In this document: in pieces, positions 1 to 56,895 of the stretch
Position numbering within the stretch: the first letter of the stretch is position 1
Layout of the letters: every line of letters begins with the position of its first letter
Assembly (NCBI GenBank): GCA_034722015.1
Contig: JAYENI010000207.1
Span: 1 to 56,895, forward strand
Length of the DNA: 56,895 nt
Direction: 5' to 3'
Source: Pseudomonadota bacterium
GTDB lineage: Bacteria > Pseudomonadota > Gammaproteobacteria > JAJDOJ01
Translations under genes and position numbers: made by a program
The notes under the pieces: model-generated
What the model saw: only the letters and a program-made list of their open reading frames with translations
Databases searched by the model: none
Told to the model about the DNA's origin: nothing

Positions 1-41
1 ACGAAATAAGCGACTAAAAACGGTTGATTTTTTATTGCCAA

Positions 42-590
42 TTATGGTAGAGGCGGCAATCCGGCATGGCGCCACAACTCATCTACCAGGTAGGCGGATT
101 GATGTTTGTCCAAACCTAGCCGTGTCATATCGTCCTGAAGACTGCGGCGGAACTCAATTTCAAAATCACGGCGCTCTTTCCCTTGAAGCTTCGGCGAAAT
201 ACCAGCGTCGATGTCCCTTAGAGATACCTTCAAACCCAATAGCGTATAGCGCAAAAGCCAAGGATCACGTCCAGCCTCAAATGCGGCAAGGTAATCTGAA
301 TGAACTGTCTTCACGACATCTCGCACCATATCGAATTCTTTATGCACGGATGGCCGCTTGACACCGTGCTTCGCACCCACAAGTGCCCCCTGAAGCACGT
401 CGTCGTCCAGCGCTTTCTGGAGTTCCGATATATTCGATAGAACATCATCGATGCGTGACCGCAGTCGCCGACCATGCCTCTTCGTGAAGGGAGCCCTCCC
501 GGATTTGATCGCTCTAAGGAAAACCAGACCGATATCCAATATCTCTCCCAGCTCGGGATACTTTTTTATCCACGTCGGCCATGCGTTCAC
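42..590 (-). CDS. Hypothetical protein, cargo directly downstream of the integrase
   Basis: 182-aa ORF starting 2 bp after the integrase stop, same strand; no recognisable motif. Confidence 0.55.
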   Translation of the reverse strand: MNAWPTWIKKYPELGEILDIGLVFLRAIKSGRAPFTKRHGRRLRSRIDDVLSNISELQKALDDDVLQGALVGAKHGVKRPSVHKEFDMVRDVVKTVHSDYLAAFEAGRDPWLLRYTLLGLKVSLRDIDAGISPKLQGKERRDFEIEFRRSLQDDMTRLGLDKHQSAYLVDELWRHAGLPPLP

Positions 591-592
591 CT

Positions 593-1768
593 CTATTGCA
601 CCTGGTCGAGGATGAACGCGCTGATCTGTTCCGTAGCCGCGCGCATCGTGCTGACCTCGGTGCGGATATAGCCACCGGTCACCTCGTTATCGGTGACGTG
701 GTTCAGCAGTTTCTTGATGGTCGTGTGCGGAACGCCGGCGACTTCGGCGATAGTGGCGAAGGTTCGCCGGAGATCGTGCCTGCAGAATTTGACGCCGCAC
801 GCTTCGGTAACGCGCGCCATCGCCTTTGCCGGTGTCCATATCGGCTTACCGTCGCGGTCGGCGAATACGTACCCTTTGCGGCGAGGTATCAGGGAATCGA
901 AGTGCTCCACCAGGGCGCCCGGAACCGGCAATGCGCAATCGCTGCCGTTCTTCGTGTCGCGCAGCGTGAGCAGCCGCCCCTCGAGGTCGACATCCTCCCA
1001 GCGCAACCCCCTGGCGGGGATCTCCCTGGTGGCGGGCCTGGCCAGTTCGCTGCCCCGCAGCCCCATGTGGAGCGCGGTCAGGAGGTAGACGCGAGCCACC
1101 GGATTCGATTCCGCCAGGACGGCGCGATACCAGTCCCCCAGGCTATCGGCCGGGATGATCCGCTCGGCACGTCGTGGCTTGTGCCATAGTCGCGCCGAAC
1201 TCAACACGTCGGTCGGCAGCTCCTGGATCGCGTCGATGGCCCGCGCGTGGCGCATCAACGCGCGCAGCACGCGGAAACTCGAATTTGCGGTAGTCTTGCC
1301 CCGTCGAGTCAGTTCGCGATGTCGTGCGCGCACCATGTCGGTGGTGATACGGTTGATCGGCCGATCGATCCAGTCTTCGAACGCCAGATCGATACGGTGG
1401 CGGTAGTCAGCCCGTGTGACGGGCTTCAGGGTGTGTGTCTGGAGGTAGTCGTCGCGGATTTTGCCTAACGTCAGTCCTTCCGCGCGGAGACGGCGCTTCT
1501 CCTCGACCGGGTCGATGCCCGCGGCGATGTCGCGCAGCGCGTTGAGGGCGAGTTTCCGCGCCTGGCCGACGGAAATATCCGGGAACCGGCCGAGCGTGAC
1601 GCGGCGTGCCCGCCCGTTGACGTTCTTCAGGAGCCCGAACGAGCGGGTCCCGGCCGGCGTGATCCTGAGACGGAGCTTCGGGATCTCCTTGTCGGCGTAC
1701 TCGGTCCGCCCATCGGTCGGGACCGGCAGCGCGCGAACGCGCGACTGCGTGAAATTGAAACGCTCCAT
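593..1768 (-). CDS. Tyrosine recombinase/integrase with N-terminal arm-binding domain (P4-like)
   Basis: Catalytic motifs GLRGSEL, RHDLRRTF, LLNH and GGY; N-terminal LRLRITPAGTRSF...RRVTLGRFP arm-binding signature; ATG at 1768 preceded by GGAGGGG. Confidence 0.95.
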   Translation of the reverse strand: MERFNFTQSRVRALPVPTDGRTEYADKEIPKLRLRITPAGTRSFGLLKNVNGRARRVTLGRFPDISVGQARKLALNALRDIAAGIDPVEEKRRLRAEGLTLGKIRDDYLQTHTLKPVTRADYRHRIDLAFEDWIDRPINRITTDMVRARHRELTRRGKTTANSSFRVLRALMRHARAIDAIQELPTDVLSSARLWHKPRRAERIIPADSLGDWYRAVLAESNPVARVYLLTALHMGLRGSELARPATREIPARGLRWEDVDLEGRLLTLRDTKNGSDCALPVPGALVEHFDSLIPRRKGYVFADRDGKPIWTPAKAMARVTEACGVKFCRHDLRRTFATIAEVAGVPHTTIKKLLNHVTDNEVTGGYIRTEVSTMRAATEQISAFILDQVQ

Positions 1769-1779
1769 AACCCCTCCAT

Positions 1780-1811
1780 GGGTCAACTTCGGGTCAACTT
1801 CGGGTCAACTA
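1780..1811 (+). repeat. Three tandem 11-bp repeats GGGTCAACTTC, probable integrase arm-type binding sites
   Basis: Copies at 1780-1790, 1791-1801 and 1802-1811 (third copy imperfect), between the integrase start and the att core. Confidence 0.6.
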
Positions 1812-1940
1812 TGAAGGGTTATTATAGGCTATATCAAACCATCGTGGAACATGACAAGCGACCATGTAACTTACTGATCGGCAAAGGGTTCCTTGGTAAA
1901 TGTCAATAAATACGCGGAGTTGTGACACAGGCACAGGGCG

Positions 1941-1987
1941 GACTGTTAATCACTAGGTCGGCGGTTCGAGCCCGTCCCGGGGAGCCA
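1941..1987 (+). mobile_element. attR: 3' fragment of tRNA-Asn(GTT) displaced by integration
   Basis: GACTGTTAATCACTAGGTCGGCGGTTCGAGCCCGTCCCGGGGAGCCA contains the anticodon loop, T-arm and CCA; upstream sequence does not supply a D-arm or the 5' acceptor strand; integrase gene adjacent. Confidence 0.88.
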
Positions 1988-1999
1988 GAATTCCGAAAT

Positions 2000-2034
2000 G
2001 CCGGTTTGAGTTCGCTCAGCCGGCTTTGTCGTTT
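2000..2034 (+). terminator. Intrinsic terminator of the original tRNA-Asn transcript
   Basis: GCCGGTTTGAG-TTCG-CTCAGCCGGC hairpin followed by TTTGTCGTTT. Confidence 0.7.
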
Positions 2035-2124
2035 CCAGCGTAATCGCATTTTTCGCCGGCAGATCAAACGGTTGACGATTTTCTGCCGCCAGATGTCCAT
2101 CCTTCCAGGTTCCGTTCGATTGTA

Positions 2125-2158
2125 CAAAGCCGGGAACCCGGGCTTGAGAACTGCCGGG
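2125..2158 (-). terminator. Hairpin/terminator-like element downstream of the DUF3800 gene and RNA; repeated at 13498-13531
   Basis: Minus strand AAGCCCGGG-TT-CCCGGCTTTG; the 34-bp block matches 13498-13531 with 1 mismatch. Confidence 0.55.
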
Positions 2159-2181
2159 CACACAACTATCATTTTAGTGTG

Positions 2182-2251
2182 GCTGGGGACAAAATTCGGC
2201 TCCATGCCGTGTGGCCCGCGGATCTCGATCCGTCAGCCCTATATCCCCGGC
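2182..2251 (-). ncRNA. Candidate structured RNA (three-way junction) of the DUF3800-associated type
   Basis: Minus strand folds as P1 GCCGGGGAUA/UGUCCCCAGC, P2 GGCU..CGGAU-CGAG-AUCCG..GGCC, P3 CGGC-AUGGA-GCCG; begins 4 nt after the DUF3800 stop. Confidence 0.65.
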
Positions 2252-2255
2252 CTCC

Positions 2256-3080
2256 CTATTTCTCGAAAGCCGCCAAGTTGAGCGGCTTTCTTTTTGTGTA
2301 GAAGACGCTCCGCTTGCCGTTCTCCACACGATCCAGATCGTGAATCTCTCCGACGTGCGGCCAGATCAACTCCAGAAACCTTTCCTCCCGGCGTTCGTAG
2401 AACCGTTGCAACGCCCATAGATAGTAATCAACTGCCTGCAGACCAACGCATTTCGCCGGAGTGCTTGAGGTGACGTTGTTCGTGGCCGGGTGCGCGAAAC
2501 CGAAACTTCGCTTGAATTCCTCCCCTGCCTGCTCCAGCGCGGTGCGGAATGCCACGTTCCTGGACTTGTTGCCCCGCCTGGCGAAGCAGATGTTGACGTC
2601 TTCCGCCATGTGATGCAGCTTGCGAAAGAGTTCTTTTACTAGCAGGTCGTACTGCTCATTCTGGCGGTAGCGGTAGCGGTAGCTCGCGTCTCGCTCGTTC
2701 TGCTGCTGCACGTAGGTCGCCAGATCGTGCTTGTCGCGAACGACGGCGTAAAACCGCAGGTCCTTTTCCAGCAACAGAGAGAAAACCTCTCTTCGGATCT
2801 CCGGTAGATCATCCTTGGCATGGAAGGCCACAGCCGTCTTCCGATTCTCCGGCTGCATCGACGGAACGTGCTTGCAATAAGGGTCAGCCAGTAACCCGGC
2901 GCGCAGGGCATCCAGGTCTCGTGCCATTTCGATCGGCGCATCGATTTCCATCTTGCCAAGCATGAAGTAGTTCGAGCAGCCGTTATCGCCGACGATGATG
3001 TGTCCCTTGCGGTTGAACAAGGTCGGATCACCCGCCTCATCCACGAAGTAGTGGATGGTTTCCTTTTCCGCCTCGACCAC
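2256..3080 (-). CDS. DUF3800-family protein
   Basis: N-terminal YFVDEAGD and C-terminal GLQAVDYYLWA motifs typical of DUF3800; GTG start with AGGAG RBS. Confidence 0.8.
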   Translation of the reverse strand: MVEAEKETIHYFVDEAGDPTLFNRKGHIIVGDNGCSNYFMLGKMEIDAPIEMARDLDALRAGLLADPYCKHVPSMQPENRKTAVAFHAKDDLPEIRREVFSLLLEKDLRFYAVVRDKHDLATYVQQQNERDASYRYRYRQNEQYDLLVKELFRKLHHMAEDVNICFARRGNKSRNVAFRTALEQAGEEFKRSFGFAHPATNNVTSSTPAKCVGLQAVDYYLWALQRFYERREERFLELIWPHVGEIHDLDRVENGKRSVFYTKRKPLNLAAFEK

Positions 3081-3087
3081 CGTTTAC

Positions 3088-3540
3088 TCACTCCTTCGCG
3101 CCGAGCGACTCGTCGGCCAGGACCTCGACCAGCTCGGCGATCACCTGCAACTCGCCCTCGTCCTCACCGGTCAGGACGAGGGGCTCATAGTCAGGGTTGA
3201 TCGGTTTCAGGGTGATGCGCGCGTGGCGCCAGGTGTCGCCAACTTTCACCTTCTCGCTTTCGTAGCGCTTGACCGTATAACGCTGACCGGTCTCGGGGTC
3301 GGTGGCGTCGCGGAGCTGGACGAGGACGCTCTTGCCCTGGCGCGTGCCTTCGACCGGGGCGCGGAAAAGGCACCAGGCGCCGTCGGGGATCGCAGGCTCC
3401 ATGGATTTGCCGACAACCTGAGCGACAAAGTTGCCGGGCGCAGGTGGTGGTGTGCCCCGACGTCTACCCACTCGGAGCCGTCGTCCTCGATGTGCTGGGG
3501 ATCGCCGAAGGCACCGGCGGCGGCCTTGAGCGGAACGAGC
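3088..3540 (-). pseudogene. LexA/CI-like S24 autopeptidase module, frameshifted C-terminus of the methyltransferase gene
   Basis: [11 protein letters not shown] (cleavage-region-like) lies in ORF 3246-4622; VVGKSMEP (Ser) and YTVKRY (Lys) lie in ORF 3088-3471; a 1-bp shift near 3435 joins them. Confidence 0.75.
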
Positions 3541-6500
3541 GGCACGCAGGTCTTGTAGCGCTTCTCGGGCGTTGGCTCGACGGTGCGCGGGCGGAACGGG
3601 ATGACTTCGGTGGTCGCAGCCTTGGCCTCACCGGTCTGGAACGCCCCCGGCCAGCCGCCGTGCCGCTCGATGACCTCGTCGATCTCCTGCATTAGGCGGA
3701 TGGTCTCGGTGAGGGCGACAACGATCTTCTGGTAATGGGTGATGTCGTCCTGCGAGAGCGTGCGGCCCTTGCGGTCCTTTAGCCACTTGTGGCAGACCTG
3801 ATAGCCGCCGATGTGGAAGTTCCAGACCTCTTCGGGCACGCCGCTGAAGCCGATCGTGCCGGACTTGGTTGCGCGGTGACCTTCACGGGCGTTGGTCTTG
3901 CCGGCATCGAGCCAGACCGTGTCATCCGACCAGCCGACGCGGCCAACTTCGGGGTTCTTTGGACCGGTGTAGGTGGTGATAAAGTCGTCGAGATTGGGGG
4001 ACTCCATCAGGTGTAGGGCGACGAGTTCGCCGCCACGGCGCGCGAGTTCACGAAATAGATCGAGTCTGCCGGGTAGTGGTATTCGCGGGAAGTCGATCTT
4101 GAGGAGATCTGAGTATCTGAGTCGGTAGGTACCGCTATGAAAGGTAGCGTAGATGAACGCGAGAATTTCGTTGGGATCCAGAACTTCAATGCCAAGAACG
4201 GCTTGAAGGTCTTCGCGGAAGCGGACCGAAAGGTTCACTTGCCGACCGTTCCCCGCAAGGAGCCCGTCTCTGTCTTGGTAGAGAAAAAGCGGCGCCACGT
4301 TCGCGTAGCCGCGATTGCTCCTCATGCTTCGATGATCAACTGGGAACCTCGTGACGAAGAAATGATTGTAACCACCTTCCTCTTGAATAACTTGCCGCAT
4401 AAAGACAAGACCCATATTTGGTCTAAGTAGATGCTGCATGATGTCAGCTGACGCTTGCTGCACGATGGTTGGCTCATAATAGGTGTAACGGTAGTCAAAA
4501 GGCCGAAAAAGGCAGCGGACGATATTGCTGGGATCAAATCGATGGTCACGTTTGTAGCCGACTACCGAAAAATTCCGATAATCATGGATTCCGAAAGCTA
4601 CAGCCAAAGCATCGCCCTGCAACGGGGACTCGAAGTACGATTTGATCCTCCGCGATAGGATGGGCGCATCTATATGTCAAACACATTGTCATCAGGGGAA
4701 CCGTCAGGACAAACTTCGCCTTTGCTTCAGTTGCCGTGAAGGTCTAAGAACGTGAGACGGTTGAAAGTATTAATTAGTGTCTTCCGAACGCCGCGCAAGA
4801 CTCGATTGGTTAGAAATCCATTGTTGGAAATCATGCTAGTGATTCCAATCGGCGTCGTATCAAGAATCCCGATGCCGAGGCCCCAGAACTTCACGCAATC
4901 ATCTTGGAGTATCGTCTCGAACTTTAGCGCGCCCCGTTCCTTAATTTTCTCTCCATCCAAATAGCGAAATGGCTCCACCAACACGACAGCACTTTCATCC
5001 AAGTTGCACGAGTTTATTGAATACGGCGGATTGCCGATTACCAGAGTGAACTGTTGTTTACGTTTAACCTCATTGACTGCTCGCGCCTCATGACCAAGCG
5101 CTTCGAAGAGTCCTGCAGCCTCATCGTCAGCCAATGAAGATGCCGGCTCGAGAGCATTGGTCATGTACACCCGCGCCCGCTCTTCGCTGCCAAAGCGGTA
5201 GCCGGTCTCGTAAAGCTTGAGTCCGATCTTGAGATGAGCGATGGCATACGGCGCCATTAGTAACTCGTAGCCGTGCAATCGCGGCAGAAGGTGTCGCGGC
5301 ACGTACTCGTTCCAGAGCGCGTCGATCTTTTTCTCGCCGCAGCCCTGCTTCTTCCACTTGTCGATCAGCGTCTTGTAGACAAGGTCGATGACTTCAACGA
5401 GGAAGGTGCCGGTACCCGTGGCGGGATCGAGGATCTGGATGAAGTCCTGCTCGGGCGGGACGCCGTCGGGGATCTTCAGATTCTTATGGCGCCCGGCCAT
5501 CTCGCCCCAGGTCGTGGTATCGGCGAGGCCGTCTTCGAGGCCGAACTCGGAACGCAGCAGCTCGTCCACCGAGCGCACGATGTAGGAGACCACCGGGCGT
5601 GGGGTGTAGAAGACGCCGCGGCTCACCTTCTGCTTCTTGTCGTAGGCGGCGAGGAAGTGCTCGTAGAAGTGGATGACCGGGTCTTCCTGGGGATTGCGGT
5701 CACCGAAGTCGCGGACCACCGCTTCCATTTTGGCCTGGTCGAGCAGATCGACGACCTCAGAGATGCCCAGCTCATCAAAGTCGATGCCCGAGCCACCCGC
5801 CTTGCCGCGCCGGCCGCCTACTTTGATGAAGGTCTCCATCAACTCCTTCAGGAAGGGGTTGGTCCGCATGTGGCCGGCGAAATCGTCAACCGTCTTCTTG
5901 TGCGGGTCGGCGATGCGCGCCGAGAGCAGGCCATAGGCGATGGTCTGGGCGTACATATCAGCGAAGCCGCCAGCGTCGAGGTCGTGGACAAGCGCCTCCT
6001 GGAACGCCTTCATCAGCTTGGTCAACGATCCGTGCTCGCTCTTGATGGCGAGCGCCGTCTGAATGCGGTCACGGATCGCGCGGGCCAGCTCCGCCAGGCG
6101 GATCGACAGGTCCTTCGAGGTAGTGATGACCTCTCGGTGACGCAGCGTGAATGCCGAGCGCCACTGCACACGCCAGGCTTCGCCGTCTTCTTCATCCTCG
6201 GGCCAGGCGAGGTGTTCGGAGAGTTCCCTGGCTACGGCGTCGAGGTGGAGCGCGGTGTCGCGGTTGTCCCAGCCGAGCACCTTGAGAGTAGGCAAGTCCT
6301 GCCCATCCCGGGGTGTCGAGAAGTGGGCGAAGCTGATCTGGCGCTCTTCACCCTCGCCATAGTTGGAAACGAACAGCAGATCGTCCGCGGCCCAGGCCTG
6401 ACGCTCGGACTTGTTGGCCGATGCTCGCTTTTTGAGCGCCACCTGACCCAGGATTCGGCGCAGTGCCACGACCGGCAGGCGCTTCGGTTCGAACTTGACG

Positions 6501-6727
6501 AAGAAGATACCCCAAGGCTGACTCGGCGAGAGCGGGCGCAGGCGCTTGATTTCCTGAATTCTGGCGGCATTCCTGGTATCGATGCCGAGTTCCTCGGGCG
6601 TGTACTCAAAGGTCAGTTCCTCGAAGTCGCCTCCCTCGATAGGCCAACCCATGGGATCGCGCAGGTAGCGGACGAGCTGGTCGAAGCTCCTGATCCGGGC
6701 GAGTTCGCTACGGTGATCGATCGGCAT
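3246..6727 (-). pseudogene. N6-adenine DNA methyltransferase with type ISP-like specificity domain, disrupted
   Basis: Motif I ILDPATGTGTFL, motif IV IGNPPY, C-terminal GYQVCHKWLKDRK...HYQKIV; in-frame stops at 4727-4729 and 4670-4672 interrupt DLHGN*SKGEVCPDGSPDDNVFDI*; a frame change follows before ORF 3246-4622. Confidence 0.85.
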
Positions 6728-6731
6728 CGGC

Positions 6732-9700
6732 TCAGCCCTCGTTCAGTTCCATCCAGCACTTGAGTGCGGGCTTCACGCCCACCGGCGCGTCCACGCGCTT
6801 CAGGTAACTGTTCTTGATGTGCTTGTCGATCTTCGAGCGAATCTCCACGAGCGTCTTCTCCCCGGTAGCGCACTTGCGCGGGGTCTCGGACCTGGAGCGG
6901 ATGCTCGCCACCATCGCCCCCAGGTCTTCGATGACGGCGTCGCGGTCCAGGTCATAGAGATACCAGCGGGTGATGCCGGCCTCCTCGGTGAATTTGTTCT
7001 GCTCCTTGTCGAGCGCGGGCAACGCGTAGCAGAAGAAGACACCGTGTATGCCCCTGGCAGGCCGCTTGCGGCCGCTGAAGGTCGCGCCAGGCAGGCCGCG
7101 GAGCCTGGCTTCCAGCCCGGAATCGGCCTGAAGCAGGGCCTGGTATTCGAGGTGCATATCCTCTACCGTCGTGCGGGTGCCCTCGTAGGCGTGGTTGAAC
7201 TCCTTGAGCGCCTCGTAATCGTCCTCGGGGGTCAGAAGCTTTCTGCCTTCGATACCGAGGGTCCGGGAGATCAACAGTGTCTTCTGCGTCACCCTGGTGT
7301 AAAGCGTGAGGATCTCGTTCAACTCGTCGGGCGGCAGGAAGTTCCAGAAGCTCACCCTGCCGCGCGAGGCGACCACCTCGGGGTGGTCCGCTATGAGCTG
7401 CTTCTCTACCTCCGGGTTCATGCGCCGGTCCACGCGGCCGATGCGCTGCATCAGGCGCACCGGATTCCAGTGGATGTCGTAGTTAACCATTCGCGAGGCA
7501 TCCTGCAAGTTCAGGCCCTCGGAGAGCACATCGGTGGAAATGAGAACACGGGTCTCGTCCTGACCCTGCGCGATCAGCTCACCCGATGAAACGCCATTAT
7601 AGTATGGCGCGAAGCGCCGGATAACGTCGGCGCGGTTGGCCTTGGTGGCGCTGTCCACCTGCGCCACGCCATCGATACCGGCGGCATCGAGCTGACGCTT
7701 GAGGTAGCGTGCGGTATCGGCGAATTCGGTGAAGACAAGCACCTTCTGGCCGACCATCTCCTTTGTTTTGAGCAGGCGGATCAGCTTCTTGAGCTTGTCG
7801 TCGTGCTTCGGCTCGAACTTGCGCGCCTCCTCGATGAACTGGACAATCTGATCCAGGTCGAGGAAGGTCTCGGACAGCATCTCCTCGACCTCGTACTCGG
7901 CGCGGTCGAGACGCTCGACGGCATCGAGCATCTCCTGCGGGACGATGTCCTCGTCCACCTCGTCGCCGTCGCCGTCTTCCCCCCACAAGTCGAGTTTCCG
8001 CTGGATCGTGTAACCGAGTATTTCCGCGTGCTGGGCCTTCCAGCGCTCAAGGCGCTTCCTCTCGGCGTCGGTCTCGCTGTGTACCTCGACGAAGGCGAGG
8101 AGTTTTTTCAGAAGACGGTCGCAAGAGAGTTCGAACGCCGCGACGGAGCTTTCGAAGCGCTTCAGGAAGTTGGTCCGAATGAGACCGACCACCTGTTGCT
8201 GCCGGTTCTGCTCGAAGGGGTCGATGTCCTTGTCGGGACCCTTGTACCAGTGTAGTGCGTAGTACATCGGCAGCGTGAAGAGCGGACTCCGGCGCGTGAA
8301 GGCCTTCTCGAACAGTTCCAGCAGCCGGCCGTAGGTCTTGCGGATGGAGTACCCGGCCACCTGGGGCGGCTTGCGTTCGGGAAACGCGGCGGCCTTGCCT
8401 GTCTCGCGGATCTGGCTCTCGCGGGCATAGGCGCGGCTGCGCTGGACTACGAGCTGGCGGAAGATCTCGTCGGTGAAGAGGATTTCCTGCGCCTCGGTCA
8501 TGTGCTCGGCGACGTCGGTCACGTCATGGCCGACACGCTGACGTATGGCCTTCTCCATCTGATTGAAGTGGGCGCGCAGGTTGTTGACGCCAAGGGTCCG
8601 CGCGAAGTAAGTCTCCTCGCGTCGCGTGAACAACTCGACCATGTGCCTGAAGTCGCTCAGCCGGTTGTTGATCGGGGTGGCGGTCAGCATGTACAGGGTC
8701 TTCGCGCGCACCGCGTTATCGAGCAGATCGTACAGGCGATAATAGCGGGACGGCTCCTTGTCGTCGTCGCCATCGCCTCGTGTGCCCGGATTCCGAAAGT
8801 GGTGCGCCTCGTCGATGATCACCACGTCAGCCAACTCGGCAATGCGCTGGAAGCGCTCCGGGAAATCACCCTTTCTGTTCAGGTCCGTGTGACTGAAGAC
8901 GGCAAGATTGCTGAAGTCAGATCCTCCGCTGACGCCCCCGATATGGGGCAACCACTCGCGCAGATGGGGCTCCCAGACGCCTTCCTTCGCGGCCTTCGGG
9001 GCGAAGAGCACGACCCGTTTGCCCTCGTGGAGGATCAGGCGTTCGATGAGCATCAGGCCGACGAAGGTCTTGCCGAGACCCACGCCGTCGCAAAGAAACG
9101 CGCCGCCGTGCTGGCGCGCAATCTTCATCAGCGCCCAGTACGCCTCCTGCTGGTAGCGGTCCAGGCTCGGGAACATCTTTGAGTGGCTTTCGTCCCATTC
9201 GGTGGCGGTCAGCTCGTGACCGCGAAAAAACTCCTGGAGGGCCTTTGCGTAGACATCGAAAGGCGTGTAGAGCTGGATGTGGCGCGAGACGGTCTCGATA
9301 ATCGCGTCCGTGATATCCGAGGCATCTTCCCAGTGTTCCTCGAACCACTCCTGAAGCTGGGCCACCTCGCGGGCACTCTGCACCTGAATGTTCAGCTCGA
9401 TGTTTTTGGTCAGGCCGGGTGCGGTGAAGTTGCTCGAACCCACCAGTGCCTGGGCGCCAACCACCTCGAGCTTGGCGTGGGTAATGTATGCCTTGGCATG
9501 GAACTTGTCTCGGTCGTAGACGCGGCACTCGATCTGTCGTGAACGCAGCGCCTCAAGAATAGCCTTGACACCACGCAGAAACGGGTTGGCCTGTTTGTCG
9601 GCTTCAAGGCTGCCGTCGAGTACCTCAACGGCACGCAAGCGGACGGCTTCCAGAAGCGCCTTGCGCGTGCGGTGCGACGTCTCCGCACCCATCAGAATCC

Positions 9701-9884
9701 TGATTTTCTCCAGCGGCTGCCATTTCTGGTCGAGCGCAAGCAACGCGCCGACCTCGAAGTATCCGGTGGCAATGTCGAACGCGTTGGCGATGCCACACCA
9801 CTCTTCGAGATAACGGAGTCCCGTCCACCCGGAGATGCTGTTATCGACGATGAAGAGGTCGCGGCCCCGGTGCTCTTGGCTCAT
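6732..9884 (-). CDS. PLD-family nuclease domain fused to an SNF2-like SF2 helicase
   Basis: FHAKAYI...GSSNFT (PLD HxK motif), DGVGLGKT, DEAHH, TATP, STDVLSEGLNLQ and QRIGRVDR helicase motifs. Confidence 0.9.
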   Translation of the reverse strand: MSQEHRGRDLFIVDNSISGWTGLRYLEEWCGIANAFDIATGYFEVGALLALDQKWQPLEKIRILMGAETSHRTRKALLEAVRLRAVEVLDGSLEADKQANPFLRGVKAILEALRSRQIECRVYDRDKFHAKAYITHAKLEVVGAQALVGSSNFTAPGLTKNIELNIQVQSAREVAQLQEWFEEHWEDASDITDAIIETVSRHIQLYTPFDVYAKALQEFFRGHELTATEWDESHSKMFPSLDRYQQEAYWALMKIARQHGGAFLCDGVGLGKTFVGLMLIERLILHEGKRVVLFAPKAAKEGVWEPHLREWLPHIGGVSGGSDFSNLAVFSHTDLNRKGDFPERFQRIAELADVVIIDEAHHFRNPGTRGDGDDDKEPSRYYRLYDLLDNAVRAKTLYMLTATPINNRLSDFRHMVELFTRREETYFARTLGVNNLRAHFNQMEKAIRQRVGHDVTDVAEHMTEAQEILFTDEIFRQLVVQRSRAYARESQIRETGKAAAFPERKPPQVAGYSIRKTYGRLLELFEKAFTRRSPLFTLPMYYALHWYKGPDKDIDPFEQNRQQQVVGLIRTNFLKRFESSVAAFELSCDRLLKKLLAFVEVHSETDAERKRLERWKAQHAEILGYTIQRKLDLWGEDGDGDEVDEDIVPQEMLDAVERLDRAEYEVEEMLSETFLDLDQIVQFIEEARKFEPKHDDKLKKLIRLLKTKEMVGQKVLVFTEFADTARYLKRQLDAAGIDGVAQVDSATKANRADVIRRFAPYYNGVSSGELIAQGQDETRVLISTDVLSEGLNLQDASRMVNYDIHWNPVRLMQRIGRVDRRMNPEVEKQLIADHPEVVASRGRVSFWNFLPPDELNEILTLYTRVTQKTLLISRTLGIEGRKLLTPEDDYEALKEFNHAYEGTRTTVEDMHLEYQALLQADSGLEARLRGLPGATFSGRKRPARGIHGVFFCYALPALDKEQNKFTEEAGITRWYLYDLDRDAVIEDLGAMVASIRSRSETPRKCATGEKTLVEIRSKIDKHIKNSYLKRVDAPVGVKPALKCWMELNEG

Positions 9885-9930
9885 TCTTCTATCCTGAGTG
9901 GCGAAGAAAGTGACAGAAAGATCAGCTTAA

Positions 9931-9951
9931 GGCGATTGCCGGAAAATGACA
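9931..9951 (+). repeat. Isolated terminal fragment of the 157-bp MITE
   Basis: TAA-GGCGATTGCCGGAAAATGACA matches one end of the full copies. Confidence 0.65.
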
Positions 9952-10060
9952 GTCCGGAAGATGAAAGATCACCTTACGAACTGATTCCATTACACGAAGA
10001 TTGGAAGCCGGCCCGACCTGCTCGACTCGCACCAGCTAGACGGATAGCATGCCGGTCGCA

Positions 10061-10091
10061 CGTAGGTTTTGCTGACGCTAACCCGACCTAC
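10061..10091 (-). repeat. Degenerate REP-like palindrome (GTAG type)
   Basis: Shares CGCTAACCCGACCTACG with the REP at 26902-26931. Confidence 0.55.
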
Positions 10092-10236
10092 GGGAACTCC
10101 CGCACCTCGGCGATCGGCTCGCTGTGCTGCTGGACGAGCGCGGCAAACGGCGCTGGCCCTGCGTGCTCATCGAGATGGGAGGCCATTCATGAACTGCAGC
10201 GGGTCCGGAATGGCCGTGCAGCCAGTCGGGATCCTG

Positions 10237-10632
10237 TCAGGGCGCGGTGAACATCTCCTCGCCCTGAAGCTTGCGATCGAACGTGACGACGGTGTCGCAT
10301 CCTGCCGCTCTTGCGCTCTCGCGTACCACGTAGTCTGCGAAGTCACCGCGGCCGGCCTCGTAGGCCCGAAGCGCACGGGTCGTGACGTCGGGCAGCTCGA
10401 AGACGAGCTGCCGAGCAGCGAGCAGCTGTCCGAGAGCAGTCGCGATCCGCTCGCGGCCGAACCGGTATGCGGAGCGCAGCACCCAGACGATCTCGCAGGC
10501 GACAATCGTGGGGACGAGTGCTCGCTGTCCATCTGCATCGAGCCGGTCGAGCAGCCGCACGGCCTGGCGGGTCTGGGCCTCGTCGTCCTCGACGATCAGG
10601 CGCAGCAGCACGTTGGTGTCGACGGCGATCAT
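10237..10632 (-). CDS. vapC: VapC-type PIN-domain toxin
   Basis: MIAVDTNVLLR, ACEIVWVL, GDFAD and VTFD PIN motifs; ATGA overlap with the upstream antitoxin. Confidence 0.9.
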   Translation of the reverse strand: MIAVDTNVLLRLIVEDDEAQTRQAVRLLDRLDADGQRALVPTIVACEIVWVLRSAYRFGRERIATALGQLLAARQLVFELPDVTTRALRAYEAGRGDFADYVVRESARAAGCDTVVTFDRKLQGEEMFTAP

Positions 10633-10892
10633 TCCTCGACCGAGCGCCGGTACGACGCGACCACGGCCTCTCCGATCGCCTCGTCCATCTCCTCGACCGT
10701 GAGGTGTTTGCCCTCGGGCGGCTTCAGCATGCCGACGAGATCACGCAGGTCGACGGTCTGTGGGCGCAGCTCGACGACCCCGTCCTCCCGAACGACGAAG
10801 AGCACCCGGTCGCCCGCATCCAGGTGCAGGGCGTCGCGCACCTCCTTGGGGATGGTCACCTGGCCCTTCGAGGATAGGGTCGATGTGGGCAT
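10629..10892 (-). CDS. vapB: AbrB/MazE/SpoVT-family antitoxin
   Basis: STLSSKGQVTIPKEVRDALHLDAGDRVLF AbrB signature; GGAGG RBS before the ATG at 10892. Confidence 0.9.
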   Translation of the reverse strand: MPTSTLSSKGQVTIPKEVRDALHLDAGDRVLFVVREDGVVELRPQTVDLRDLVGMLKPPEGKHLTVEEMDEAIGEAVVASYRRSVEE

Positions 10893-10919
10893 CTTTACCT
10901 CCATTGCTTATCTTTACCT
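10891..10919 (-). promoter_or_regulatory. Direct repeat AGGTAAAGAT x2, possible autoregulatory operator of vapBC
   Basis: Identical 10-mers at 10891-10900 and 10910-10919 over the RBS and start. Confidence 0.4.
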
Positions 10920-10978
10920 TAGGGTAGGCCATGGCCTGGCCGGAATCAAGGAATGCATATGATTGTGGAACCACAGAG

Positions 10979-11066
10979 CGCGGATCGTGACCACCGATTC
11001 CGGAAAATCGGCGAGAATCAGTCACGATGAAACGAAATCGGCGGTCACCTTCGCCCGAGATACGCA
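10979..11066. mobile_element. Miniature IS21-family-like remnant (two ends, no transposase)
   Basis: Begins (C)GCGGATCGTGACCACCGATTCCGG and ends GGTCACCTTCGCCCGAGATACGCA, with an internal GTCACG repeat; resembles IS21-family termini. Confidence 0.5.
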
Positions 11067-11309
11067 GCTGTTGGGCATCGCCTTCTCCCGTGCTTGATGA
11101 CGGAAGAGAGTGTTCGGCAGGTCGACCGTGAAAGATGGGTGCTGATTCGGGGGCGCTTACAATCAAGGGGGTTCCATGAAAAGCCGCCAATGCCCGTGCC
11201 CGCCGTGCGGCGCGGGCCAGCGCCGCCGGTACTGCCTACATGCTGGCATCGAGCTGGCGGAACCCGGGCAATGATTGCCGGGTGTACATCATCCGCGTTT
11301 CCACGCGGT

Positions 11310-12056
11310 TCAATGAACCAACGGCTCGAAGTCACCCGTATGCATGGGTTCGTAGTCGGGCCAACGCCCTACCAACTCCACCAGTAATCGTTGCTTGGAC
11401 GGTGCCGGCGCGGGATTGATTCTCACAACCTTGGCGCCGTAGTCCCCGGGAGACAAAGCAATGGCACGCACTAGGTCCTCCACCAGATAGCGCGGCGCCC
11501 AGCCGATCATGTGGTAATCCTCGCTCTGAATCTGAATCGCCGGTTGGCCGGCGGGACTGGTCAATTCGATCGTCACGTAGAGGTTCTCGCCCGGCTCAAG
11601 GGCCTCGATTCGCTTCAATGCTGCCGGGTTCACATGCCGCCAGCCATGCAGAAAGAAGCGGCAGCTGAAAAAGCCGTCAGCGCGACGTACGATCCTGGGG
11701 AATACCTCGAAACTGTCCGTGGCCCGGTAGCCGCCGCCCACTTCCAGAATCTCGATCGGTTCTGCCGTTTCGGGCAGATCGAGCATCCGCAGATAGTCCG
11801 CGAAGTCGCGACGTCCCGCTGAAATGATCCGGTTCTTGAACAGCGGGAACAGATCGGCGGATTCGTAGGCCCGATGCAGTTCAGGGAAGTCCAGCAAGGC
11901 ATCGAATCCAGCGCTTTCATGGGCGCTTTCCGCCCCCCTGGTATAGCGGAAACGGTAGGCATGCCGGTCGGCCAGAACATCCAACCGCCCGACCGGAAAC
12001 CAGCCCCGTGTCAGGCGTTTGTCCTGCCAGGCCAGAAACAGCGTCTTGTCGCTCAT
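11310..12056 (-). CDS. HIRAN-domain protein (HipS-like N-terminus plus HIRAN), partner of the HipA-like kinase
   Basis: LFLAWQD...WFPVGRL...YRFRY...LFPLFKNRI N-terminus; FFLHGWRH...IGWAPRYL HIRAN-like C-terminus; ATGA overlap with the kinase. Confidence 0.75.
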   Translation of the reverse strand: MSDKTLFLAWQDKRLTRGWFPVGRLDVLADRHAYRFRYTRGAESAHESAGFDALLDFPELHRAYESADLFPLFKNRIISAGRRDFADYLRMLDLPETAEPIEILEVGGGYRATDSFEVFPRIVRRADGFFSCRFFLHGWRHVNPAALKRIEALEPGENLYVTIELTSPAGQPAIQIQSEDYHMIGWAPRYLVEDLVRAIALSPGDYGAKVVRINPAPAPSKQRLLVELVGRWPDYEPMHTGDFEPLVH

Positions 12057-12964
12057 GGCGTAATCCTTCCCAGTTGTTCCAGGTTATAGCACATCAAATC
12101 GACGGCAAAGTTTTTGGAGAGTTCCGTAATCCAGCCTTCAGGAATCCGCTCCATGATCTGATGTAACCTGTCCTTTTCCAGCTTCTCCAGCTGATTGAGG
12201 GCCGGACCGAACAAGCCAGGATGCAGGTCGGAAGCGCGACGCACCAGTTCGAGAGGGCTGATGCCTTTTCTGTCCGAAGACCTCCAGTAAATCGCTCCGC
12301 GCGCCTTTTCCGCGTATTGGGGCAACCGGTCCTCCTCCAGAATTCGCCGCCTGCATTTCCCGGGTCTTTCATCCAGCAGTTCCCGGCCCAGCGACGAGGC
12401 ATGATCGAAGGTGGGCGCCACCATCCCCGTCCATCCGCTCGGTGTCCGTTTTCGCAGAATGCCCCAGTTCTCATGGTGGCGATCGGTGTTGCCGATCAAG
12501 GCATCCAGCACCAGATATTCGGCCAATCGTTCTCTGGCCCGGCGCGCGGCATCCGGGGCTTCGAAGACACGGTCCAGCGCCGCGAAAATACTTTCCAGGG
12601 TGTGGTCCGATTGCCGAAACTGCTTACCCGGATCATAGTCCAGCAACTGGCCGGCGAGCACCTGGTTCCCGTGGTAAAGCTCGCGGCCTTCACGCGCAAA
12701 CGATTCGGTCGCGGACCCCCGCACGCCCTGGAACACCGCCAGTTCGACCCGGGCGTGCAGAATATCCAGCACGTCGGCCACCTCGGCGGCGATCTTCTCC
12801 GCCCAGTGCTGGCCCGTATTTGGCTGCGGATACTTGAACAGCCACTCCGGCCCGTCGTCTTCCCGAAACCAGAACTTCTCCTTGCTGCCCATGGCTTCAT
12901 CTTCCAGTACCCAGTCGGGGCGGATCTCGATAATTCGGTAAGGCGCATCGGCGGCATCGGTCAT
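12053..12964 (-). CDS. HipA-like serine/threonine kinase
   Basis: MGSKEKFW, WLFKYP, WAEKIA, DALIGNTDRHHENWG and APTFDHASSLG motifs. Confidence 0.88.
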   Translation of the reverse strand: MTDAADAPYRIIEIRPDWVLEDEAMGSKEKFWFREDDGPEWLFKYPQPNTGQHWAEKIAAEVADVLDILHARVELAVFQGVRGSATESFAREGRELYHGNQVLAGQLLDYDPGKQFRQSDHTLESIFAALDRVFEAPDAARRARERLAEYLVLDALIGNTDRHHENWGILRKRTPSGWTGMVAPTFDHASSLGRELLDERPGKCRRRILEEDRLPQYAEKARGAIYWRSSDRKGISPLELVRRASDLHPGLFGPALNQLEKLEKDRLHQIMERIPEGWITELSKNFAVDLMCYNLEQLGRITP

Positions 12965-13194
12965 ACAGCGATCTCTCCGCTCGTCATGCGGGGAAGGAGG
13001 ATACCGCAGGCGGCGTGCTGGTCGGCCTCGATGGCGGCGTAGTAACGGCTGGCGGCGAGGCGGAGAAAGATCACGCCGCGCACCGGCATGGCGTAGTCGC
13101 TGGAAGTCAGCTTGGAGTTGGCGCGGAGCTGGTCGGCGGCCTCCCAGAGACTGGACTCGATCTGTTCGATGTTCTGGTGGGCGTTCCCTGTCAT
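12961..13194 (-). pseudogene. hsdM: N-terminal fragment of a type I R-M methyltransferase subunit
   Basis: IESSLWEAADQLRANSKLTSSDYAMPVRGVIFLR matches the HsdM N-terminus; similarity is lost after about 55 aa. Confidence 0.75.
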
Positions 13195-13207
13195 GGGTTG
13201 TTCTCGG

Positions 13208-13385
13208 TTATCTCGTCCTGGTGGCACCCTTGCTCGCCGGCTGGTGCGGATCGCGACCGGCGAGGCCGTGCGCTATTGCGAAGTCCGGCACCAGCACCTC
13301 GACCATCGAGGCGGCGGAGCAGCGCTCGCGTTCGACGGCGAGCTTGAGCAGGGCTTTGACTTCCGTGGTGGTGCGGGCGGGATAT
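13208..13385 (-). pseudogene. Decayed small ribbon-helix-helix-like protein of the kind found ahead of type I R-M operons
   Basis: RTTTEVKALLKLAVERERCSAASMVEVLV; no clear start codon. Confidence 0.5.
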
Positions 13386-13404
13386 TCCGGGTCGACGAGA
13401 TCAC

Positions 13405-13497
13405 CGAATGCCCGGCGTTCCGCGGCGGGACCGCGTTCTACAAAATCCATCGGTATCCAGCGGCTCGTTACTCCGAGGACATTGACGTCGTGCTGTC
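13405..13497 (+). pseudogene. Fragment of an AbiEii-like nucleotidyltransferase toxin
   Basis: AFRGGTAFYKIH...ARYSEDID matches the GGT...RxSEDID signature; cut off at the 13498 repeat. Confidence 0.65.
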
Positions 13498-13706
13498 CAA
13501 AGCCGGAAACCCGGGCTTGAGAACTGCCGGGGATACACCTATCTCCACACGATCCGGATCGTGAATCTCCCTCGACCTGCTGCCGGATCAATTCCAGGAA
13601 CCTTTCCTCCCGGCGTTCGTGGAACCGTTGCGGCGCCCGCGGACAGCAATTTACGACCTGCGGGCCAACGCATTTCCACGGATGCCGGAAGTGACGTTGT
13701 TCGTGG
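13498..13706 (-). pseudogene. Diverged partial copy of the DUF3800 3' region plus its terminator
   Basis: 13498-13531 matches 2125-2158; 13542-13706 is collinear with 2321-2485 (constant offset 11221 at both ends). Confidence 0.8.
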
Positions 13707-13771
13707 TTGCGAACCAGTCTGTGAGTTGACCGGCTTCAGGGCGATGCGCGCGTCCCTGTGTATTCGCGGCC

Positions 13772-14650
13772 CTACGTCTTCAACGAGTCGATGTACTCAC
13801 GAAACTCGTCTTTCAGTTCCGGGTGTTTCAGCGCCAGTTCGACGTTGGCCTGCAGATAACCGAGTTTGTTGCCGCAATCGTAGCGCACGCCCTCGAATTC
13901 GTAGGCCATGACGGAGCCGCCCGACTGGATCTGACCCGCGATGGCGTCGGTCAGCTGGATCTCTCCGCCGGCGCCCCGGTTCGTCTGCCGCAGCTGATCG
14001 AAGATCGACGCCTCCAGGATATACCGGCCGACGACGGCGATATTCGACGGGGCGTCTTCCACCGCGGGTTTTTCGACCAGGCCACGAATGCCCCACAGGC
14101 GGTCGCCCTTCGCTACGCCGTCCACGACGCCGTAGCTGCTGACTTCTTCCCTGGGGACCTGCTCGACGCCGATCACCCCGCACTGGTATTCCTCGTACAC
14201 CTCCACCATCTGCCGGATGCAGCCGCGCTTTCCGTCGTCTATGAGATCGTCCGCGAGGATGATGGCGAAGGCCTCGTCGCCGATCACCGGTTCGGCGCAG
14301 GCCACCGCGTGCCCCAGTCCCAGGGCCTCTGACTGGCGGATATAGACACAGGTGACCCCGGGAGGCAGCACCTCTCTGGTCACTTTCAGCATCTCCGTCT
14401 TGTTCTTGGCCTCCAGCTCGCTCTCGAGTTCGTAGGCCTTGTCGAAGTGGTCGGGAATGGATCGCTTGTTCCTGCCCGTGACGAAGATCAGGACCTCGAT
14501 CCCGGCCGCCACGGCCTCTTCGGCCGCATACTGCACGAGCGGCTTGTCGACCACCGGCAGCATTTCTTTCGGATTGGCCTTGGTCACCGGAAGGAACCGC
14601 GTACCCAGACCGGCCACGGGAAAAACAGCTTTCTTGATCTTCTTGCCCAT
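13772..14650 (-). CDS. galU: UTP-glucose-1-phosphate uridylyltransferase
   Basis: KAVFPVAGLGTRFLPVTKANPKEMLPVVDKP, LGLGHAV, VEKP and YDCGNKLGY. Confidence 0.97.
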   Translation of the reverse strand: MGKKIKKAVFPVAGLGTRFLPVTKANPKEMLPVVDKPLVQYAAEEAVAAGIEVLIFVTGRNKRSIPDHFDKAYELESELEAKNKTEMLKVTREVLPPGVTCVYIRQSEALGLGHAVACAEPVIGDEAFAIILADDLIDDGKRGCIRQMVEVYEEYQCGVIGVEQVPREEVSSYGVVDGVAKGDRLWGIRGLVEKPAVEDAPSNIAVVGRYILEASIFDQLRQTNRGAGGEIQLTDAIAGQIQSGGSVMAYEFEGVRYDCGNKLGYLQANVELALKHPELKDEFREYIDSLKT

Positions 14651-14924
14651 AGGCTCCTCTGCTCGATGACTGGAAGGCGCCGCCCCGCCAATGGCGTTGA
14701 ACGCGCGGTCGCCAATGCAAATAAATATTGGCGCTGGTTAAACCTCGATTACACGGTACGCCACCGCGATATCCGGGTCCTCAGGGCCGTACTTCCCTGA
14801 AGATAACGGTGTTGCCGTTATGTGGATGGATCGCGCCCCGGTACGGGTAACATTCCCGTCCCGCCCGATGTCCGCAGCCACCGGTCCCGGCTTGCCGTCC
14901 GTGTCACTGCCGGCGACGGAACAC

Positions 14925-16121
14925 TCAAAGACTGTAGTGCTTGGATTTGCGCGGGATTGCGGTATGCGGCCCGACAGGTCTGACCGTTCCCCAGCCGTGG
15001 CAACCGGGGCACTGCCAGAATAGCCCTTTCGATTCGAACCCGCAGGAATTGCACTGATAAGACACCTGCGCGTCGATGTGAGAATCCAGCGCGGCGACAA
15101 CCTTCTCCCGTGCATCGCGGCCGTCGGGGACCGCGCCGTCCGACAACATCTTGACGTACTCGCGAATCATCGTAAGCGCAACCCGGTCCCTTCGAAACTC
15201 CGATTCGAACACGGACGCCACGCGATCCAGGTCTCCTTCCTTCAGGTAACTCTCCAGCAGGGTGAGTACGATGTCCTGGTCGCATCCGCAGGGCTGGATC
15301 TTCCTGAGATAACCCAGATAACCCTCCGCATCGTTTCGCCGTGCATAGGCATCCCTCAGGCGCGGGAGAACCATGCAGACATAGTCGGTGTCCTGTTCGT
15401 AGACCTTGCTGTAGAACTTGATCGCCCGACCGTACCGGGACGCCCGTAACGCCATGTCCCCCAGCAGGATACTGGCGCGCGCGCAGGCCGGATCGCAGGA
15501 CAGCGCCTTGCGGGCCAGCGCCTCAGCCTCCGTCACGTGCCCGCTGGTTTCCCGGGATTCTGCGATCTCGCAATAATAGTGCGCGACAACGGGTCCGGGA
15601 GAGGCACCGGTCCCCTCCTGAAGCTGTTGAGCCACCTGTATCGCAGCTTCCCAGTCCTTCTCCTGCTCATACACCTCCATCAGATGGCGACACGCCGCGC
15701 GTTTGTGACCATTCTGCGAAATCACGTCCCGAAACAGTTTCTCCGCACGATCCAGCAGACCGGCTTTCAGGTAGTCCCTCCCCAGTTCCAGAAGCGCGTC
15801 CTGCCTGCAAGACGCGCCAACCCCGGGTCGTGACAGCAGGTTCTGATGTATGCGTATGGCCCGGTCAACCTCCCCGCGTCGTCTGAAGAGATTGCCGAGA
15901 AGCAGATGAGTCTCGACGGTCTCGGGGTCGACCTCGACGATACGCAGAAAGACTTCGAGCGCCTTGTCGGGTTTCTCGTCGAGCAGGTAGTTCAGGCCCT
16001 GAATGTATTCGGGAGAGATCGAGGACGCTTGTCCGTCGTATCGCTGGGATTCTGTTTTCCTCGCCACGTACCAACCGGAAGCGGCGGCCACGGGCAGGAG
16101 AAGCCAGAGGAGTGTCAGCAT
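14925..16121 (-). CDS. lapB: Lipopolysaccharide assembly protein B
   Basis: LLLPVAAASGW anchor, YIQGLNYLLDEKPDKA, TPRs, C-terminal CNSCGF...CPGC rubredoxin-like motif; follows ihfB. Confidence 0.93.
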   Translation of the reverse strand: MLTLLWLLLPVAAASGWYVARKTESQRYDGQASSISPEYIQGLNYLLDEKPDKALEVFLRIVEVDPETVETHLLLGNLFRRRGEVDRAIRIHQNLLSRPGVGASCRQDALLELGRDYLKAGLLDRAEKLFRDVISQNGHKRAACRHLMEVYEQEKDWEAAIQVAQQLQEGTGASPGPVVAHYYCEIAESRETSGHVTEAEALARKALSCDPACARASILLGDMALRASRYGRAIKFYSKVYEQDTDYVCMVLPRLRDAYARRNDAEGYLGYLRKIQPCGCDQDIVLTLLESYLKEGDLDRVASVFESEFRRDRVALTMIREYVKMLSDGAVPDGRDAREKVVAALDSHIDAQVSYQCNSCGFESKGLFWQCPGCHGWGTVRPVGPHTAIPRKSKHYSL

Positions 16122-16338
16122 AGGGTTGCGGTTGCCGGGCTCGGCAAGGTGAACCGGCGCATGCGCGGGTCGATCGGTACCCCGTGGTGCAGGGAGGCAT
16201 CCCGTTTGAACATCATCCGGCAAGTATAATCGGTTTGGATGCGCGCTGATACCGTGCACAAACTCGTCGGTCGGTCATTGAAAGACCACGTAGCGGAATG
16301 CAACCACGGTTACCCCGCCGGCTGAACCGGGCAAGTAA

Positions 16339-16494
16339 GGCGATTGCCGGAAAATAACATACCAGATTGCGCAGGATTTTCGTTCGTCATCAAGGCGCGA
16401 CAACAGACGCATAGTCGAACTATGTAACGGTTGTCGCAACGCAGAGGACGGACGAAAAGACAAGCAGGATGGTGTGTTATTTTTCAGAAATCGC
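16339..16494 (+). mobile_element. 157-bp MITE, copy 1 (one terminal base missing)
   Basis: TIR GGCGATT...AATCGC; TAA on both sides. Confidence 0.88.
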
Positions 16495-16504
16495 TAACAA
16501 CCGT

Positions 16505-16825
16505 TCAGGAATCAACCGCCTCCGCAATCTCCAGTACCGGGGCGGAAGCCATGTTGACCCGGTCCCTGAGTTCCTTGCCAGGCTTGAAATGCGGAACATG
16601 CTTGCCCGGCAGGGACACTGACTCCCCGGTCTTCGGATTTCGTCCGATGCGCGGCGGCCGGAAATGCAGTGAAAAACTGCCGAAACCGCGGATCTCGATA
16701 CGGTCTCCTCCGGATAACGCACCACTCATCAACTCCAGCACGGTGTTCACCGCGAGCTCAACGTCCCTGGGCGCAAGGTGCTGTTGTTTGAGCGAAACTT
16801 GCTCGATCAGCTCGGATTTCGTCAT
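16505..16825 (-). CDS. ihfB: Integration host factor beta subunit
   Basis: MTKSELIE...[29 protein letters not shown]...[13 protein letters not shown]; downstream of rpsA. Confidence 0.96.
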
Positions 16826-16859
16826 CGCCTTCCCGTTCATTCCCAGAATCCTGGCGTTA

Positions 16860-17016
16860 GGCGATTACCGGAAAATGACATACCGGATTGCGCCGGATTT
16901 TCGTTCGTCATCAAGGCGCGAGAACAGGCACATAGTCGAACTATGCCACTGTTATCGCAACACAGAGGACGGACGAGAAGACAAGCAGGATGGTATGTCA
17001 TTTGACAGAAATCGCC
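16860..17016 (+). mobile_element. 157-bp MITE, copy 2
   Basis: TIR GGCGATT...AATCGCC; TTA duplication. Confidence 0.9.
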
Positions 17017-17053
17017 TTATACCCGTGCCGGTCGCTCGTCATCTGAATTCTCC

Positions 17054-17085
17054 GGTATTTCCGGAAAACTCGTTCCGGAAATACC
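17054..17085 (-). terminator. Perfect 13-bp stem-loop downstream of rpsA
   Basis: GGTATTTCCGGAA-AACTCG-TTCCGGAAATACC; no clear U-tract, so it may be a stabilising or processing stem. Confidence 0.5.
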
Positions 17086-17120
17086 CACCGATCCGCGACC
17101 TCGAAGCGACAGTACCGACG

Positions 17121-18800
17121 TTACTCGTCCTTGTCGCCGCCAATCTGTTCCTTGAGAAGGTCTCCGAGCGAGGTCGTTGCATCCCCGCCGCCGCGGCTGT
17201 AGTCCTGCAGGGCCTGTGCCTCATCCGCAACCTCCTTGGCCTTGATGGAGAGGTTGATGACGCGGCGCCTGCCATCGACGCCAACGAACTTGGCCTCGAC
17301 CTCGTCACCCGCCTTCAACACGCTGCGCGCGTCCTCGACACGATCCCGTGAAAGTTCCGAGGCCCGCAGCGACGCTTCGACACCGTCGGGCAGATCCACG
17401 ATCGCGCCCTTCGCGTCCACCTCCCTGATGACACCCGTGACGATGCTGCCCTTCGGATGCTCCGCGACGAAGTTGGAGAAGGGATCCTTGTCGAGCTGCT
17501 TGATGCCAAGGCTGATTCGCTCGCGCTCCGGATCGACGGAGAGCACCACGGCCTCGACCTCGTCACCCTTCTTGTAGTCCCTGACGGCTTCCTCGCCCGA
17601 GGTGCTCCAGGAAATATCCGACAGATGCACCAGGCCGTCTATCCCGCCGTCCAGTCCGACGAATACACCGAAATCCGTGATCGACTTGATACTGCCGCTG
17701 ACCTTGTCGCCCTTGTTGTGCATCGCCGCGAAGTCGTCCCAGGGATTGGACTGGCACTGCTTGACGCCAAGGGATATGCGGCGGCGTTCCTCGTCGATAT
17801 CCAGGATCATCACTTCCACTTCCTGACCGACGTGCACGAGCTTGTTGGGGTTGACGTTCTTGTTGGTCCAGTCCATCTCGGAGACGTGTACCAGTCCTTC
17901 GACACCTTCCTCGATTTCCACGAAACAGCCGTAGTCGGCGATGTTCGTGACCGTGCCGAACAGACGCGCACCTTCGGGATAACGACGCGTGAGATCGACC
18001 CAGGGATCGTCGCCCAGTTGCTTGAGGCCAAGCGACACGCGATTTCGCTCGCGATCGAATTTGAGAACCTTGACCTCGACCTCGTCCCCGATGTTCACCA
18101 CCTCGGAGGGATGCTTGACCCGCTTCCAGGCCATGTCGGTGATGTGCAGCAACCCGTCGATACCACCGAGATCCAGGAATGCGCCGTAATCGGTGAGGTT
18201 CTTGACGACACCCTTGAGCACGAGCCCTTCTTCCAGGCTCTCGAGCAGCGCCTCGCGCTCCGCGCTGTATTCCTTCTCCACCACCGCGCGTCGCGAGACC
18301 ACGACGTTGTTACGGCGCTGATCCAGCTTGATGACCTTGAATTCCAGCTCCTTGCCCTCGAGATACGACGTATCCCGCACCGGTCGCACATCGACCAGCG
18401 AACCCGGGAGAAAGGCGCGGACGTTGCTGATATCGACGGTAAAGCCGCCCTTCACCTTGCCGGAAATCACACCGGCCACGGTGTTGTCGCCCTCGAAGGC
18501 GTCCTCGAGGATGCCCCAGGCCTTGGCGCGAATCGCCTTTTCGCGTGACAGCCGGGTTTCACCGAACCCGTCCTCCACGGCGTCCAGCGAAACCTCAACG
18601 ACGTCACCGACATTGATGTTGATCTCGCCATCGGGACTCCTGAACTGCTCGATGGGGATCACGCCCTCGGACTTCAGACCCGCATGCACGAACACGTTGT
18701 CGTTGCGGATGTCGACGACAGTACCGTTAATGATGGTACCGGGACGCATCTGGATGCTGTTCAGGCTCTCTTCGAAAAGCTCGGCAAAATTCTCACTCAT
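17121..18800 (-). CDS. rpsA: 30S ribosomal protein S1
   Basis: [12 protein letters not shown] start, repeated S1 domains ([23 protein letters not shown] and similar). Confidence 0.98.
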
Positions 18801-18915
18801 GGATAGGGTCAACTCGTACTCAAATTCGGGCTTCGGGTGTCGCGCTACCGACTGACCGTTGAAGTCCGGGGTTGTGGTTCATCGTCACCTCGCCGTCTCC
18901 GCTACCCTTGGCTCA

Positions 18916-19590
18916 TCAGCGATGAGACACGCAGGCCAGCGCCTGCTCAAGGACCTCGGAAATGCTCAAACCGGTCGAATCCAGTATGGTGGCGTCGTCG
19001 GCTGGCCTGAGCGGCGCGACCTCCCGGTTGGCATCCCGTTCGTCGCGCTTGGCGAGCTCGCTCAAAAGGTCGGCAAATCTAGCACTAACTCCTTTTTCTT
19101 TCAACTGCTTATAGCGCCTGCGGGCACGCTCTTCAAGACTGGCGGTAAGAAATATCTTGGTATCGGCTTGCGGAAAGACCACTGTGCCCATGTCCCGCCC
19201 GTCCGCGACCAGGCCCGGAGGCCCCGCAAAGGCCCTCTGACGCTCGAGCAGCGCGGTGCGCACCTGCGAATCGGCGGCGACCCTGGAAGCGGCATTGCCG
19301 CAGGCCTCGGACCGGATTTCCGTCCCGACATCCAACCCGTCAAGCAACGTAACCGGCTCTCCGTCGACCCCGGTACGGAACGCTACCGGCAGCGCCCGGG
19401 CCAGCGCGCAGAGCGCCGGGCTGTCGTCCAGCGCCACCCCGGCGCGTGTCGCGGCAAGGGCCGTCAGCCGGTACAGTGACCCGCTGTCGAGAAATCGGTA
19501 TCCGAGTTTGTCCGCCATCAGGTGGCTGATCGTCCCTTTCCCGGACCCGCCCGGACCGTCGACGGTCACCACAACACCTCGCTTCCCCAT
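18916..19590 (-). CDS. cmk: Cytidylate kinase
   Basis: [33 protein letters not shown] and RDERDANR. Confidence 0.96.
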
Positions 19591-19635
19591 GGTCAATCCT
19601 CCCGGCCGGCGACGCGGAACGACACTGTGACCGGA

Positions 19636-20985
19636 TCAAACCGCACCCTGCACCTCGCGAATCCCCAGTCCCGATGACGAAGCCAGCGCGGCGAAGCACG
19701 GAAACGAGGTGTTGACGTTCCGGCAGTCCCGAATGGTAACGGGACCGGAGGCCCGCAACGCCGCCATGGCGAATGCCATCGCGATACGGTGATCTCCGCG
19801 ACTGTCCACGCGACCACCGGCTGGCCTGCCACCCCGGATCTCGATCCCGTCAGGGGTCGGCACGGCAACGATTCCCAGCGCGCCGAGTCCGTCGGCCATC
19901 ACCTGAATCCGGTCGGTCTCCTTGACGCGGAGTTCTTGCGCCCCGGTGACCCGCGTTGGGCCCTCGGCACATGCCGCCGCAATGAACAGCGCCGGAAATT
20001 CGTCAATCGCCAGGGGGACCAGGTCTGGCGGCACATCGATCCCGCGCAACGGGGCCGACCTCACCCTCAGGTCGGCAACCGGTTCCCCGCTGACGGTGCG
20101 CGGATCAAGGATCTGGATATCGGCGCCCATGGCGCGCAGGACATCGATGACACCGGTCCGGGTCGGATTGACACCCACGTGGCGCAGCGTGAGATCGGAT
20201 CCCTCCGCGATGCTGGCCCCCACGAGAAAAAAGGCCGCCGACGAGATGTCCGCCGGCACGTCGACCCTGGTCGCGGAAAACGCACCGCCACCTTCGATAC
20301 AGACCCGTCCCCTGCTCCGTTCGACCGGGTAGCCGAAGGCCTCCATCATGCGTTCGGTGTGGTCCCGCGTTGAGGCGGGTTCCATCACACAGGTTCGCCC
20401 GCGCGCATACACACCGGCGAGCAGAACGCACGATTTCACCTGGGCGCTGGCCACGGGCATTGCATACTCGATGCCGCGAAGTCCCGCGGATCCCGACAGG
20501 GACAGGGGTGGGGTGCCACCGGTTGCGGTCTCGACTCGCGCACCCATTTCCTGCAAGGGGTCGGTTACCCGCCGCATTGGCCGCACGGACAGGGAGGCGT
20601 CACCGGTCAGTCGCGAATCGAAGGACTGCCCGGCCAGCAGTCCGGCCAGCAGACGCATGGCAGTACCCGAATTCCCCATATCCAGGGGGCCGCCCGGGGC
20701 GTGCAGACCGTCCCGGCCGACACCGTGGATGATCACCTCACCCCCGTCGGGCCCGTCGATGCGCACGCCCATGGCGCGAAAGGCGTTCATCGTGGCCAGG
20801 CAGTCTTCTCCCTCGAGAAAACCGGTGACGTGGGTGATGCCTTCGGCGATGGCACCGAACATGATGGCTCGATGAGAGATCGATTTGTCTCCGGGCACGC
20901 GACGCTCTCCGCGCAGGGCGCCGCCCGGATCTACCTGGAATTGCAGATCGCTTCCAGTCACTGGTGCGCTACCCATTGCCTGCAC
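19636..20985 (-). CDS. aroA: 3-phosphoshikimate 1-carboxyvinyltransferase
   Basis: PGDKSISHR, GNSGTAMR, ASAQVKS, RDHTERM, ELRVKETDR and GDHRIAM; start may be the ATG at 20976. Confidence 0.97.
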   Translation of the reverse strand: MQAMGSAPVTGSDLQFQVDPGGALRGERRVPGDKSISHRAIMFGAIAEGITHVTGFLEGEDCLATMNAFRAMGVRIDGPDGGEVIIHGVGRDGLHAPGGPLDMGNSGTAMRLLAGLLAGQSFDSRLTGDASLSVRPMRRVTDPLQEMGARVETATGGTPPLSLSGSAGLRGIEYAMPVASAQVKSCVLLAGVYARGRTCVMEPASTRDHTERMMEAFGYPVERSRGRVCIEGGGAFSATRVDVPADISSAAFFLVGASIAEGSDLTLRHVGVNPTRTGVIDVLRAMGADIQILDPRTVSGEPVADLRVRSAPLRGIDVPPDLVPLAIDEFPALFIAAACAEGPTRVTGAQELRVKETDRIQVMADGLGALGIVAVPTPDGIEIRGGRPAGGRVDSRGDHRIAMAFAMAALRASGPVTIRDCRNVNTSFPCFAALASSSGLGIREVQGAV

Positions 20986-20988
20986 GCT

Positions 20989-21050
20989 GCGCCTCTCTGC
21001 GAAACACCAGGGGAACGCTGAATCCGTAATTTTCAGTTGGATTGAGCACT
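20989..21050. repeat. 62-bp repeat between tyrA and aroA, shared with the serA upstream region
   Basis: 56/62 identity with 25459-25520 by manual alignment. Confidence 0.85.
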
Positions 21051-21054
21051 CGCG

Positions 21055-21915
21055 TTACCCGATGCGAAAATTGTCGCGAGCCGTCTTGGCTCGCGTAAGG
21101 ATATCCATCAGCGCCTCCCCGTCACCCGCCTCGATGGCTGCATCGACCCGATCCAGCTCGTCGCGGAAATAACCGATCATCCGGGTCAGGGCCTTTCGAT
21201 TGCCGAGACAGATATCGCGCCACATGACCGGGTCACTGGAGGCGATACGGGTGAAATCCCGAAACCCGCCCGCCGCATAGCGAAACACATCTTCGTGGTC
21301 GCCCAGACGCGCGAGCCCGTCGACCAGTGTGAACGCCAGTACGTGCGGCAGATGACTCGTCGCCGCGAGGACTTCATCGTGGTGTGCTACCGTGGTTTCT
21401 TCCACGATCGCGCCGGTGCGTTCCCACATGTCCCGCACCTCACCCAGCGCCCGCACGGAGGTGTTTTCCAGGGGAGTCAGGATCACGCGATGGCGATAGT
21501 AAAGATCGGCGAACGCGGCGTCCACGCTGCTCTTTTCCGTTCCCGCGATGGGATGGCCCGGCACGAAATTCTCCGGCACCCCGCCCAGCGCCCGATCCAC
21601 GGCCTCGACAACCCACGCCTTGGCGCTACCCACGTCGGTCAGGATGGATTGGGGAGACAGGGACCCGCGCAGGCCCCGGCAAACGGTCTCCATCGCCCCC
21701 AGCGGTACGGCCAGCACCACCATGTCGGCGCCGGCCACCGCCTTGGCGATGTCGAGTTCGTAGCGGTCGATGACCCCGAGTTCCACCGCTCGCGCGAGAT
21801 TGGTCTCGCTGCGGCTCGTGCCGACGATCTCCCCGACGTGGCGCTCGCGCCGCAGGGCCAGCGCGAGCGAGCCGCCCATGAGTCCGACGCCGACGATGCA
21901 CAGGCGTCCGATCAT
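21055..21915 (-). CDS. tyrA: Prephenate/arogenate dehydrogenase
   Basis: IVGVGLMGGS Rossmann motif, TDVGSAK, FVPGHPIAGTE, HDEVLAATSHLPH and AAGGFRDFTRIA. Confidence 0.93.
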   Translation of the reverse strand: MIGRLCIVGVGLMGGSLALALRRERHVGEIVGTSRSETNLARAVELGVIDRYELDIAKAVAGADMVVLAVPLGAMETVCRGLRGSLSPQSILTDVGSAKAWVVEAVDRALGGVPENFVPGHPIAGTEKSSVDAAFADLYYRHRVILTPLENTSVRALGEVRDMWERTGAIVEETTVAHHDEVLAATSHLPHVLAFTLVDGLARLGDHEDVFRYAAGGFRDFTRIASSDPVMWRDICLGNRKALTRMIGYFRDELDRVDAAIEAGDGEALMDILTRAKTARDNFRIG

Positions 21916-23063
21916 GGTTGCAGCGCCTTGTCCAGCGCGGCCAGCATTCTCAGGTTCTGCGCCCGTGTCCCCACGGTGATGCGCAGATGGTCGGGAAATC
22001 CGTAGTTCGCCACGGGGCGGACGATGACACCCTCGCGCAGCATGGTGTCGTACACCGGCAGGGCCTCGCGGCCGACGTCGACGCATATAAAGTTCGCCAC
22101 CGAGGGAATGAGGTCCAGTCCACGTTCGCCGAATGCGCTCGCGAGCATCGCCAGGCCATCGTCGTTGACCCCCCGGCTCTTCTCCAGATGCGCGCCGTCC
22201 CCCAGCGCGGCCCGGGCGGCGTCCTGCGCCAGCAGATTGACGTTGAACGGTTGACGCACCCGGTTCAGCAGTTCCGCCACACCAGGATGCGACAGGCCGT
22301 ATCCGACCCGCAGGCCCGCGAGACCGAAAATCTTTGAAAAGGTACGCGTCACGACCAGTCTTGGAAAGCGCTCCAGCCAGGTCGAGGTGTCCGGGTAGTC
22401 CGGCTCGCTCACATACTCCGCGTAGGCCTCGTCCACCACGCAGATAACGTGCGAGGGAAGCGACCCGACAAAATCCTGCAACGTATCCGAGGTGAGCCAG
22501 GTCCCCGTTGGATTGTTGGGGTTCGCGACAAAGACAAGACGCGTGTCGCGATCGACCCGGCGATAGAGATTTTCGAGGTGGTGCCCATACGGCATTGCCG
22601 CGTCCGGCGAATGCGGGGCCGCGACACGCGAGGCCGCGCCGGTGGCGGTCGTCACGATGGGGTAGACCGCGAAGGCGTGCGCCGAATACACCGCCGCCTT
22701 GCCCGGCGAGAGAAAGGTCCGTGCCAGCAGTTCCAGGATGTCATTGGACCCGTTGCCGATCGTCACGCAGTCCATCGACAGGCCATGTCGCCGCGCGATG
22801 GCCTCCTTGAGCGCGAAGCCGTTGCCGTCCGGGTAAAACGAGACCGCATCCAGTCGATCGCGCATCGCGGCCACCGCCAGCGGGCTCGGTCCCAGCGGGT
22901 TCTCGTTGGACGCAAGCTTGACCGAGTCCCGGATACCCAGTTCCTTTTCCAGGGTCTCCACCGGCTTGCCGGGTTCGTAGGGTCTCAGGCGCCGGACACC
23001 CTCGACCGCAAGGTGGGCGACCGCCGCGGGTCCAAAATCTTTCAAAGATGTAGATGCTGTCAT
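21912..23063 (-). CDS. hisC: Histidinol-phosphate aminotransferase
   Basis: YEPGKP, KLASNENPLG, GNGSND, NPNNPTG, DEAY and RTFSKIFGLAGLRVGY. Confidence 0.95.
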   Translation of the reverse strand: MTASTSLKDFGPAAVAHLAVEGVRRLRPYEPGKPVETLEKELGIRDSVKLASNENPLGPSPLAVAAMRDRLDAVSFYPDGNGFALKEAIARRHGLSMDCVTIGNGSNDILELLARTFLSPGKAAVYSAHAFAVYPIVTTATGAASRVAAPHSPDAAMPYGHHLENLYRRVDRDTRLVFVANPNNPTGTWLTSDTLQDFVGSLPSHVICVVDEAYAEYVSEPDYPDTSTWLERFPRLVVTRTFSKIFGLAGLRVGYGLSHPGVAELLNRVRQPFNVNLLAQDAARAALGDGAHLEKSRGVNDDGLAMLASAFGERGLDLIPSVANFICVDVGREALPVYDTMLREGVIVRPVANYGFPDHLRITVGTRAQNLRMLAALDKALQP

Positions 23064-23134
23064 GAACGTGATCGTGCCGCAGCCTGCCAGGGCGTGAATG
23101 TCTGCTGATTTGCCGTTGCGTGAACGCCTTGTGC

Positions 23135-24220
23135 CTACAACACCGCGCGGGGGTAGGAACCCAGAATGGTGAACAGGTCGGCCTCTTTCTTCAGTTCCTC
23201 CAGCGCCGCCCCGACCTTGGTTTCCTCGGCGTGACCCTCCATGTCGAGGAAGAACACATACTCCCAGTTCACGTAATGTGAAGGGCGGGACTCGATCCTC
23301 GTCATGCTGACACCATGACGCGACAGCGGCTCGAGCAGGCCGTGCAGCGAACCGGGCTTGTTGCGCGCCGACACCAGCACGCTGGTCTTGTCGTTGCCGC
23401 TGGGGGCGACCGTCGGACGGCCGATGATCAGGAATCGCGTGGTGTTGTTGGGGTGGTCCTCGATATTGCTCCGCAGGACCTTCAGGTTGTATTTTTCCGC
23501 GGCGGCGTCCCCGGCGATCGCGGCGAATTCGGGTTCGCCCGCGACGCGACGCGCCGCCTCCGCGTTGCTGCTGATCGAAACCCGTTCGGCTTGCGGCAGG
23601 TTCGCGTCCAGCCACTCCCGGCACTGCGCCAGGGACATCTGGTGAGAGTAGATGCGACGGATCGAACCCATGTCGTGGCTCGCGCACATCAGGTGATGAT
23701 GAATACGCAGTTCCACCTCGCCGCTGATCTTCAGCGATGATTGCAGAAACATGTCCAGGGTGTGATTGACCACGCCCTCGGTGGAGTTCTCGATGGGTAC
23801 AACCCCGTACTGGGTGGCGCCAGACTCCACCTCGCGAAACACCTCGTCGATGGAATTCAGCGGCGTCGTTTTCACCGAATGCCCGAAATGCTTCAGCGCG
23901 GCCTCCTGGGTGAACGTGCCCTCGGGCCCCAGAAAGGCGATGTCCAGCGGTTCCTCCAGCGCCAGACAGGCGGACATGATCTCGCGGAACAACCTGGCCA
24001 TCTCCTCGTCGTTCAGTGGGCCGACATTGCTTTCCAGAATGCCCCTCAACACGCGTGCCTCACGCTCGGGGCGGTAGAAGATCGCGTTGGGGTCACCATC
24101 GCGTTTCACCCGTGCGATCTGCTGTGCGACCCGGGCACGATCGCTGATGAGCTCCAGGATACGCGTATCCAGGTCATCGATCTTCTCCCTCAGGTCGCCC
24201 AGTGATGCGTCGTACGGCAT
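23135..24220 (-). CDS. pheA: Chorismate mutase/prephenate dehydratase (P-protein)
   Basis: LREKIDDLD...RPERE, FLGPEGTFT, VPIENSTEG, NTTRF and ACT domain MTRIESRP. Confidence 0.96.
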   Translation of the reverse strand: MPYDASLGDLREKIDDLDTRILELISDRARVAQQIARVKRDGDPNAIFYRPEREARVLRGILESNVGPLNDEEMARLFREIMSACLALEEPLDIAFLGPEGTFTQEAALKHFGHSVKTTPLNSIDEVFREVESGATQYGVVPIENSTEGVVNHTLDMFLQSSLKISGEVELRIHHHLMCASHDMGSIRRIYSHQMSLAQCREWLDANLPQAERVSISSNAEAARRVAGEPEFAAIAGDAAAEKYNLKVLRSNIEDHPNNTTRFLIIGRPTVAPSGNDKTSVLVSARNKPGSLHGLLEPLSRHGVSMTRIESRPSHYVNWEYVFFLDMEGHAEETKVGAALEELKKEADLFTILGSYPRAVL

Positions 24221-24230
24221 GGTCGCGACT

Positions 24231-25397
24231 CTAGATCACACGCACCTTGAGCACGCCTTCGATGGTCGAGATCCTGTCGACGATCTCGCTCGCGACCACG
24301 GTCTCGGTATCGAGAAGGGTGTAGGCCACACTGCCGTTGGACTCGTTGACCATATGCACGATGTTCACCCCCGCCTTGCCGAGATCACTCGACATCTTGG
24401 CCACCATGTCCGGGACGTTCGAATTCACGATCGCCAGACGCGCCGCGCCCTTTCGCGGCAGATTCAGGCGTGGCAGGTTCACCGAGTTCCTGACATTGCC
24501 GTTTTCCAGATATTCCCTGACCTCGTCAGCCACCATCACGGCACAGTTTTCTTCCGCCTCCCGGGTCGACGCGCCGAGATGCGGCAGTGCAATGACGCGG
24601 GGATGGCACCGGATCTCGTCGGCAGGAAAGTCGCTGACGTACGCATAGACCTTGCCCTGGTCCAGCGCCTCGAGCACCGCACTGTCATCCACGATACCGT
24701 CGCGGGCGAAATTCATGATGACCACGCCGTCACGCATCAGCCTGATACGCTCCGCATTGATCATGGCGCGCGTGCTGTCGACGAGGGGCACGTGAAACGT
24801 AAGGAAATCCACCTTGCCCATCAGGTCGTCGATACTCGTCGCCTGCTCCACGTCGGCCGACAACTGCCAGGCCCGCGCCACCGTGATCGTGGGGTCGTAC
24901 CCGATCACCCGCATACCCAGCGACCTGGCCGCGTTCGCCACCTTGACACCGATGGCTCCCAGGCCAACGACGCCCAGCGTCCGGCCCGGAAGTTCGAAAC
25001 CGACGTATTGCTTCTTGCCCGCCTCGACCTGGGCCGACAGCCCGCCGTCGCCCGCATCGAGTGTCGCGGTGTAATGCCACGCCTGACAGATGTTTCGGCA
25101 GGCCAGCAACATACCGGCGATCACGAGCTCCTTCACGGCGTTCGCATTGGCCCCCGGGGCGTTGAACACCGGTACGCCCATCCGGCTGAGTTTCTCCACG
25201 GGAATATTGTTGACCCCCGCCCCGGCCCGGCCGACGGCCTTCAGGGACACCGGAAACTCCATCTCGTGCATGTTGAACGAACGCAGAAGGATGGCGTCGG
25301 GGTGGGTGATTTCGGAAGCCACCTCGTACCGGTCCCTGGGCAGGCGATCCAGACCCTTGACGGAAATATTGTTGAGGGTGAGTACCTTGAACGTCAT
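24231..25397 (-). CDS. serA: D-3-phosphoglycerate dehydrogenase with C-terminal ACT domain
   Basis: GRAGAGVNNI, PGANANAVKE, GVVGLGAIG, MNFAR and PHLGAST. Confidence 0.93.
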   Translation of the reverse strand: MTFKVLTLNNISVKGLDRLPRDRYEVASEITHPDAILLRSFNMHEMEFPVSLKAVGRAGAGVNNIPVEKLSRMGVPVFNAPGANANAVKELVIAGMLLACRNICQAWHYTATLDAGDGGLSAQVEAGKKQYVGFELPGRTLGVVGLGAIGVKVANAARSLGMRVIGYDPTITVARAWQLSADVEQATSIDDLMGKVDFLTFHVPLVDSTRAMINAERIRLMRDGVVIMNFARDGIVDDSAVLEALDQGKVYAYVSDFPADEIRCHPRVIALPHLGASTREAEENCAVMVADEVREYLENGNVRNSVNLPRLNLPRKGAARLAIVNSNVPDMVAKMSSDLGKAGVNIVHMVNESNGSVAYTLLDTETVVASEIVDRISTIEGVLKVRVI

Positions 25398-25402
25398 GCG
25401 TA

Positions 25403-25520
25403 TGCTCGATCCATCTGATGTGCGAGTTCAGCCAGCCTGTCAGCGCCCATGACAAGGCGCGCCTCGCTGCGAAACACCAGGTGAACGCTGAATCCGTAAT
25501 TGTCGGATGGATCGAGCACT
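25403..25520. repeat. About 118-bp element upstream of serA, with 13-bp inverted repeats, containing the 62-bp repeat
   Basis: TGCTCGATCCATC at 25403-25415 and GATGGATCGAGCA at 25506-25518; 25459-25520 matches 20989-21050. Confidence 0.7.
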
Positions 25521-25700
25521 GTGTCTGGCGTCTCTCGAGTGTAAGTGGATCCCGTCGCCACGGGGTCGCGACGACCCCGATCCGGCGAGTTAGGGGAGGA
25601 CGAAGTTTACACGAAGTGAACCCGCAATTTGAGCGGATACGCCATGCGCCGACCGGCTTGCCGGGCTTGCGGGACCTGCCCCCCGGTGGCAATCCATGTG

Positions 25701-26783
25701 TCAGCCGCGCGTGCGCTCGAACTCGACCATGAAATCGATCAGCGCTTCGACGCCCGCCTGCGGCATGGCGTTGTAGATACTGGCGCGCATCCCCCCCACG
25801 GACCGGTGGCCCTTCAGGGTCAACAACCCTTCGAGCGCCGAGTACTTGAGGAAATCCGCATCCAGTGCGGAATCGGCCAGGGTAAAGGGTATGTTCATCC
25901 ACGATCGGCATTCCGGATCCACCGGGTTGGCGTAAAACGCCGAGCCGTCGATTGCCGTATAGAGCTTCTCCGCCTTGCGCCGGTTCCTGTCTCCCATGAC
26001 CCGGATGCCCCCGAGATCGAGGACCCACTGAAACACGAGCCCCGCCAGATACCAGGCATAGGTCGGGGGTGTGTTGTACATCGATCCCGCCTCGTCGTGC
26101 ACCTTGTAGGTGAACATGGCCGGCGTACCGGGCCGCGCCTCCCCGATCAGGTCCTCGCGCACGATCACGACGGTCAAACCCGCCGGTCCGATGTTCTTCT
26201 GTGCACCGGCGTAGATCACCCCGTATCGGGAGACGTCCAGAGGACGGGACAGGATCGTGGACGACATGTCGGCGACCAGCGGTACCTCCCCGGTGTCCGG
26301 GATATAGGGAAACTCCACGCCACCGATGGTCTCGTTGGGCGTGTAATGTACGTATGCCGCATCGCCCGAAAGGTCGAGGGCCTGCTGCGCCGGCGCGGTC
26401 GTGAATCCGCTTCCCTCGGCGGTGGCGACGACCCGGACATCGCAGAACCTGCGCGCCTCGCCGATGGCCTTTTTCGACCACTGGCCGGTGTTGACATAGT
26501 CGGCCGAGGCCTTGTCTCCCAGCAGGTTCAACGGGACCATCGCAAACTGACTGCTGGCGCCCCCCTGCAAAAACAGGACGCGGTAATTGTCGGGAATCGA
26601 AAGCACCTTGCGCAGGTTCGTTTCGGCCTGGGTCGCGATCGACATGAATTCCCTGCCGCGATGGCTCATCTCCATCACCGACATGCCGCTGCCGTCCCAG
26701 TCCCGCAGCTCGGCCGCTGCGCGCTCCAGGACCGCTTCCGGCAACATGGCCGGTCCCGCGCTAAAATTGAAAGCTCTCGTCAT
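25701..26783 (-). CDS. serC: Phosphoserine aminotransferase
   Basis: FNFSAGPAMLP, MEMSHR, FLQGGAS, YAGAQKNIGPAG and GHRSVGGMRASIYNA. Confidence 0.97.
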   Translation of the reverse strand: MTRAFNFSAGPAMLPEAVLERAAAELRDWDGSGMSVMEMSHRGREFMSIATQAETNLRKVLSIPDNYRVLFLQGGASSQFAMVPLNLLGDKASADYVNTGQWSKKAIGEARRFCDVRVVATAEGSGFTTAPAQQALDLSGDAAYVHYTPNETIGGVEFPYIPDTGEVPLVADMSSTILSRPLDVSRYGVIYAGAQKNIGPAGLTVVIVREDLIGEARPGTPAMFTYKVHDEAGSMYNTPPTYAWYLAGLVFQWVLDLGGIRVMGDRNRRKAEKLYTAIDGSAFYANPVDPECRSWMNIPFTLADSALDADFLKYSALEGLLTLKGHRSVGGMRASIYNAMPQAGVEALIDFMVEFERTRG

Positions 26784-26901
26784 TGCCCGTTCTCCGGATC
26801 CACGCCTGGCTCAGACCCGACAGGCCCCCGTCAGACTCTAACCCATACATTTGAGTGTAAATGTTCTCCCAGGATTCCCATGGAAACGCATCTCGCCGTG
26901 C

Positions 26902-26931
26902 GTCGGGTTACGCTGCGCTAACCCGACCTAC
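26902..26931 (-). repeat. REP palindrome with GTAG head
   Basis: Minus strand GTAG-GTCGGGTTA-GCGCAGCG-TAACCCGAC, intergenic between gyrA and serC. Confidence 0.8.
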
Positions 26932-26971
26932 GAAGCGAATATTCCCTCCTGCCCGGCGATCCCGTTCAGAC

Positions 26972-29575
26972 TCAGTGCAAGGTCGTCGGGGCGTCGTCAC
27001 CGGCATCCGGAATTCCATGCTCCGCGTCATCGTCCCCGTTATCGAGGATCTCGACGCGTTCGATTTCCGCCAGCAATTCCCCCTTGCCGAGCCGGATCAG
27101 GATCACACCCTGGGTGTTTCTTCCCAGCTCGGATACCTGTTCAGCGGGGGTCCGCACCAGGGTGCCGCCGTCGGTGATCAGCATGATTTCGTCATCGGGC
27201 CACACCAGCGCGGCGCCCACGACCGCCCCGTTGCGCTCCGAGGACTGGATCGCGATCACGCCCTGTCCACCCCGGCGATGGGCGGGGAATTCCGACAGTA
27301 CCGTGCGCTTGCCGTAGCCGTTCTGCGTCGCGATCAGCACGCCGCTTTGCATTTTGTCCCGCGCAACGGACAGCAACGCGATGATGGACTCGTCCTCGCG
27401 CAAGCGCATGCCACGGACCCCGCAGGCGGTCCGCCCCATCGGGCGCACTTCGGCCTCCGGGAAGCGGACAGCCTTTCCGGCACTGCTGATGAGGACGATG
27501 TCGTGGTCCCCGTCGGTCACGGACACGTTGACCACCCGGTCCCCTTCGCGCAGGTCCAGGGCGATGATGCCGCTTGCCCTGGGCCGCGAGAAATCCCGCA
27601 GCGGCGTCTTTTTCACGGTCCCGCCCGCGGTGGCCATAAAGACGAAGCGGCCTTCCTCGTACTCCCCGACGGGCATCACTGCGTTGATGCGTTCGCCTTT
27701 CTCCAGGGGCAGCAGGTTGACGAGCGGTTTGCCACGTGCCGTGCGCCCCGCCTGGGGAAGTTCGTACACATTGAGCCAGTAGGCGCGTCCCGCGCTCGAA
27801 AAACACAGCAGCGTGTCGTGCGTGTTGGCGACGAAGAGCTTGTCGATGAAATCCTCTTCCTTGAACGCCGCCGCGGTCTTGCCCTTTCCACCACGAACCT
27901 GACTACGGTACTCGTCCAGCTTCTGGGATTTCGCATACCCCGCATGAGACAGCGTGACGACCACGTCCTCCGGCGGGATCAGGTCCTTGAGCGTGAGGTC
28001 CATTCGCTCGGCGACGATCTCGGTGCGGCGCGTATCGCCGAAGCGCTCTCGGATGTCGACCAGTTCCTCGCGTATCACCTGCATCAAGCGGTCGGGGTTG
28101 CGCAGGATATCGAGCAGCTCGGCGATCGAACCGAGCAGCTCGCTGTAGTCCTTGACGATCTTGTCCTGCTCGAGCCCGGTCAGGCGGTGAAGCCGCAGAT
28201 CGAGAATCGCCTGCGCCTGTGTCCCGGAGAGCCGATAGCCGCCTTCGGTCAGACCGAACTCACCCTCGACGTCCTCGGGACGCGACGCATCGGCGCCGGC
28301 GCGCTCCAGCATCTCCATCACGACACCCGGCCTCCAGAGGCGCGAGACGAGCCCGGCCTTGGCTTCCGCCGGACTGCCCGAGGCCTTGATCAGCGCGATG
28401 ATCTCGTCGATGTTGGTCAGCGCCACCGCCAGACCTTCCAGGACGTGCGCCTTCTCGCGCGCCTTGCGCAGATCGAACACGGTACGCCGGGTCACCACCT
28501 CGCGGCGATGGCGCAGGAACGCCTCGAGCGCCTCCTTGAGGTTGATCAGACGAGGGCGACCGTCCACCAGCGCCACCATGTTGATGCCGAACACATTCTG
28601 CATCTGGGTGTGCTGGTAGAGATTGTTGAGGATGACGTCTCCGACCTCCCCGCGCCTCAACTCGATGACCATGCGCATGCCGTCCTTGTCCGACTCGTCG
28701 CGCAGCTCGGTGATGCCGTCGATCTTTCGCTGCTTGACCAGTTCGGCAATCTTTTCGAGCAGGCGCGCCTTGTTGACCTGATACGGCAGCTCGGTGACCA
28801 CGATGCGGGTCTTGCCCGCCTTGTCGGTCTCCTCGTGACATCGCGCACGCACGTAGATCTTGCCGCGTCCGGTCTGGTAGGCCTCGAGGATGCCCCGCCT
28901 GCCGTTGATGATCCCGGCCGTGGGAAAATCCGGCCCCGGGACGTGCTCCATCAGTTCGCTGAAGCCGATTTCGGGATCGTCGATCAGGGCCACGCAGGCG
29001 CCGATGATCTCCGAGAGGTTGTGCGGGGGAATGTTGGTCGCCATGCCGACCGCGATCCCGGCCGAGCCGTTGACCAGCAGGTTCGGCACCTTCGACGGCA
29101 TCACCGAGGGTTCATGCTCGGCGCCGTCGTAGTTCGGCACGAAATCGACGGTCTCCTTGCCGAGGTCCGCGAGCAGCTCGTGGGCCAGGCGCGACATGCG
29201 CACCTCGGTGTAACGCATCGCGGCCGGGGCGTCGCCGTCGACCGAGCCGAAGTTGCCCTGGCCGTCCACCAGCATGTACCGCAGCGAAAAGGGTTGCGCC
29301 ATACGCACGATCGTGTCGTAGACCGCGGTGTCGCCGTGGGGGTGGTACTTACCGATCACGTCTCCGACCACGCGCGCCGACTTCTTGTACGCCTTGTTCC
29401 AGTCGTTGCCGAGTTCGTGCATCGCGTAGAGCACGCGCCTGTGCACCGGCTTGAGGCCGTCACGCACGTCCGGTAGCGCCCGCCCGATGATTACGCTCAT
29501 GGCATAATCCAGGTAGGACTGGCGCATCTCGTCCTCTAGATTGACTGCAAGGAGTTCCTTGGCAAAGTCTGCCAT
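26972..29575 (-). CDS. gyrA: DNA gyrase subunit A
   Basis: [31 protein letters not shown] and GyrA-box QVRGGKG. Confidence 0.98.
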
Positions 29576-29615
29576 TGGGCTTGGCGCTCGGAAGTGGATG
29601 GGGGGTGCGGACTAA

Positions 29616-29772
29616 GGCGATTTCTGTCAAATCACATACCATCCTGCTTGTCTTTTCGCCCGTCTTCCGCGTTGCGGAAACGGTTGAATAGTTCGACTAT
29701 GCGCCCGTTACCGCGCCTTGAAGACGAACGAAAATCCGGCGCAATCTGGTATGTCATTTTCCGGCAATCACC
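29616..29772 (-). mobile_element. 157-bp MITE, copy 3, 40 bp upstream of gyrA
   Basis: Reverse orientation relative to copies 1 and 2; TAA duplication. Confidence 0.9.
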
Positions 29773-29920
29773 TAACCGCGCAATGGTATCACATAGCAAA
29801 GGGGCAATGGGGGAGAGCGATGAAGACAAAACGACGCTCAAATCGCACCTGACGGCCCCTCAAACCCCATTTGAATGGTCAGCGGGCCGGATTAGAAGTC
29901 AGCCAAAGAGCAAAAAACGC

Positions 29921-30973
29921 TCAAGCAGCCATCAGGCGCGCCAGATTTCCGGTATCAGGCCGCAGAATCACGCCGCGTTCCGTGACCAGGGCATCCACCA
30001 GATCCGCGGGTGTCGTATCGAAAACCGGGTTCCAGGCCCGCGTGCCCTCAGGCGCGAGCCGGTGACCCGCGAAACGCAAAACCTCGTCCTCGGGGCGCTG
30101 CTCCACCGGGATGGCGTCACCATCCGCAGAGCCCATATCGACGGTGCTCGTGGGGGCCACCACCATGAATCCCACACCGTGGCGGCGCGCGTGGAGCGCC
30201 AGACCGTAGGTGCCGACCTTATTTGCCACGTCACCGTTCGCCGCGACACGGTCCGCGCCGACAACGACCCAGCTGACGCCGCCCCGGCGCAGCAGGCTCG
30301 CGGACGCACCTTCGCAGAGCAGCGTCACCGGGATCCCCTCCTGCACGAGTTCCCATGCAGTCAATCGGGATCCCTGCAGCCAGGGGCGCGTCTCGTCGGC
30401 AAAGACCCCGGTGATCTTCCCGCTTTTCCATGCGCTGCGCACCACACCCAGCGCCGTACCGTAGCCGCCAGTGGCGAGCGCCCCCGCATTGCAATGCGTC
30501 AACACCGCCCCGCCGTCGATCAGGCCGGAGCCCAGGTCGCCCATGCGGTAGTTGGCCTCGATGTCCTGCTCGTGAATCCGCGTCGCCTCGGCGAGCAGCG
30601 CCGCTTCCGGCGAACCCTCGAGGGTCTCTGCAAATCGGGACATGCGCCGGATCGCCCAGGCCAGGTTGACCGCAGTGGGTCTTGCCTTGCCCAGGACCGC
30701 CAGCTCATCAAGGAATCGAACCTTCCATTGCAATGGGTCCCCGGCAAAACACGCGCGGGCGGCCAGCACGATACCGTATGCCGCCGTGATCCCGATCGCC
30801 GGGGCGCCTCGCACCACCATATCGGCGATGGCCAGCGCGGTCTCATCGAGCCCGTAGCAGTCGATATAGCCGACCGATTCCGGCAGGCGGCGCTGGTCGA
30901 GGAGCCTCAGGTGCCCGTCGACCCAGTCCACCGCGCGCACAGTATCGTCTTCTCTGCGTTTCATGCCGCGCAT
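29921..30973 (-). CDS. mtnA: Methylthioribose-1-phosphate isomerase
   Basis: LDQRRLP, MVVRGAPAIG, ARPTAVNL, LTHCNAGALAT, DETRP and VGADRVAANGDVANKVGT. Confidence 0.95.
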   Translation of the reverse strand: MRGMKRREDDTVRAVDWVDGHLRLLDQRRLPESVGYIDCYGLDETALAIADMVVRGAPAIGITAAYGIVLAARACFAGDPLQWKVRFLDELAVLGKARPTAVNLAWAIRRMSRFAETLEGSPEAALLAEATRIHEQDIEANYRMGDLGSGLIDGGAVLTHCNAGALATGGYGTALGVVRSAWKSGKITGVFADETRPWLQGSRLTAWELVQEGIPVTLLCEGASASLLRRGGVSWVVVGADRVAANGDVANKVGTYGLALHARRHGVGFMVVAPTSTVDMGSADGDAIPVEQRPEDEVLRFAGHRLAPEGTRAWNPVFDTTPADLVDALVTERGVILRPDTGNLARLMAA

Positions 30974-31065
30974 TCTACCCGCCGATGTCCTCCTCCGGAT
31001 ACCGGACCGGCAACGGGTCGCGGACCCTTGCCCGCGATGCGGGGGAACCGGTATGGTTGCCCGCC

Positions 31066-32382
31066 ATGCAAACAGTAGACACCCTGATCTCTGCGCGTTG
31101 GGTCGTGCCGGTGGAACCCCATGGCGTGGTACTCGAACACCACGCCGTCGCGATCAGGGGCGGGCGGATCGTCGACGTCCTGCCGGCCGAGGACGCAGAG
31201 CTACGGTTCGAGCCCGCCACTTCGGTCACTCTGGACGACCACGTACTGATCCCCGGACTGGTCAACGCCCACACCCACGCACCCATGACGCTGATGCGGG
31301 GGATCGCGGACGACCTTCCGCTGATGACCTGGCTGGAGGAACACATCTGGCCGGTGGAAAGCCGCTGGGTCAGTGAGGAATTCGTGCGCGACGGGGTATC
31401 GCTTGCCGCGGCCGAGATGCTTCGCGGCGGCACGACCTGTTTCAACGACATGTACTTCTACTCCGATGTTGCCGCTCACACGGCGATCAGTTGCGGAATT
31501 CGCGCCTGCGTCGGGCTGATCGTGCTGGACTTCCCGAGCCGCTATGCCAACGACGCCGACGAGTACCTCGCCAAGGGACTTTCGGTCTACGACGAATTCA
31601 AGGGCGAGCCCCTGATCTCCGTGGCGATGGCGCCGCACGCACCCTACACGGTTTCGGATCCGGCCCTGACACGTGTCCGCACGCTGGCGGACGAACTCGA
31701 GATCCCGATTCACATGCATGTGCACGAGACCCGGCACGAGGTTGACCAGGCCGTGGAGACGAGCGGCAAGCGTCCGCTCGAGCGGCTTCAGGCGCTGGGT
31801 CTCGTTTCGCCGTCCCTGATCGGCGTCCACATGACGCAACTCGAAGACCGGGAGATCGCGCGCCTCGCGGAATCCAGTGCCCATGTCGTGCACTGCCCCG
31901 AATCCAACCTGAAGCTCGCCAGTGGATTCTGCCCGGTTCAGGCACTCACCGAGGCGGGGGTCAACGTCTGCCTGGGGACCGACGGTGCCGCCAGCAACAA
32001 CGACCTCGACATGTTCGGCGAGATGCGCACCGCGGCCCTGCTCGCCAAGGGTGTGGCCGATGATGCCACCGCCGCGCCTGCCGCGAGCGTCCTGCGCATG
32101 GCGACGCTGAACGGCGCCGCGGCGCTGGGACTTTCCGCGATGACGGGATCGCTGCGCCCGGGCAAGGACGCCGACATCACGGCCGTCGCGTTCGACACGC
32201 TTGAGACCGTGCCCTGTTACGATGTGATCTCGCAGCTCGTGTACGCCACGGGCCGGGAACGGGTCAGCGACGTCTGGGTCGCCGGCAGACACGTACTGAA
32301 CGACCGCCGTCTCGTACACCTGGACGAAAACGATCTCAGGGAAAAGGCGATTCACTGGGCCGACCGCATCCGGGAAACCTGA
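31066..32382 (+). CDS. mtaD: TRZ/ATZ-family amidohydrolase, probable 5-methylthioadenosine/S-adenosylhomocysteine deaminase
   Basis: [34 protein letters not shown] and GTDGAASNN; synteny with mtnA and ubiG. Confidence 0.85.
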
Positions 32383-32396
32383 ACAATAATTTCGCC

Positions 32397-33113
32397 ATGA
32401 CGAAACCGCACGCAGAACACAACGTCGACCCTGCAGAGATTCGCAAGTTCGAGGAACTCGCCCACCGCTGGTGGGACCCGGAAAGCGAATTCAAGCCCCT
32501 GCACGAGATCAATCCGCTCAGGCTCGAATACATCGACCGCCACGTCTCCCTGTCCGGGAAGCAGGTCCTGGACGTCGGTTGCGGCGGCGGCCTGCTCAGC
32601 GAGGGCATGGCCCTGCAGGGCGCGCGAGTCACCGGCATCGACCTCGGCGAGGCGCCCCTGTCCGTGGCGCGGCTGCATCTGCTGGAATCGGGCCTGAACG
32701 TGGAATACCGGCGGATCTCCGTCGAGGCGCTGGAAGCGGAACGTCCGGCGTCCTACGACGCGGTCACCTGCATGGAAATGCTCGAGCACGTCCCCGACCC
32801 GGCCTCTGTCGTCTCGGCATGCGCCGGGCTTGTTCGACCCGGCGGGACGGTGTGCTTCTCCACGATCAATCGCAATCCGAAGTCGTTTCTGTTCGCCATC
32901 GTGGGCGCCGAGTACGTCCTCAAGCTCCTGCCGCGCGGCACGCACGATTACGCGCGCTTCATCCGCCCGTCCGAACTGGAGCAGTGGACACGCAGCGCGG
33001 GTCTGCAGACCCGCGATATCGTCGGCATGACCTACAACCCCCTCACCCGCGTCTACCGGCTCGGACGCGACGTCGACGTGAACTACATCATGCGGCTGCA
33101 CAAGGCGCGCTGA
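32397..33113 (+). CDS. ubiG: Ubiquinone biosynthesis O-methyltransferase
   Basis: [10 protein letters not shown]...WWDP...[18 protein letters not shown] and [11 protein letters not shown]. Confidence 0.96.
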
Positions 33114-33116
33114 ACC

Positions 33117-33812
33117 TTGCCCGCCGCCCCGGACATCTGCGCTGTCTTTCTGGACCTCGACGGTACGCTGGCGGACACCGCGCCGGATCTGGCGCGCGCC
33201 CTGAACGCGCTGAGAAGCGATGAGGGCCTCGAGCCGCTGCCCTACGAACGGGTGCGCGCCAGCGTCTCCCGCGGCAGCTCCGCCCTCGTCCAGCTGGCCT
33301 TCGGGGAGGCGCTCGGGGAAACCCGCTTTGCCGATCTGCGCGAGCGATTTCTGGACCGGTACCAGTCCGGCCTGTGCGTCGACACGCGCCTGTTTCCGGG
33401 AATGGCGGACATGCTCGACCACATGGAATCCACCGGGATCGGCTGGGGCATCGTCACCAACAAGCCGGCCTGGCTGACCGACCCGCTGGTCTCGGCGCTG
33501 GGACTCGACGGACGCGCCGCCTGTGTGGTCAGCGGAGACACCACGTCCGAACGCAAACCCCACCCCGCGCCGCTGCTGCACGCGAGCGAACTGGCCGGCG
33601 CGTCGCCACGCGCCAGCATCTACGTCGGAGACGACCCGCGCGACATCCTGGCGGGCAACGCGGCGGGCATGAAAACCCTGGTCGCGCGCTACGGGTACAT
33701 CCACGAGGCCCAGGACCCGGAGGACTGGGGCGCTACCGGCATCATCGACGACATCCGGGAGATCCGGGCCTGGCTCCCGGCGACGAACCCGGCGGGTTCA
33801 CGCGAGGGATGA
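33117..33812 (+). CDS. HAD-family phosphatase (Gph/MupP type)
   Basis: FLDLDGTLADT, IVTNKP, RKPHPAPL and YVGDDPRD; typical position after ubiG. Confidence 0.85.
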   Translation: MPAAPDICAVFLDLDGTLADTAPDLARALNALRSDEGLEPLPYERVRASVSRGSSALVQLAFGEALGETRFADLRERFLDRYQSGLCVDTRLFPGMADMLDHMESTGIGWGIVTNKPAWLTDPLVSALGLDGRAACVVSGDTTSERKPHPAPLLHASELAGASPRASIYVGDDPRDILAGNAAGMKTLVARYGYIHEAQDPEDWGATGIIDDIREIRAWLPATNPAGSREG

Positions 33813-35095
33813 TTGTCGATCCCGCCGCCGTACCCTGGGAACTCTTCATCGTGGCCGTCGGCCTGTTCGTGCTCGGCGCCGGCATCAGCGCACTCTACTA
33901 CCGTGACCGACTCGAACGGCAGCGTGCCGATGACGGGACGGAAATCGTCAATCTCACCGCGCGCCTGGAAATCGAGCGGCAGCGCCACCGCGAGAAGGTG
34001 GCCGCCATGGAGGAGGCCCGCAAGCACATGATGGCGACCTTCGCCTCGCTCTCGCGACGCGCCCTGCACGAAAACAGCGAGGCCTTCCTGAGCCTCGCGC
34101 AACAGAACCTGCAACAGTTCCACGTCAAGGCGCAGGCCGGGCTCGACGAGAAGGAGAAGGCCGTCGGTGCGCTCGTCGCACCCATCCGCGAGGCGCTGGA
34201 CAAGACCCGCAACCAGGTTCACGAGATCGAGAAGGAACGCAAGGAGGCCTACGGCGCCCTGAACCAGCACCTGCGCCTCGTCGCCGAGTCCCACCGCGGG
34301 CTGCAGACCGAGACGCGCAATCTGGTCAAGGCCCTGAGCCGCCCGGAGGTCCGCGGACGTTGGGGCGAGATGACGCTGAAACGTCTGGCCGAGCTCTCGG
34401 GCATGGTCGAGCACTGCGATTTCTTCGAGCAGGAGAGCGTGCGCTCGGAGCAGGGCATGCTGCGCCCGGACATGGTGGTCCGGATGCCGGACAAGCGCGA
34501 GATCGTGGTCGATGCCAAGACCCCGCTCGACGGCTACCTCGAGGCGATGGAGGCCACCGACGACGAACAGAGGGCAAGAGCGCTGAAGCGTCACGCACGG
34601 AAGCTGCGCGATCGCGTGAAGGAACTGGCCGGCAAGGCCTACTGGACGCAGTTCCGCAACTCACCTGACTTCGTGGTGCTGTTCATTCCCGGCGACCAGT
34701 TTCTCGCCGCCGCCCTGGAACTGGATCCGGACATACTGGAAGACTCCCTCGACAACAAGGTGGTCCTCGCCACACCGACCAGTCTGGTGGCGTTGCTGAG
34801 GGCGGTCGCGTTCGGATGGCGCCAGCTCGTACTGACGCGAAACGCCGAGATCATCCGCGACCTCGGCGAGGACCTGTACCGCCGGATCGCCACCTTCGTC
34901 GAGCACATGAGTCGACTCGGGCGCAACCTGGGCAGCAGCGTCGAGAACTACAACCGCGCGCTCGGCTCCCTGGAACGACAGGTCCTGCCCGGCGCGCGCA
35001 AATTTACGGAGCTGGGCATACAGCCGAAGAAGGACATGGAAAACCTCGAACCCATCGAAAAGACCACCCTGTCTCCAAAGGAAAGGGACGACTAG
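33809..35095 (+). CDS. rmuC: DNA recombination protein RmuC family
   Basis: N-terminal TM segment, coiled coil, RGRWGE, RPDMVV, VVDAK, PDFVVLFIP and LATPTSL; ATGA overlap with the upstream gene. Confidence 0.92.
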   Translation: MIVDPAAVPWELFIVAVGLFVLGAGISALYYRDRLERQRADDGTEIVNLTARLEIERQRHREKVAAMEEARKHMMATFASLSRRALHENSEAFLSLAQQNLQQFHVKAQAGLDEKEKAVGALVAPIREALDKTRNQVHEIEKERKEAYGALNQHLRLVAESHRGLQTETRNLVKALSRPEVRGRWGEMTLKRLAELSGMVEHCDFFEQESVRSEQGMLRPDMVVRMPDKREIVVDAKTPLDGYLEAMEATDDEQRARALKRHARKLRDRVKELAGKAYWTQFRNSPDFVVLFIPGDQFLAAALELDPDILEDSLDNKVVLATPTSLVALLRAVAFGWRQLVLTRNAEIIRDLGEDLYRRIATFVEHMSRLGRNLGSSVENYNRALGSLERQVLPGARKFTELGIQPKKDMENLEPIEKTTLSPKERDD

Positions 35096-35255
35096 AATCA
35101 GGTTCTATCCGAATCCTGTTCCCGGTTTACCGATTGTTGCCTGAGTACATCCTGTCGGGCGTCCCGGGCACGATTTTCACCCGGACCGAAACCCTGGGTA
35201 TTGGCCGCATCCGCTGCCGCCGACGGATGTTCATTTCAGATCTTGAGGAGAACCC

Positions 35256-35807
35256 ATGAAACCCGATCCGGAAGTCATCCAGACATTGTCGGAACGCATC
35301 GAGACATTGACGCGATCTCTCTCGGTCACCGAACGACAGGTCCGGCAGCTGGAATGCCGTGTTCTGGGTTGGCGGGCGGCAGCCACAGTGACCGGGGCGT
35401 TGCTTATCCTGGCGCTCGGCATCGTGGCGGGAACGGCAATTTCCGCGACGGAACCGCCGGCACAGTCGGCAACTGCAACGACCGGCCCCGGACACAAGCC
35501 GTTCCGGCCCGTGCGGCAAGGATTCGATGATCTCCACGACCTGATCGAGCGGGAGCGCGAAAAAATGGCCGCCTCGAAGGATCTCGATCCCGCTCACGCG
35601 ATCGCGATCTTCCTCTACGACGTGAAGGAAGCGATGGCCGTCATGCCCGACATCGCCGCAGACATGAAGGAGATGAACGCCAAGATGGGGGCGGTCCCGG
35701 TGATGGCCGCGGAGATGCAACAGATGAAGATCCAGATGGGCATCATGTCCCGCAGCGTGAATTCCACCATGGGAAGAATGGGGAGCATGTTCCCCTGGGC
35801 GCCGTGA
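35256..35807 (+). CDS. Hypothetical membrane-anchored protein with a Met-rich C-terminus
   Basis: GAGGAG RBS, central hydrophobic segment, tail AMAVMPDIAADMKEMNAKMGAVPVMAAEMQQMKIQMGIMSRSVNSTMGRMGSMFPW. Confidence 0.75.
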   Translation: MKPDPEVIQTLSERIETLTRSLSVTERQVRQLECRVLGWRAAATVTGALLILALGIVAGTAISATEPPAQSATATTGPGHKPFRPVRQGFDDLHDLIEREREKMAASKDLDPAHAIAIFLYDVKEAMAVMPDIAADMKEMNAKMGAVPVMAAEMQQMKIQMGIMSRSVNSTMGRMGSMFPWAP

Positions 35808-35917
35808 CTATTTACCAATCCGGGACCCGGGGCGTCGTCCGGGCGAACGGCTCCTGAGCACCGGTGACGGATCACCCATGGTAGCGACTGAACGGGTTTC
35901 CGCAGGTGAACTGCTTA

Positions 35918-36074
35918 GGCGATTTCTGTCAAATCACATACCATCTTGCTTGTCTTTTCGTCCGTCTTCTGCGTTGCAGAAACGGTTGCATAGTTCGACT
36001 ATGCGCCCGTTACCGCGCCTTGAAGACGAACGAAAATCCGGCGCAATCTTGTATGTCATTTTCCGGCAATCGCC
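35918..36074 (-). mobile_element. 157-bp MITE, copy 4
   Basis: TIRs intact; TTA duplication. Confidence 0.9.
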
Positions 36075-36148
36075 TTAGTGTCGGTCGGGGATTTTCAGCG
36101 ACCCGTCAAACTCATATCCCCGATGGCATCGAGGGAGTGCCTGCTCGC

Positions 36149-37927
36149 TCAACCGCCCGTTCCGGACCAGAAATCGCGATGGCGCCGCACACTATCCACC
36201 CGATCGATCAGCACCTCGATCATGCTCGCGCCCGGCCCGGAAATCGACCCTGAAAACGCCTCGCCGAACCCCTTCGCGTCTTCCACACGACAATGGGTAA
36301 TCCCGTAGAGTGCCGCGATCCTGCGCGGGTCCAGGCCGGTGGGCGTCAACCAAAAGCGCTCGAAGGCCGGCAGGTTGGCTTGGGAAAGGTAAGAAAAGAT
36401 TGCACCGCCGCCATTGTTGAACACCACCAGGGTGACATCCAGATCGCGAGCCGCGAGCAACCCGTTCATGTCGTGGTAGAGCGCCAGGTCGCCGACCAGG
36501 CCAACAACCGGCCCCGCGGATGCCGCAGACATGCCCATCACCGTAGACACGTTACCGTCGATCCCGCTGGCGCCCCGGTTACCTGTCAATTTCAGCGGGT
36601 GTGGCGCAGTGCCGGAAAAGCTGTCGACGTCCCGAATGACGGTGGAGTTTCCGCAGAACACCCGGGTCCCGCCGGGCGACCGGGAGAGCACGGTGCGAAT
36701 AACCTGCGCCTCCAGGGGCAATTCCCGACCGTCATCCAGCCGTTTCCGCTCCCGGTGCTCCGCCTCGAGGAACATTTTCTGCCATTCCCCCGGGCCGGGT
36801 GACGGCGCGGCCTCAAGCAATGCCGCGCAGGTTTCCGCGGGGTCCGCATGCACCACATGCACCATGCCCAGGGCGGGGTCCGGCCAGTCTCCAGACGGCG
36901 AGACAAGAATCTGCATTGCATCTCCGACATCCCGCAGGTATCGCTCGAGGGTACGGGAAACCGGCGTCCCGCCAAACCTGAGGACCCACGCCGGACCCCG
37001 CTCCCTGACGAATCCCGCGGCGCGAAGAAAGGTGTCGTAGTGCGAAACGACGCGCTTGCTCCGATGACTCCCAAAGCGCAGCCCGGACAGGGGATCGGCC
37101 AGCACAGGGCAGTTCAGTCTGTCTCCCAGCGCGCTGACCCTGTCGTGGAACCGGGTCCCGAACCGCCCCCTGCCACAAATGATGAGCCCGGGTCTGCCAT
37201 CGAGCGCCGAGCTGATCCTGGCGGTCGCCTCCGACACCGGCGCGACGCGAGGACGCCCCGCCACTGCCGGTTCCGACACCGACCGGGCGGTAACGCGATT
37301 CGAAAACGCGGCACACTCAGGAACCAGCGGCTCCCTGAAAGGGACGTTGACGTGTACCGGACCCGGGTGGGGCCAGCGGCTGAGATCTGCGGCCCGGGCG
37401 GCGTCGAAACGCACCCGACGAAACATCGACGGCGCCGGGTCCGCGTGGGGTAGTTGTATAAATCCCCTTACATGCGCGCCGAACAACCGGTTCTGGTCGA
37501 TGGTCTGGTTGGCGCCACAATCCTGGAGTTCTACGGGGCGGTCCGCGGAAACGAGGACGAGGGGCAAGAGGTCGCGGGAGGCCTCGATCACCGCAGGAAA
37601 CCAGTTGGCCGGCGCGCTCCCGGAGGTCGCGATCACCCCCGCCGGCTCACCGCTCGAGCGGGCCATGCCAAGGGCGAAGAAGGCCGCCGACCGCTCATCC
37701 GGCAACACCGCGATCTTCAGGCCCTCGAATTGCCCGCAGGCCAGTGCAAGCGGGGTTGAACGCGACCCCGGCGAGATGACCCAGCCGGTAACCCCTGCAT
37801 CCACGAGTGTACCGATCAGCTCGCTTGCCCACTCGAGATTCAGCCTGCCGACGTCCACTAGCGCGGCACTTCCTGGACCGGTGCCACCATACCTGAACGG
37901 GAGGCGCCCTTTTCCGGGTCCCGACAT
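36149..37927 (-). CDS. menD: SEPHCHC synthase (ThDP-dependent)
   Basis: SPGSRSTPL, DERSAAFFALG, TSGSA, NQTIDQ, NRGASGIDG and GDLALYHDMNGL...NNGGG; true start may be nearer 37858. Confidence 0.93.
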   Translation of the reverse strand: MSGPGKGRLPFRYGGTGPGSAALVDVGRLNLEWASELIGTLVDAGVTGWVISPGSRSTPLALACGQFEGLKIAVLPDERSAAFFALGMARSSGEPAGVIATSGSAPANWFPAVIEASRDLLPLVLVSADRPVELQDCGANQTIDQNRLFGAHVRGFIQLPHADPAPSMFRRVRFDAARAADLSRWPHPGPVHVNVPFREPLVPECAAFSNRVTARSVSEPAVAGRPRVAPVSEATARISSALDGRPGLIICGRGRFGTRFHDRVSALGDRLNCPVLADPLSGLRFGSHRSKRVVSHYDTFLRAAGFVRERGPAWVLRFGGTPVSRTLERYLRDVGDAMQILVSPSGDWPDPALGMVHVVHADPAETCAALLEAAPSPGPGEWQKMFLEAEHRERKRLDDGRELPLEAQVIRTVLSRSPGGTRVFCGNSTVIRDVDSFSGTAPHPLKLTGNRGASGIDGNVSTVMGMSAASAGPVVGLVGDLALYHDMNGLLAARDLDVTLVVFNNGGGAIFSYLSQANLPAFERFWLTPTGLDPRRIAALYGITHCRVEDAKGFGEAFSGSISGPGASMIEVLIDRVDSVRRHRDFWSGTGG

Positions 37928-37981
37928 ACGTCAGGTCGCCCCATCGTTACCGTGGACCTGTGAAGGGTGTACGCACACTAA

Positions 37982-38138
37982 GGCGATTTCTGTCAAATGA
38001 CATACTATCTTGCTTGTCTTTTCGTCCGTCCTCTGTGTTGCGAAAACAGTTACATAGTTCGACTATGCGCCTGTTGTCGCGCCTTGATGACGACCGAAAA
38101 TCCGGCGAAATCTGGTATCCCATTTTCCGGCAATCGCC
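37982..38138 (-). mobile_element. 157-bp MITE, copy 5, between menF and menD
   Basis: TIRs intact; TAA duplication. Confidence 0.9.
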
Positions 38139-38265
38139 TAAACGGCCTATCGGATAGCCGACATCATGCTCCGTGGGTGTCGGTAGCAGGGATGCTACCG
38201 TCAAGCCCACAGGGCAGTCTTCACGGCGTCCCACGCAGGAACATGTCGGGTCTCCAGGGTGCGTA

Positions 38266-39711
38266 TTAGTACGCACTTTTCTCCGATTCGCTGTCCGGAA
38301 TGCCCAGGACCTCGAGCATCGAATGCAGTTTCCACTCCGTTTCCTCGTATTCCGCCCCCGGATCCGAACCCTCCACAATACCCGCGCCGGCGAAGATATC
38401 CGCCGCATGTCCGCGCACGAGGGCGCAGCGCAAGACCACTGACAATGTCCCACTCCCCGCGGGATCGATCCAGCCGATCGCACCCGTATACCAGCCACGC
38501 AACTCCTCGCCGTGCCGGTCAAGCCACTCGATGGCGGGTTCAGTCGGCGACCCGCCTACCGCCGGCGTGGGATGCAGCACGGACGCGAGTTCCAGCAGGG
38601 AAACCCCGTCTCGCGGCTCTCCCTCGATACGCGTCCACAGGTGCCCCATTCGGGAAAAACGAACGACGCTGGGTTCACGTGCATACCGGACGTTTTGACA
38701 TCGTGATCGCAGTGCAACCGCGATGGCATCGACGACCAGTGCCTGCTCGTGCCTGGACTTTTCGTCTCGCGAAAATGCACTGACGCGATCCTCCGCGCCG
38801 GTTTCCGCCGGGAACAGGCGGGTCCCCGCCACTGCATCGCTCCAGGCGACGCTGTCGTGCAGCGAAACGAGGTGCTCGGGAGAACTGCCGAACAGGGTCG
38901 CACCTCTCATCGTCACGGCGAACTGCACCCGGCCCGGGTTTGGGCCCGCCAGACCTTCCAGGGCCTCGGGAGAGATACCGATACCGCGGCCCTCGACACG
39001 GGCTCGTCGGGAAAGAACGACCTTGTCGAATTCTCCCGATCGAATTGCCTCGATCGCCTCCGCGACCCGGCCCTCCCAGACCCGCCGATCGAGACTGGAC
39101 ACGATACGGGGGGGGGGCAATGATGCGCCCGCGCCGCGTACAGTCCGGGTGCCGTCGAGTAACGTCGCCGCGCAGGTGACCCACTCCCTGCACAGCTGCC
39201 TTGCATCGGTCGCGGCACGCACGGCGTCCCCCGTAAACGTTATTGCGCAAGTGTCGCCCCGGCTTTCGTAGAGCATTGATGGCACGGTCAGCAGCGCGTT
39301 GGGAAATCCGGCCCAGCGCGACCGCATCGGGTCGAGAGGATCGAACGCAAACCCCGTAAAAACACCCGGCGCCAGGCCGGTACGGTGCGGATCGTGTTGG
39401 CGCCATTGTTTTGTGAGTTTGCCCAGCATGGCGTTCAGGCGCTCAATCCGGCCTGCGCCGGATGCCACGTACCGGATCGCGTGACCCAACCCGAGCCTCA
39501 CGCACCCGTCCTCCGGGCGGGCCCAGAACAGGGCGCCCTCGTCGACCGCGGGCATTCGACGGATCGGAATTCGAGGTGCCGGCAATGTCAGACTGACGAG
39601 GCCCCGCTCATGGCTCTCGCCGGCAATGGAGCGCAGAAATCCGTCCAGTTGCCGTTCCAGGTCAGTCAGCAGATCGGCCACCCCGATCGCGTGTGCTGTC
39701 ACGTTGTACAA
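38266..39711 (-). CDS. menF: Isochorismate synthase
   Basis: KVVLSR, FGSSPE, LHPTPAVGG, RGWYTGAIGW and FAGAGIVEGS; upstream of menD; TTG start uncertain. Confidence 0.85.
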   Translation of the reverse strand: MYNVTAHAIGVADLLTDLERQLDGFLRSIAGESHERGLVSLTLPAPRIPIRRMPAVDEGALFWARPEDGCVRLGLGHAIRYVASGAGRIERLNAMLGKLTKQWRQHDPHRTGLAPGVFTGFAFDPLDPMRSRWAGFPNALLTVPSMLYESRGDTCAITFTGDAVRAATDARQLCREWVTCAATLLDGTRTVRGAGASLPPPRIVSSLDRRVWEGRVAEAIEAIRSGEFDKVVLSRRARVEGRGIGISPEALEGLAGPNPGRVQFAVTMRGATLFGSSPEHLVSLHDSVAWSDAVAGTRLFPAETGAEDRVSAFSRDEKSRHEQALVVDAIAVALRSRCQNVRYAREPSVVRFSRMGHLWTRIEGEPRDGVSLLELASVLHPTPAVGGSPTEPAIEWLDRHGEELRGWYTGAIGWIDPAGSGTLSVVLRCALVRGHAADIFAGAGIVEGSDPGAEYEETEWKLHSMLEVLGIPDSESEKSAY

Positions 39712-39908
39712 CCAATAATACCCTCGGAAGGCTGGTGGAATCTCCCCGGCTCGCGCGAAACAGGGTAGAAATACACCCTGGCCGGTTCACCCGTTACCCA
39801 CTCGTCACCACTTCACTTGCATGAACCGCAGGGATGCATGGTTCCGGGATGCGCATATCCGGCACACGGGCCGCGTATGACGCCGGTCCGCCAACGGGTG
39901 CGACATCG

Positions 39909-40616
39909 TCAATCCTGTCTCGCGCCGCTGGGTGCCCCTTGCGGCAGTTGCACGCAATTCGGTAACGCAGCAGCAATAATCGCAACCATGGACTGCGGTG
40001 ACAATCGAGCCGAATTCAGAATCATGTCGTACGCAACAGGATCGTTGATGTCCTTACCGAACAGGGATTGCGTAAACCCGTTGCGCTGCTCATCGATCTC
40101 CTTGACCCGCATCCTCGCCGCCTGCTCGCTCATGTCATTTTGCGTTGCGTAGTAACGCGCCCGAATATCAAACGGGGCGACGATCCGCACCCGGAAAACG
40201 TCACCCCCCTGCAGGATGAAATTTGCACCTCGCCCGACGATGACGCCACCGCAGCGGCCAATCCCCAGGATCACGTTGAAAAGCGTCTTGCGGTACATCT
40301 CGCTGAACTCGCTCTTGCTGGTGAGAAGCTTTTCCAGCCAGCTCGTCCGCAGCCCCCGCACATTTTCGTCGAGCTGCCTCAGCAGGTAAGGCTCGACCCC
40401 GATCGCCTTCGCCACATCGTCCACTAGCACTCTGTCGAAGCACTGCAAGTCGAGCCTCTCGGCCAGTCCGCAAGCGACCGTCTCACCTTGCGATCCACAG
40501 TCCCGCGACACGGTCACGACACACCTGCGACCATCCGCAGGCCGGTGTCGCCGGTGCGCAAACAACAGTTCCGCGTTGACCAGGGCCTGAATGATCCCGT
40601 GGCTGTCGATCGCCAC
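39909..40616 (-). CDS. Cytidylate kinase-like family protein
   Basis: VVTVSRDCGSQG, VIVGRGANFIL, VRIVAP and YDMILNS. Confidence 0.8.
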   Translation of the reverse strand: MAIDSHGIIQALVNAELLFAHRRHRPADGRRCVVTVSRDCGSQGETVACGLAERLDLQCFDRVLVDDVAKAIGVEPYLLRQLDENVRGLRTSWLEKLLTSKSEFSEMYRKTLFNVILGIGRCGGVIVGRGANFILQGGDVFRVRIVAPFDIRARYYATQNDMSEQAARMRVKEIDEQRNGFTQSLFGKDINDPVAYDMILNSARLSPQSMVAIIAAALPNCVQLPQGAPSGARQD

Positions 40617-40619
40617 AGC

Positions 40620-40958
40620 TAGACCCTGGACGACAACCGCGAGGCACGTCCCCGGATCGTGTCAGCCGAAACACGCGACGGCATCAGCGTTCTTCCTCCG
40701 TGTCGATAAACCGCAGGGACATTCGGTTTGCGGATCCCGCAGCCCTTGCAATAATCGGAATCAAACACATAGTGGCTCCCGTCTTCAACACGGCCACGTC
40801 GGGGCAAAGGGTCCAGCAGTTGTCGCATGCGAAACGTTTGCCGCAGGGTCTCGTCCTGGGCGATCAGGAACGACGGGCGACGAAACTGGCAGCGAAGCAG
40901 GATCGGTCCGCTGGAAATGTGCACGAACGCCGCGACCGTGTATGCGTATCTCGATCAT
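40620..40958 (-). pseudogene. Collapsed remnant of a 2-oxoacid:ferredoxin oxidoreductase-type operon (gamma subunit plus 4Fe-4S protein pieces)
   Basis: ATG at 40958 gives MIEIRIHGRG; then PILLRCQ..PSFLIAQDETL; then, in shifting frames, CGKRFACDNCWTLCPDVAVLKT, YVFDSDYCKGCGI and ECPCG. Confidence 0.7.
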
Positions 40959-41546
40959 GGGCCCCTTCAGTGGCTCCCGGCAGGGATTCCGGCTGGATTG
41001 CGACGCCGCCTCAGTCTAACAAATCCCCGGACGGTGCATCCGTCCCCCGGCTGGGAACAGGTGCTAGCCTCAGGACGTTGCTCCCGCGGACGGCACCCAC
41101 TACATTCACGGACAAACAGGTGACGACACTGCTGGTTTTCGCGGGGCCTTCGCCCCGGCGGACAGCCGAACGACCAAACCGGGGCAACCCTGATGAAAGG
41201 CTGGCACACGATCAACGATACGCTTCGGGAAGAGCTGGATTACCTGTTGACACACGATCGCGTAACCTCACTAAGCCTGCGAACAGGCACCCGTTCGATA
41301 TACCCGTCGCGGACAGGTTTTCACGAGAAAGTGTGCGTCATACTCGTTTCGTGGCAAGGCACGATGACACGGAATAGCCATTCTATTGCAAGGAATCGCA
41401 ACGCCGCCACGGGCCGAGGAGGGCGTGCAATTTCCGGGGAAACCTGTTCGTGATGAGTATATATCGCCATAGATAGATTTCACTTGGCCGCGACAGGTGG
41501 CAGAATCGTTTTCAAGAAGTCATTCCCCTGGGTATCCCGAACCGTC

Positions 41547-44372
41547 ATGACCCGAAGTTTTTCCAAGCCAACGCATCGACGCCCCGCTGTCGGGCCGGGA
41601 CTGCGAAAACTGCTCGTGGTGGTTTTTGCCCTGTTTGCGCTGCTCGTCGTCAATTCCGTCTACCTGGCGGGTGTCACCACCCTGGAGTGGGCGACCGGGC
41701 GCGTCTATCAGGACTACACCTATCAGATCGTCTTCCTCCTGCACCTGGTTCTCGGGCTGGCGCTGGTTCTGCCGGTCGCGGTGTTCGGGGCACTGCACTT
41801 TCGAAGTGCCCACAAGCGGCGAAATCGCCCCGCAGTTCGGGCTGGTCTCTCGTTGTACGTTACGGCGCTGGTGCTGCTCCTGAGCGGGCTCGTCCTGACG
41901 CGTTTCGGCTTCTTCGAGATCAACGATGCGGGAACCCGGCGCGCGGTCTACTGGGTCCACGTGATCACACCGTTGATCGTCGCCTGGCTTTTCGTACTGC
42001 ATCGCCTTGCAGGACCACAAATAAGATGGAAGTCCGGTTTGCGATGGGCCGGCGTGGCAGCGGCCTTCTCCATGGTCATGATTGCCCTTGACCTGCAGGA
42101 CCCGCGCGACTGGAATGCGAGGGGTTCAGAATCCGGCGAACAGTACTTCCTGCCATCACTGGCGCGGACCGCAAGCGGGGAGTTCATCCCTGCCGAAACG
42201 ATCATGATGAACGACTACTGCGCGGAGTGCCACCAGGATTCGCACGACCGATGGGAGCAGAGCGTCCATCACTTCAGTTCGTTCAACAATCCGGCCTATC
42301 TGTTCAGCGTGCGCGAAACCCGCAAGGTGGCGCTGGAACGGGACGGCAAGCTGGACGCGGCGCGTTTCTGCGCCGGTTGCCATGACCCGGTGCCCTTCTT
42401 CAGCGGCGCATTCGACGACCCGGCGTTCGACGATGAGAACGACCCGATCGCCAGGGCCGGGATCACGTGTACCGCATGCCACGCCATCACGCACATCAAC
42501 AGCCCGCGGGGAAATGCCGACTACACCATCGAGGAACCCCTGCACTACCCCTTCGCGTTCAGCGAAAACGCCCTGCTCAAGGCGATCAACCACCAATTGA
42601 TCAAGGCCAAGCCGGAGTTTCACAAGAAAACCTTCCTCAAACCCCTGCACAGGACACCCGAGTTCTGCGGTACGTGCCACAAGGTTCACCTGCCCCGGGA
42701 GGTCAACAACTACAAGTGGCTGCGTGGTCAGAACCACTACGATGCCTTTCTGCTCAGCGGCGTCTCCGGGCACGGGGCCAGCAGTTTCTACTACCCGCCA
42801 AATGCGATCGAGAACTGCGCCGAGTGTCATATGCCGCTGCACGAGGCCCGGAACGATTTTGGGGCCCACAGCGTGGCGGGCTCCACCGAACCGGTGCTCC
42901 ACGACCACGCCTTCGCCGCCGCCAACACGGCGGTGCCGTTCATGACCGGCCTCCCCGAGGAAGGGATCGCGGCACGGCAGGCATTTCTCAGCAACGCGCT
43001 GCGCGTGGACATCTTCGGACTTCGCGAGGGTGGCACGATCCAGGGAACCCTCCACGCGCCCATTGGGCCCGACATACCCGCTGTAACACCGGGATCGACC
43101 TACCTGCTCGAGACAGTTCTCCGGACCCTGAAACCCGGGCACGTGTTTACACAGGGTACCTCGGACTCGAACGAGGTCTGGCTGGACGTGACGGTCTACA
43201 GCGGCGAAAGAGTCATTGGTCGCAGTGGCGGCATGGGGAATGACGGCGCTGTAGACCCCTGGTCTCACTTCGTCAATGCCTATGTCCTGGACCGGGACGG
43301 TAATCGTATCGACCGTCGTAACGGGCAGGATATCTTCGTTGCGCTCTACAACCACCAGATTCCGCCCGGCGCCGCCGACGTGGTGCACTATCGCCTCAGG
43401 ATCCCCGAGGACGTGCATGACACTGTCACCGTCGTGGTCGAACTGAAGTATCGAAAATTCGACACAACCTACCTGAAGTACATCGAGGGGGACGGCTTCG
43501 ACGTCAATGACCTGCCGGTGACGATCGTCGCGAGCGACAGTGTGACCTTTCCGGTGACCCCGGCCCCGGATTCGGTCGACGAGACCGCGCCTGCGACGGA
43601 CACCTGGGTACGCTGGAACGACTACGGGATCGGGCTGTTACGCAAGGGTAATCGCGGGTCCGCCAAGGGTGAGTTACGTCAGGCGGAGCAGGCCTTCGCG
43701 CAGGTCGAGGCCCTGGGGCGAGGTGACGGTCCTCTCAACCTGGCGCGGGTCTACATCAAGGAAGGACGACTGGAGGATGCCTCCGACGCCCTGCACCGCG
43801 CGGCCGATAAGGGTGCACATCCCTGGTCCGTCGCGTGGTTCACCGGTCTGGTGAACAAGCAGAATGGTTTTCTCGATGACGCGATCGTCAATTTCACCGA
43901 CGTTCTGGAGACGAATTTCGCGGACGCCCGCACCCGCGGTTTCGACTTTTCGAAAGACTACCGCGTGGTCAACGAACTCGGGCAGACGTTGTTCGAACGC
44001 GCAAAGCAGGAGCGGGGCGATTCCCGACGGGCCGGGCGTGAAACCCGCCTGCGGGGGGCGGAACGGCAATTCCTCAGGACACTGGAGCTGGACCCGGAGA
44101 ACGTGACCGCACACTACAACCTGAGCCTGATCCTCGCCCGTCTGGGAGACCCGGCCGGGGCCGCCGAACACCGGGCGCTGCACCTGAAGTACAAGCCGGA
44201 CGACAATGCCCGTGAACGGGCAGTCGCACTGCATCGGCGAGCCAACGCGGCGGCCGATCATGCGGCGGAGTCGGTCGTGGTGTACGACCTGCAACGATCC
44301 GGCGCCCCGGGTCTGACGCCTGAAGGACGACGCGCCGCCAGCCCGGGTACGAAGTTCGAGCCTTCCGGTTAA
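41547..44372 (+). CDS. Membrane-anchored penta-heme c-type cytochrome with C-terminal TPRs
   Basis: About 5 N-terminal TM segments with several His; five CxxCH motifs (CAECH, CAGCH, CTACH, CGTCH, CAECH); TPR-like tail; start 41547 preferred over 41484. Confidence 0.88.
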   Translation: MTRSFSKPTHRRPAVGPGLRKLLVVVFALFALLVVNSVYLAGVTTLEWATGRVYQDYTYQIVFLLHLVLGLALVLPVAVFGALHFRSAHKRRNRPAVRAGLSLYVTALVLLLSGLVLTRFGFFEINDAGTRRAVYWVHVITPLIVAWLFVLHRLAGPQIRWKSGLRWAGVAAAFSMVMIALDLQDPRDWNARGSESGEQYFLPSLARTASGEFIPAETIMMNDYCAECHQDSHDRWEQSVHHFSSFNNPAYLFSVRETRKVALERDGKLDAARFCAGCHDPVPFFSGAFDDPAFDDENDPIARAGITCTACHAITHINSPRGNADYTIEEPLHYPFAFSENALLKAINHQLIKAKPEFHKKTFLKPLHRTPEFCGTCHKVHLPREVNNYKWLRGQNHYDAFLLSGVSGHGASSFYYPPNAIENCAECHMPLHEARNDFGAHSVAGSTEPVLHDHAFAAANTAVPFMTGLPEEGIAARQAFLSNALRVDIFGLREGGTIQGTLHAPIGPDIPAVTPGSTYLLETVLRTLKPGHVFTQGTSDSNEVWLDVTVYSGERVIGRSGGMGNDGAVDPWSHFVNAYVLDRDGNRIDRRNGQDIFVALYNHQIPPGAADVVHYRLRIPEDVHDTVTVVVELKYRKFDTTYLKYIEGDGFDVNDLPVTIVASDSVTFPVTPAPDSVDETAPATDTWVRWNDYGIGLLRKGNRGSAKGELRQAEQAFAQVEALGRGDGPLNLARVYIKEGRLEDASDALHRAADKGAHPWSVAWFTGLVNKQNGFLDDAIVNFTDVLETNFADARTRGFDFSKDYRVVNELGQTLFERAKQERGDSRRAGRETRLRGAERQFLRTLELDPENVTAHYNLSLILARLGDPAGAAEHRALHLKYKPDDNARERAVALHRRANAAADHAAESVVVYDLQRSGAPGLTPEGRRAASPGTKFEPSG

Positions 44373-44529
44373 GGCGATTACCGGAAAATGACATACTAGA
44401 TTTCGCCGGATTTTCGGTCGTCATCAAGGCGCGACAACAGGCGCATAGTCGATCTATGTAACGGTTGTCGCAACACAGAGGACGGACGAAAAGACAAGCA
44501 AGATGGTATGTCATTTGACAGAAATCGCC
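44373..44529 (+). mobile_element. 157-bp MITE, copy 6; its left TAA is the cytochrome stop codon
   Basis: TAA at 44370-44372 and 44530-44532. Confidence 0.9.
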
Positions 44530-44547
44530 TAATGCGACCAGGCCGGG

Positions 44548-46188
44548 TCAGATCAGTGGCAACAGGCCCTTGATGGCGAGAATTCCGGCTGCCGCCAGAG
44601 CGGAAACGGTCAGTACGTTCCAGCGTTCGCGCTTTTCGATGATGAGCAATTCACAAGCGTACCAGAGCACGATCAGCTTGACGATCAGCACCCCGGTGCT
44701 CTCGTATCCGCCGAATATGAGCGAATACACCAGGCCGGTCACCATGATGAAGACCATCAGGTAGTCCATGGCGGTCGTCTGGAACTCCACACTCCGGCGC
44801 CCCGGATTGAAACGCACGGCAACTGCTACGCTCAACGCCATGAGAAAGAAATACACGGCCTTGAATTCCGCCAACCAGGGTCCGACAATCCTGGGAAAAT
44901 CGAGCTGCAGAAAGACCACCACCGATGCCAGCACGAAGATCAGGGAACGCCTCACCACGGAGCGTGTGGTGCCGATGAACAACGGCTCGATCACCAGCAG
45001 GACGAAAATCAGCGCCGCACCCAGCGCCACGTCGACCGGGACCTCGCGCACCAGAAAACTCCCGAAGATCAGGTACGCGGGGACGGCAAACTCCAGATAA
45101 CGCCGTGGAGCAATCACGAGCAACGTACGGCGCGCCCGCGATAGTGTATTGTGGATATTCTCCGCGTCCTTGTCCTTGTCGGCGCGCCAGCCCGAACGTT
45201 CCGCCAGATTGAGAGGAATAAACAACGACGCCAGCATGGCCAGGTAGCAAGTGAGGATCAGCCATTCGTTCTGGTTACGCAGCAACAATCCGCTCGCAAC
45301 CAGCAGCGTCTGCACCGAATAAATGATCACGACGGATTCCCGGTGCGCGAAACCCAGGTCCAGAAAACGATGATGCACGTGATTGCGCGTGGCGAGGAAC
45401 CAGCTGCCACCGCCCTGGATGCGCTTCTTCAGCACGACGAGGATGTCAACGACCGGTAGTCCGATCAATAACAACACCACTGCGGAATTGAGTGAAGTAT
45501 CCAGTTGCTGCGTCAGGAGAACGGCGAGAAAACCCACCGTATAACCGAGAAACTGACTGCCACCGTCGCCCATGAAAACCGTGGCGGGATGGGTGTTGTA
45601 TCGCAGAAACCCCAATATTCCCCCGATGGTCGCAAATGCCACCACCAGGGCCAGATGGCCGCCTGCGATCCAGGACAGGAGCGCCATGGCCCCGATACTC
45701 AACAACGATTCCCCCGCGGCCAGTCCGTCGAGCCCGTCGGAATGATTGAGGGCGTTGATCACTCCGACCATGGCGATCACGGTGAAGGGAATGCCGATGA
45801 CCGGGGAAAGATTGTCCACGCCGAGAAACGGCAGCGAGGTCACGTAGAGATCGCCGTAACCGACGAGAACACCCACCGCGATGAACTGGCCGACGAATTT
45901 GGACCAGTGACTTACCTCCATGCGGTCGTCCCAGGTACCGAATACGAACAGAACCAGCGCACCAATGACGTAGGCATGGATCAAACGCTCGTCGCCGGCA
46001 ACGTAGAGGATCGGCAGGAGTGCACCGATGAATATCCCCCAACCGCCGACCCGCGCGATCGGGGTCGTGTGGACCTTCCTCGCATCGGGTTTGTCGATCA
46101 TCCCCAGTCTCGGGGCAAGACGCACCATCAACGGGACGACCGCGAGGCTGATCGACATCGCCCCGAAAACGATAAGTACGTACGTCAT
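44548..46188 (-). CDS. MraY/WecA-family polyprenyl-phosphate HexNAc-1-phosphate transferase with an extra C-terminal membrane domain
   Basis: DKPDARKVH...RVGG, DDR, NALNHSDGLDGLA, FMGDGGS and HVHHR; about 200 extra hydrophobic residues. Confidence 0.88.
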   Translation of the reverse strand: MTYVLIVFGAMSISLAVVPLMVRLAPRLGMIDKPDARKVHTTPIARVGGWGIFIGALLPILYVAGDERLIHAYVIGALVLFVFGTWDDRMEVSHWSKFVGQFIAVGVLVGYGDLYVTSLPFLGVDNLSPVIGIPFTVIAMVGVINALNHSDGLDGLAAGESLLSIGAMALLSWIAGGHLALVVAFATIGGILGFLRYNTHPATVFMGDGGSQFLGYTVGFLAVLLTQQLDTSLNSAVVLLLIGLPVVDILVVLKKRIQGGGSWFLATRNHVHHRFLDLGFAHRESVVIIYSVQTLLVASGLLLRNQNEWLILTCYLAMLASLFIPLNLAERSGWRADKDKDAENIHNTLSRARRTLLVIAPRRYLEFAVPAYLIFGSFLVREVPVDVALGAALIFVLLVIEPLFIGTTRSVVRRSLIFVLASVVVFLQLDFPRIVGPWLAEFKAVYFFLMALSVAVAVRFNPGRRSVEFQTTAMDYLMVFIMVTGLVYSLIFGGYESTGVLIVKLIVLWYACELLIIEKRERWNVLTVSALAAAGILAIKGLLPLI

Positions 46189-46484
46189 AGAATGATCATG
46201 ACGTAGTTCCGGACGCAGGGGGGCACCGTGGGAATAAACGGCAAGAAGGTACCGGATTGCCTCCCGGCGTGTATCAAGCAGCTTATTCTGTGCATTTGTT
46301 CTTCTTCGGGTTTATGAACCGGCGCGGTCGAAGTATTCCGCCGATGTACGAGTCTCGAGCCGGTGACAGTATACCGGGGGTTGTGGAAATTCAAAAAGCG
46401 TGCCCCGACACCCTCACCATGTATTGTCGAATATGTCTCGCACCCCCTTTATAATATAAGAAAATTCTGATTACATTGAGTAAT

Positions 46485-46499
46485 GGCGACATTGTCGCC
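46485..46499. promoter_or_regulatory. Palindrome in the divergent promoter region, possible operator
   Basis: GGCGACA-T-TGTCGCC directly after an AT-rich stretch (46448-46484). Confidence 0.3.
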
Positions 46500-46567
46500 G
46501 GGCGGGCACTCCCGACCCGCAACAATGATCCGGTTTGTACCGAAGCGGCGACCGCAGGGAAGAAAGA

Positions 46568-48412
46568 ATGGCCACTCCAGTAGAGAAATCCAGTGACAAG
46601 ATCATCGGACGTGCCTTCCGTCGATCCCTCCTGACGATCGTCATGATCATACTGCTATCCGGCGGCGCCATTCTGTGGGTGAAAAAAACCGCTGAGACCC
46701 CGGAGTCGGGCGTAGAGGCGACGATCTCCGGTCCCACTTTGATGGCGTCACGGGTGTCTCGCCCCCCCCCCGGAGTCGTCTTCACGGACATCACCGCAAC
46801 CTCGGGTGTCGACTTCGTCCACGTCAACGGCGCTACCGGTGAAAAACTGCTGCCAGAAACCATGGGTGGGGGTGTCGCGTTCCTTGACGTCGACATCGAC
46901 GGGGACCAGGACCTGTTCCTGGTCAATTCCATGCCCTGGACTGGCGACCCGACCGACGGCGCCGCCACCTCGGCCCTGTACCGCAATGATGGCACAGGTT
47001 CATTTGAAAATGTCACGCGTCAGGCCGGGCTGGATCTGACACTCTACGGCATGGGTGTGGCCGCGGGCGACTATGACAACGACGGTGACCAAGACCTCTT
47101 TGTCACCGCAGTCGGTAAAAACCGGTTGCTGCGCAACGACGGCGGCGTGTTTCAGGACGTCACGGATATCGCGGGCGTGGCGGGAGACCCCGCGGAATGG
47201 AGTACGTCGGCCGCATTCGTCGATTACGACAACGACGGCGATCTGGACCTGTTCGTCGCCAACTACGTGCGCTGGTCCCGGGACATCGACTTGGAGATCG
47301 ACTTCAGGCTGACCGGAATCGGGCGCGCCTATGGTCCCCCCACCACATTTGAGGGACGCCACCCCTATCTCTACGCAAACAACGGTGACGGCACCTTCTC
47401 CGACGTGTCGGACAGCTCAGGTGTGCAGATTGCCAACGCGGCGACCGGGGCCCCGATGGGCAAGGCGCTGGGCATCTCCCCCATGGACGTCAATCGGGAC
47501 GGCCGGATCGATCTGTTCGTCGCCAATGACACGGTCAGAAACTTCCTGCTGCTCAACCGGGGTGACGGTGGATTCGACGAGACCGGCGTGACAATGGGCG
47601 TCTCGTTCGATCGCAACGGCAGCGCCACCGGGGCGATGGGAACCGATACGGCATACTACCGCGATGATGGCGAACTGGGTCTGGCCGTCGGCAACTTCGC
47701 CAACGAGATGACGTCCCTTTACGTCACACAGGGTGGCGACGGACAGTTTGCTGACGAGGCCATCGGCGACGGAATCGGCCCGGCCTCACGCAGGGCGCTG
47801 ACGTTCGGACTGTTCTTCTTCGACTACGACCTCGACGGTCGGCTCGATCTCCTCCAGGCCAATGGACACCTGGAGGACGAAATCAATGTCGTACAGCCCA
47901 GTCAGCACTACGCCCAGCCGGCGCAGCTGTTCTGGAACTGCGGTCCGGAATGTCCGGCGACCTTTGTCGTGGTACCGGGGGATTCCAGTGGCGATCTGGG
48001 CACGCCGGTCGTCGGGCGCGGCGCGAGTTTCGCGGACATCGATGGTGACGGCGATCTTGATGTCGTCATTACGCAGACCGGGGGACGGCCGCTGCTGCTT
48101 CGCAACGACCAGGCGACAGGACACCACTGGTTGCGGATCGTGCCGGCCGGGCGCACCGTCAATCGAGACGCGATCGGCACCTGGGTCGAGGTGACGGCAA
48201 ACGGCAGGACGCAGACCCGTCAGCTCATGCCGACCCGGAGTTACCTTTCACAATCGGAGCGCGTCGTCACCTTTGGCCTCGGCGCGGCCGCCGTGGCGGA
48301 TGAGGTACGCGTCCTGTGGTCGGATGGCTCGGAACAGCGCATCGGCCCCGTTGATGCGAACCAGACGCTGCATATCAGGCAGGAAACGGATCAGGGAGAC
48401 ACAGCAAGTTGA
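46568..48412 (+). CDS. CRTAC1-like FG-GAP repeat/ASPIC-UnbV protein, N-terminally anchored
   Basis: ETMGGGVAFLDVDIDGDQDL, repeated DxDxDGxxD motifs, C-terminal GRTVNRDAIG...RSYLSQ...VTFGLG. Confidence 0.88.
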   Translation: MATPVEKSSDKIIGRAFRRSLLTIVMIILLSGGAILWVKKTAETPESGVEATISGPTLMASRVSRPPPGVVFTDITATSGVDFVHVNGATGEKLLPETMGGGVAFLDVDIDGDQDLFLVNSMPWTGDPTDGAATSALYRNDGTGSFENVTRQAGLDLTLYGMGVAAGDYDNDGDQDLFVTAVGKNRLLRNDGGVFQDVTDIAGVAGDPAEWSTSAAFVDYDNDGDLDLFVANYVRWSRDIDLEIDFRLTGIGRAYGPPTTFEGRHPYLYANNGDGTFSDVSDSSGVQIANAATGAPMGKALGISPMDVNRDGRIDLFVANDTVRNFLLLNRGDGGFDETGVTMGVSFDRNGSATGAMGTDTAYYRDDGELGLAVGNFANEMTSLYVTQGGDGQFADEAIGDGIGPASRRALTFGLFFFDYDLDGRLDLLQANGHLEDEINVVQPSQHYAQPAQLFWNCGPECPATFVVVPGDSSGDLGTPVVGRGASFADIDGDGDLDVVITQTGGRPLLLRNDQATGHHWLRIVPAGRTVNRDAIGTWVEVTANGRTQTRQLMPTRSYLSQSERVVTFGLGAAAVADEVRVLWSDGSEQRIGPVDANQTLHIRQETDQGDTAS

Positions 48413-50166
48413 AACAAGGTAGAACCCACGGGTGGCGAGCGGTGGCGGTACTGGCCATCTTGTTGCCGCCAATGGCCATCGCGGCCACCCAGACGTTCGA
48501 GGACCGCGCGGCCGACACGGGCCTCACGTTCGAATACTTCAACGGGATGTTCGGCGAGTTCTACTTCGTCGAGAACATCGGCGGTGGCGTGGCGCTGCTC
48601 GACTTCGACAACGACGGCGATCTCGACGTCTACCTGACACAGGGGCATATGCTCGGAAAAGGAAAGACCTTCGCGGATGCGTCGTACCCACCACCGGACG
48701 GTCTCGAACTGAACGACCGGCTTTTCCGCAACGATCTCGTCGTCGGCAGGGACGGAAAACCGCAGCTGCGTTTCACCGACGTGACGCGCGAAGCGGGACT
48801 GGACGTGCGCGACTACGGCATGGGAGTCTCCGCCGCGGACTACGACAACGACGGAAACACGGACCTGTTCGTCACGAGCTGGGGGCAAAACCGGCTGCTG
48901 CGAAATCTCGGCAACGGAAAATTCGCCGACGTCACTGCCAGGACCGGACTCGGGGCCGAAGGCTGGGGCGTGAGTGCCGCGTTCCTGGACTATGACCGGG
49001 ACGGAAACCTCGACCTCTATGTCGGCAATTACGTCGTCTTCGACCCGGAGAAAAACAAGGCGTGCTTCGCGCTGAACGGGGCGCAAGACTATTGCGCCCC
49101 CCAGTTCTACGAAGCGATCGGCGACCGGCTCTACCGCAATCGGGGGGACGGTACCTTCGAGGACGCGACCGCTGCCGCCGGCATCGACAAGGCGACTGCC
49201 CCCGGACTCGGGGTCATTGCCGCGGATTTCAATGGTGACGGCTGGACCGACGTCTACGTTGCCAACGACGGTCGCCCGAATCAGCTCTGGATCAACCAGA
49301 AAAACGCAAGCTTCAAGGACGACGCCTTTCTGGCCGGAGTGGCGGTGAACATGGAAGGCGCCCCGGAGGCGAGTATGGGGGTCGACGCGGCGGATTTCGA
49401 CGCAGACGGTGACGAGGACCTCTTCATGACGCACCTCCTCGGTGAAACCAACACGATCTACGTCAACGACGGCCAGGGCTGGTTCGAAGACCGCACTCCG
49501 GCGACCGGGCTCGGCGCCCCCAGCAAGGGATTCACCTCCTTCGGCACGATCTGGTTCGACTACGACAACGACGGCTGGCTCGACCTGTTCATCGCCAACG
49601 GCGAGGTGCGGGTGATGCCGATCCTGGCCCGATCCGGGGACAAGTATCCCCTGCGTCAGCCGAACCAGCTGTTTCGCAGTCTCGGCAACGGAAAATTCGA
49701 GGAAGTCACGGCGAACGCCGGGGACGTCTTCGGTCTGTCCGAGGTCAGCCGCGGTGCTGCAATGGGCGACATCGACAACGATGGTGATCTCGATATCGTT
49801 GTAGCCAACAGCAACGGCCCGACCCGTCTCCTGATCAACAACATCGGCAACGAAAATCCCTGGATCGGGTTCCGGTTGCTGGATTCGAGGGGGCGCGATG
49901 CCATCGGCGCCAACATCGAGATCACCAGAAAAAGGGCGGGGCCGCTGCACCGCCGGGTCCGGACGGACGGCAGTTACGCGTCGGCGAATTCACCCCGCGT
50001 GCTCGTCGGACTTGGCAAGGATCCCGAAATCGAGCGCGTGACGGTGCACTGGCCGAGCGGCCGGACAGAATCCTGGCGCAGTCTGTCTACCGGCCGATTC
50101 CACACCCTGGCAGAAGGAGAGGGACGGGCGGCGGATACGAAGGATGACCCGGCGAGGTCTGGTTAA
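48409..50166 (+). CDS. CRTAC1-like FG-GAP repeat/ASPIC-UnbV protein with signal peptide
   Basis: ENIGGGVALLDFDNDGDLD, repeated DYDNDG motifs, SRGAAMGDIDNDGDLD and DAIGA...GSYASANS; TTG start overlapping the upstream stop. Confidence 0.88.
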   Translation: MKQGRTHGWRAVAVLAILLPPMAIAATQTFEDRAADTGLTFEYFNGMFGEFYFVENIGGGVALLDFDNDGDLDVYLTQGHMLGKGKTFADASYPPPDGLELNDRLFRNDLVVGRDGKPQLRFTDVTREAGLDVRDYGMGVSAADYDNDGNTDLFVTSWGQNRLLRNLGNGKFADVTARTGLGAEGWGVSAAFLDYDRDGNLDLYVGNYVVFDPEKNKACFALNGAQDYCAPQFYEAIGDRLYRNRGDGTFEDATAAAGIDKATAPGLGVIAADFNGDGWTDVYVANDGRPNQLWINQKNASFKDDAFLAGVAVNMEGAPEASMGVDAADFDADGDEDLFMTHLLGETNTIYVNDGQGWFEDRTPATGLGAPSKGFTSFGTIWFDYDNDGWLDLFIANGEVRVMPILARSGDKYPLRQPNQLFRSLGNGKFEEVTANAGDVFGLSEVSRGAAMGDIDNDGDLDIVVANSNGPTRLLINNIGNENPWIGFRLLDSRGRDAIGANIEITRKRAGPLHRRVRTDGSYASANSPRVLVGLGKDPEIERVTVHWPSGRTESWRSLSTGRFHTLAEGEGRAADTKDDPARSG

Positions 50167-50170
50167 CGGC

Positions 50171-51931
50171 ATGGCAAAGTTATTTATGATTCGGACACCT
50201 TCCATACTTCACCGGAAAATCGTCGTGAGACTGCCGGACCGGTCGAGTCGGGTCCTTCCGGCGCTCCTCGCGGTGTGCCTGTGGGCACCATTCCCGGCCC
50301 AATCGTTACCCGGTGCAGAACCCCTTTCGGTTCCCGTTACCGTCACAACAGACGGAAAGACGATTCATCTCGAGGCGCTGCCCACACCCGACCTGTCCGA
50401 GACCGAGGAGGCAGTCAGACAGACCCTCGAGGAAACACGCCGGAGTCTCGCCGCGCTGACCCGCGGAGAGTCCGATGCGGGCAAACTCGCGTCGGCATGG
50501 GGACGCCTCGGCGAGTTGTATCACGCCCACCACATCTACATCCCCGCGGACCCGGCATACGCCAACGCCGGCTCGCTGGATCCCGGGAATCCCCGCTGGC
50601 CCTACCTTCGGGCCTGGCTGGCCGAGAAGACCACGCGTTCCGATGACGCCATCCGGTACTACAACCAGGTGCTGGAACTCGATCCCGATCACGAGCACGC
50701 CCGACTGCGACTCGCGTTGGTCTACCTCGACGTCAATCAGACCGACAAGGCGAGGCCGCTGCTGGAGAAACCCTTCACGACCCCCGGCATGGACGCCGCG
50801 GTCCAGTTCGCGCTTGGCAGGATGGCATTGCAGGAACATGACTATGAACGTGCGGCCGGGATGCTGGAACGGGTGCTGGAATTACAGCCTCACGCCTCAC
50901 GCGCCTATTCCCCACTTGGCATGGCCTACCGCGGTATGGGAGATGTCGAAGGGGCACGGCGCGCACTTTCCCTTTACGGGGACGGCAAACCAAAGATCCC
51001 GGACCCCGTGACAGACGATCTCGACGCCCTGCTGACCGGGGGCCGCACCCAGTTTCACAGGGGGCTCGTCGGGATCCAGGAAGGTCGCTATGACATCGCC
51101 GCGGCGGCATTCGGCGACGCCGCGGCAGCGAACCCGGAAAATGTCAATGTACGAGTGAGTTACGCCCGCGCGCTGTACCTCGACGGCAGGAAAGACGCCG
51201 GCCGCGGGGAACTGGAGGCGGCACTGGAGCAGGACCCCGACCACGCACTCGCAAACTTTCTTTACGGCGTACTACTGGCCGGGGACGGTCAAGAGGAGGA
51301 GGCGGTTTCCCGATTGGAGAAGACTCTCTCTCGTGAACCGGAACACTCGGGCGCGCACCATTTCCTGGGAAACGTCATGATGGAAACCGGCGACTATGGC
51401 GCCGCGGCGCGGCACTACGAAGCGGCCGTGCGCGCAACGCCCATGGACAACGTCGCCCGCGCCCTGGGCGCCATGGCGCTGTTGCGCTCGGGGGCCCCGC
51501 ACGCACGCGCGGTGGCGCTCCTCGAAGAGGCGCACGGGGCCGACCCGGGGAATCCCTTCTTCACCTATACACTGGCCTGGCTGCTCGCAGGCAGCCCGGA
51601 TGCAGGCGTTCGAGACGGGCCACGAGCACTCGCGCTGGCCGAGGCGCTGATCGAGCGGCAGGACGATCCCGGAAACGCCGAGGTCCTGGCCATGGCCCTC
51701 GCGGAGACCGGTCAGTATGACGAGGCCGAATCGCTACAATCGCGCGTCATCACGTCAGCCTTCCAGGGCGGACGGTTTGACATCGCACCCCGATTACAGC
51801 GCTGTCTGGAGTCCTACAGAAGCGCGCAGGGCTGCCATCACATCTGGCCCGAGAACGACCCTGTCTACCGCGCGCCTCCGCTCGACCCAAGCGGGCCGTT
51901 CAGGGACTATCCCACGATCGATCCCTACTAA
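50171..51931 (+). CDS. Exported multi-TPR protein
   Basis: Hydrophobic N-terminus, many TPR-like repeats (e.g. AIRYYNQVLELDPDHEHARLRLA); start uncertain (50144/50171/50225). Confidence 0.82.
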   Translation: MAKLFMIRTPSILHRKIVVRLPDRSSRVLPALLAVCLWAPFPAQSLPGAEPLSVPVTVTTDGKTIHLEALPTPDLSETEEAVRQTLEETRRSLAALTRGESDAGKLASAWGRLGELYHAHHIYIPADPAYANAGSLDPGNPRWPYLRAWLAEKTTRSDDAIRYYNQVLELDPDHEHARLRLALVYLDVNQTDKARPLLEKPFTTPGMDAAVQFALGRMALQEHDYERAAGMLERVLELQPHASRAYSPLGMAYRGMGDVEGARRALSLYGDGKPKIPDPVTDDLDALLTGGRTQFHRGLVGIQEGRYDIAAAAFGDAAAANPENVNVRVSYARALYLDGRKDAGRGELEAALEQDPDHALANFLYGVLLAGDGQEEEAVSRLEKTLSREPEHSGAHHFLGNVMMETGDYGAAARHYEAAVRATPMDNVARALGAMALLRSGAPHARAVALLEEAHGADPGNPFFTYTLAWLLAGSPDAGVRDGPRALALAEALIERQDDPGNAEVLAMALAETGQYDEAESLQSRVITSAFQGGRFDIAPRLQRCLESYRSAQGCHHIWPENDPVYRAPPLDPSGPFRDYPTIDPY

Positions 51932-51962
51932 GGCGATTTCTGTCAAATCACATACCATCTTG
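51932..51962 (-). repeat. Terminal fragment of the MITE at the TPR gene stop codon
   Basis: TAA-GGCGATTTCTGTCAAATCACATACCATCTTG is identical to the corresponding end of copy 4. Confidence 0.8.
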
Positions 51963-52031
51963 ATGAACGAGATAACTGCCAGGCAACACGGGAAGACGCC
52001 ATCGAGGCGACGCTGCGTGCATCTGCCCGGC

Positions 52032-55000
52032 ATGCGTTTCCTGCAATTTCCGCTACTTGCCCTGTTCGTTCTGCTCGCCGCTCTCGGCGGTTGTTCGCGG
52101 GACGAGGGGGCCTACGAAGAGGTGTCGGCACAGCATTTTCCCACCGGTTCCCGCCTGGATCCGGATGTCGTTGCGGCGAACAACCTCGGTGTCGGCCTGA
52201 TGGGCCAGTTCGATTATGCCGGCGCACAAAATGTCTTTTCGGAACTCCTCGAACGTCACCCGGAACTCGAGGAGGTCAAGGTCAACCTGGCCATCGCGAC
52301 CCTGAATCGCCAGGATGAAGGCGACGAGCAGACCGCCCTGGAGATCGTGGACCAGGTCATAGCCAACCACCCCGCCCAACTGCGTGCCCACTACGTCGCC
52401 GGACTGCTACGCCTCTATATGGCCACGCCGGAGACCGCCCTGGCACATTTCCGTACCATCAGCGAGGCCGACCCCCGGGACGCTTATGCCGCCTACTACC
52501 TCGGGCAAACACTGGCGCAGACCGGGGAACACGAAACCGCCGTCCTCCGGTATCGTGAGGCGCTGGACATCGACCCCTATCTGCGGAGTGCCTACTATGG
52601 CGCTTTCCAGGCCCTTCGGCGCCTGCGACGGGCCGAAGAGGCCAGGGTGCTGATCGACGCCTATCAGCGTCTGGCCGACAATCCACGGGCCCGCCTCGCT
52701 GAATTCAAGTACACGCGAATGGGACCAAAGGCCGAGGCACTGGCCTTCGGTGACGCCGGGAGTACCCCTTCGCCGCACCCGAAAGGCCCCCTCTTCTCGC
52801 AACCTGTCGAGGTCTCAAGCCAGCGGGTTCGTGCCACCGGCGATCCGCAGCGTCACGCCGGCGTAAATGCCGCCGACGTAGACGGTGACGGACGCATCGA
52901 TCTTTTTCTCTCCGGTCGCCGCAGTGCCTCCGGGACCTTCAACACCCTGCTATCGGGGCTGGAGGATACCGGAACCCCGAAGGTGAAAGAATTTCCGCCA
53001 GACTCCATCGACGGTGTTAATGCCAGTGTGTGGGGCGACATCGACAACGACGGCCTGATCGACGTGTATCTACTTCGAAACGGACAGAACCAGCTCTGGC
53101 GCCAGGTCCGTCAGGGCGAGTGGCAAAACATTACCCTGGACTCAGGCACCTCGGCAGGCGATTCAGACTCCGTAGACGGCGCAATGTTCGATGCCGACCA
53201 CGACGGCGACCTCGATGTCTTCATCGTGAACGCGGACGGTCCCAACGAATTGCTGAACAACAACCGGGACGGGACCTTCCGGCCGATAGCGACTGACAGC
53301 GGCGTCGCGGGACCCGGCACCGGATCACGGCAGGTCCTGCCGATCGACCTCGATAACGATCGTGACGTCGATCTGGTCGTACTCAACACGAAGGCCCCGC
53401 ACGACGTCTATCTCAACGACCGGCTGTGGAGTTACCACCAGGCCGTGGGATTCGACCGGTTTCGCGACTCGCCGGCAATCGCCGTGATCGGCGCCGATCG
53501 GGACACCGACGGTCACGCGGAACTCTACACACTCGCCCCTGAAGGCGAGGTGTTGCGATGGCAGCAGCGCACCGACGATTCCTGGGCATCGCAATCCTTC
53601 GGCGAGGTGAAGGCACCGGCAAAGACATGGGGCCAGCTGGCGGCATTCGACGCCGACGGAGACGGCACACCGGACATCCTGGCGGCCACCACCGAGGGGT
53701 GGATTATCCTGGGTACGGGTGCCAACCCGTTTGTGTTCGTCGCAGAGCCCGGCGACCGGCTGACAGGAGTCACCCCCCTGCTCACCAAATCCACCCGGGG
53801 ATACTCGATCGCCGCTGTCTCGGCATCCGGCAGGGTCAACCTATGGCGCCCCGGTGACGGGCGCTACCCGTTCCTGACGATGCGCTTCAGCGGCAAGGAA
53901 GACAAGGCCAACTCGATGCGCTCGAATGCCTCCGGCATCGGGACCACGGTGACGGTCCGCAGTGGCGATCGATGGGCGGTTGTTGACACGTGGCGATTGA
54001 TCTCGGGACCGGGCCAGGGTCTCCAGCCGGTGGCAATCGGGCTTGGCGGCGCACAGGCCGCGGATTTCGTCGAGATCGACTGGTCCGACGGCGTCTTTCA
54101 GAGCGAACTCGCCCTGAAACCGGGCACCGAGCACCTCATCACCGAAACCCAGCGGCAACTCTCGAGTTGCCCGGTGCTGTTTGCCTGGAATGGCGAGCAA
54201 TTCGGGTTCGTGAGCGACCTGCTGGGTGTCGGTGGCATCGGCTACGCGGTCGGACCCGGGGAATACAGCGAACCCCGACCATGGGAAAATTTTCTCCTCC
54301 CGCCCGGCTCGATCAGGCCCCGCGACGGTCGCCTGGCGCTCAAGATCGCGGAACCCATGGAGGAAGCCGCGTACCTGGATGCCGCGAGACTGATTGCGTT
54401 CGACATGCCCCCGGGCTGGCGCATGGCGCTGGACGAGCGGTTACACACCGGCGGGCCGGAGCCCACCGGCACGCCGATTTTCTATCGCCACGAGAGTCTC
54501 CCTGCAGCAGCAACCAACGAACGGGGTGAAGACGTCCTCGCAACGCTCAGGGAAAGAGACGGCGTGGCGGCGCCGGTCGGCGAACTGGACGACCGGTTTA
54601 TCGGCAGGCTGGCCGGAGAACACGTCCTGACACTGGAGTTTCCCGCGGCACTCGAACGTCGGGGCACCGAAGCGGTACTGGTTGCCGATGGCTGGGTGGA
54701 GTATCCCTATTCGCAAACCAACTTCGCGGCCTGGCAAGCCGGCGCCACCTTCGATCCGCCGACCATCGAGGCCCGCGGCCGCGACGGTGCATGGCGGGTG
54801 GTCCTTCGCGGTTTCGGTTATCCCGCGGGGATGCCCAGAAGGATGTCGGTTCCTCTGGCCGATCTACCACCCGGGACCAACGGGCTGAGAATTCGCTCGA
54901 ACATGGAAGTCTACTGGGACAGGATTGCGGTCGCCTGGGTTGAACCGCTGACCTCGGCCCGGCGATCGGATCTTGAGCTTCTCGAGGGCCGGGTTGCGGC

Positions 55001-55388
55001 CACCGGGTTTGCGCGAAGGACGACATTTGCCCAGCGCCGACCATGGTACGACTACCGGGACCGAGCCCCCTTTTGGGACACCCGCTACCTCGCCGGCAAC
55101 TACACGCGCTTTGGTCCCGCGCCCGCACTGGTGAGCGAGGTCGACGACGCTGTGGCGATCATCGGCCCCGGAGAGGAGATCCACCTCGAGTTTGCCGCAC
55201 CGGAATTACCGGTCGAACCGGGCTGGTCGAGGCAGTATGTCCTGGAAACCAACGGCTGGGCCAAGGACATGGACCTCTACACCCGTGACGGGGATACCCT
55301 GGGGCCGCTTCCCGGGAGTGGAAAACCGGCCGCCCCCAGGGAGCGGCTGCACGATCGCTACAACACACGCTATCTGGCGGGACGATGA
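52032..55388 (+). CDS. Large lipoprotein: TPRs, FG-GAP repeats, ASPIC-UnbV-like region and an unassigned C-terminal domain
   Basis: MRFLQFPLLALFVLLAALGGC lipobox-type leader; TPRs; DxDxDG repeats; RSNASGIG; about 400-aa tail starting SSCPVLFAWNG. Confidence 0.85.
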   Translation: MRFLQFPLLALFVLLAALGGCSRDEGAYEEVSAQHFPTGSRLDPDVVAANNLGVGLMGQFDYAGAQNVFSELLERHPELEEVKVNLAIATLNRQDEGDEQTALEIVDQVIANHPAQLRAHYVAGLLRLYMATPETALAHFRTISEADPRDAYAAYYLGQTLAQTGEHETAVLRYREALDIDPYLRSAYYGAFQALRRLRRAEEARVLIDAYQRLADNPRARLAEFKYTRMGPKAEALAFGDAGSTPSPHPKGPLFSQPVEVSSQRVRATGDPQRHAGVNAADVDGDGRIDLFLSGRRSASGTFNTLLSGLEDTGTPKVKEFPPDSIDGVNASVWGDIDNDGLIDVYLLRNGQNQLWRQVRQGEWQNITLDSGTSAGDSDSVDGAMFDADHDGDLDVFIVNADGPNELLNNNRDGTFRPIATDSGVAGPGTGSRQVLPIDLDNDRDVDLVVLNTKAPHDVYLNDRLWSYHQAVGFDRFRDSPAIAVIGADRDTDGHAELYTLAPEGEVLRWQQRTDDSWASQSFGEVKAPAKTWGQLAAFDADGDGTPDILAATTEGWIILGTGANPFVFVAEPGDRLTGVTPLLTKSTRGYSIAAVSASGRVNLWRPGDGRYPFLTMRFSGKEDKANSMRSNASGIGTTVTVRSGDRWAVVDTWRLISGPGQGLQPVAIGLGGAQAADFVEIDWSDGVFQSELALKPGTEHLITETQRQLSSCPVLFAWNGEQFGFVSDLLGVGGIGYAVGPGEYSEPRPWENFLLPPGSIRPRDGRLALKIAEPMEEAAYLDAARLIAFDMPPGWRMALDERLHTGGPEPTGTPIFYRHESLPAAATNERGEDVLATLRERDGVAAPVGELDDRFIGRLAGEHVLTLEFPAALERRGTEAVLVADGWVEYPYSQTNFAAWQAGATFDPPTIEARGRDGAWRVVLRGFGYPAGMPRRMSVPLADLPPGTNGLRIRSNMEVYWDRIAVAWVEPLTSARRSDLELLEGRVAATGFARRTTFAQRRPWYDYRDRAPFWDTRYLAGNYTRFGPAPALVSEVDDAVAIIGPGEEIHLEFAAPELPVEPGWSRQYVLETNGWAKDMDLYTRDGDTLGPLPGSGKPAAPRERLHDRYNTRYLAGR

Positions 55389-56392
55389 TCACCCGCCTCG
55401 CCGACGATACGGGTGATCGTGGCCTGGCTGGTGTCCAGGATACCGACTTCGGATAACCGCGGCAGCAATTCACGCCAGACCGGTTCGCGAGCAAAGACAT
55501 CCCCGAACAGCGGCAGTGACTCGCCGGTCCTCCCTGCGTTGACCAGGGACACGGCGTGCCAGAACTTCATCTCCACATTATCGGGAAACATCGACTCGGC
55601 CCGACCGTATTCCTCGAGTGCCGCATCTACATTGCCCGCCTCGATGGCAAGGTCGCCACGATTCATGTGATTGTATGCCCGTTGAAGGCGCAGCAATCGC
55701 CCCAGTTCCTCGAGGGGACTGGGGTGGTCCTCCACATGCAGGTCGACGATGCGTTGTTCGAGCGGATGCCCGGTGGATCTGCCCCCCACGATCAGCATGG
55801 CCGCGGATTGACGCCCGCGCAGGTCCCCGCCATGTCGCTGCGCCGCTTCGAGCGCGGCCAGCATGCGCTCGGCCAGGCCGCCATTCGCCTGCGTGAATGC
55901 ACTGGCCATTTCCTCGGGTACGCCAGGGTTCAGCATCAGGTTTGCCTGGACACTGAAACCCTGACCCACCAGGTGGCCCGCGTACTGAATGCACCGTTCC
56001 CCGGTGTGCGCAGCGACATTCCCGTTCCCGTCGATGATCGCCACCTGCCGGACCTCCGGATGGGGATCCATCTTCACAATGGCATCAAGCGCCTGCCGTG
56101 CGGTCCAGTCGGCACGCATCAGATCCAGCGCGGAGGCCCCATACCTCGGCTCGATAAAGGACTGCGTCGCGACGGCACCGACCCCCGGTTCCGCCCAGAT
56201 CACCAGCGAACCGACTGCGAACCAGTGTGACTGCACGGCGACACCGAGTCGACCCGTCTCCGGGTCGCGCGCAACGATAGAGTAGGTATATACAGGTCGT
56301 CCACCGAACCCGCTACGATCCAGGGTGACCGATTGGGACATGGCCGCGGGCACCGTCAGACTCACGATCAGGACTGCCAGTAGTTGCCTCAT
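55370..56392 (-). CDS. DUF1028-family (Ntn-hydrolase-like) exported protein with C-terminal TPR
   Basis: Signal peptide, then TYSIVARDPETGRLGVAVQSHWFAVG, GAVATQS and GGDLRGRQSAA. Confidence 0.85.
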   Translation of the reverse strand: MRQLLAVLIVSLTVPAAMSQSVTLDRSGFGGRPVYTYSIVARDPETGRLGVAVQSHWFAVGSLVIWAEPGVGAVATQSFIEPRYGASALDLMRADWTARQALDAIVKMDPHPEVRQVAIIDGNGNVAAHTGERCIQYAGHLVGQGFSVQANLMLNPGVPEEMASAFTQANGGLAERMLAALEAAQRHGGDLRGRQSAAMLIVGGRSTGHPLEQRIVDLHVEDHPSPLEELGRLLRLQRAYNHMNRGDLAIEAGNVDAALEEYGRAESMFPDNVEMKFWHAVSLVNAGRTGESLPLFGDVFAREPVWRELLPRLSEVGILDTSQATITRIVGEAGDHRPAR

Positions 56393-56644
56393 GCGTTGTT
56401 TTCCTTTCCGGGTAGACGAGAAGGGTTGTGCGGATCAGCCACGCGGGCGCCCGTCTCACCCGATTCAACAGACGATGGATTCCAGGCGTCGGATTCACCA
56501 ACACTCCACGGCATTTTTTGTTCGTTCGTCTCCAACGAGATCTTCCATTCGGCACAGGGCCGTTCCTGTCGCCCGCAAACCAGGACCTGATTTTCCTTTG
56601 CGTGTCATTTGGTTACATGTAATTCTCTGAAAAACCACAAAGGT

Positions 56645-56660
56645 TGGCATGCATTCTGCA
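56645..56660 (+). promoter_or_regulatory. Sigma54-type -24/-12 promoter
   Basis: TGGCATGCATTCTGCA: GG at 56646-56647, 10 nt, GC at 56658-56659; 75 bp upstream of an ORF with an AGGAG RBS. Confidence 0.65.
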
Positions 56661-56735
56661 TTATTCAAGCCATGGACGGATAATCGTTCATAAACCTTGA
56701 ACGCACAGATCTCATTCGAACCAGGAGAACACATC

Positions 56736-56895
56736 ATGTTGAACATCAAAGACCTCGCAGACAGCAAGACCCTCGACCGCGACGCCATGGCCGCAGTCGC
56801 CGGCGGCTCCGGCTACGGTTTCCCCGGCTTCCCCTTCAAGGAAGTCTACAAACTCGACCAGCGCTCGTTCGACGTCAACGTCGAGGTCCTGCAGG
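56736..56895 (+). CDS. Small exported protein/peptide precursor with a double-glycine-type leader (runs off the window end)
   Basis: Manual translation MLNIKDLADSKTLDRDAMAAVAGG-SGYGFPGFPFKEVYKLDQRSFDVNVEVLQ...; AGGAG at 56723-56727; absent from the supplied ORF track. Confidence 0.75.
   Translation, partial: MLNIKDLADSKTLDRDAMAAVAGGSGYGFPGFPFKEVYKLDQRSFDVNVEVLQ

Follow-up and report, generated by a model that had tools for sequence, protein, structure and literature searches.

Why does the reading of a restriction methyltransferase gene run on into a domain of the LexA self-cleaving type, and what would such a domain do there? The question is raised by the minus strand, 6727..3091, of the window (the whole stretch of DNA that was analysed, 56,895 nucleotides), where a Type ISP-like methyltransferase/target-recognition gene reads beyond its usual end, HGGWPGAFQ, into a Pfam Peptidase_S24 domain. 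A sequence-only reading of this DNA had noted a LexA-like cleavage region, GKSMEP and TVKRY behind the ISP-type C-terminus, parted by one missing base near 3435, and had suggested an unusual post-translational control of the protein in intact relatives. Each of these motifs is confirmed on the minus strand. The domain is portable: its occurrence on many restriction enzymes unrelated to one another suggests an as yet undescribed safety switch at the protein level, probably linked to DNA damage.

Organization and decay of the methylase gene

The features of the locus are collected in Table 1. The N-terminal stretch of the methyltransferase matches the N6-adenine MTase domains PF02384 and PF07669, is 72–78% identical to intact relatives of ~1300 amino acids, and ends with the residues LDLHGN ahead of a premature TGA. 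A tblastn search of the window with protein P0048 placed amino acids 1–712 in frame -3 and amino acids 783–1220 in frame -2; the frame changes near 4655, and ~70 residues are missing relative to P0048. Type_ISP_C (PF18135) is matched over 4640..3453 with an E-value of 2.2e-65.

Table 1 Features of the methylase gene and its partner gene, in window coordinates.
Feature	Position	Strand	Evidence
N-terminal 666 codons of methyltransferase (N6-adenine MTase; NPPY at 5035..5018)	4730..6727	-	Pfam N6_Mtase and Eco57I
Lesion zone: TGA (4729-4727), 18-codon remnant SKGEVCPDGSPDDNVFDI, TAG (4672-4670), frame change and ~70 residues gone	4604..4729	-	Three-frame translation, tblastn of P0048
Target-recognition domain (Type ISP C-terminal specificity domain), end HGGWPGAFQ at 3662..3636	3636..4655	-	Pfam Type_ISP_C
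Linker and cleavage-site strand, predicted scissile Ala-Gly at 3518-3513	3504..3635	-	Sequence; P1 Ala/P1' Gly conservation in relatives
One-base deletion (one G of CCG-GGC), parting cleavage site from peptidase core	3434..3435	-	Frame comparison with relatives; contigs
S24 peptidase core: GKSMEP 3411..3394 (Ser 3405-3403), TVKRY 3276..3262 (Lys 3270-3268); stop 3090-3088	3091..3435	-	Pfam Peptidase_S24
Partner gene: PLD (HKD) nuclease and SNF2 helicase, 1050 aa, apparently intact	6735..9884	-	Pfam PLDc_2, ResIII, SNF2-rel_dom, Helicase_C

The strand that carries the Ala-Gly bond (3545..3504) shares the frame of Type_ISP_C, and GKSMEP and TVKRY are read one base out of that frame. Since the window needs two frames where the relatives read through in one, the missing base can be placed in the CCG-GGC run given in Table 1, close to where the sequence-only reading had put it. 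The contigs agree with this placement: over positions 2900-7000 the contig presumed to come from the source sample (depth ~27) is identical to the window, the same frameshift recurs in a contig of 243 nt assembled from a different sample of that study, and the contig of a ~93%-identical relative carries an extra C behind 3433 that restores the frame.

With two stops, two frame changes and ~70 codons lost, the gene has no single uninterrupted frame, and the methylase copy in the window is a multi-lesion pseudogene, a point on which the earlier reading was silent. That the gene might nevertheless be functional, its frameshift and stops being assembly errors or programmed recoding, is hardly credible. 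The missing base does sit in a short C/G run, and indel errors can occur in metagenome assemblies, but the lesions are four and independent, two of them stop codons and one the loss of the ~70 codons; moreover, the 27x contig is identical over 4.1 kb, a second sample repeats the frameshift, and similar breakage is seen in many relatives. Programmed frameshifting and assembly error were thus rejected on the multiplicity of lesions in the three-frame translation and tblastn results and on the contig support. Because the methylase gene is dead in this window, the mechanism proposed below for the S24 tail does not operate here, and with the system dead, the practical message for the window itself is modest.

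Along its whole length the partner gene shows ~80% identity to its counterparts in intact relatives, and it matches the PADLOC 'HKD+Snf2' entry C3a139 at 1.3e-59. A gap of 4 nt separates its stop from the start of the methylase gene; both this order and this spacing recur in loci L001-L003, and a PLD-SNF2 helicase gene precedes the methylase gene in the relatives examined. The stretch in question is the 3' end of a decayed gene that encoded the methyltransferase/target-recognition subunit of a Type ISP-like restriction-modification (R-M) system split over two genes. A conserved four-gene operon that would include the downstream DUF3800 gene finds no support among the relatives, as the downstream genes differ in L001 and in L002-L004. 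ARAGORN detected no tRNA adjoining the integrase.

The Type ISP enzymes LlaGI and LlaBIII share with this system the gamma-class N6-adenine MTase with NPPY and the Type_ISP_C domain, and work with an SF2 translocase and a nuclease. Whereas a Type ISP enzyme also holds its Mrr-type nuclease and helicase-like ATPase in one polypeptide, the nuclease and motor of the window system reside on the separate upstream protein, a split also seen in relatives; the nuclease is of the PLD/HKD rather than the Mrr-like kind, the motor is SNF2-like, and there is the optional S24 tail. PADLOC assigns an intact relative to 'REase_MTase_IIG' PDLC03610, whose model stops short of the tail. Assignment to DISARM class 1 was rejected: with the NCBIfam DrmD model the helicase reaches 129 bits where the cut-off is 610, the methylase has a single NCBIfam match, to MAD2 (21.8 bits against a cut-off of 720), and the loci of the relatives are two-gene units that contain neither DrmA nor DrmB. 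BREX membership was likewise rejected on scores and locus content.

The S24 module

The peptidase match in the window (PF00717, 3438..3091; E-value 1.7e-8) reaches 34.6 bits, above the cut-off of 23.3, which the relatives also exceed. In intact relatives the module comprises ~160 amino acids and contains the substrate strand, L-[KR]-A-A-A|G, followed by GxSMEP with the nucleophilic Ser and TVKRY with the Lys base. Both catalytic residues and the Ala-Gly bond are conserved at 97–99% across all classes of host enzyme: among profile-aligned relatives the Ser is present in 337 of 341 and the Lys in 358 of 363, and around the cleavage site 310 of 312 have the P2 Ala, 307 the P1 Ala and 304 the P1' Gly. 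The possibility that the dyad and cleavage site might fail to be conserved, which would have spoken against the original suggestion, is thus not borne out.

A phmmer search of the PDB sequences with the C-terminal 189 amino acids gave no match, and a profile search gave weak matches to LexA and UmuD only, the best with E=0.02, so that a fold search was needed. The AlphaFold2 model of the module has a pLDDT of 88.2 and a pTM of 0.83. When the model was compared with the PDB by Foldseek, ranks 1–31 were all LexA, cI or UmuD', with a probability of 1.00 and TM scores (target) of up to 0.75. KAAAG is placed in a short helix with moderate confidence (pLDDT ~76), and the following 10 residues have values of ~55.

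The C-terminal domains of LexA, lambda cI and UmuD (MEROPS S24, PF00717) match the module in its predicted fold, the Ser (GxSM) and Lys (TVKR) dyad and the LxPxNxxFxPI strand. The scissile bond in this family is Ala-Gly or Cys-Gly. The P2-P1 Ala-Ala of LexA matches the module. The Ala-Gly bond of E. coli LexA lies 35 residues before the Ser; that of the module lies ~38 residues before it, and in the read-through of the window KAAAG (3527..3513) is 38 residues from the Ser. The module differs in a hairpin inserted around DPETG and in the invariant residues C66, R76, D90, W113 and H115 (A1 numbering), which are absent from LexA. Nor is there an N-terminal DNA-binding domain; the 'substrate arm' is instead a restriction or defence enzyme of 1000–2000 amino acids. 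The proteins thus fail the test for a LexA/cI-type repressor, as MTase and target-recognition domains, or HsdR, helicases or nucleases in other carriers, precede the module in place of an HTH/wHTH. By its motifs, conservation and predicted fold, the module has all the parts of a LexA-type S24 autopeptidase.

Might the domain serve for dimerization or docking and not undergo regulated cleavage at all? It could bring two enzymes together, or serve as the contact to the PLD-SNF2 partner or to a RecA filament; the S24 C-terminal domains of LexA, cI and UmuD are established dimerization domains, and the five conserved residues foreign to LexA could make up a binding surface. The near-invariance of Ser, Lys and Ala-Gly in every host class is, however, hard to explain without catalysis, and sister enzymes with >73% identity lack the domain, so that it is not needed for assembly. 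We regard this explanation as improbable.

Distribution of the module

Intact fusions of methyltransferase, target-recognition and S24 domains are abundant. A search with the tail matched >2000 protein clusters, and PF00717 is on the same protein in 119 of the 120 best matches, whose median length is 1306 amino acids; the S24 domain is therefore fused in homologues and is by no means always a separate gene. The tail is optional on this methylase family: it is present in 42 of the 107 closest full-length methylases, the remaining 65 stopping at HGGWPGAF(Q). All members found with the S24 module are from uncultured bacteria.

The same module has been added to many further restriction and defence enzymes that are driven by NTP. 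It occurs on two HsdR families (C-terminal or internal), on MmeI-like and LlaJI-like enzymes, on Schlafen-type helicases and on giant YprA-type helicases; by domain content, the carriers include Schlafen/DUF2075, ResIII+MerR, HIT+PLD+SNF2 and DEAD+MZB proteins. Within one HsdR family it is either C-terminal or internal, between the Q-motif and motif I. The self-cleavage part of the original suggestion is well founded because the S24 domain is fused, its dyad and Ala-Gly bond are conserved and its predicted fold is LexA-like; what did not hold is that the control belongs to this methylase, the module being optional and portable.

With 64–80% identity across unrelated enzymes, the module is better conserved than its carriers. 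A tree of 86 modules (149 columns) is poorly resolved, with 53 of 83 forks open; it has 27 changes of class, where the minimum is 10 and shuffling gives 54, which supports only a 'clustered but interleaved' distribution, and it requires two or more acquisitions within HsdR family B.

The high conservation relative to the carriers would fit a UmuD-like logic, in which cleavage would free the S24 core of ~140 amino acids and this fragment would be the active species, for instance one that binds RecA filaments and so modulates recombination or SOS, the large enzyme being its carrier only; UmuD itself is activated by losing an N-terminal piece. This scheme gives no reason for the confinement of the module to nuclease and helicase carriers, however, and free-standing full-length copies are not clearly seen, most short matches looking like fragments of broken genes. 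It is accordingly judged very unlikely.

A candidate self-cleaving fuse

For intact relatives, the reading favoured here, at roughly even odds, is that the module acts as a self-cleaving fuse on a restriction subunit, most likely triggered by the RecA filament, that shuts restriction off. As in LexA, cI and UmuD, the Ala-Gly bond would be cut by the module itself, most likely while the module is docked on a filament of RecA and ssDNA. Loading of RecA by RecBCD takes place at Chi sites and thereby favours host over phage DNA. Breaks in the cell's own Chi-containing DNA would lead RecBCD to load RecA, and the resulting filament would set off the cleavage, which would most likely turn restriction off and so amount to a built-in restriction alleviation. 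The cleaved enzyme would end in ...L-K-A-A-A-COOH, similar to the ssrA tag and to the VAA end of cleaved LexA. Both of these are recognized by ClpXP, and by this resemblance the enzyme would be degraded. A C-terminal degron of ClpX was reportedly described by Neher and by Flynn and their colleagues in 2003, and the P3-P1 residues AAA resemble it. Since C-terminal cleavage removes the tail alone, the putative degron step, or else a steric role, would be needed for any effect on activity; where HsdR carries the module internally, a cut would part the nuclease from the motor. It may be noted that the split ISP-like system has its tail on the methylase/recognition subunit, whereas the EcoKI precedent predicts the nuclease-motor subunit, which speaks against a fuse.

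The opposite polarity is also conceivable, though we consider it unlikely. The S24 tail or insert would then hold the enzyme in an auto-inhibited state until RecA filaments on phage ssDNA or replication intermediates cause cleavage and license restriction, the tail-less sisters being constitutively active. Such a switch would be consistent with an optional module whose catalytic residues are conserved on many defence enzymes; infection-triggered activation is common in defence systems, and an internally nicked chain can stay assembled and gain activity. On the other hand, methylation already separates self from non-self, so that an R-M enzyme can do without an infection signal, the host bias of Chi-dependent RecA loading runs counter to a phage trigger, and in the HsdR family with the module between nuclease and ATPase motif I a cut at that site is likelier to disable the enzyme.

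Type I enzymes are known to need a proteolytic shut-off of restriction after DNA damage: in restriction alleviation, EcoKI HsdR is degraded by ClpXP, and Lon-like proteases act in P. aeruginosa, a post-translational response to damage or under-methylation of the host chromosome (PMC4231737, PMC12707154, 10.1101/2024.10.21.619520). The role proposed for the tail may be likened to this in function. EcoKI has no self-cleaving domain and ClpXP recognizes its translocating complex, whereas the S24 carriers would have the sensor-protease built in. Only for a few Type I systems, from E. coli and Pseudomonas, is it understood how the host is spared when methylation lapses or during DNA repair, and in these it depends on host proteases. 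If the fuse reading is true, a LexA-type autoprotease built into restriction and defence enzymes by the hundreds, across many phyla, would constitute a new and directly testable route, which would tie a universal DNA-damage signal, the RecA filament, to nuclease activity at the protein level. The natural presence and absence of the tail in the methylases and the two module positions in one HsdR family are favourable for experiments.

A broader formulation, put forward more tentatively and with distinctly less confidence than the fuse on the restriction subunit, is that a dedicated, horizontally shuffled clade of LexA-type self-cleaving domains may serve NTP-driven restriction and defence nucleases in general as a safety fuse, proceeding from RecBCD/RecA through Ala-Gly cleavage and an ssrA-like KAAA end to removal by ClpXP. 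This formulation takes in Type I HsdR, split Type ISP, MmeI-like, LlaJI-like, Schlafen-type and YprA-type helicases. If true, it would represent a self-contained autoimmunity feedback loop and would make restriction alleviation readable from sequence, outside E. coli.

A published description of S24 fusion to restriction or defence enzymes was not found in the literature searched, which included a 2025 R-M review, a 2026 BREX-diversity paper and the YprA/ARMADA preprint and whose silence is not proof. The automatic JGI label 'SOS-response transcriptional repressor LexA' on enzymes of 1300 amino acids is a domain-level misnomer, and such 'LexA repressor' annotations are corrected by the present finding.

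The S24 module and its cleavage apparatus

Comparison of relatives reveals that a complete, strongly conserved and, from its sequence, predicted self-cleavage apparatus is an optional, mobile accessory of DNA-targeting enzymes, most of them NTP-driven. In the window it forms the tail of a decayed methylase gene, where the Peptidase_S24 match scores 34.6 bits against a Pfam cut-off of 23.3. Thus, the three motifs claimed by the sequence-only reading, a LexA-like Ala-Gly region, GKSMEP (Ser) and TVKRY (Lys), are real and could be mapped to coordinates.

Features of the methylase locus
Feature	Position	Strand	Basis or remark
N6-adenine MTase ORF, 666 codons	6727..4730	minus	Pfam N6_Mtase and Eco57I matches
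NPPY motif	5035..5018	minus	inside the 666-codon methylase ORF
Premature TGA closing the 666-codon ORF, after LDLHGN	4729-4727	minus	translation
18-codon remnant SKGEVCPDGSPDDNVFDI between TGA and TAG	reaching TAG at 4672-4670	minus	translation
Type ISP C-terminal specificity domain	~4655 to 3456	minus	PF18135, E=2.2e-65; frame differs from the ORF before
HGGWPGAFQ, usual methylase end	3662..3636	minus	reading frame of specificity domain runs on past it
S24 core, ending AKE	stop 3090-3088	minus	Pfam Peptidase_S24; frame shifted one base
PLD-SNF2 partner gene, 1050 aa	9884..6735	minus	upstream of methylase; appears intact
DUF3800 gene	2256-3080		starts 7 nt past methylase stop
Tyrosine integrase	593-1786		Arm-DNA-bind_3 and Phage_integrase; edge of defence genes

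Among profile-aligned, non-redundant relatives from every carrier class, the Ser is conserved in 337 of 341 and the Lys in 358 of 363, and the P1 Ala, P1' Gly and P2 Ala are found in 307, 304 and 310 of 312, respectively; the dyad and the Ala-Gly site, on which the earlier interpretation depended, therefore hold across homologues. Next to this conservation, a docking or dimerisation role exercised without cleavage appears improbable. The E. coli LexA counterparts are the Ala84-Gly85 bond, Ser119 and Lys156, and the module corresponds to LexA in spacing and in the motifs GxSM, TVKR and LxPxNxxFxPI. The AlphaFold2 model of the module, which rests on a 29-sequence alignment, is confident overall (pLDDT 88.2, pTM 0.83), with moderate confidence only for the Ala-Gly region. 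LexA, lambda cI and UmuD' account for every one of its 31 best PDB structure matches (probability 1.00), and the sequence profile matched no PDB entries other than LexA and UmuD, these weakly. The module belongs to family S24 but, lacking a DNA-binding head, does not count as a LexA/cI repressor.

Full-text literature searches and the most relevant reviews and preprints yielded no account of restriction or defence enzymes fused to S24, and public annotation consists of machine labels only, such as 'SOS-response transcriptional repressor LexA' and 'type ISP restriction/modification enzyme'. We class the module as a known autoprotease type in an undescribed regulatory context, the significance of which rests on the family-level finding and not on the window locus, whose copy is a dead gene.

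The tail is optional

In the search for fusions, candidates were scored solely on the C-terminal 189 residues of the read-through protein, with candidate length allowed to follow the whole protein. This tail matches 2124 protein clusters at E<=0.001, and in 119 of the best 120 PF00717 and PF18135 lie on the same protein, mostly with PF02384 and PF07669 (median length of these best-120 fusions, 1306 aa). Thus, the intact MTase-TRD-S24 fusions envisaged from the sequence are plentiful. With the N-terminal 666 residues as query, the survey took in the 107 nearest full-length homologues, which are 72-78% identical; the tail is present in 42 and absent in 65. Most of the tail-less proteins stop a few residues past HGGWPGAF(Q), so the module boundary is sharp; some instead continue into a different C-terminal segment, and a few carry frameshifts. 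Enzymes that are otherwise nearly identical have therefore acquired or lost the tail.

The same methylase family also exhibits a second optional C-terminal extension of ~170-190 aa, ending in FLKEQFLASLxGRxWxxREEAxRxFARWLGFRRTGPxI...LINGLxRxGRLE, which follows the S24 tail in the relative P0120 and replaces it in P0271, P0310, P0342 and P0362.

The module on other enzymes

A phmmer search with the window's 115-aa S24 core against 1.84 billion representative proteins yielded 1758 matches, 959 of them <1e-10, that share a cassette comprising ..RYxTCVPLxxLKAAAGxFG, ~25 residues and MFVAQVVGxSMEP. Pfam scans of the longer matches place this cassette at the C-terminus of HsdR-like proteins, MmeI-type enzymes, one LlaJI-type endonuclease, ResIII/DEAD+MerR helicases, one HIT+PLD+SNF2 protein, Schlafen-group-3/DUF2075 helicases (one with NERD), a methyltransferase+HNH protein and DEAD+MZB(DUF1998)+REase giant helicases. 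Scanning one genome per species located the module in at least 560 genomes. The best 80 belong without exception to uncultured bacteria, which span more than a dozen phyla, and the carriers in their loci comprise Type I HsdR of a first family (41), HsdR of a second family (9), ISP-like methylases (19, of which at least 7 are broken like the window copy), giant YprA-type helicases (2) and one Schlafen-type protein.

Within the second HsdR family the module is C-terminal at locus L058 (4836-8450) and internal at locus L050 (7068-10679), where it is flanked by the HQFHAV motif and ATPase motif I; hosts of the two types are 59-71% identical and their modules 64% identical. The internal placement is shared with L062, L071, L073, L083 and L059. 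On a poorly resolved tree of 86 modules the carrier class changes 27 times, compared with a minimum of 10 and with 54 for shuffled labels, and its well-supported branches require no fewer than two acquisitions inside the second HsdR family.

Possible function of the predicted self-cleavage

The module is predicted to cleave itself at KAAA-G, between Ala and Gly, and by analogy to its solved relatives the trigger would most likely be RecA-ssDNA filaments. We favour, with about even confidence, the reading that self-cleavage turns the enzyme off. RecA is loaded by RecBCD at Chi sites, so RecA filaments would signal breaks in self-DNA and not in phage DNA. Where HsdR carries the module internally, cleavage would leave nuclease and motor on separate pieces. 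The new C-terminus, ...L-K/R-A-A-A, would resemble two ends recognised by ClpXP, the ssrA tag and the VAA terminus of cleaved LexA, and the whole enzyme, not the tail alone, would be doomed. These considerations favour an off switch together with the documented need of translocating restriction enzymes for proteolytic restriction alleviation after DNA damage (PMC4231737, PMC12707154, 10.1101/2024.10.21.619520). Against it, the tail of the split ISP-like system is on the methylase subunit rather than on the nuclease-motor, and a C-terminal cut would take off the tail only, unless the degron step holds. That cleavage instead turns the enzyme on seems rather unlikely, and that the released piece is a product acting like UmuD, very doubtful. 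The self-cleavage control proposed in the sequence-only reading is partly supported, the architecture and conservation of the module being established.

Partner gene and type of system

The PLD-SNF2 protein of the window is ~80% identical end to end with the partners of intact relatives. At the relatives' loci L001 and L002-L004 the methylase also lies downstream of a 1048-1049-aa PLD-SNF2 gene, at a gap of 4 nt where the contig holds both ends. Genes 3' of the methylase vary among these loci, and the DUF3800 gene is therefore not a conserved part; its place in L001/L002 is taken by a 260-aa opposite-strand gene or a 1254-aa AAA_30/UvrD_C_2 helicase. ARAGORN found no tRNA gene in the whole window, and therefore no integration target is evident for the tyrosine integrase.

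PADLOC assigns the intact methylase to 'REase_MTase_IIG' (2.7e-213), with a model that stops before the S24 tail, and the partner to the candidate 'HKD+Snf2'. The most fitting description is a split Type ISP-like R-M system, with nuclease and motor on one protein and methylase and recognition domain on the other; the enzyme is ISP-like, yet differs from Type ISP enzymes in lacking both the single polypeptide and the Mrr nuclease. DISARM was rejected, as the NCBIfam DISARM models score far under their cut-offs.

Decay of the window copy

Compared with intact relatives, one G of CCG-GGC is lost at 3434-3435, and the missing base near 3435 had thus been placed correctly. In tblastn, residues 1-712 of P0048, an intact tailed relative, fall in frame -3 of the window, 783-1220 in frame -2 and 1222-1331 in frame -1, and ~70 residues have no counterpart in the gene, which therefore has at least four lesions. 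These were checked against assembled contigs of public brine-metagenome runs. A 27x contig matches window 2900-7000 with full identity, the identical frameshift is seen on a 243-nt contig from a different sample of the same study, and an extra base behind 3433 mends the frame in a contig of a ~93%-identical relative. The window copy is a genuine pseudogene; that it is functional after all is scarcely credible. Assembly error was rejected as the cause because the contigs agree with the lesions, and a recoding site at the frameshift was rejected on the lesions and the agreeing contigs.

The GC content of window 4010-5160 is 0.50, compared with 0.62 for the window and the remaining gene; this stretch spans the variable target-recognition part, and it contains or adjoins the two premature stops as well as the deletion/frame change.

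In species-representative genomes, a substantial fraction of S24-bearing restriction genes is disrupted or cut short at places other than contig ends, namely at least 7 of 19 methylases (L008, L015, L016, L017, L037, L040, L069) and ~5 of 41 HsdR (L026, L038, L049, L060, L063), which may reflect gene decay or indel errors of long reads. Public collections often contain frameshifted gene calls for this GC-rich methylase family; the database proteins P0273, P0339, P0347, P0356 and P0329 have Arg/Pro-rich wrong-frame ends. The collapsed gene L016:7040-8462 encodes the first 306 PLD-SNF2 residues followed almost at once by the S24 tail, and the chimera P0076 (1186 aa) joins ~640 PLD-SNF2 residues to the recognition-domain end and the S24 tail; both are probably deletion products.

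Follow-up and report, generated by a model that had tools for sequence, protein, structure and literature searches.

The locus considered here raises the question of which of its six neighbouring genes form one system, and of what that system might do. All six genes listed in a first-pass annotation of the window (the whole 56,895-nt stretch of DNA that was analysed) were found where it had put them. The domain matches across these genes have E-values of 1e-9 to 1e-48 and are thus not due to chance. GC content is uniform along the whole window, and its cytochrome gene clusters with other gammaproteobacterial copies; the horizontal origin that had been named as a point to check therefore finds no sign of recent transfer in its favor.

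The first gene, CYT (41547..44372, plus strand), encodes a 941-residue membrane b/c-type cytochrome with a TPR tail, in which Pfam recognizes Cytochrome_C554 and TPR families. The AF2 model of the protein (pLDDT 76) places five transmembrane (TM) helices at residues 17-50, 57-88, 94-117, 128-154 and 161-183 of the membrane domain (41547..42146, plus strand). TM2 contains H66 and H84, which are 18 sequence positions apart, and TM4 contains H138 and H152, which are 14 apart; all four are unchanged in 39 homologs. This quartet suggests that the membrane domain holds two putative b-haems, and it lends support to the first-pass annotation, which had allowed for “possibly heme b”. The periplasmic five-haem domain follows (42144..42992, plus strand), and its CxxCH motifs at residues 225, 275, 308, 374 and 424 are likewise unchanged. 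Because enough further histidines are invariant in the same 39 homologs (H241, H359, H368, H452 and H454), all five c-haems could have bis-His ligation. The ten cysteines of the CxxCH motifs are the only invariant ones. Next come a β-sandwich (42984..43592, plus strand; modeled strands at residues 485-668, pLDDT 85-95) and the C-terminal TPR tail (43602..44264, plus strand; Pfam TPR_16, TPR_19 and TPR_2), for which Foldseek returns MamA and consensus TPR proteins. Neither a Pfam search with residues 1-218 (E ≤1) nor a TM-domain profile search of the PDB yielded a relative of the membrane domain, and the β-sandwich matched nothing in the PDB or Pfam by sequence.

How does CYT relate to known cytochromes? 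A profile of its haem domain detects c552 of Thermochromatium tepidum (PDB 5ZE8; E 3e-4) and MccSep (E 0.05). In c552 and MccSep/ExtKL, as in CYT, five CxxCH motifs in an α-helical cap are followed by a β-sandwich, and the sequence similarity across the haem region is weak but repeatable. The MccSep/ExtKL proteins of Geobacter are represented by PDB entries 9WT8-9WTC, and MccSep has been described as a catalytic polysulfide reductase composed of a haem cap and an Ig-like domain (bioRxiv 10.1101/2025.11.18.688581). Although CYT has the MccSep-type layout, it reaches only ~20 bits against the MccSep/ExtKL model NF040886, far from the cut-off of 250 for family membership; 25 of 39 CYT family members match this model weakly, with a best E-value of 2.9e-7. 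Further, c552 and MccSep/ExtKL are soluble, whereas CYT is membrane-anchored and TPR-tailed. MccSep has a haem-ligating Cys and a Sec/Cys residue, but the 39 CYT homologs contain neither a catalytic Sec/Cys of this type nor a Cys ligand on haem 2. The carriers differ as well: MccSep occurs mainly in Desulfobacterota and Nitrospirota, and CYT mostly in Planctomycetota, Acidobacteriota and Verrucomicrobiota.

Among membrane-bound quinone-linked families, the domains of the NapC/NirT/CymA type and of the Ni_hydr_CYTB/FdnI type gave no match to CYT, either with the whole protein or with residues 1-218 (E ≤1), and the NrfH model is weakly matched by two of the 39 family members. CbcL of Geobacter sulfurreducens is an inner-membrane b/c fusion in which a polytopic membrane domain with paired histidines is joined to a periplasmic multihaem c domain; cytochromes of this type are presumed to transfer electrons from the quinone pool to the periplasm. 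CYT combines the same two kinds of domain in a single polypeptide. However, it has five c-haems rather than the nine of CbcL, it adds an Ig-like domain, a TPR tail and a near-obligate CRTAC1-like neighbor, and its membrane domain, unlike that of CbcL-type proteins, matches no known cytochrome b family. CYT is a new cytochrome family. Public sources label its members only as “TPR protein” or “multiheme cytochrome”, and no description of the family or of the gene module was found in the literature searched. More than 6000 homologs have 60-70% identity to CYT, and relatives occur in the genomes of at least 584 species from at least seven phyla.

This near-obligate neighbor is CRA (46568..48412, plus strand, with an alternative TTG start at 46535). 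Among related genome loci with at least 1.5 kb of sequence downstream of CYT, 60 of 65 have a CRA-type gene directly downstream on the same strand; CRA is absent nearby in four. These pairs span no fewer than seven phyla (Planctomycetota, Acidobacteriota, Pseudomonadota, Verrucomicrobiota, Latescibacterota, Methylomirabilota and Gemmatimonadota). The gene set is commonest in Planctomycetota and Acidobacteriota, in line with the first-pass annotation. The adjacency also exists in three large assemblies whose neighboring genes are otherwise unrelated. The distance matrices of the two proteins are correlated (r=0.73), a value reached in none of 999 permutations.

CRA consists of a cytoplasmic motif (IIGRAFRRS in the window, IIGRAFRWS as the conserved family form), one TM helix that anchors it in the inner membrane, FG-GAP repeats and an UnbV_ASPIC domain. 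The next gene, CRB (48409..50166, plus strand), starts with a 4-nt overlap of the CRA stop and encodes a secreted CRTAC1-like paralog with a signal peptide. Both proteins belong to the bacterial CRTAC1 family, given FG-GAP and UnbV_ASPIC matches above the Pfam cut-offs (FG-GAP_3 118 bits and UnbV_ASPIC 76 bits in CRA; 161 and 58 bits in CRB), and they carry six and seven Dx[DN]x[DN]G motifs, respectively. Judged by its AF2 model (pLDDT 85), CRA is a CRTAC1-fold protein: Foldseek aligns it with murine CRTAC1 (PDB 9ETN) over 593 columns (E 2.1e-32; TM-scores 0.66/0.73). The animal protein has the same fold, Ca-binding FG-GAP repeats and UnbV_ASPIC domain, but it is secreted into the matrix and is not known to be linked to redox proteins; CRA is 22% identical to it, bears the conserved cytoplasmic motif and an N-terminal membrane anchor, and has nothing beyond the ASPIC domain. 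CRA lacks any conserved Cys and any evident site for a metal or redox cofactor, so that catalysis by the propeller is only hypothetical. A precedent for the company that CRA keeps is the “CRTAC1 family protein” gene enclosed by hydrazine-synthase-like haem-c genes in non-anammox bacteria (PMC12758564). Those clusters, found in a handful of phyla with Planctomycetota among them, likewise place a CRTAC1-type FG-GAP gene amid c-type haem genes and have no assigned function. Their haem proteins, however, are HZS α-like and βγ-like, with CCP/MauG-like dihaem parts, and they are not reported to contain a b/c membrane cytochrome, a TPR protein or a gene of the BIG type.

Two more genes complete the co-oriented series. 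The exported TPR protein (50144/50186..51931, plus strand) matches Pfam TPR_19 (134 bits) and TPR_CcmH_CycH (67 bits). BIG (52032, or 51963, to 55388, plus strand) is an 1118-residue lipoprotein with the lipobox LGGC, and is itself a fusion of TPR and propeller (FG-GAP_3 93 bits); its UnbV_ASPIC match of 19.4 bits lies below the cut-off of 23.4, yet this domain is recorded for most BIG homologs, of which at least 1871 share the same architecture. CYT, CRA, CRB, TPR and BIG are found together repeatedly in different phyla; the order of the genes varies, and fusions occur in some cases. The order CRA-CRB-TPR-BIG is found in other loci, one of which (L136) has a gene order identical to that of the window; in two others (L085 and L087), CRA and CRB are fused into a single protein followed by TPR and BIG. 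Orthologs of the TPR protein (390-970 bits) occupy the same position in these three loci and in L088, and CRB-type genes adjoin TPR-type genes in many loci. A sixth partner, absent from the window, is a gene for a cytoplasmic nitrilase-superfamily amidase (CNH), and the recurrent orders include CNH-BIG-CYT-CRA(-CRB-TPR) and CYT(-)/CRA-BIG/CNH(-). At least one partner (CYT, CRA, CRB, TPR or CNH) lies beside BIG in 51 of 80 metagenome loci, and in 13 of the 17 BIG loci that have 4 kb or more on each side. The extended set is facultative, because BIG stands alone in the other four well-flanked loci and four of the 65 CYT loci are without CRA. The first-pass annotation had linked the five co-oriented genes and had staked that idea beforehand on their co-occurrence elsewhere. 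As the genes do co-occur in other genomes, the idea of a linked set survives, and what recurs is a combination of FG-GAP/UnbV propellers with haems of the c type and probably also of the b type.

We propose that five of these six genes are probably one copy of a conserved, uncharacterized, quinone-linked envelope redox module. CYT would be its electron conduit in the inner membrane, in which the two b-haems held by the TM2 and TM4 histidine pairs would trade electrons with the quinone pool and pass them to or from the five periplasmic c-haems, which would be carried on the Ig-like β-sandwich. The single TM helix and cytoplasmic motif of CRA may hold that protein beside CYT. Docking of the propellers (CRA, CRB and that of BIG) could then fall to three TPR elements, namely the tail of CYT, the stand-alone TPR protein and the arm within BIG; the propellers would bind or convert some periplasmic substrate that is oxidized or reduced via the haem chain. 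The gene for a cytoplasmic amidase of the nitrilase superfamily that accompanies the set in many other genomes hints at a substrate or product containing nitrogen, perhaps as an amide. Only tentatively, and as an idea that we would ourselves bet against, we go further: the CYT/CRA core with CRB, TPR, BIG and, elsewhere, the dedicated cytoplasmic amidase may constitute an unrecognized and widespread class of quinone-linked periplasmic oxidoreductases, in which a calcium propeller of the CRTAC1 type binds the substrate or catalyzes its conversion, fed by a cytochrome with two b- and five c-haems, and the substrate is nitrogen-containing (amide-forming) or a glycan. The near-obligate pairing of CYT with one CRTAC1-like orthologous group offers this family its first testable functional context, namely inner-membrane redox chemistry. 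The family concerned is large, comprising the bacterial ASPIC/UnbV proteins and human CRTAC1; if the oxidoreductase reading is true, it would provide the first biochemical function for this family, to which the human cartilage protein belongs. If respiratory or catabolic, the module would also fill a gap in metabolic models of uncultured bacteria that abound in sediments, soils and the sea.

The gene left out of this proposal is GT4 (44548..46188, minus strand), whose 546-residue product is a polyprenyl-phosphate sugar-1-phosphate transferase with an extra membrane C-terminus of ~210 residues. It had been called WecA-like. Its place in the polyprenyl-phosphate transferase superfamily is secure (Pfam Glycos_transf_4, 124 bits against a cut-off of 27), but it scores 161 bits against the WecA model TIGR02380, whose cut-off is 326; GT4 is thus a member of the MraY/WecA superfamily and not a demonstrated WecA. 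Could all six genes nonetheless form one system that couples redox chemistry to the modification of a surface glycan or a secreted peptide? GT4 on one side and the CRA operon on the other diverge from a single region of ~350-380 bp (46189-46534/46567), which makes local co-regulation possible. Apart from GT4, a gene is inserted between CYT and CRA solely in L052, and it too is membrane glycosyltransferase-like (weak PMT and PMT_2 matches, E 2e-4); sugar-binding lectins and a sugar dehydratase are among the CRTAC1-fold relatives. Against these points, GT4 homologs are absent from all 167 related loci (83 anchored on CYT and 84 on BIG), CYT and CRA are adjacent in the closest relatives (L004 and L005), and no conserved gene for a peptide precursor, peptidase or exporter lies nearby. 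A six-gene system is therefore very improbable. Given its absence from the related loci, GT4 is best regarded as a local, lineage-specific insertion outside the conserved module, and the parts list of the window is corrected to five genes with the transferase out. Since the transferase is not a conserved component, the role in glycan or secreted-peptide modification suggested earlier has no specific evidence behind it. Owing to the insertion, 2.2 kb lies between CYT and CRA, and CYT and the CRA-BIG operon are necessarily transcribed separately in the window. A search for RNA runs containing this sequence returned none.

Within the five-gene set, the work could be divided otherwise. CYT itself might be the enzyme, a membrane-anchored relative of c552/MccSep that reduces or oxidizes sulfur species, metals or another small inorganic or polymeric substrate, while the propellers and TPR proteins would do no more than capture, display or scaffold a substrate that is insoluble or polymeric. 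The sole detectable relatives of the haem domain are T. tepidum c552 and MccSep/ExtKL, the reductase MccSep shares the layout of haem cap and Ig-like domain, and conservation within CYT peaks in the haem domain and the β-sandwich (mean column identities of 74% and 69%). Yet the equivalents of MccSep Cys239 and Sec/Cys325 are missing, as is any invariant non-haem cysteine; the ExtKL score and the distribution among phyla are also discordant, and the sufficiency of invariant histidines for five bis-His haems is the pattern of electron-transfer haems. We consider this division of labor unlikely. More doubtful still is a mainly structural or adhesive scaffold of TPR proteins and Ca-propellers, in which the cytochrome would be a redox sensor or assembly factor without turnover. 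Binding, not catalysis, is indeed the role of animal CRTAC1, of integrins and of many other FG-GAP proteins, envelope TPR proteins are usually scaffolds (and those here have many weak NCBIfam matches to PilW, Tgl, GltE, BcsC and LapB), and BIG frequently occurs without CYT. However, Pfam finds no signaling output domain in the whole of CYT, and a seven-haem transmembrane wire would be costly for mere sensing. The 60-70% identity of CYT and CRA across phyla suggests a tight, more enzyme-like constraint, and the recurrent amidase gene suggests metabolism.

The analysis also brought to light a domain that has no Pfam model. The C-terminal 418 residues of BIG (54132..55385, plus strand) have an unassigned fold, with no match in Pfam or the PDB, profile search included, and a mean column identity of 69%. 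This domain is represented by 3542 clusters at 50% identity, and it is almost always located at the C-terminus of proteins of ~1100 residues.

ORF listing and translation, followed by Pfam and NCBIfam scans, place six genes at 41.5-55.4 kb of the window. CYT (41547-44372, + strand, 941 aa) is the membrane multi-haem cytochrome with a TPR tail. GT4 (44548-46188, - strand, 546 aa) belongs to the Glycos_transf_4 (MraY/WecA) superfamily (124 bits). CRA (46568-48412, +) has a TM helix, FG-GAP repeats and a UnbV_ASPIC domain, and its paralogue CRB (48409-50166, +), the start of which overlaps the stop of CRA by 4 nt, has a cleavable signal peptide and seven Dx[DN]x[DN]G motifs. An exported TPR protein (50144/50186-51931, +) and BIG (52032-55388, +) complete the set; the latter carries a lipobox (LLAALGGC), TPR repeats, an FG-GAP propeller and a 418-aa C-terminal domain, along with a weak Pfam match to UnbV_ASPIC. 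The ORF calls and family scans thus bear out, in all essentials, the six genes described by the first-pass annotation.

Homologs of CYT are abundant. Databases hold more than 6000 of the same length and 60-70% identity, named by their sources only as “tetratricopeptide repeat protein” or “multiheme c-type cytochrome”. Three large assemblies, unrelated to one another, have a ~600-aa FG-GAP/UnbV gene directly 3' of CYT and differ in all other neighbors. A scan of one genome per species returned at least 584 relatives; the best 80, all from MAGs, are distributed among Planctomycetota (32), Acidobacteriota (20), Pseudomonadota (16) and Verrucomicrobiota (7), with the remainder in Latescibacterota, Methylomirabilota and Gemmatimonadota. 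The window proteins served to score the ORFs that we called in these loci. In 60 of the 65 loci having at least 1.5 kb of downstream sequence, a CRA-type gene directly follows CYT on the same strand; in one more (L052), CRA follows after a 2.2-kb insertion, and four have no CRA near CYT. Against CRA, the genes in the 60 loci reach 650-880 bits, and against CRB only 250-300; they are therefore orthologs of CRA rather than mere CRTAC1-like genes. Further, the pairwise divergences of CYT and CRA are correlated across 43 genomes (r=0.73, a value reached in 0 of 999 permutations). The CYT tree largely tracks phyla (10 label changes, versus 39.7 with shuffled labels). Because the window's CYT groups among those of gammaproteobacterial MAGs and GC content is even across the window, there is no sign of recent horizontal acquisition. 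The conserved core of this system is CYT plus CRA.

All-against-all clustering of neighboring ORFs in the CYT loci identified the recurrent companions of this core: BIG-type genes in 17 loci, TPR-type genes in 10, CRB-type genes in about 10, and, in 8, a gene for a ~370-aa CN_hydrolase protein (CNH, a nitrilase-superfamily amidase), usually just upstream of BIG. BIG itself has at least 1871 homologs with the ~1100-aa architecture (60-80% identity). An exhaustive profile search found its C-terminal domain in 3542 clusters at 50% identity, where it almost invariably ends a protein of ~1100 aa. This domain has no profile match in the PDB and no Pfam match, and hhalign detected no relation to the CYT beta-sandwich or to CRA. 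A metagenome scan anchored on the domain yielded 80 more loci, 51 of which have at least one partner. Where at least 4 kb is available on both sides, 13 of 17 do (CRB in 10, TPR in 9, CRA in 7, CYT and CNH in 5 each).

The arrangement of these genes varies. The exact order CRA-CRB-TPR-BIG is found in L136, and CRB-TPR-BIG stands at the truncated end of the locus from the closest relative (L088, 80% identity). The BIG-anchored loci L084 and L086 carry CYT(-), CRA, BIG, CNH(-), CRB and TPR, and there are about ten instances of the order CNH-BIG-CYT-CRA(-CRB-TPR). In L085 and L087, CRA and CRB are a single ~1250-aa fusion with a Pro/Ala-rich linker. Its N-terminal half is CRA-type (692-794 bits, motif and anchor kept) and its C-terminal half CRB-type (705-710 bits); a TPR ortholog (392-396 bits) and then BIG follow, as in the window. 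The set thus contains two kinds of fusion, CRA with CRB and, inside BIG, TPR with a propeller. Shuffled gene order, gene fusion and co-occurrence across phyla, all seen here, typically mark genes that are functionally coupled. CRB, TPR and BIG also belong to the CYT-CRA set. CNH lacks a signal peptide, is absent from the window, and has formamidase and aliphatic amidase as its nearest curated relatives, with scores far below the cut-offs. It was seen next to BIG at L079:5641-6753, L064:5581-6702 and L086:13400-14386, and in about 20 metagenome loci.

CYT has a positively charged N-terminus, and its AF2 model has five predicted TM helices (residues 17-50, 57-88, 94-117, 128-154 and 161-183); because this number is odd, the haem domain should be periplasmic. 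Five CxxCH motifs (at residues 225, 275, 308, 374 and 424) are followed by a confidently modeled beta-sandwich (485-668) and the TPR tail (686-906). All ten haem-binding Cys residues and their His partners are invariant among 39 homologs, as are H66 and H84 in TM2, H138 and H152 in TM4, and histidines 241, 359, 368, 452 and 454. With spacings of 18 and 14 positions on antiparallel helices, the TM pairs would suit a transmembrane di-haem b module. Since the membrane domain matches no known cytochrome b family, we only infer this module. Profile searches with the membrane domain and the beta-sandwich gave no PDB match and no Pfam match for either, and Foldseek with the whole model returned TPR proteins only.

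The short cytoplasmic N-terminus of CRA bears the motif IIGRAFRRS and leads into one TM helix; the anchor and the cytoplasmic motif (consensus DDxIIGRAFRWS) are common to all orthologs. Its FG-GAP repeats have six Dx[DN]x[DN]G motifs. The model (pLDDT 85) comprises a CRTAC1-type propeller and an ASPIC domain, with murine CRTAC1 as the best PDB match (E 2e-32) and aldos-2-ulose dehydratase, PVL lectin and integrin alpha propellers as more distant ones. Invariant residues are mostly the Asp and Gly of the Ca loops, together with H434, E436, Q446, Q450, R484 and Y559. No Cys is conserved among the orthologs, and thus no redox-metal site is apparent. We also considered a thiocyanate-dehydrogenase-like or PQQ-like catalytic propeller and rejected it, as there is no conserved His/Cys/Met cluster and no support for PQQ. 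CRTAC1-family genes also sit between hydrazine-synthase-subunit-like haem-c genes in several non-anammox bacteria (PMC12758564), which is a published parallel. Separately, L084:2960-4876 (+), next to a CYT/CRA/BIG cluster, encodes an FG-GAP/UnbV part fused to an AhpC-TSA/Redoxin domain and TPR repeats, and a second AhpC/Redoxin gene is nearby (L084:23090-23372). CRTAC1-like proteins are thereby linked to redox domains once more.

The gene set and its architecture are the demonstrated part of this system. As the most likely mechanism, we propose that CYT is an inner-membrane wire, carrying electrons from the quinone pool through two putative b-haems to the five c-haems. The TM helix and cytoplasmic motif of CRA would keep it next to CYT. 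A conserved basic loop between TM2 and TM3 of CYT (RPNRRAVR) is an obvious candidate contact for the acidic DD-IIGRAF motif of CRA. TPR modules are found in CYT, the free TPR protein and BIG, each paired or fused with a propeller; they probably dock the propellers, which in turn would bind or transform the actual substrate. An amide-bearing substrate is hinted at by the recurrent gene for a cytoplasmic amidase, a carbohydrate by the lectin and dehydratase relatives of the modeled CRA fold. One rival reading is a scaffold that is mainly structural, its cytochrome acting as a sensor. We class the module with membrane-bound multihaem systems for electron transfer that have partner subunits in the periplasm.

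Another rival holds that CYT itself is the catalyst and the propellers are accessory. A weak resemblance of the CYT haem region to the pentahaem c552 of T. tepidum (profile E 3e-4) and to MccSep/ExtKL was found reproducibly. MccSep, a soluble polysulfide reductase, combines a five-haem cap with an Ig-like stem (bioRxiv 10.1101/2025.11.18.688581). The order of parts is alike in the two proteins, a five-haem cap preceding an Ig-like/beta-sandwich part. However, MccSep is soluble, and CYT has no invariant non-haem Cys; the Cys-ligated haem and Sec/Cys of MccSep are therefore absent from it. The conserved His residues of CYT suffice for five bis-His haems, a pattern more in keeping with electron transfer than with catalysis at a haem.

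The remaining rival is the proposal of the first-pass annotation, a six-gene system for glycan or peptide modification that counted the WecA-like transferase among its components. GT4 scores 161 bits against the WecA model (cut-off 326) and has an extra hydrophobic C-terminus of ~210 aa without a family match. The transferase does not belong to the set: no GT4 homolog occurs in any of the 167 related loci, and CYT and CRA are adjacent in the nearest relatives (L004 and L005), which together mark GT4 as an insertion specific to this lineage. In the window it divides the module between two transcription units. CYT stands alone, and CRA-CRB-TPR-BIG is divergent from GT4 across a ~350-380-bp spacer containing a TATAAT-like element. 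The only other CYT-CRA insertion among the 65 loci, in a Thermoanaerobaculia MAG (L052:5545-7380, -), is a polytopic glycosyltransferase-like ORF, also on the opposite strand, with weak matches to the GT-C glycosyltransferase families PMT and PMT_2 (E 2e-4). The two insertions may be coincidence or may reflect a loose association with lipid-carrier glycosylation, and a pair of examples is not enough to build on.

In the literature searched, we found no description of the CYT family, the CYT-CRA pairing, the BIG domain, or the multihaem/FG-GAP/TPR combination, and the membrane domain and beta-sandwich of CYT, like the C-terminal domain of BIG, are covered by none of the curated models in NCBIfam or Pfam. 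The window adds a clean case of the full CRA-CRB-TPR-BIG operon and evidence from CRA-CRB fusion, and it shows the WecA-like gene to be an insertion.

Beside CYT, about 6 loci (L009, L060, L066, L070, L080 and L082) from Acidobacteriota, Planctomycetota and Methylomirabilota carry genes for a histidine kinase and an NtrC-type sigma-54 response regulator, which suggests that expression is regulated there. In the window, neither CYT nor CRA has such a pair upstream. Matches to sigma-54 promoters upstream of these two genes are at chance level and none is rightly placed; window-wide, 21 consensus matches were found versus 21.5 expected, no excess over chance. One match, TGGCATGCATTCTGCA (56645-56660, +), has the -24/-12 consensus with two mismatches at a proposed sigma-54-driven small gene.

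Several other genes flank the module. Directly upstream of CYT on the same strand is a 225-aa ORF (40700-41377, +) that has no Pfam match and, in the 83 CYT loci, no homolog; perhaps it is not a genuine gene. The gene at 55370-56392 (-) encodes a DUF1028 protein (241 bits) that ends in a TPR region; it converges on BIG with a 19-nt overlap of the stops and has no homolog in the 167 related loci. The region 2-5 kb upstream of CYT (36149-39711, -) contains MenD-like (TPP enzyme) and MenF-like (chorismate-binding) genes, which are not conserved near CYT in other loci. They suggest menaquinone synthesis by the organism, which is relevant here solely as a possible source of a quinone partner for CYT. 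The sequencing runs that contain the window sequence are DNA only, and the best of them is a brine metagenome.

Follow-up and report, generated by a model that had tools for sequence, protein, structure and literature searches.

The analysis confirms the small gene that had been noted at the right-hand end of the window. The window, meaning the whole stretch of DNA that was analysed, comprises 56,895 nucleotides and is the entire contig C207; near its right-hand end an open reading frame starts at position 56736 on the forward strand, reads MLNIKDLADSKTLDRDAMAAVAGG|SGYGFPGFPFKEVYKLDQRSFDVNVEVLQ, and then runs off the end. Judged from sequence, its product is a precursor of ~94-95 amino acids, with a 24-residue double-glycine leader and a core of ~70 residues. 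We think it likely that this gene is under the control of sigma-54 and a sigma-54 activator (bEBP) and that its leader-cleaved core is exported by a C39-ABC exporter (PCAT).

The window-end gene and its family

The leader occupies 24 codons (56736-56807, + strand), with the glycine pair of MLNIKDLADSKTLDRDAMAAVAGG at -2/-1, and is followed by the first 29 codons of the mature core (56808-56895, + strand); the contig end cuts the frame there, and ~41 further core codons are missing. The ribosome-binding site AGGAG (56723-56727, + strand) lies 8 nt 5′ of the ATG at 56736, and CAGGAG is nearly invariant across a 15-copy upstream alignment. The frame is cut at the window end because a two-copy repeat breaks the assembly there: the last 127 nt of the window are identical to the end of contig C61, where a twin copy stops at the same base. 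A 266-nt unitig from the source metagenome, with a depth twice that of its flanks, continues 43 nt beyond the window end, and the near-identical protein P0014, which differs from the window frame at 3 of 53 residues, extends it with ...GNTQSLVNTINNANQSAFGHSPKVYSDPSQTANNSSTINIG. An earlier note on this DNA, made from the sequence alone, had described a GG-N10-GC promoter, an AGGAG ribosome-binding site and a double-glycine leader, and each of these is present. It had also suggested a locus continuing beyond the window; synteny supports this (see below), although the reading frame itself is only cut by the contig and is not biologically open-ended.

The leader ends in AGG, and its GG is invariant in 101 aligned family members; the precursor has no Sec signal peptide and carries the double-glycine leader instead. 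Hydrophobic residues stand at V21 (-4), M18 (-7) and L13 (-12), with Ser at -15 and Leu at -18, and AlphaFold predicts a leader helix at residues 15-21. The leader is the segment under the strongest constraint (dN/dS 0-0.26). Among six copies dN/dS is 0.05-0.30, which points to purifying selection on the family, called g1 here.

This family of ~95-residue proteins has at least six dispersed copies in the genome, and every copy shares the promoter, has an IHF-like site and retains the conserved inverted repeat; a terminator is present in the four complete copies, which are monocistronic units. Paralogous precursors, for which the earlier note had proposed a search, do exist: eight GG-leader genes are assembled in the genome, and a read end points to a ninth. 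Close relatives form 20 clusters and an exhaustive profile search yields 168. When named genomes were scanned with the alignment of the close family, no member came up, since at that level of identity the family is restricted to its genus. Relatives are transcribed in nature: in sediment metatranscriptomes four cover the coding sequence, and 8.7 kb of neighbouring sequence is nearly silent. Copies of this family break assemblies, and annotation systematically misses them or labels them hypothetical.

The core had been described as Gly/aromatic-rich, which is true of its first ~10 residues only; in the complete paralogues and P0014, the full core is hydrophilic (GRAVY ~-0.55), N/Q/S/T-rich (31-39%) and free of cysteine. 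In two AlphaFold models the core has a pLDDT of 71-89 without intramolecular secondary structure, neither run predicts a globular fold or beta structure, and a Foldseek search of the model against the PDB returned 0 matches. Searches of Pfam and NCBIfam gave nothing meaningful for the window fragment, the complete paralogues or ten distant members, and at E<=1 Pfam gave no match for 13 members, including no Curlin or Fap repeat. No sequence resemblance to curli, to Fap or to another known fibre protein was found.

Promoter and upstream elements

The sigma-54 promoter, TGGCATGCATTCTGCA, lies at 56645-56660 (+ strand), with TGGCAT as its -24 element and CTGCA as its -12 element; the GG is at 56646-56647 and the GC at 56658-56659, exactly N10 apart. 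It scores 10 of the 12 specified positions of TGGCACG-N4-TTGCW. We accept this promoter as real because it is conserved, a single match alone being not above chance: the window holds two matches with no more than one mismatch where 0.98 would be expected, a number that 23 out of 100 shuffled sequences also reach. The same motif stands 76-92 nt 5′ of the ATG in all six family copies in this genome (6/6), 63 nt 5′ of a peptide gene on contig C132, in 15 of 15 aligned upstream regions drawn from two genomes and metagenome contigs, and, among 50 loci of named beta- and gammaproteobacteria that carry peptides, ahead of the leading peptide gene in 48. A score of at least 10/12 is reached in 0.45% of random 130-nt windows from this genome. 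As a positive control, the same scan finds the PII (glnK-like) gene on C170; PII genes are classic sigma-54 targets. The genome has rpoN on C213 and seven true bEBPs, one of them inside the export locus described below.

Upstream of the promoter, a CCAACA candidate activator half-site lies at 56498-56503 (+ strand), at -147 from the -24 element, and a second putative half-site, CCAAC, at 56532-56536 (+ strand), ~34 nt 3′ of the first. A two-site spacing of 31-37 nt also occurs in the copies on C61, C46, C149 and C132, and a CCAACA/TGTTGG half-site lies between -97 and -147 in 6 of the 7 copies of genome G000. In promoters from 80 related loci, half-sites of this type peak at -150 to -120; at least one is found in 68 of 77 promoters, and at least two in 32, versus 1.0 in shuffles. 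The window copy has this upstream motif as half-sites only. Between the half-sites and the promoter, a T-tract is followed by an IHF-like site (56590-56615, + strand; the site itself, TGTCATTTGGTTA, at 56603-56615) that matches WATCAR-N4-TTR with two mismatches. The window thus offers a weaker example than the 9 of 15 copies in which this motif occurs with no more than one mismatch at -75 to -15 from the promoter (0.76 in shuffles). Together, the IHF-like site and the positioned upstream motif would complete the classic sigma-54 layout.

Downstream, an inverted repeat, CATGGACGG-ATAA-TCGTTCAT (56671-56692, + strand), begins at about the predicted transcription start, ~65 nt 5′ of the ATG. RNA contigs of relatives start 72 and 110 nt 5′ of the ATG, and others start inside the 5′ UTR, although such contigs cannot map starts. 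Across 15 copies, 92% of the stem cells are paired, versus 13-46% in slid controls. The repeat does not stand as a proven RNA structure: its changes are all one-sided (G.U to or from A-U, G.U to or from G-C), shuffles score equally, and the window's repeat folds no better than shuffled sequence (z-score 0.21). An Rfam search of the promoter and 5′ UTR region returned noise only. It may act in the RNA, as a 5′ stem, or in the DNA, as an operator.

The probable export locus and its distribution

The earlier note had proposed that this is the first gene of a secreted-peptide locus and that a C39 peptidase or transporter, a sigma-54 activator and an outer-membrane pore should be sought downstream. 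The first two are found on C132. There, an operon encodes a protein with two FHA domains, an HlyD-family adaptor, a PpiC-like protein, a transporter that joins two cNMP domains to a C39 peptidase and an ABC exporter, and a bEBP (C132:964-2229) without a recognised sensory domain; convergent to it lies a GG-peptide gene with its own -24/-12 site. The transporter (C132:2226-5276; 1016 aa) matches PF03412 at 1.7e-39, and its DCGAACL, HYIVVYG and VADPG motifs are readable. The PpiC-like protein is a weak match to TIGR04500, and the double-FHA protein a weak match to the TagH model. A kinase/FHA/PP2C module, consisting of a Ser/Thr kinase, a VWA-FHA protein and a PP2C protein, is on contig C6. As for the pore, the assembled part of the locus has no gene for one, and TolC-type genes are elsewhere in the genome; no CsgG- or FapF-type pore gene was seen on C132 or C6.

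A chain of positional orthology connects the window to this operon. The window corresponds to contig C74 of genome G001, which in turn corresponds to locus L035 and then to L016, and L016 runs from gene 1 through gene 2 to gene 3, the last being the C132 peptide; L065 has the same gene order. By synteny, the core locus is ordered as gene 1 (the window copy), gene 2, gene 3 and then the convergent operon, which supports the proposal of a secreted-peptide locus with the window gene as its first. In addition, a REP stretch in L016 matches C132:176-237, and a source-metagenome contig enters C132 at ~90 with ...SYF-stop, the way gene 2 ends. The join from C207 across a gap to C132 is not assembled, and because the twin copy on C61 stops at the same base and the REP repeat at the start of C132 also occurs elsewhere, the read-end evidence for it is no more than suggestive. 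This sequence evidence indicates that the export partners probably lie just past the contig end.

The sequence features, their conservation, the linkage of the genes, purifying selection and the transcription of relatives in nature are shown by the data. In the mechanism proposed from them, we infer which protein activates, where the leader is cut, how the core leaves the cell and what it does; the predictions on cleavage, export and activator binding draw on what is known of the protein families. RNA polymerase with sigma-54 would bind the -24/-12 element at 56645-56660, and the island's own bEBP would activate it, probably by binding CCAACA/TGTTGG ~100-150 nt upstream while IHF bends the DNA between. 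The same bEBP would also drive the dispersed satellite copies, each of which has this promoter module. The cytoplasmic C39 domain of the transporter would recognise the leader helix and cut after Gly24, and the core would be exported via the transporter, HlyD and a TolC-type channel. The cytoplasmic PpiC-like protein is probably a chaperone. Gating of secretion or of activator activity probably falls to the paired cNMP domains of the transporter, to the membrane protein with two FHA domains and to the C6 kinase, VWA-FHA and PP2C proteins.

At least 176 genomes carry this island, among them those of Cupriavidus, Ralstonia, Massilia, Noviherbaspirillum and Aromatoleum, and its -24/-12 sites and TGTTGG/CCAACA upstream motif are conserved. 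Of 80 loci chosen by the PpiC-like marker alone, 77 contain the PCAT (74% identity) and 70 the bEBP, and 50 of these loci contain 210 GG open reading frames. We assigned these peptides to classes with core-only HMMs. The g1 class has 102 genes in 37 loci; g2 has 29 genes, none with its own promoter; g3 occurs exactly once per locus, in 38 loci; and a basic-core class is single-copy in each of 20 loci. Within a class sample of 401 genomes, every genome with full-length g1 also has the PpiC-like marker. The island carries three or four conserved cargo families; in the libraries searched, they match neither curated families nor solved structures, and we found no paper that describes them. Literature searches covering sigma-54 with double-glycine peptides, C39 with cNMP, FHA and HlyD, and Cupriavidus turned up no account of the system. 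The island is widespread and has its own sigma-54 activator, promoter/UAS code, kinase/FHA/PP2C module and cNMP-domain transporter; cultured carriers exist, and the regulon is open to genetics.

Proposed function and known systems

Our leading proposal, to which we give slightly less than an even chance, is that the core serves as the main building block, abundant and encoded in many copies, of an extracellular material that assembles by itself and is built together with the conserved partners g2, g3 and the basic-core peptide. On the sequence evidence, such a component seems likelier than a toxin or microcin. Assembly is favoured over a toxin or microcin because no complete copy has an adjacent immunity gene or membrane reading frame, the core is hydrophilic, N/Q/S/T-rich and Cys-free, and its models show no intramolecular secondary structure and no fold match; what the cargo is made of hints at something other than killing. 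The product may also assemble in an amyloid-like way. A fuller version, which we offer tentatively and regard as somewhat unlikely, is an undescribed beta- and gammaproteobacterial assembly system in which a PCAT-secreted g1 major subunit and the single-copy g2, g3 and basic-core peptides would co-assemble outside the cell into amyloid-like or fibre/matrix material; its production would depend on sigma-54 with a dedicated activator, on a switch made of a Ser/Thr kinase, FHA proteins and PP2C, and on the sensing of nucleotides by the transporter.

The peptides might instead be class II microcin-like bacteriocins, with the paralogues as an arsenal under sigma-54 and kinase control, a reading that is unlikely but deserves weight. 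A GG leader, a mature size below 10 kDa and a PCAT with an HlyD-family partner are the defining export features of that group (PMC12219008), bacteriocin loci typically come with several paralogues in a genome, variation is greatest in the N-terminal part of the core (dN/dS up to 0.55), and the sole match in a PDB profile search was the leader of carnobacteriocin B2, at E = 0.38. However, in validated microcins a gene for a small membrane immunity protein stands directly beside the peptide gene (PMC12219008), and none of the four complete copies here (0/4) has one: the neighbours differ among all four, with no consistent TM-containing reading frame within 1.2 kb of any. Immunity could still be encoded elsewhere. 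The core also has no hydrophobic or Gly/Ala-rich segment, and the three to four classes, with their fixed copy-number logic, their spread over beta- and gammaproteobacteria and their purifying selection, are unlike fast-diversifying, strain-specific toxins.

A less probable role is that of a cell-to-cell signal, sensed via the kinase/FHA/PP2C proteins and feeding back on the activator as in Gram-positive pheromone regulons. The single-copy g3 and basic-core peptides adjoin the bEBP and PP2C genes, the bEBP has no sensory domain of its own that we recognise, the kinase, FHA proteins and PP2C are linked to the system, and one promoter type common to all peptide genes would fit an autoinduction loop. 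Against this, a 70-residue, multi-copy and apparently highly transcribed product far exceeds known pheromones in size and abundance, a receptor was not identified, and the signal reading suits g3 or the basic-core peptide better than the g1 family to which the window gene belongs.

The earlier note had raised a functional-amyloid locus, with mention of Fap systems, and a possible substrate of the neighbouring envelope cluster; a Fap/curli-type subunit or a substrate of that cytochrome/ASPIC cluster now appears very improbable. An ASPIC/UnbV gene is indeed adjacent in the window, G001 and L035, and the composition is N/Q-rich. Yet the precursor lacks a Sec signal and any Curlin or Fap repeat, and its processing peptidase would be a cytoplasmic domain of an ABC exporter and not a periplasmic FapD-like protein. 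Nothing links the gene to the envelope cluster: it has its own PCAT, the adjacency is limited to close relatives and is interrupted in the window by an inserted 340-aa gene, and in other taxa the peptide genes adjoin the PCAT island, not ASPIC genes. Finally, a chance reading frame with a chance promoter match at a contig end, an idea that draws on the promoter pattern alone not being enriched in the window, is refuted by the conservation of promoter, ribosome-binding site, leader and core in hundreds of sequences, by purifying selection and by the transcription of relatives.

To our knowledge, Gram-negative PCAT export of double-glycine peptides is known almost only from enterobacterial microcins. 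The island resembles class II microcins such as microcin V (CvaC, with CvaA/CvaB/TolC) in the double-glycine leader, the unmodified mature peptide below 10 kDa and the C39-ABC exporter with an HlyD-family adaptor, the TolC-type channel being presumably encoded elsewhere. It differs, beyond the lack of an adjacent immunity gene and the hydrophilic, N/Q/S/T-rich core, in its use of sigma-54 and a bEBP, in the two cNMP domains of its exporter, in its additional PpiC-like, double-FHA, PP2C and kinase proteins and in the conservation of its peptide classes across orders. The exporter, adaptor and PpiC-like protein also match models of the NHLP/Nif11 cassettes (TIGR03796 C39-ABC, TIGR03794 HlyD) and the PpiC-related TIGR04500, all below the curated cut-offs (556 vs 853, 61 vs 156 and 91 vs 180 bits, respectively); in contrast to those cassettes, the precursors match no NHLP or Nif11 leader family in NCBIfam or Pfam, and no modifying enzymes are present.

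In regulation, the closest parallels lie elsewhere. The Gram-positive GG-peptide regulons (Blp, Pln, Com) are controlled by pheromones through a histidine kinase/response regulator pair. Like them, the island has one exporter for many scattered GG-leader genes and one regulated promoter type, but its regulator is a sigma-54 activator with a Ser/Thr kinase, FHA proteins and PP2C, and immunity genes are absent. Type VI secretion is controlled by threonine phosphorylation via PpkA/PppA/Fha1-TagH, and the island similarly links a Ser/Thr kinase, a PP2C phosphatase and FHA proteins to a secretion machine; here, however, the machine is an exporter of the type I/PCAT kind, and T6SS genes play no part. 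With curli (CsgA/CsgB) and Fap the island shares small, N/Q-rich secreted proteins and a major/minor paralogue logic, whereas its peptide has neither a Sec signal nor curlin/Fap repeats and would take a different export route, and amyloid formation is hypothetical here.

The transporter itself resembles HetC of Nostoc PCC 7120, which likewise comes from a Gram-negative organism and has a cNMP-binding domain fused ahead of an active C39 peptidase with its ABC exporter; in HetC, that domain binds ppGpp and is needed for function (PMC10986499). HetC differs in that its cNMP domain is single, no adaptor gene lies nearby and no substrate of it is known (PMC10986499). The island, by comparison, encodes candidate substrates with canonical GG leaders next to the transporter, and thereby offers such candidates for the cNMP-PCAT class, HetC included, which is still poorly understood.

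A sigma-54 promoter and GG-leader gene at a contig end

At the 3′ end of the window, the sigma-54 promoter, ribosome-binding site and double-glycine (GG) leader gene claimed in the earlier note are all borne out. The −24/−12 site (TGGCATGCATTCTGCA; 56645-56660, forward strand) has exactly N10 between its GG and GC and matches 10 of 12 specified consensus positions, AGGAG lies at 56723-56727 (+), and the ATG at 56736 (+) opens an ORF whose translation begins MLNIKDLADSKTLDRDAMAAVAGG-SGYGFPGFPFKEVYKLDQRSFDVNVEVLQ and which belongs to a conserved GG-leader family. By itself, the promoter match is no more than chance expectation in a scan of the window. Across 15 upstream regions gathered via protein, not via DNA, TGGCA and TGC are invariant (15/15); when 130-nt windows are drawn at random from G000, the genome that holds the window, just 0.45% score 10/12 or better. 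The scan also recovers a glnK-like PII gene, of a kind classically under sigma-54 control, and rpoN is present in G000 together with seven true enhancer-binding proteins. A second sigma-54-like match (TGGCACGGACCTTTCT, one mismatch) lies on the minus strand at 22711-22726.

The window is the complete contig C207 of a metagenome-assembled genome (4.46 Mb, 297 contigs, 61% GC). Its terminal 127 nt recur without a mismatch at the end of contig C61, where the promoter of a second gene copy is better still (TGGCACGCATTCTGCA), and in the source brine metagenome a 266-nt unitig extends 43 nt beyond the window end, with a depth roughly double that of its flanks. The truncation of the ORF is thus a repeat-induced assembly break and not biological. 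Throughout G000 there are copies of a MITE-like element, about 165 nt long and bounded by terminal inverted repeats (AAATGACATACCA...TGGTATGTCATTT; for example C149:5508-5672), which gives 396 blastn HSPs on 187 of 297 contigs, adjoins several peptide copies and is probably the cause of the fragmented assembly. A fragment of it, at about 51926-51962, sits in the 5′ part of a long ORF called from 51717, so this start is probably mis-called.

The paralogous precursors that the earlier note had proposed looking for do exist: tblastn and a leader HMM found eight GG-leader genes in the assembled G000. Six belong to the window's family (gene 1, g1), truncated on C207 and C61 and complete (92-95 aa) on C149, C6, C131 and C46; the other two encode a different peptide on C132 and a short basic-core peptide on C6. 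In this brine gammaproteobacterial version of the peptide-export island, the family copies are dispersed as satellites over contigs. Every family copy has the −24/−12 element 76-92 nt 5′ of the ATG, a conserved inverted repeat just 3′ of that element, and CAGGAG; each complete copy ends in a stem-loop/T-run terminator, and these units therefore look monocistronic. The window's inverted repeat (56671-56692, +) is strongly conserved; all substitutions in it are one-sided, and it stands out neither against shuffles nor by folding energy. It may be an operator or a stem in the 5′ RNA. In 9 of 15 copies, versus 0.76 expected, a T-tract is followed by an IHF-like site (WATCAR-N4-TTR) some 30-50 nt before the promoter, and that of the window (TGTCATTTGGTTA) has two mismatches. 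CCAACA/TGTTGG half-sites, often arranged as TGTTGG-N7-CCAACA, concentrate at −150 to −120, upstream of 77 island promoters, 32 of which have two or more (1.0 in shuffles); six of seven copies of G000 have one at −97 to −147. In the window, a positioned-motif scan places a candidate UAS half-site of the CCAACA type at 56498-56503 (+) and a second CCAAC at 56532-56536 (+).

Relatives, selection and expression

The earlier note would have been refuted by an ORF without homologues, but an exhaustive profile search recovered 168 clusters of relatives. These proteins of 85-100 aa share the layout M..L.IKDL...ELD..AM.AVRGG + ...Q.Q...NNGNN.AF...V.PTQ.A.NN..., have no Pfam or NCBIfam family and are all annotated 'hypothetical'. 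Close relatives form only 20 clusters among 5.8 billion proteins, mostly on contigs <2 kb; one near-identical complete relative, P0014, has 3 differences over the 53 residues of the window fragment and provides the missing C-terminus. Among the six family copies dN/dS is 0.05-0.30, with the strongest constraint on the leader and C-terminal core and the most variation in the N-terminal core. Four salt-marsh or marine-sediment metatranscriptomes hold contigs 85-95% identical to the CDS, with the adjoining 8.7 kb essentially without coverage. A 707-nt RNA contig runs from 72 nt 5′ of the ATG to 474 nt beyond the window end, the length of gene 1, spacer and gene 2 in the metagenome relative L016. 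The window gene encodes a real protein. Within 48000-56895, the only other high-depth metatranscriptome stretch is the MITE fragment.

Layout, machinery and distribution of the island

Downstream of the window-type gene, metagenome relatives have g2, a distantly homologous GG-leader gene ending ...LRSYF, and in L016 g2 is followed by REP-like repeats and an orthologue of the C132 peptide (L016:904-966 matches C132:176-237). In another such relative, L035, the promoter and gene 1 come about 220 nt after an ASPIC/UnbV gene. The sister genome G001 has, at the end of its contig C74, a copy 88-92% identical to L035 and L016, with the window's upstream neighbour (77% identity to 54342-55501). A source-metagenome contig enters C132 at position ~90 with ...GCTACTTCTAG, reading S-Y-F-stop, and the order in L065, a gammaproteobacterial MAG, is g1 with promoter, g2, g3 with promoter and the sigma-54 enhancer-binding activator (bEBP). 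By this synteny, the likely layout, across a gap in the assembly, has the end of C207 running into the remainder of gene 1 and then gene 2, REP and C132, which agrees with the earlier claim of a first gene whose locus continues beyond the window; the twin copy on C61, not the window copy, may be the one continuing into C132. A 340-aa gene (55370-56392, minus strand) lies between the ASPIC/UnbV gene and the gene 1 promoter in G000. It is not at this position in G001 C74 or L035, where the gap is only ~220-240 nt, and it is therefore a local insertion. G-rich REP-like repeats (GGGGGAAGGTTGGGATGGGGGTGGGCG...) flank peptide genes at C132:1-450, upstream of the C149 copy and at L016:900-1000; their word depth in the source metagenome is 100-570 versus 27 for unique sequence.

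The one-strand operon on C132 encodes a double-FHA membrane protein (812 aa), an HlyD-family adaptor (459 aa), a PpiC-like protein (249 aa; weak TIGR04500 match), a C39-peptidase ABC exporter (PCAT, 1016 aa) with two cNMP-binding domains and an intact C39 domain, and a bEBP (421 aa) without a recognised sensory domain. Convergent to it is g3, a 99-aa GG-leader gene with its own promoter, TGGCCCG-N4-GTGC. The C39 transporter and sigma-54 activator that had been anticipated are thus present, but no gene for the anticipated outer-membrane pore lies on the assembled part of the locus: TolC-type genes occur only elsewhere in G000. C6 carries a Ser/Thr kinase, a VWA-TM-FHA protein, a PP2C phosphatase followed by the basic-core peptide, and a family paralogue. 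A strong −24/−12 site (TGGCACGCGTCGTGCT, 11/12) lies between the VWA-FHA and PP2C genes (C6:15500-15515). The arrangement suggests that these signalling genes are themselves part of the sigma-54 regulon. Separately, C164:319-3284 holds a candidate system that resembles a Fil/Fap-type arrangement, in which a C39-like peptidase of 242 aa, preceded at its N-terminus by a membrane/signal segment, sits beside small Sec-signal proteins with a common post-signal motif (LTEAQMDNVNAG / LTQHQMDTVTASG).

With the PpiC-like protein as marker, at least 176 loci (about 58-66% identity) were located in named genomes, among them Cupriavidus (necator, basilensis, pinatubonensis and others), Ralstonia pickettii, Noviherbaspirillum, Massilia, Pseudoduganella, Herbaspirillum, Aromatoleum, Rhodocyclaceae, and gammaproteobacterial MAGs including Thiohalobacterales. 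Among the best 80 of the 176, the PCAT occurs in 77 (median 74% identity), the bEBP in 70 (70% identity) and PP2C in 48; 50 hold a total of 210 GG-leader ORFs, and 48 of these 50 have at least one peptide gene with a promoter of at least 10/12. Sorted by core-only HMMs, g1 accounts for 102 genes in 37 loci (45 with their own promoter at that threshold), g2 for 29 in 20 (0), g3 for 38 in 38 (21) and the basic-core peptide for 20 in 20 (2). Both g3 and the basic-core peptide thus have exactly one gene per carrying locus, and in most loci no other peptide gene lies closer to the bEBP than g3. Of 401 genomes sampled from the class, only G000, G001 and G147 carry full-length g1, and five, including all three, carry the marker; the sister genus has neither. 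The island is patchy and behaves as a unit. The PCAT and bEBP are 70-74% identical between the brine gammaproteobacterium and soil betaproteobacteria (Cupriavidus/Ralstonia, L089-L123 set), which, with the absence from the sister genus, suggests horizontal transfer of the whole island.

Possible function and known systems

The reading of export and regulation rests on what is established about GG leaders, C39-ABC exporters and sigma-54 promoters, together with the linkage described above. For the ~70-aa mature product, we tentatively prefer a secreted component that self-assembles. The core lacks Cys, is 31-39% N/Q/S/T and is hydrophilic, with a GRAVY of about −0.55; the leader helix is present in both AlphaFold models (mean pLDDT 69 and 71), their core (pLDDT 71-89) has no intramolecular secondary structure, and the family has no PDB match in fold or sequence. 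This preference is based on the composition and predicted structure, the lack of an adjacent immunity gene, conservation across orders, major/minor copy-number logic and apparently high expression. A microcin-like toxin ranks second and is unlikely: in validated class II microcins a gene for a membrane immunity protein lies alongside (PMC12219008), whereas none was found at the four complete family copies, and the core composition and the conservation of the peptide classes across orders also speak against it. A cell-to-cell signal ranks third and is improbable.

A literature search found no paper describing the island. The closest known systems are NHLP/TIGR04500 cassettes, whose models the island proteins match only below cut-offs; HetC, without known substrate (PMC10986499) and, like the island's exporter, a cNMP-PCAT; and class II microcin export.
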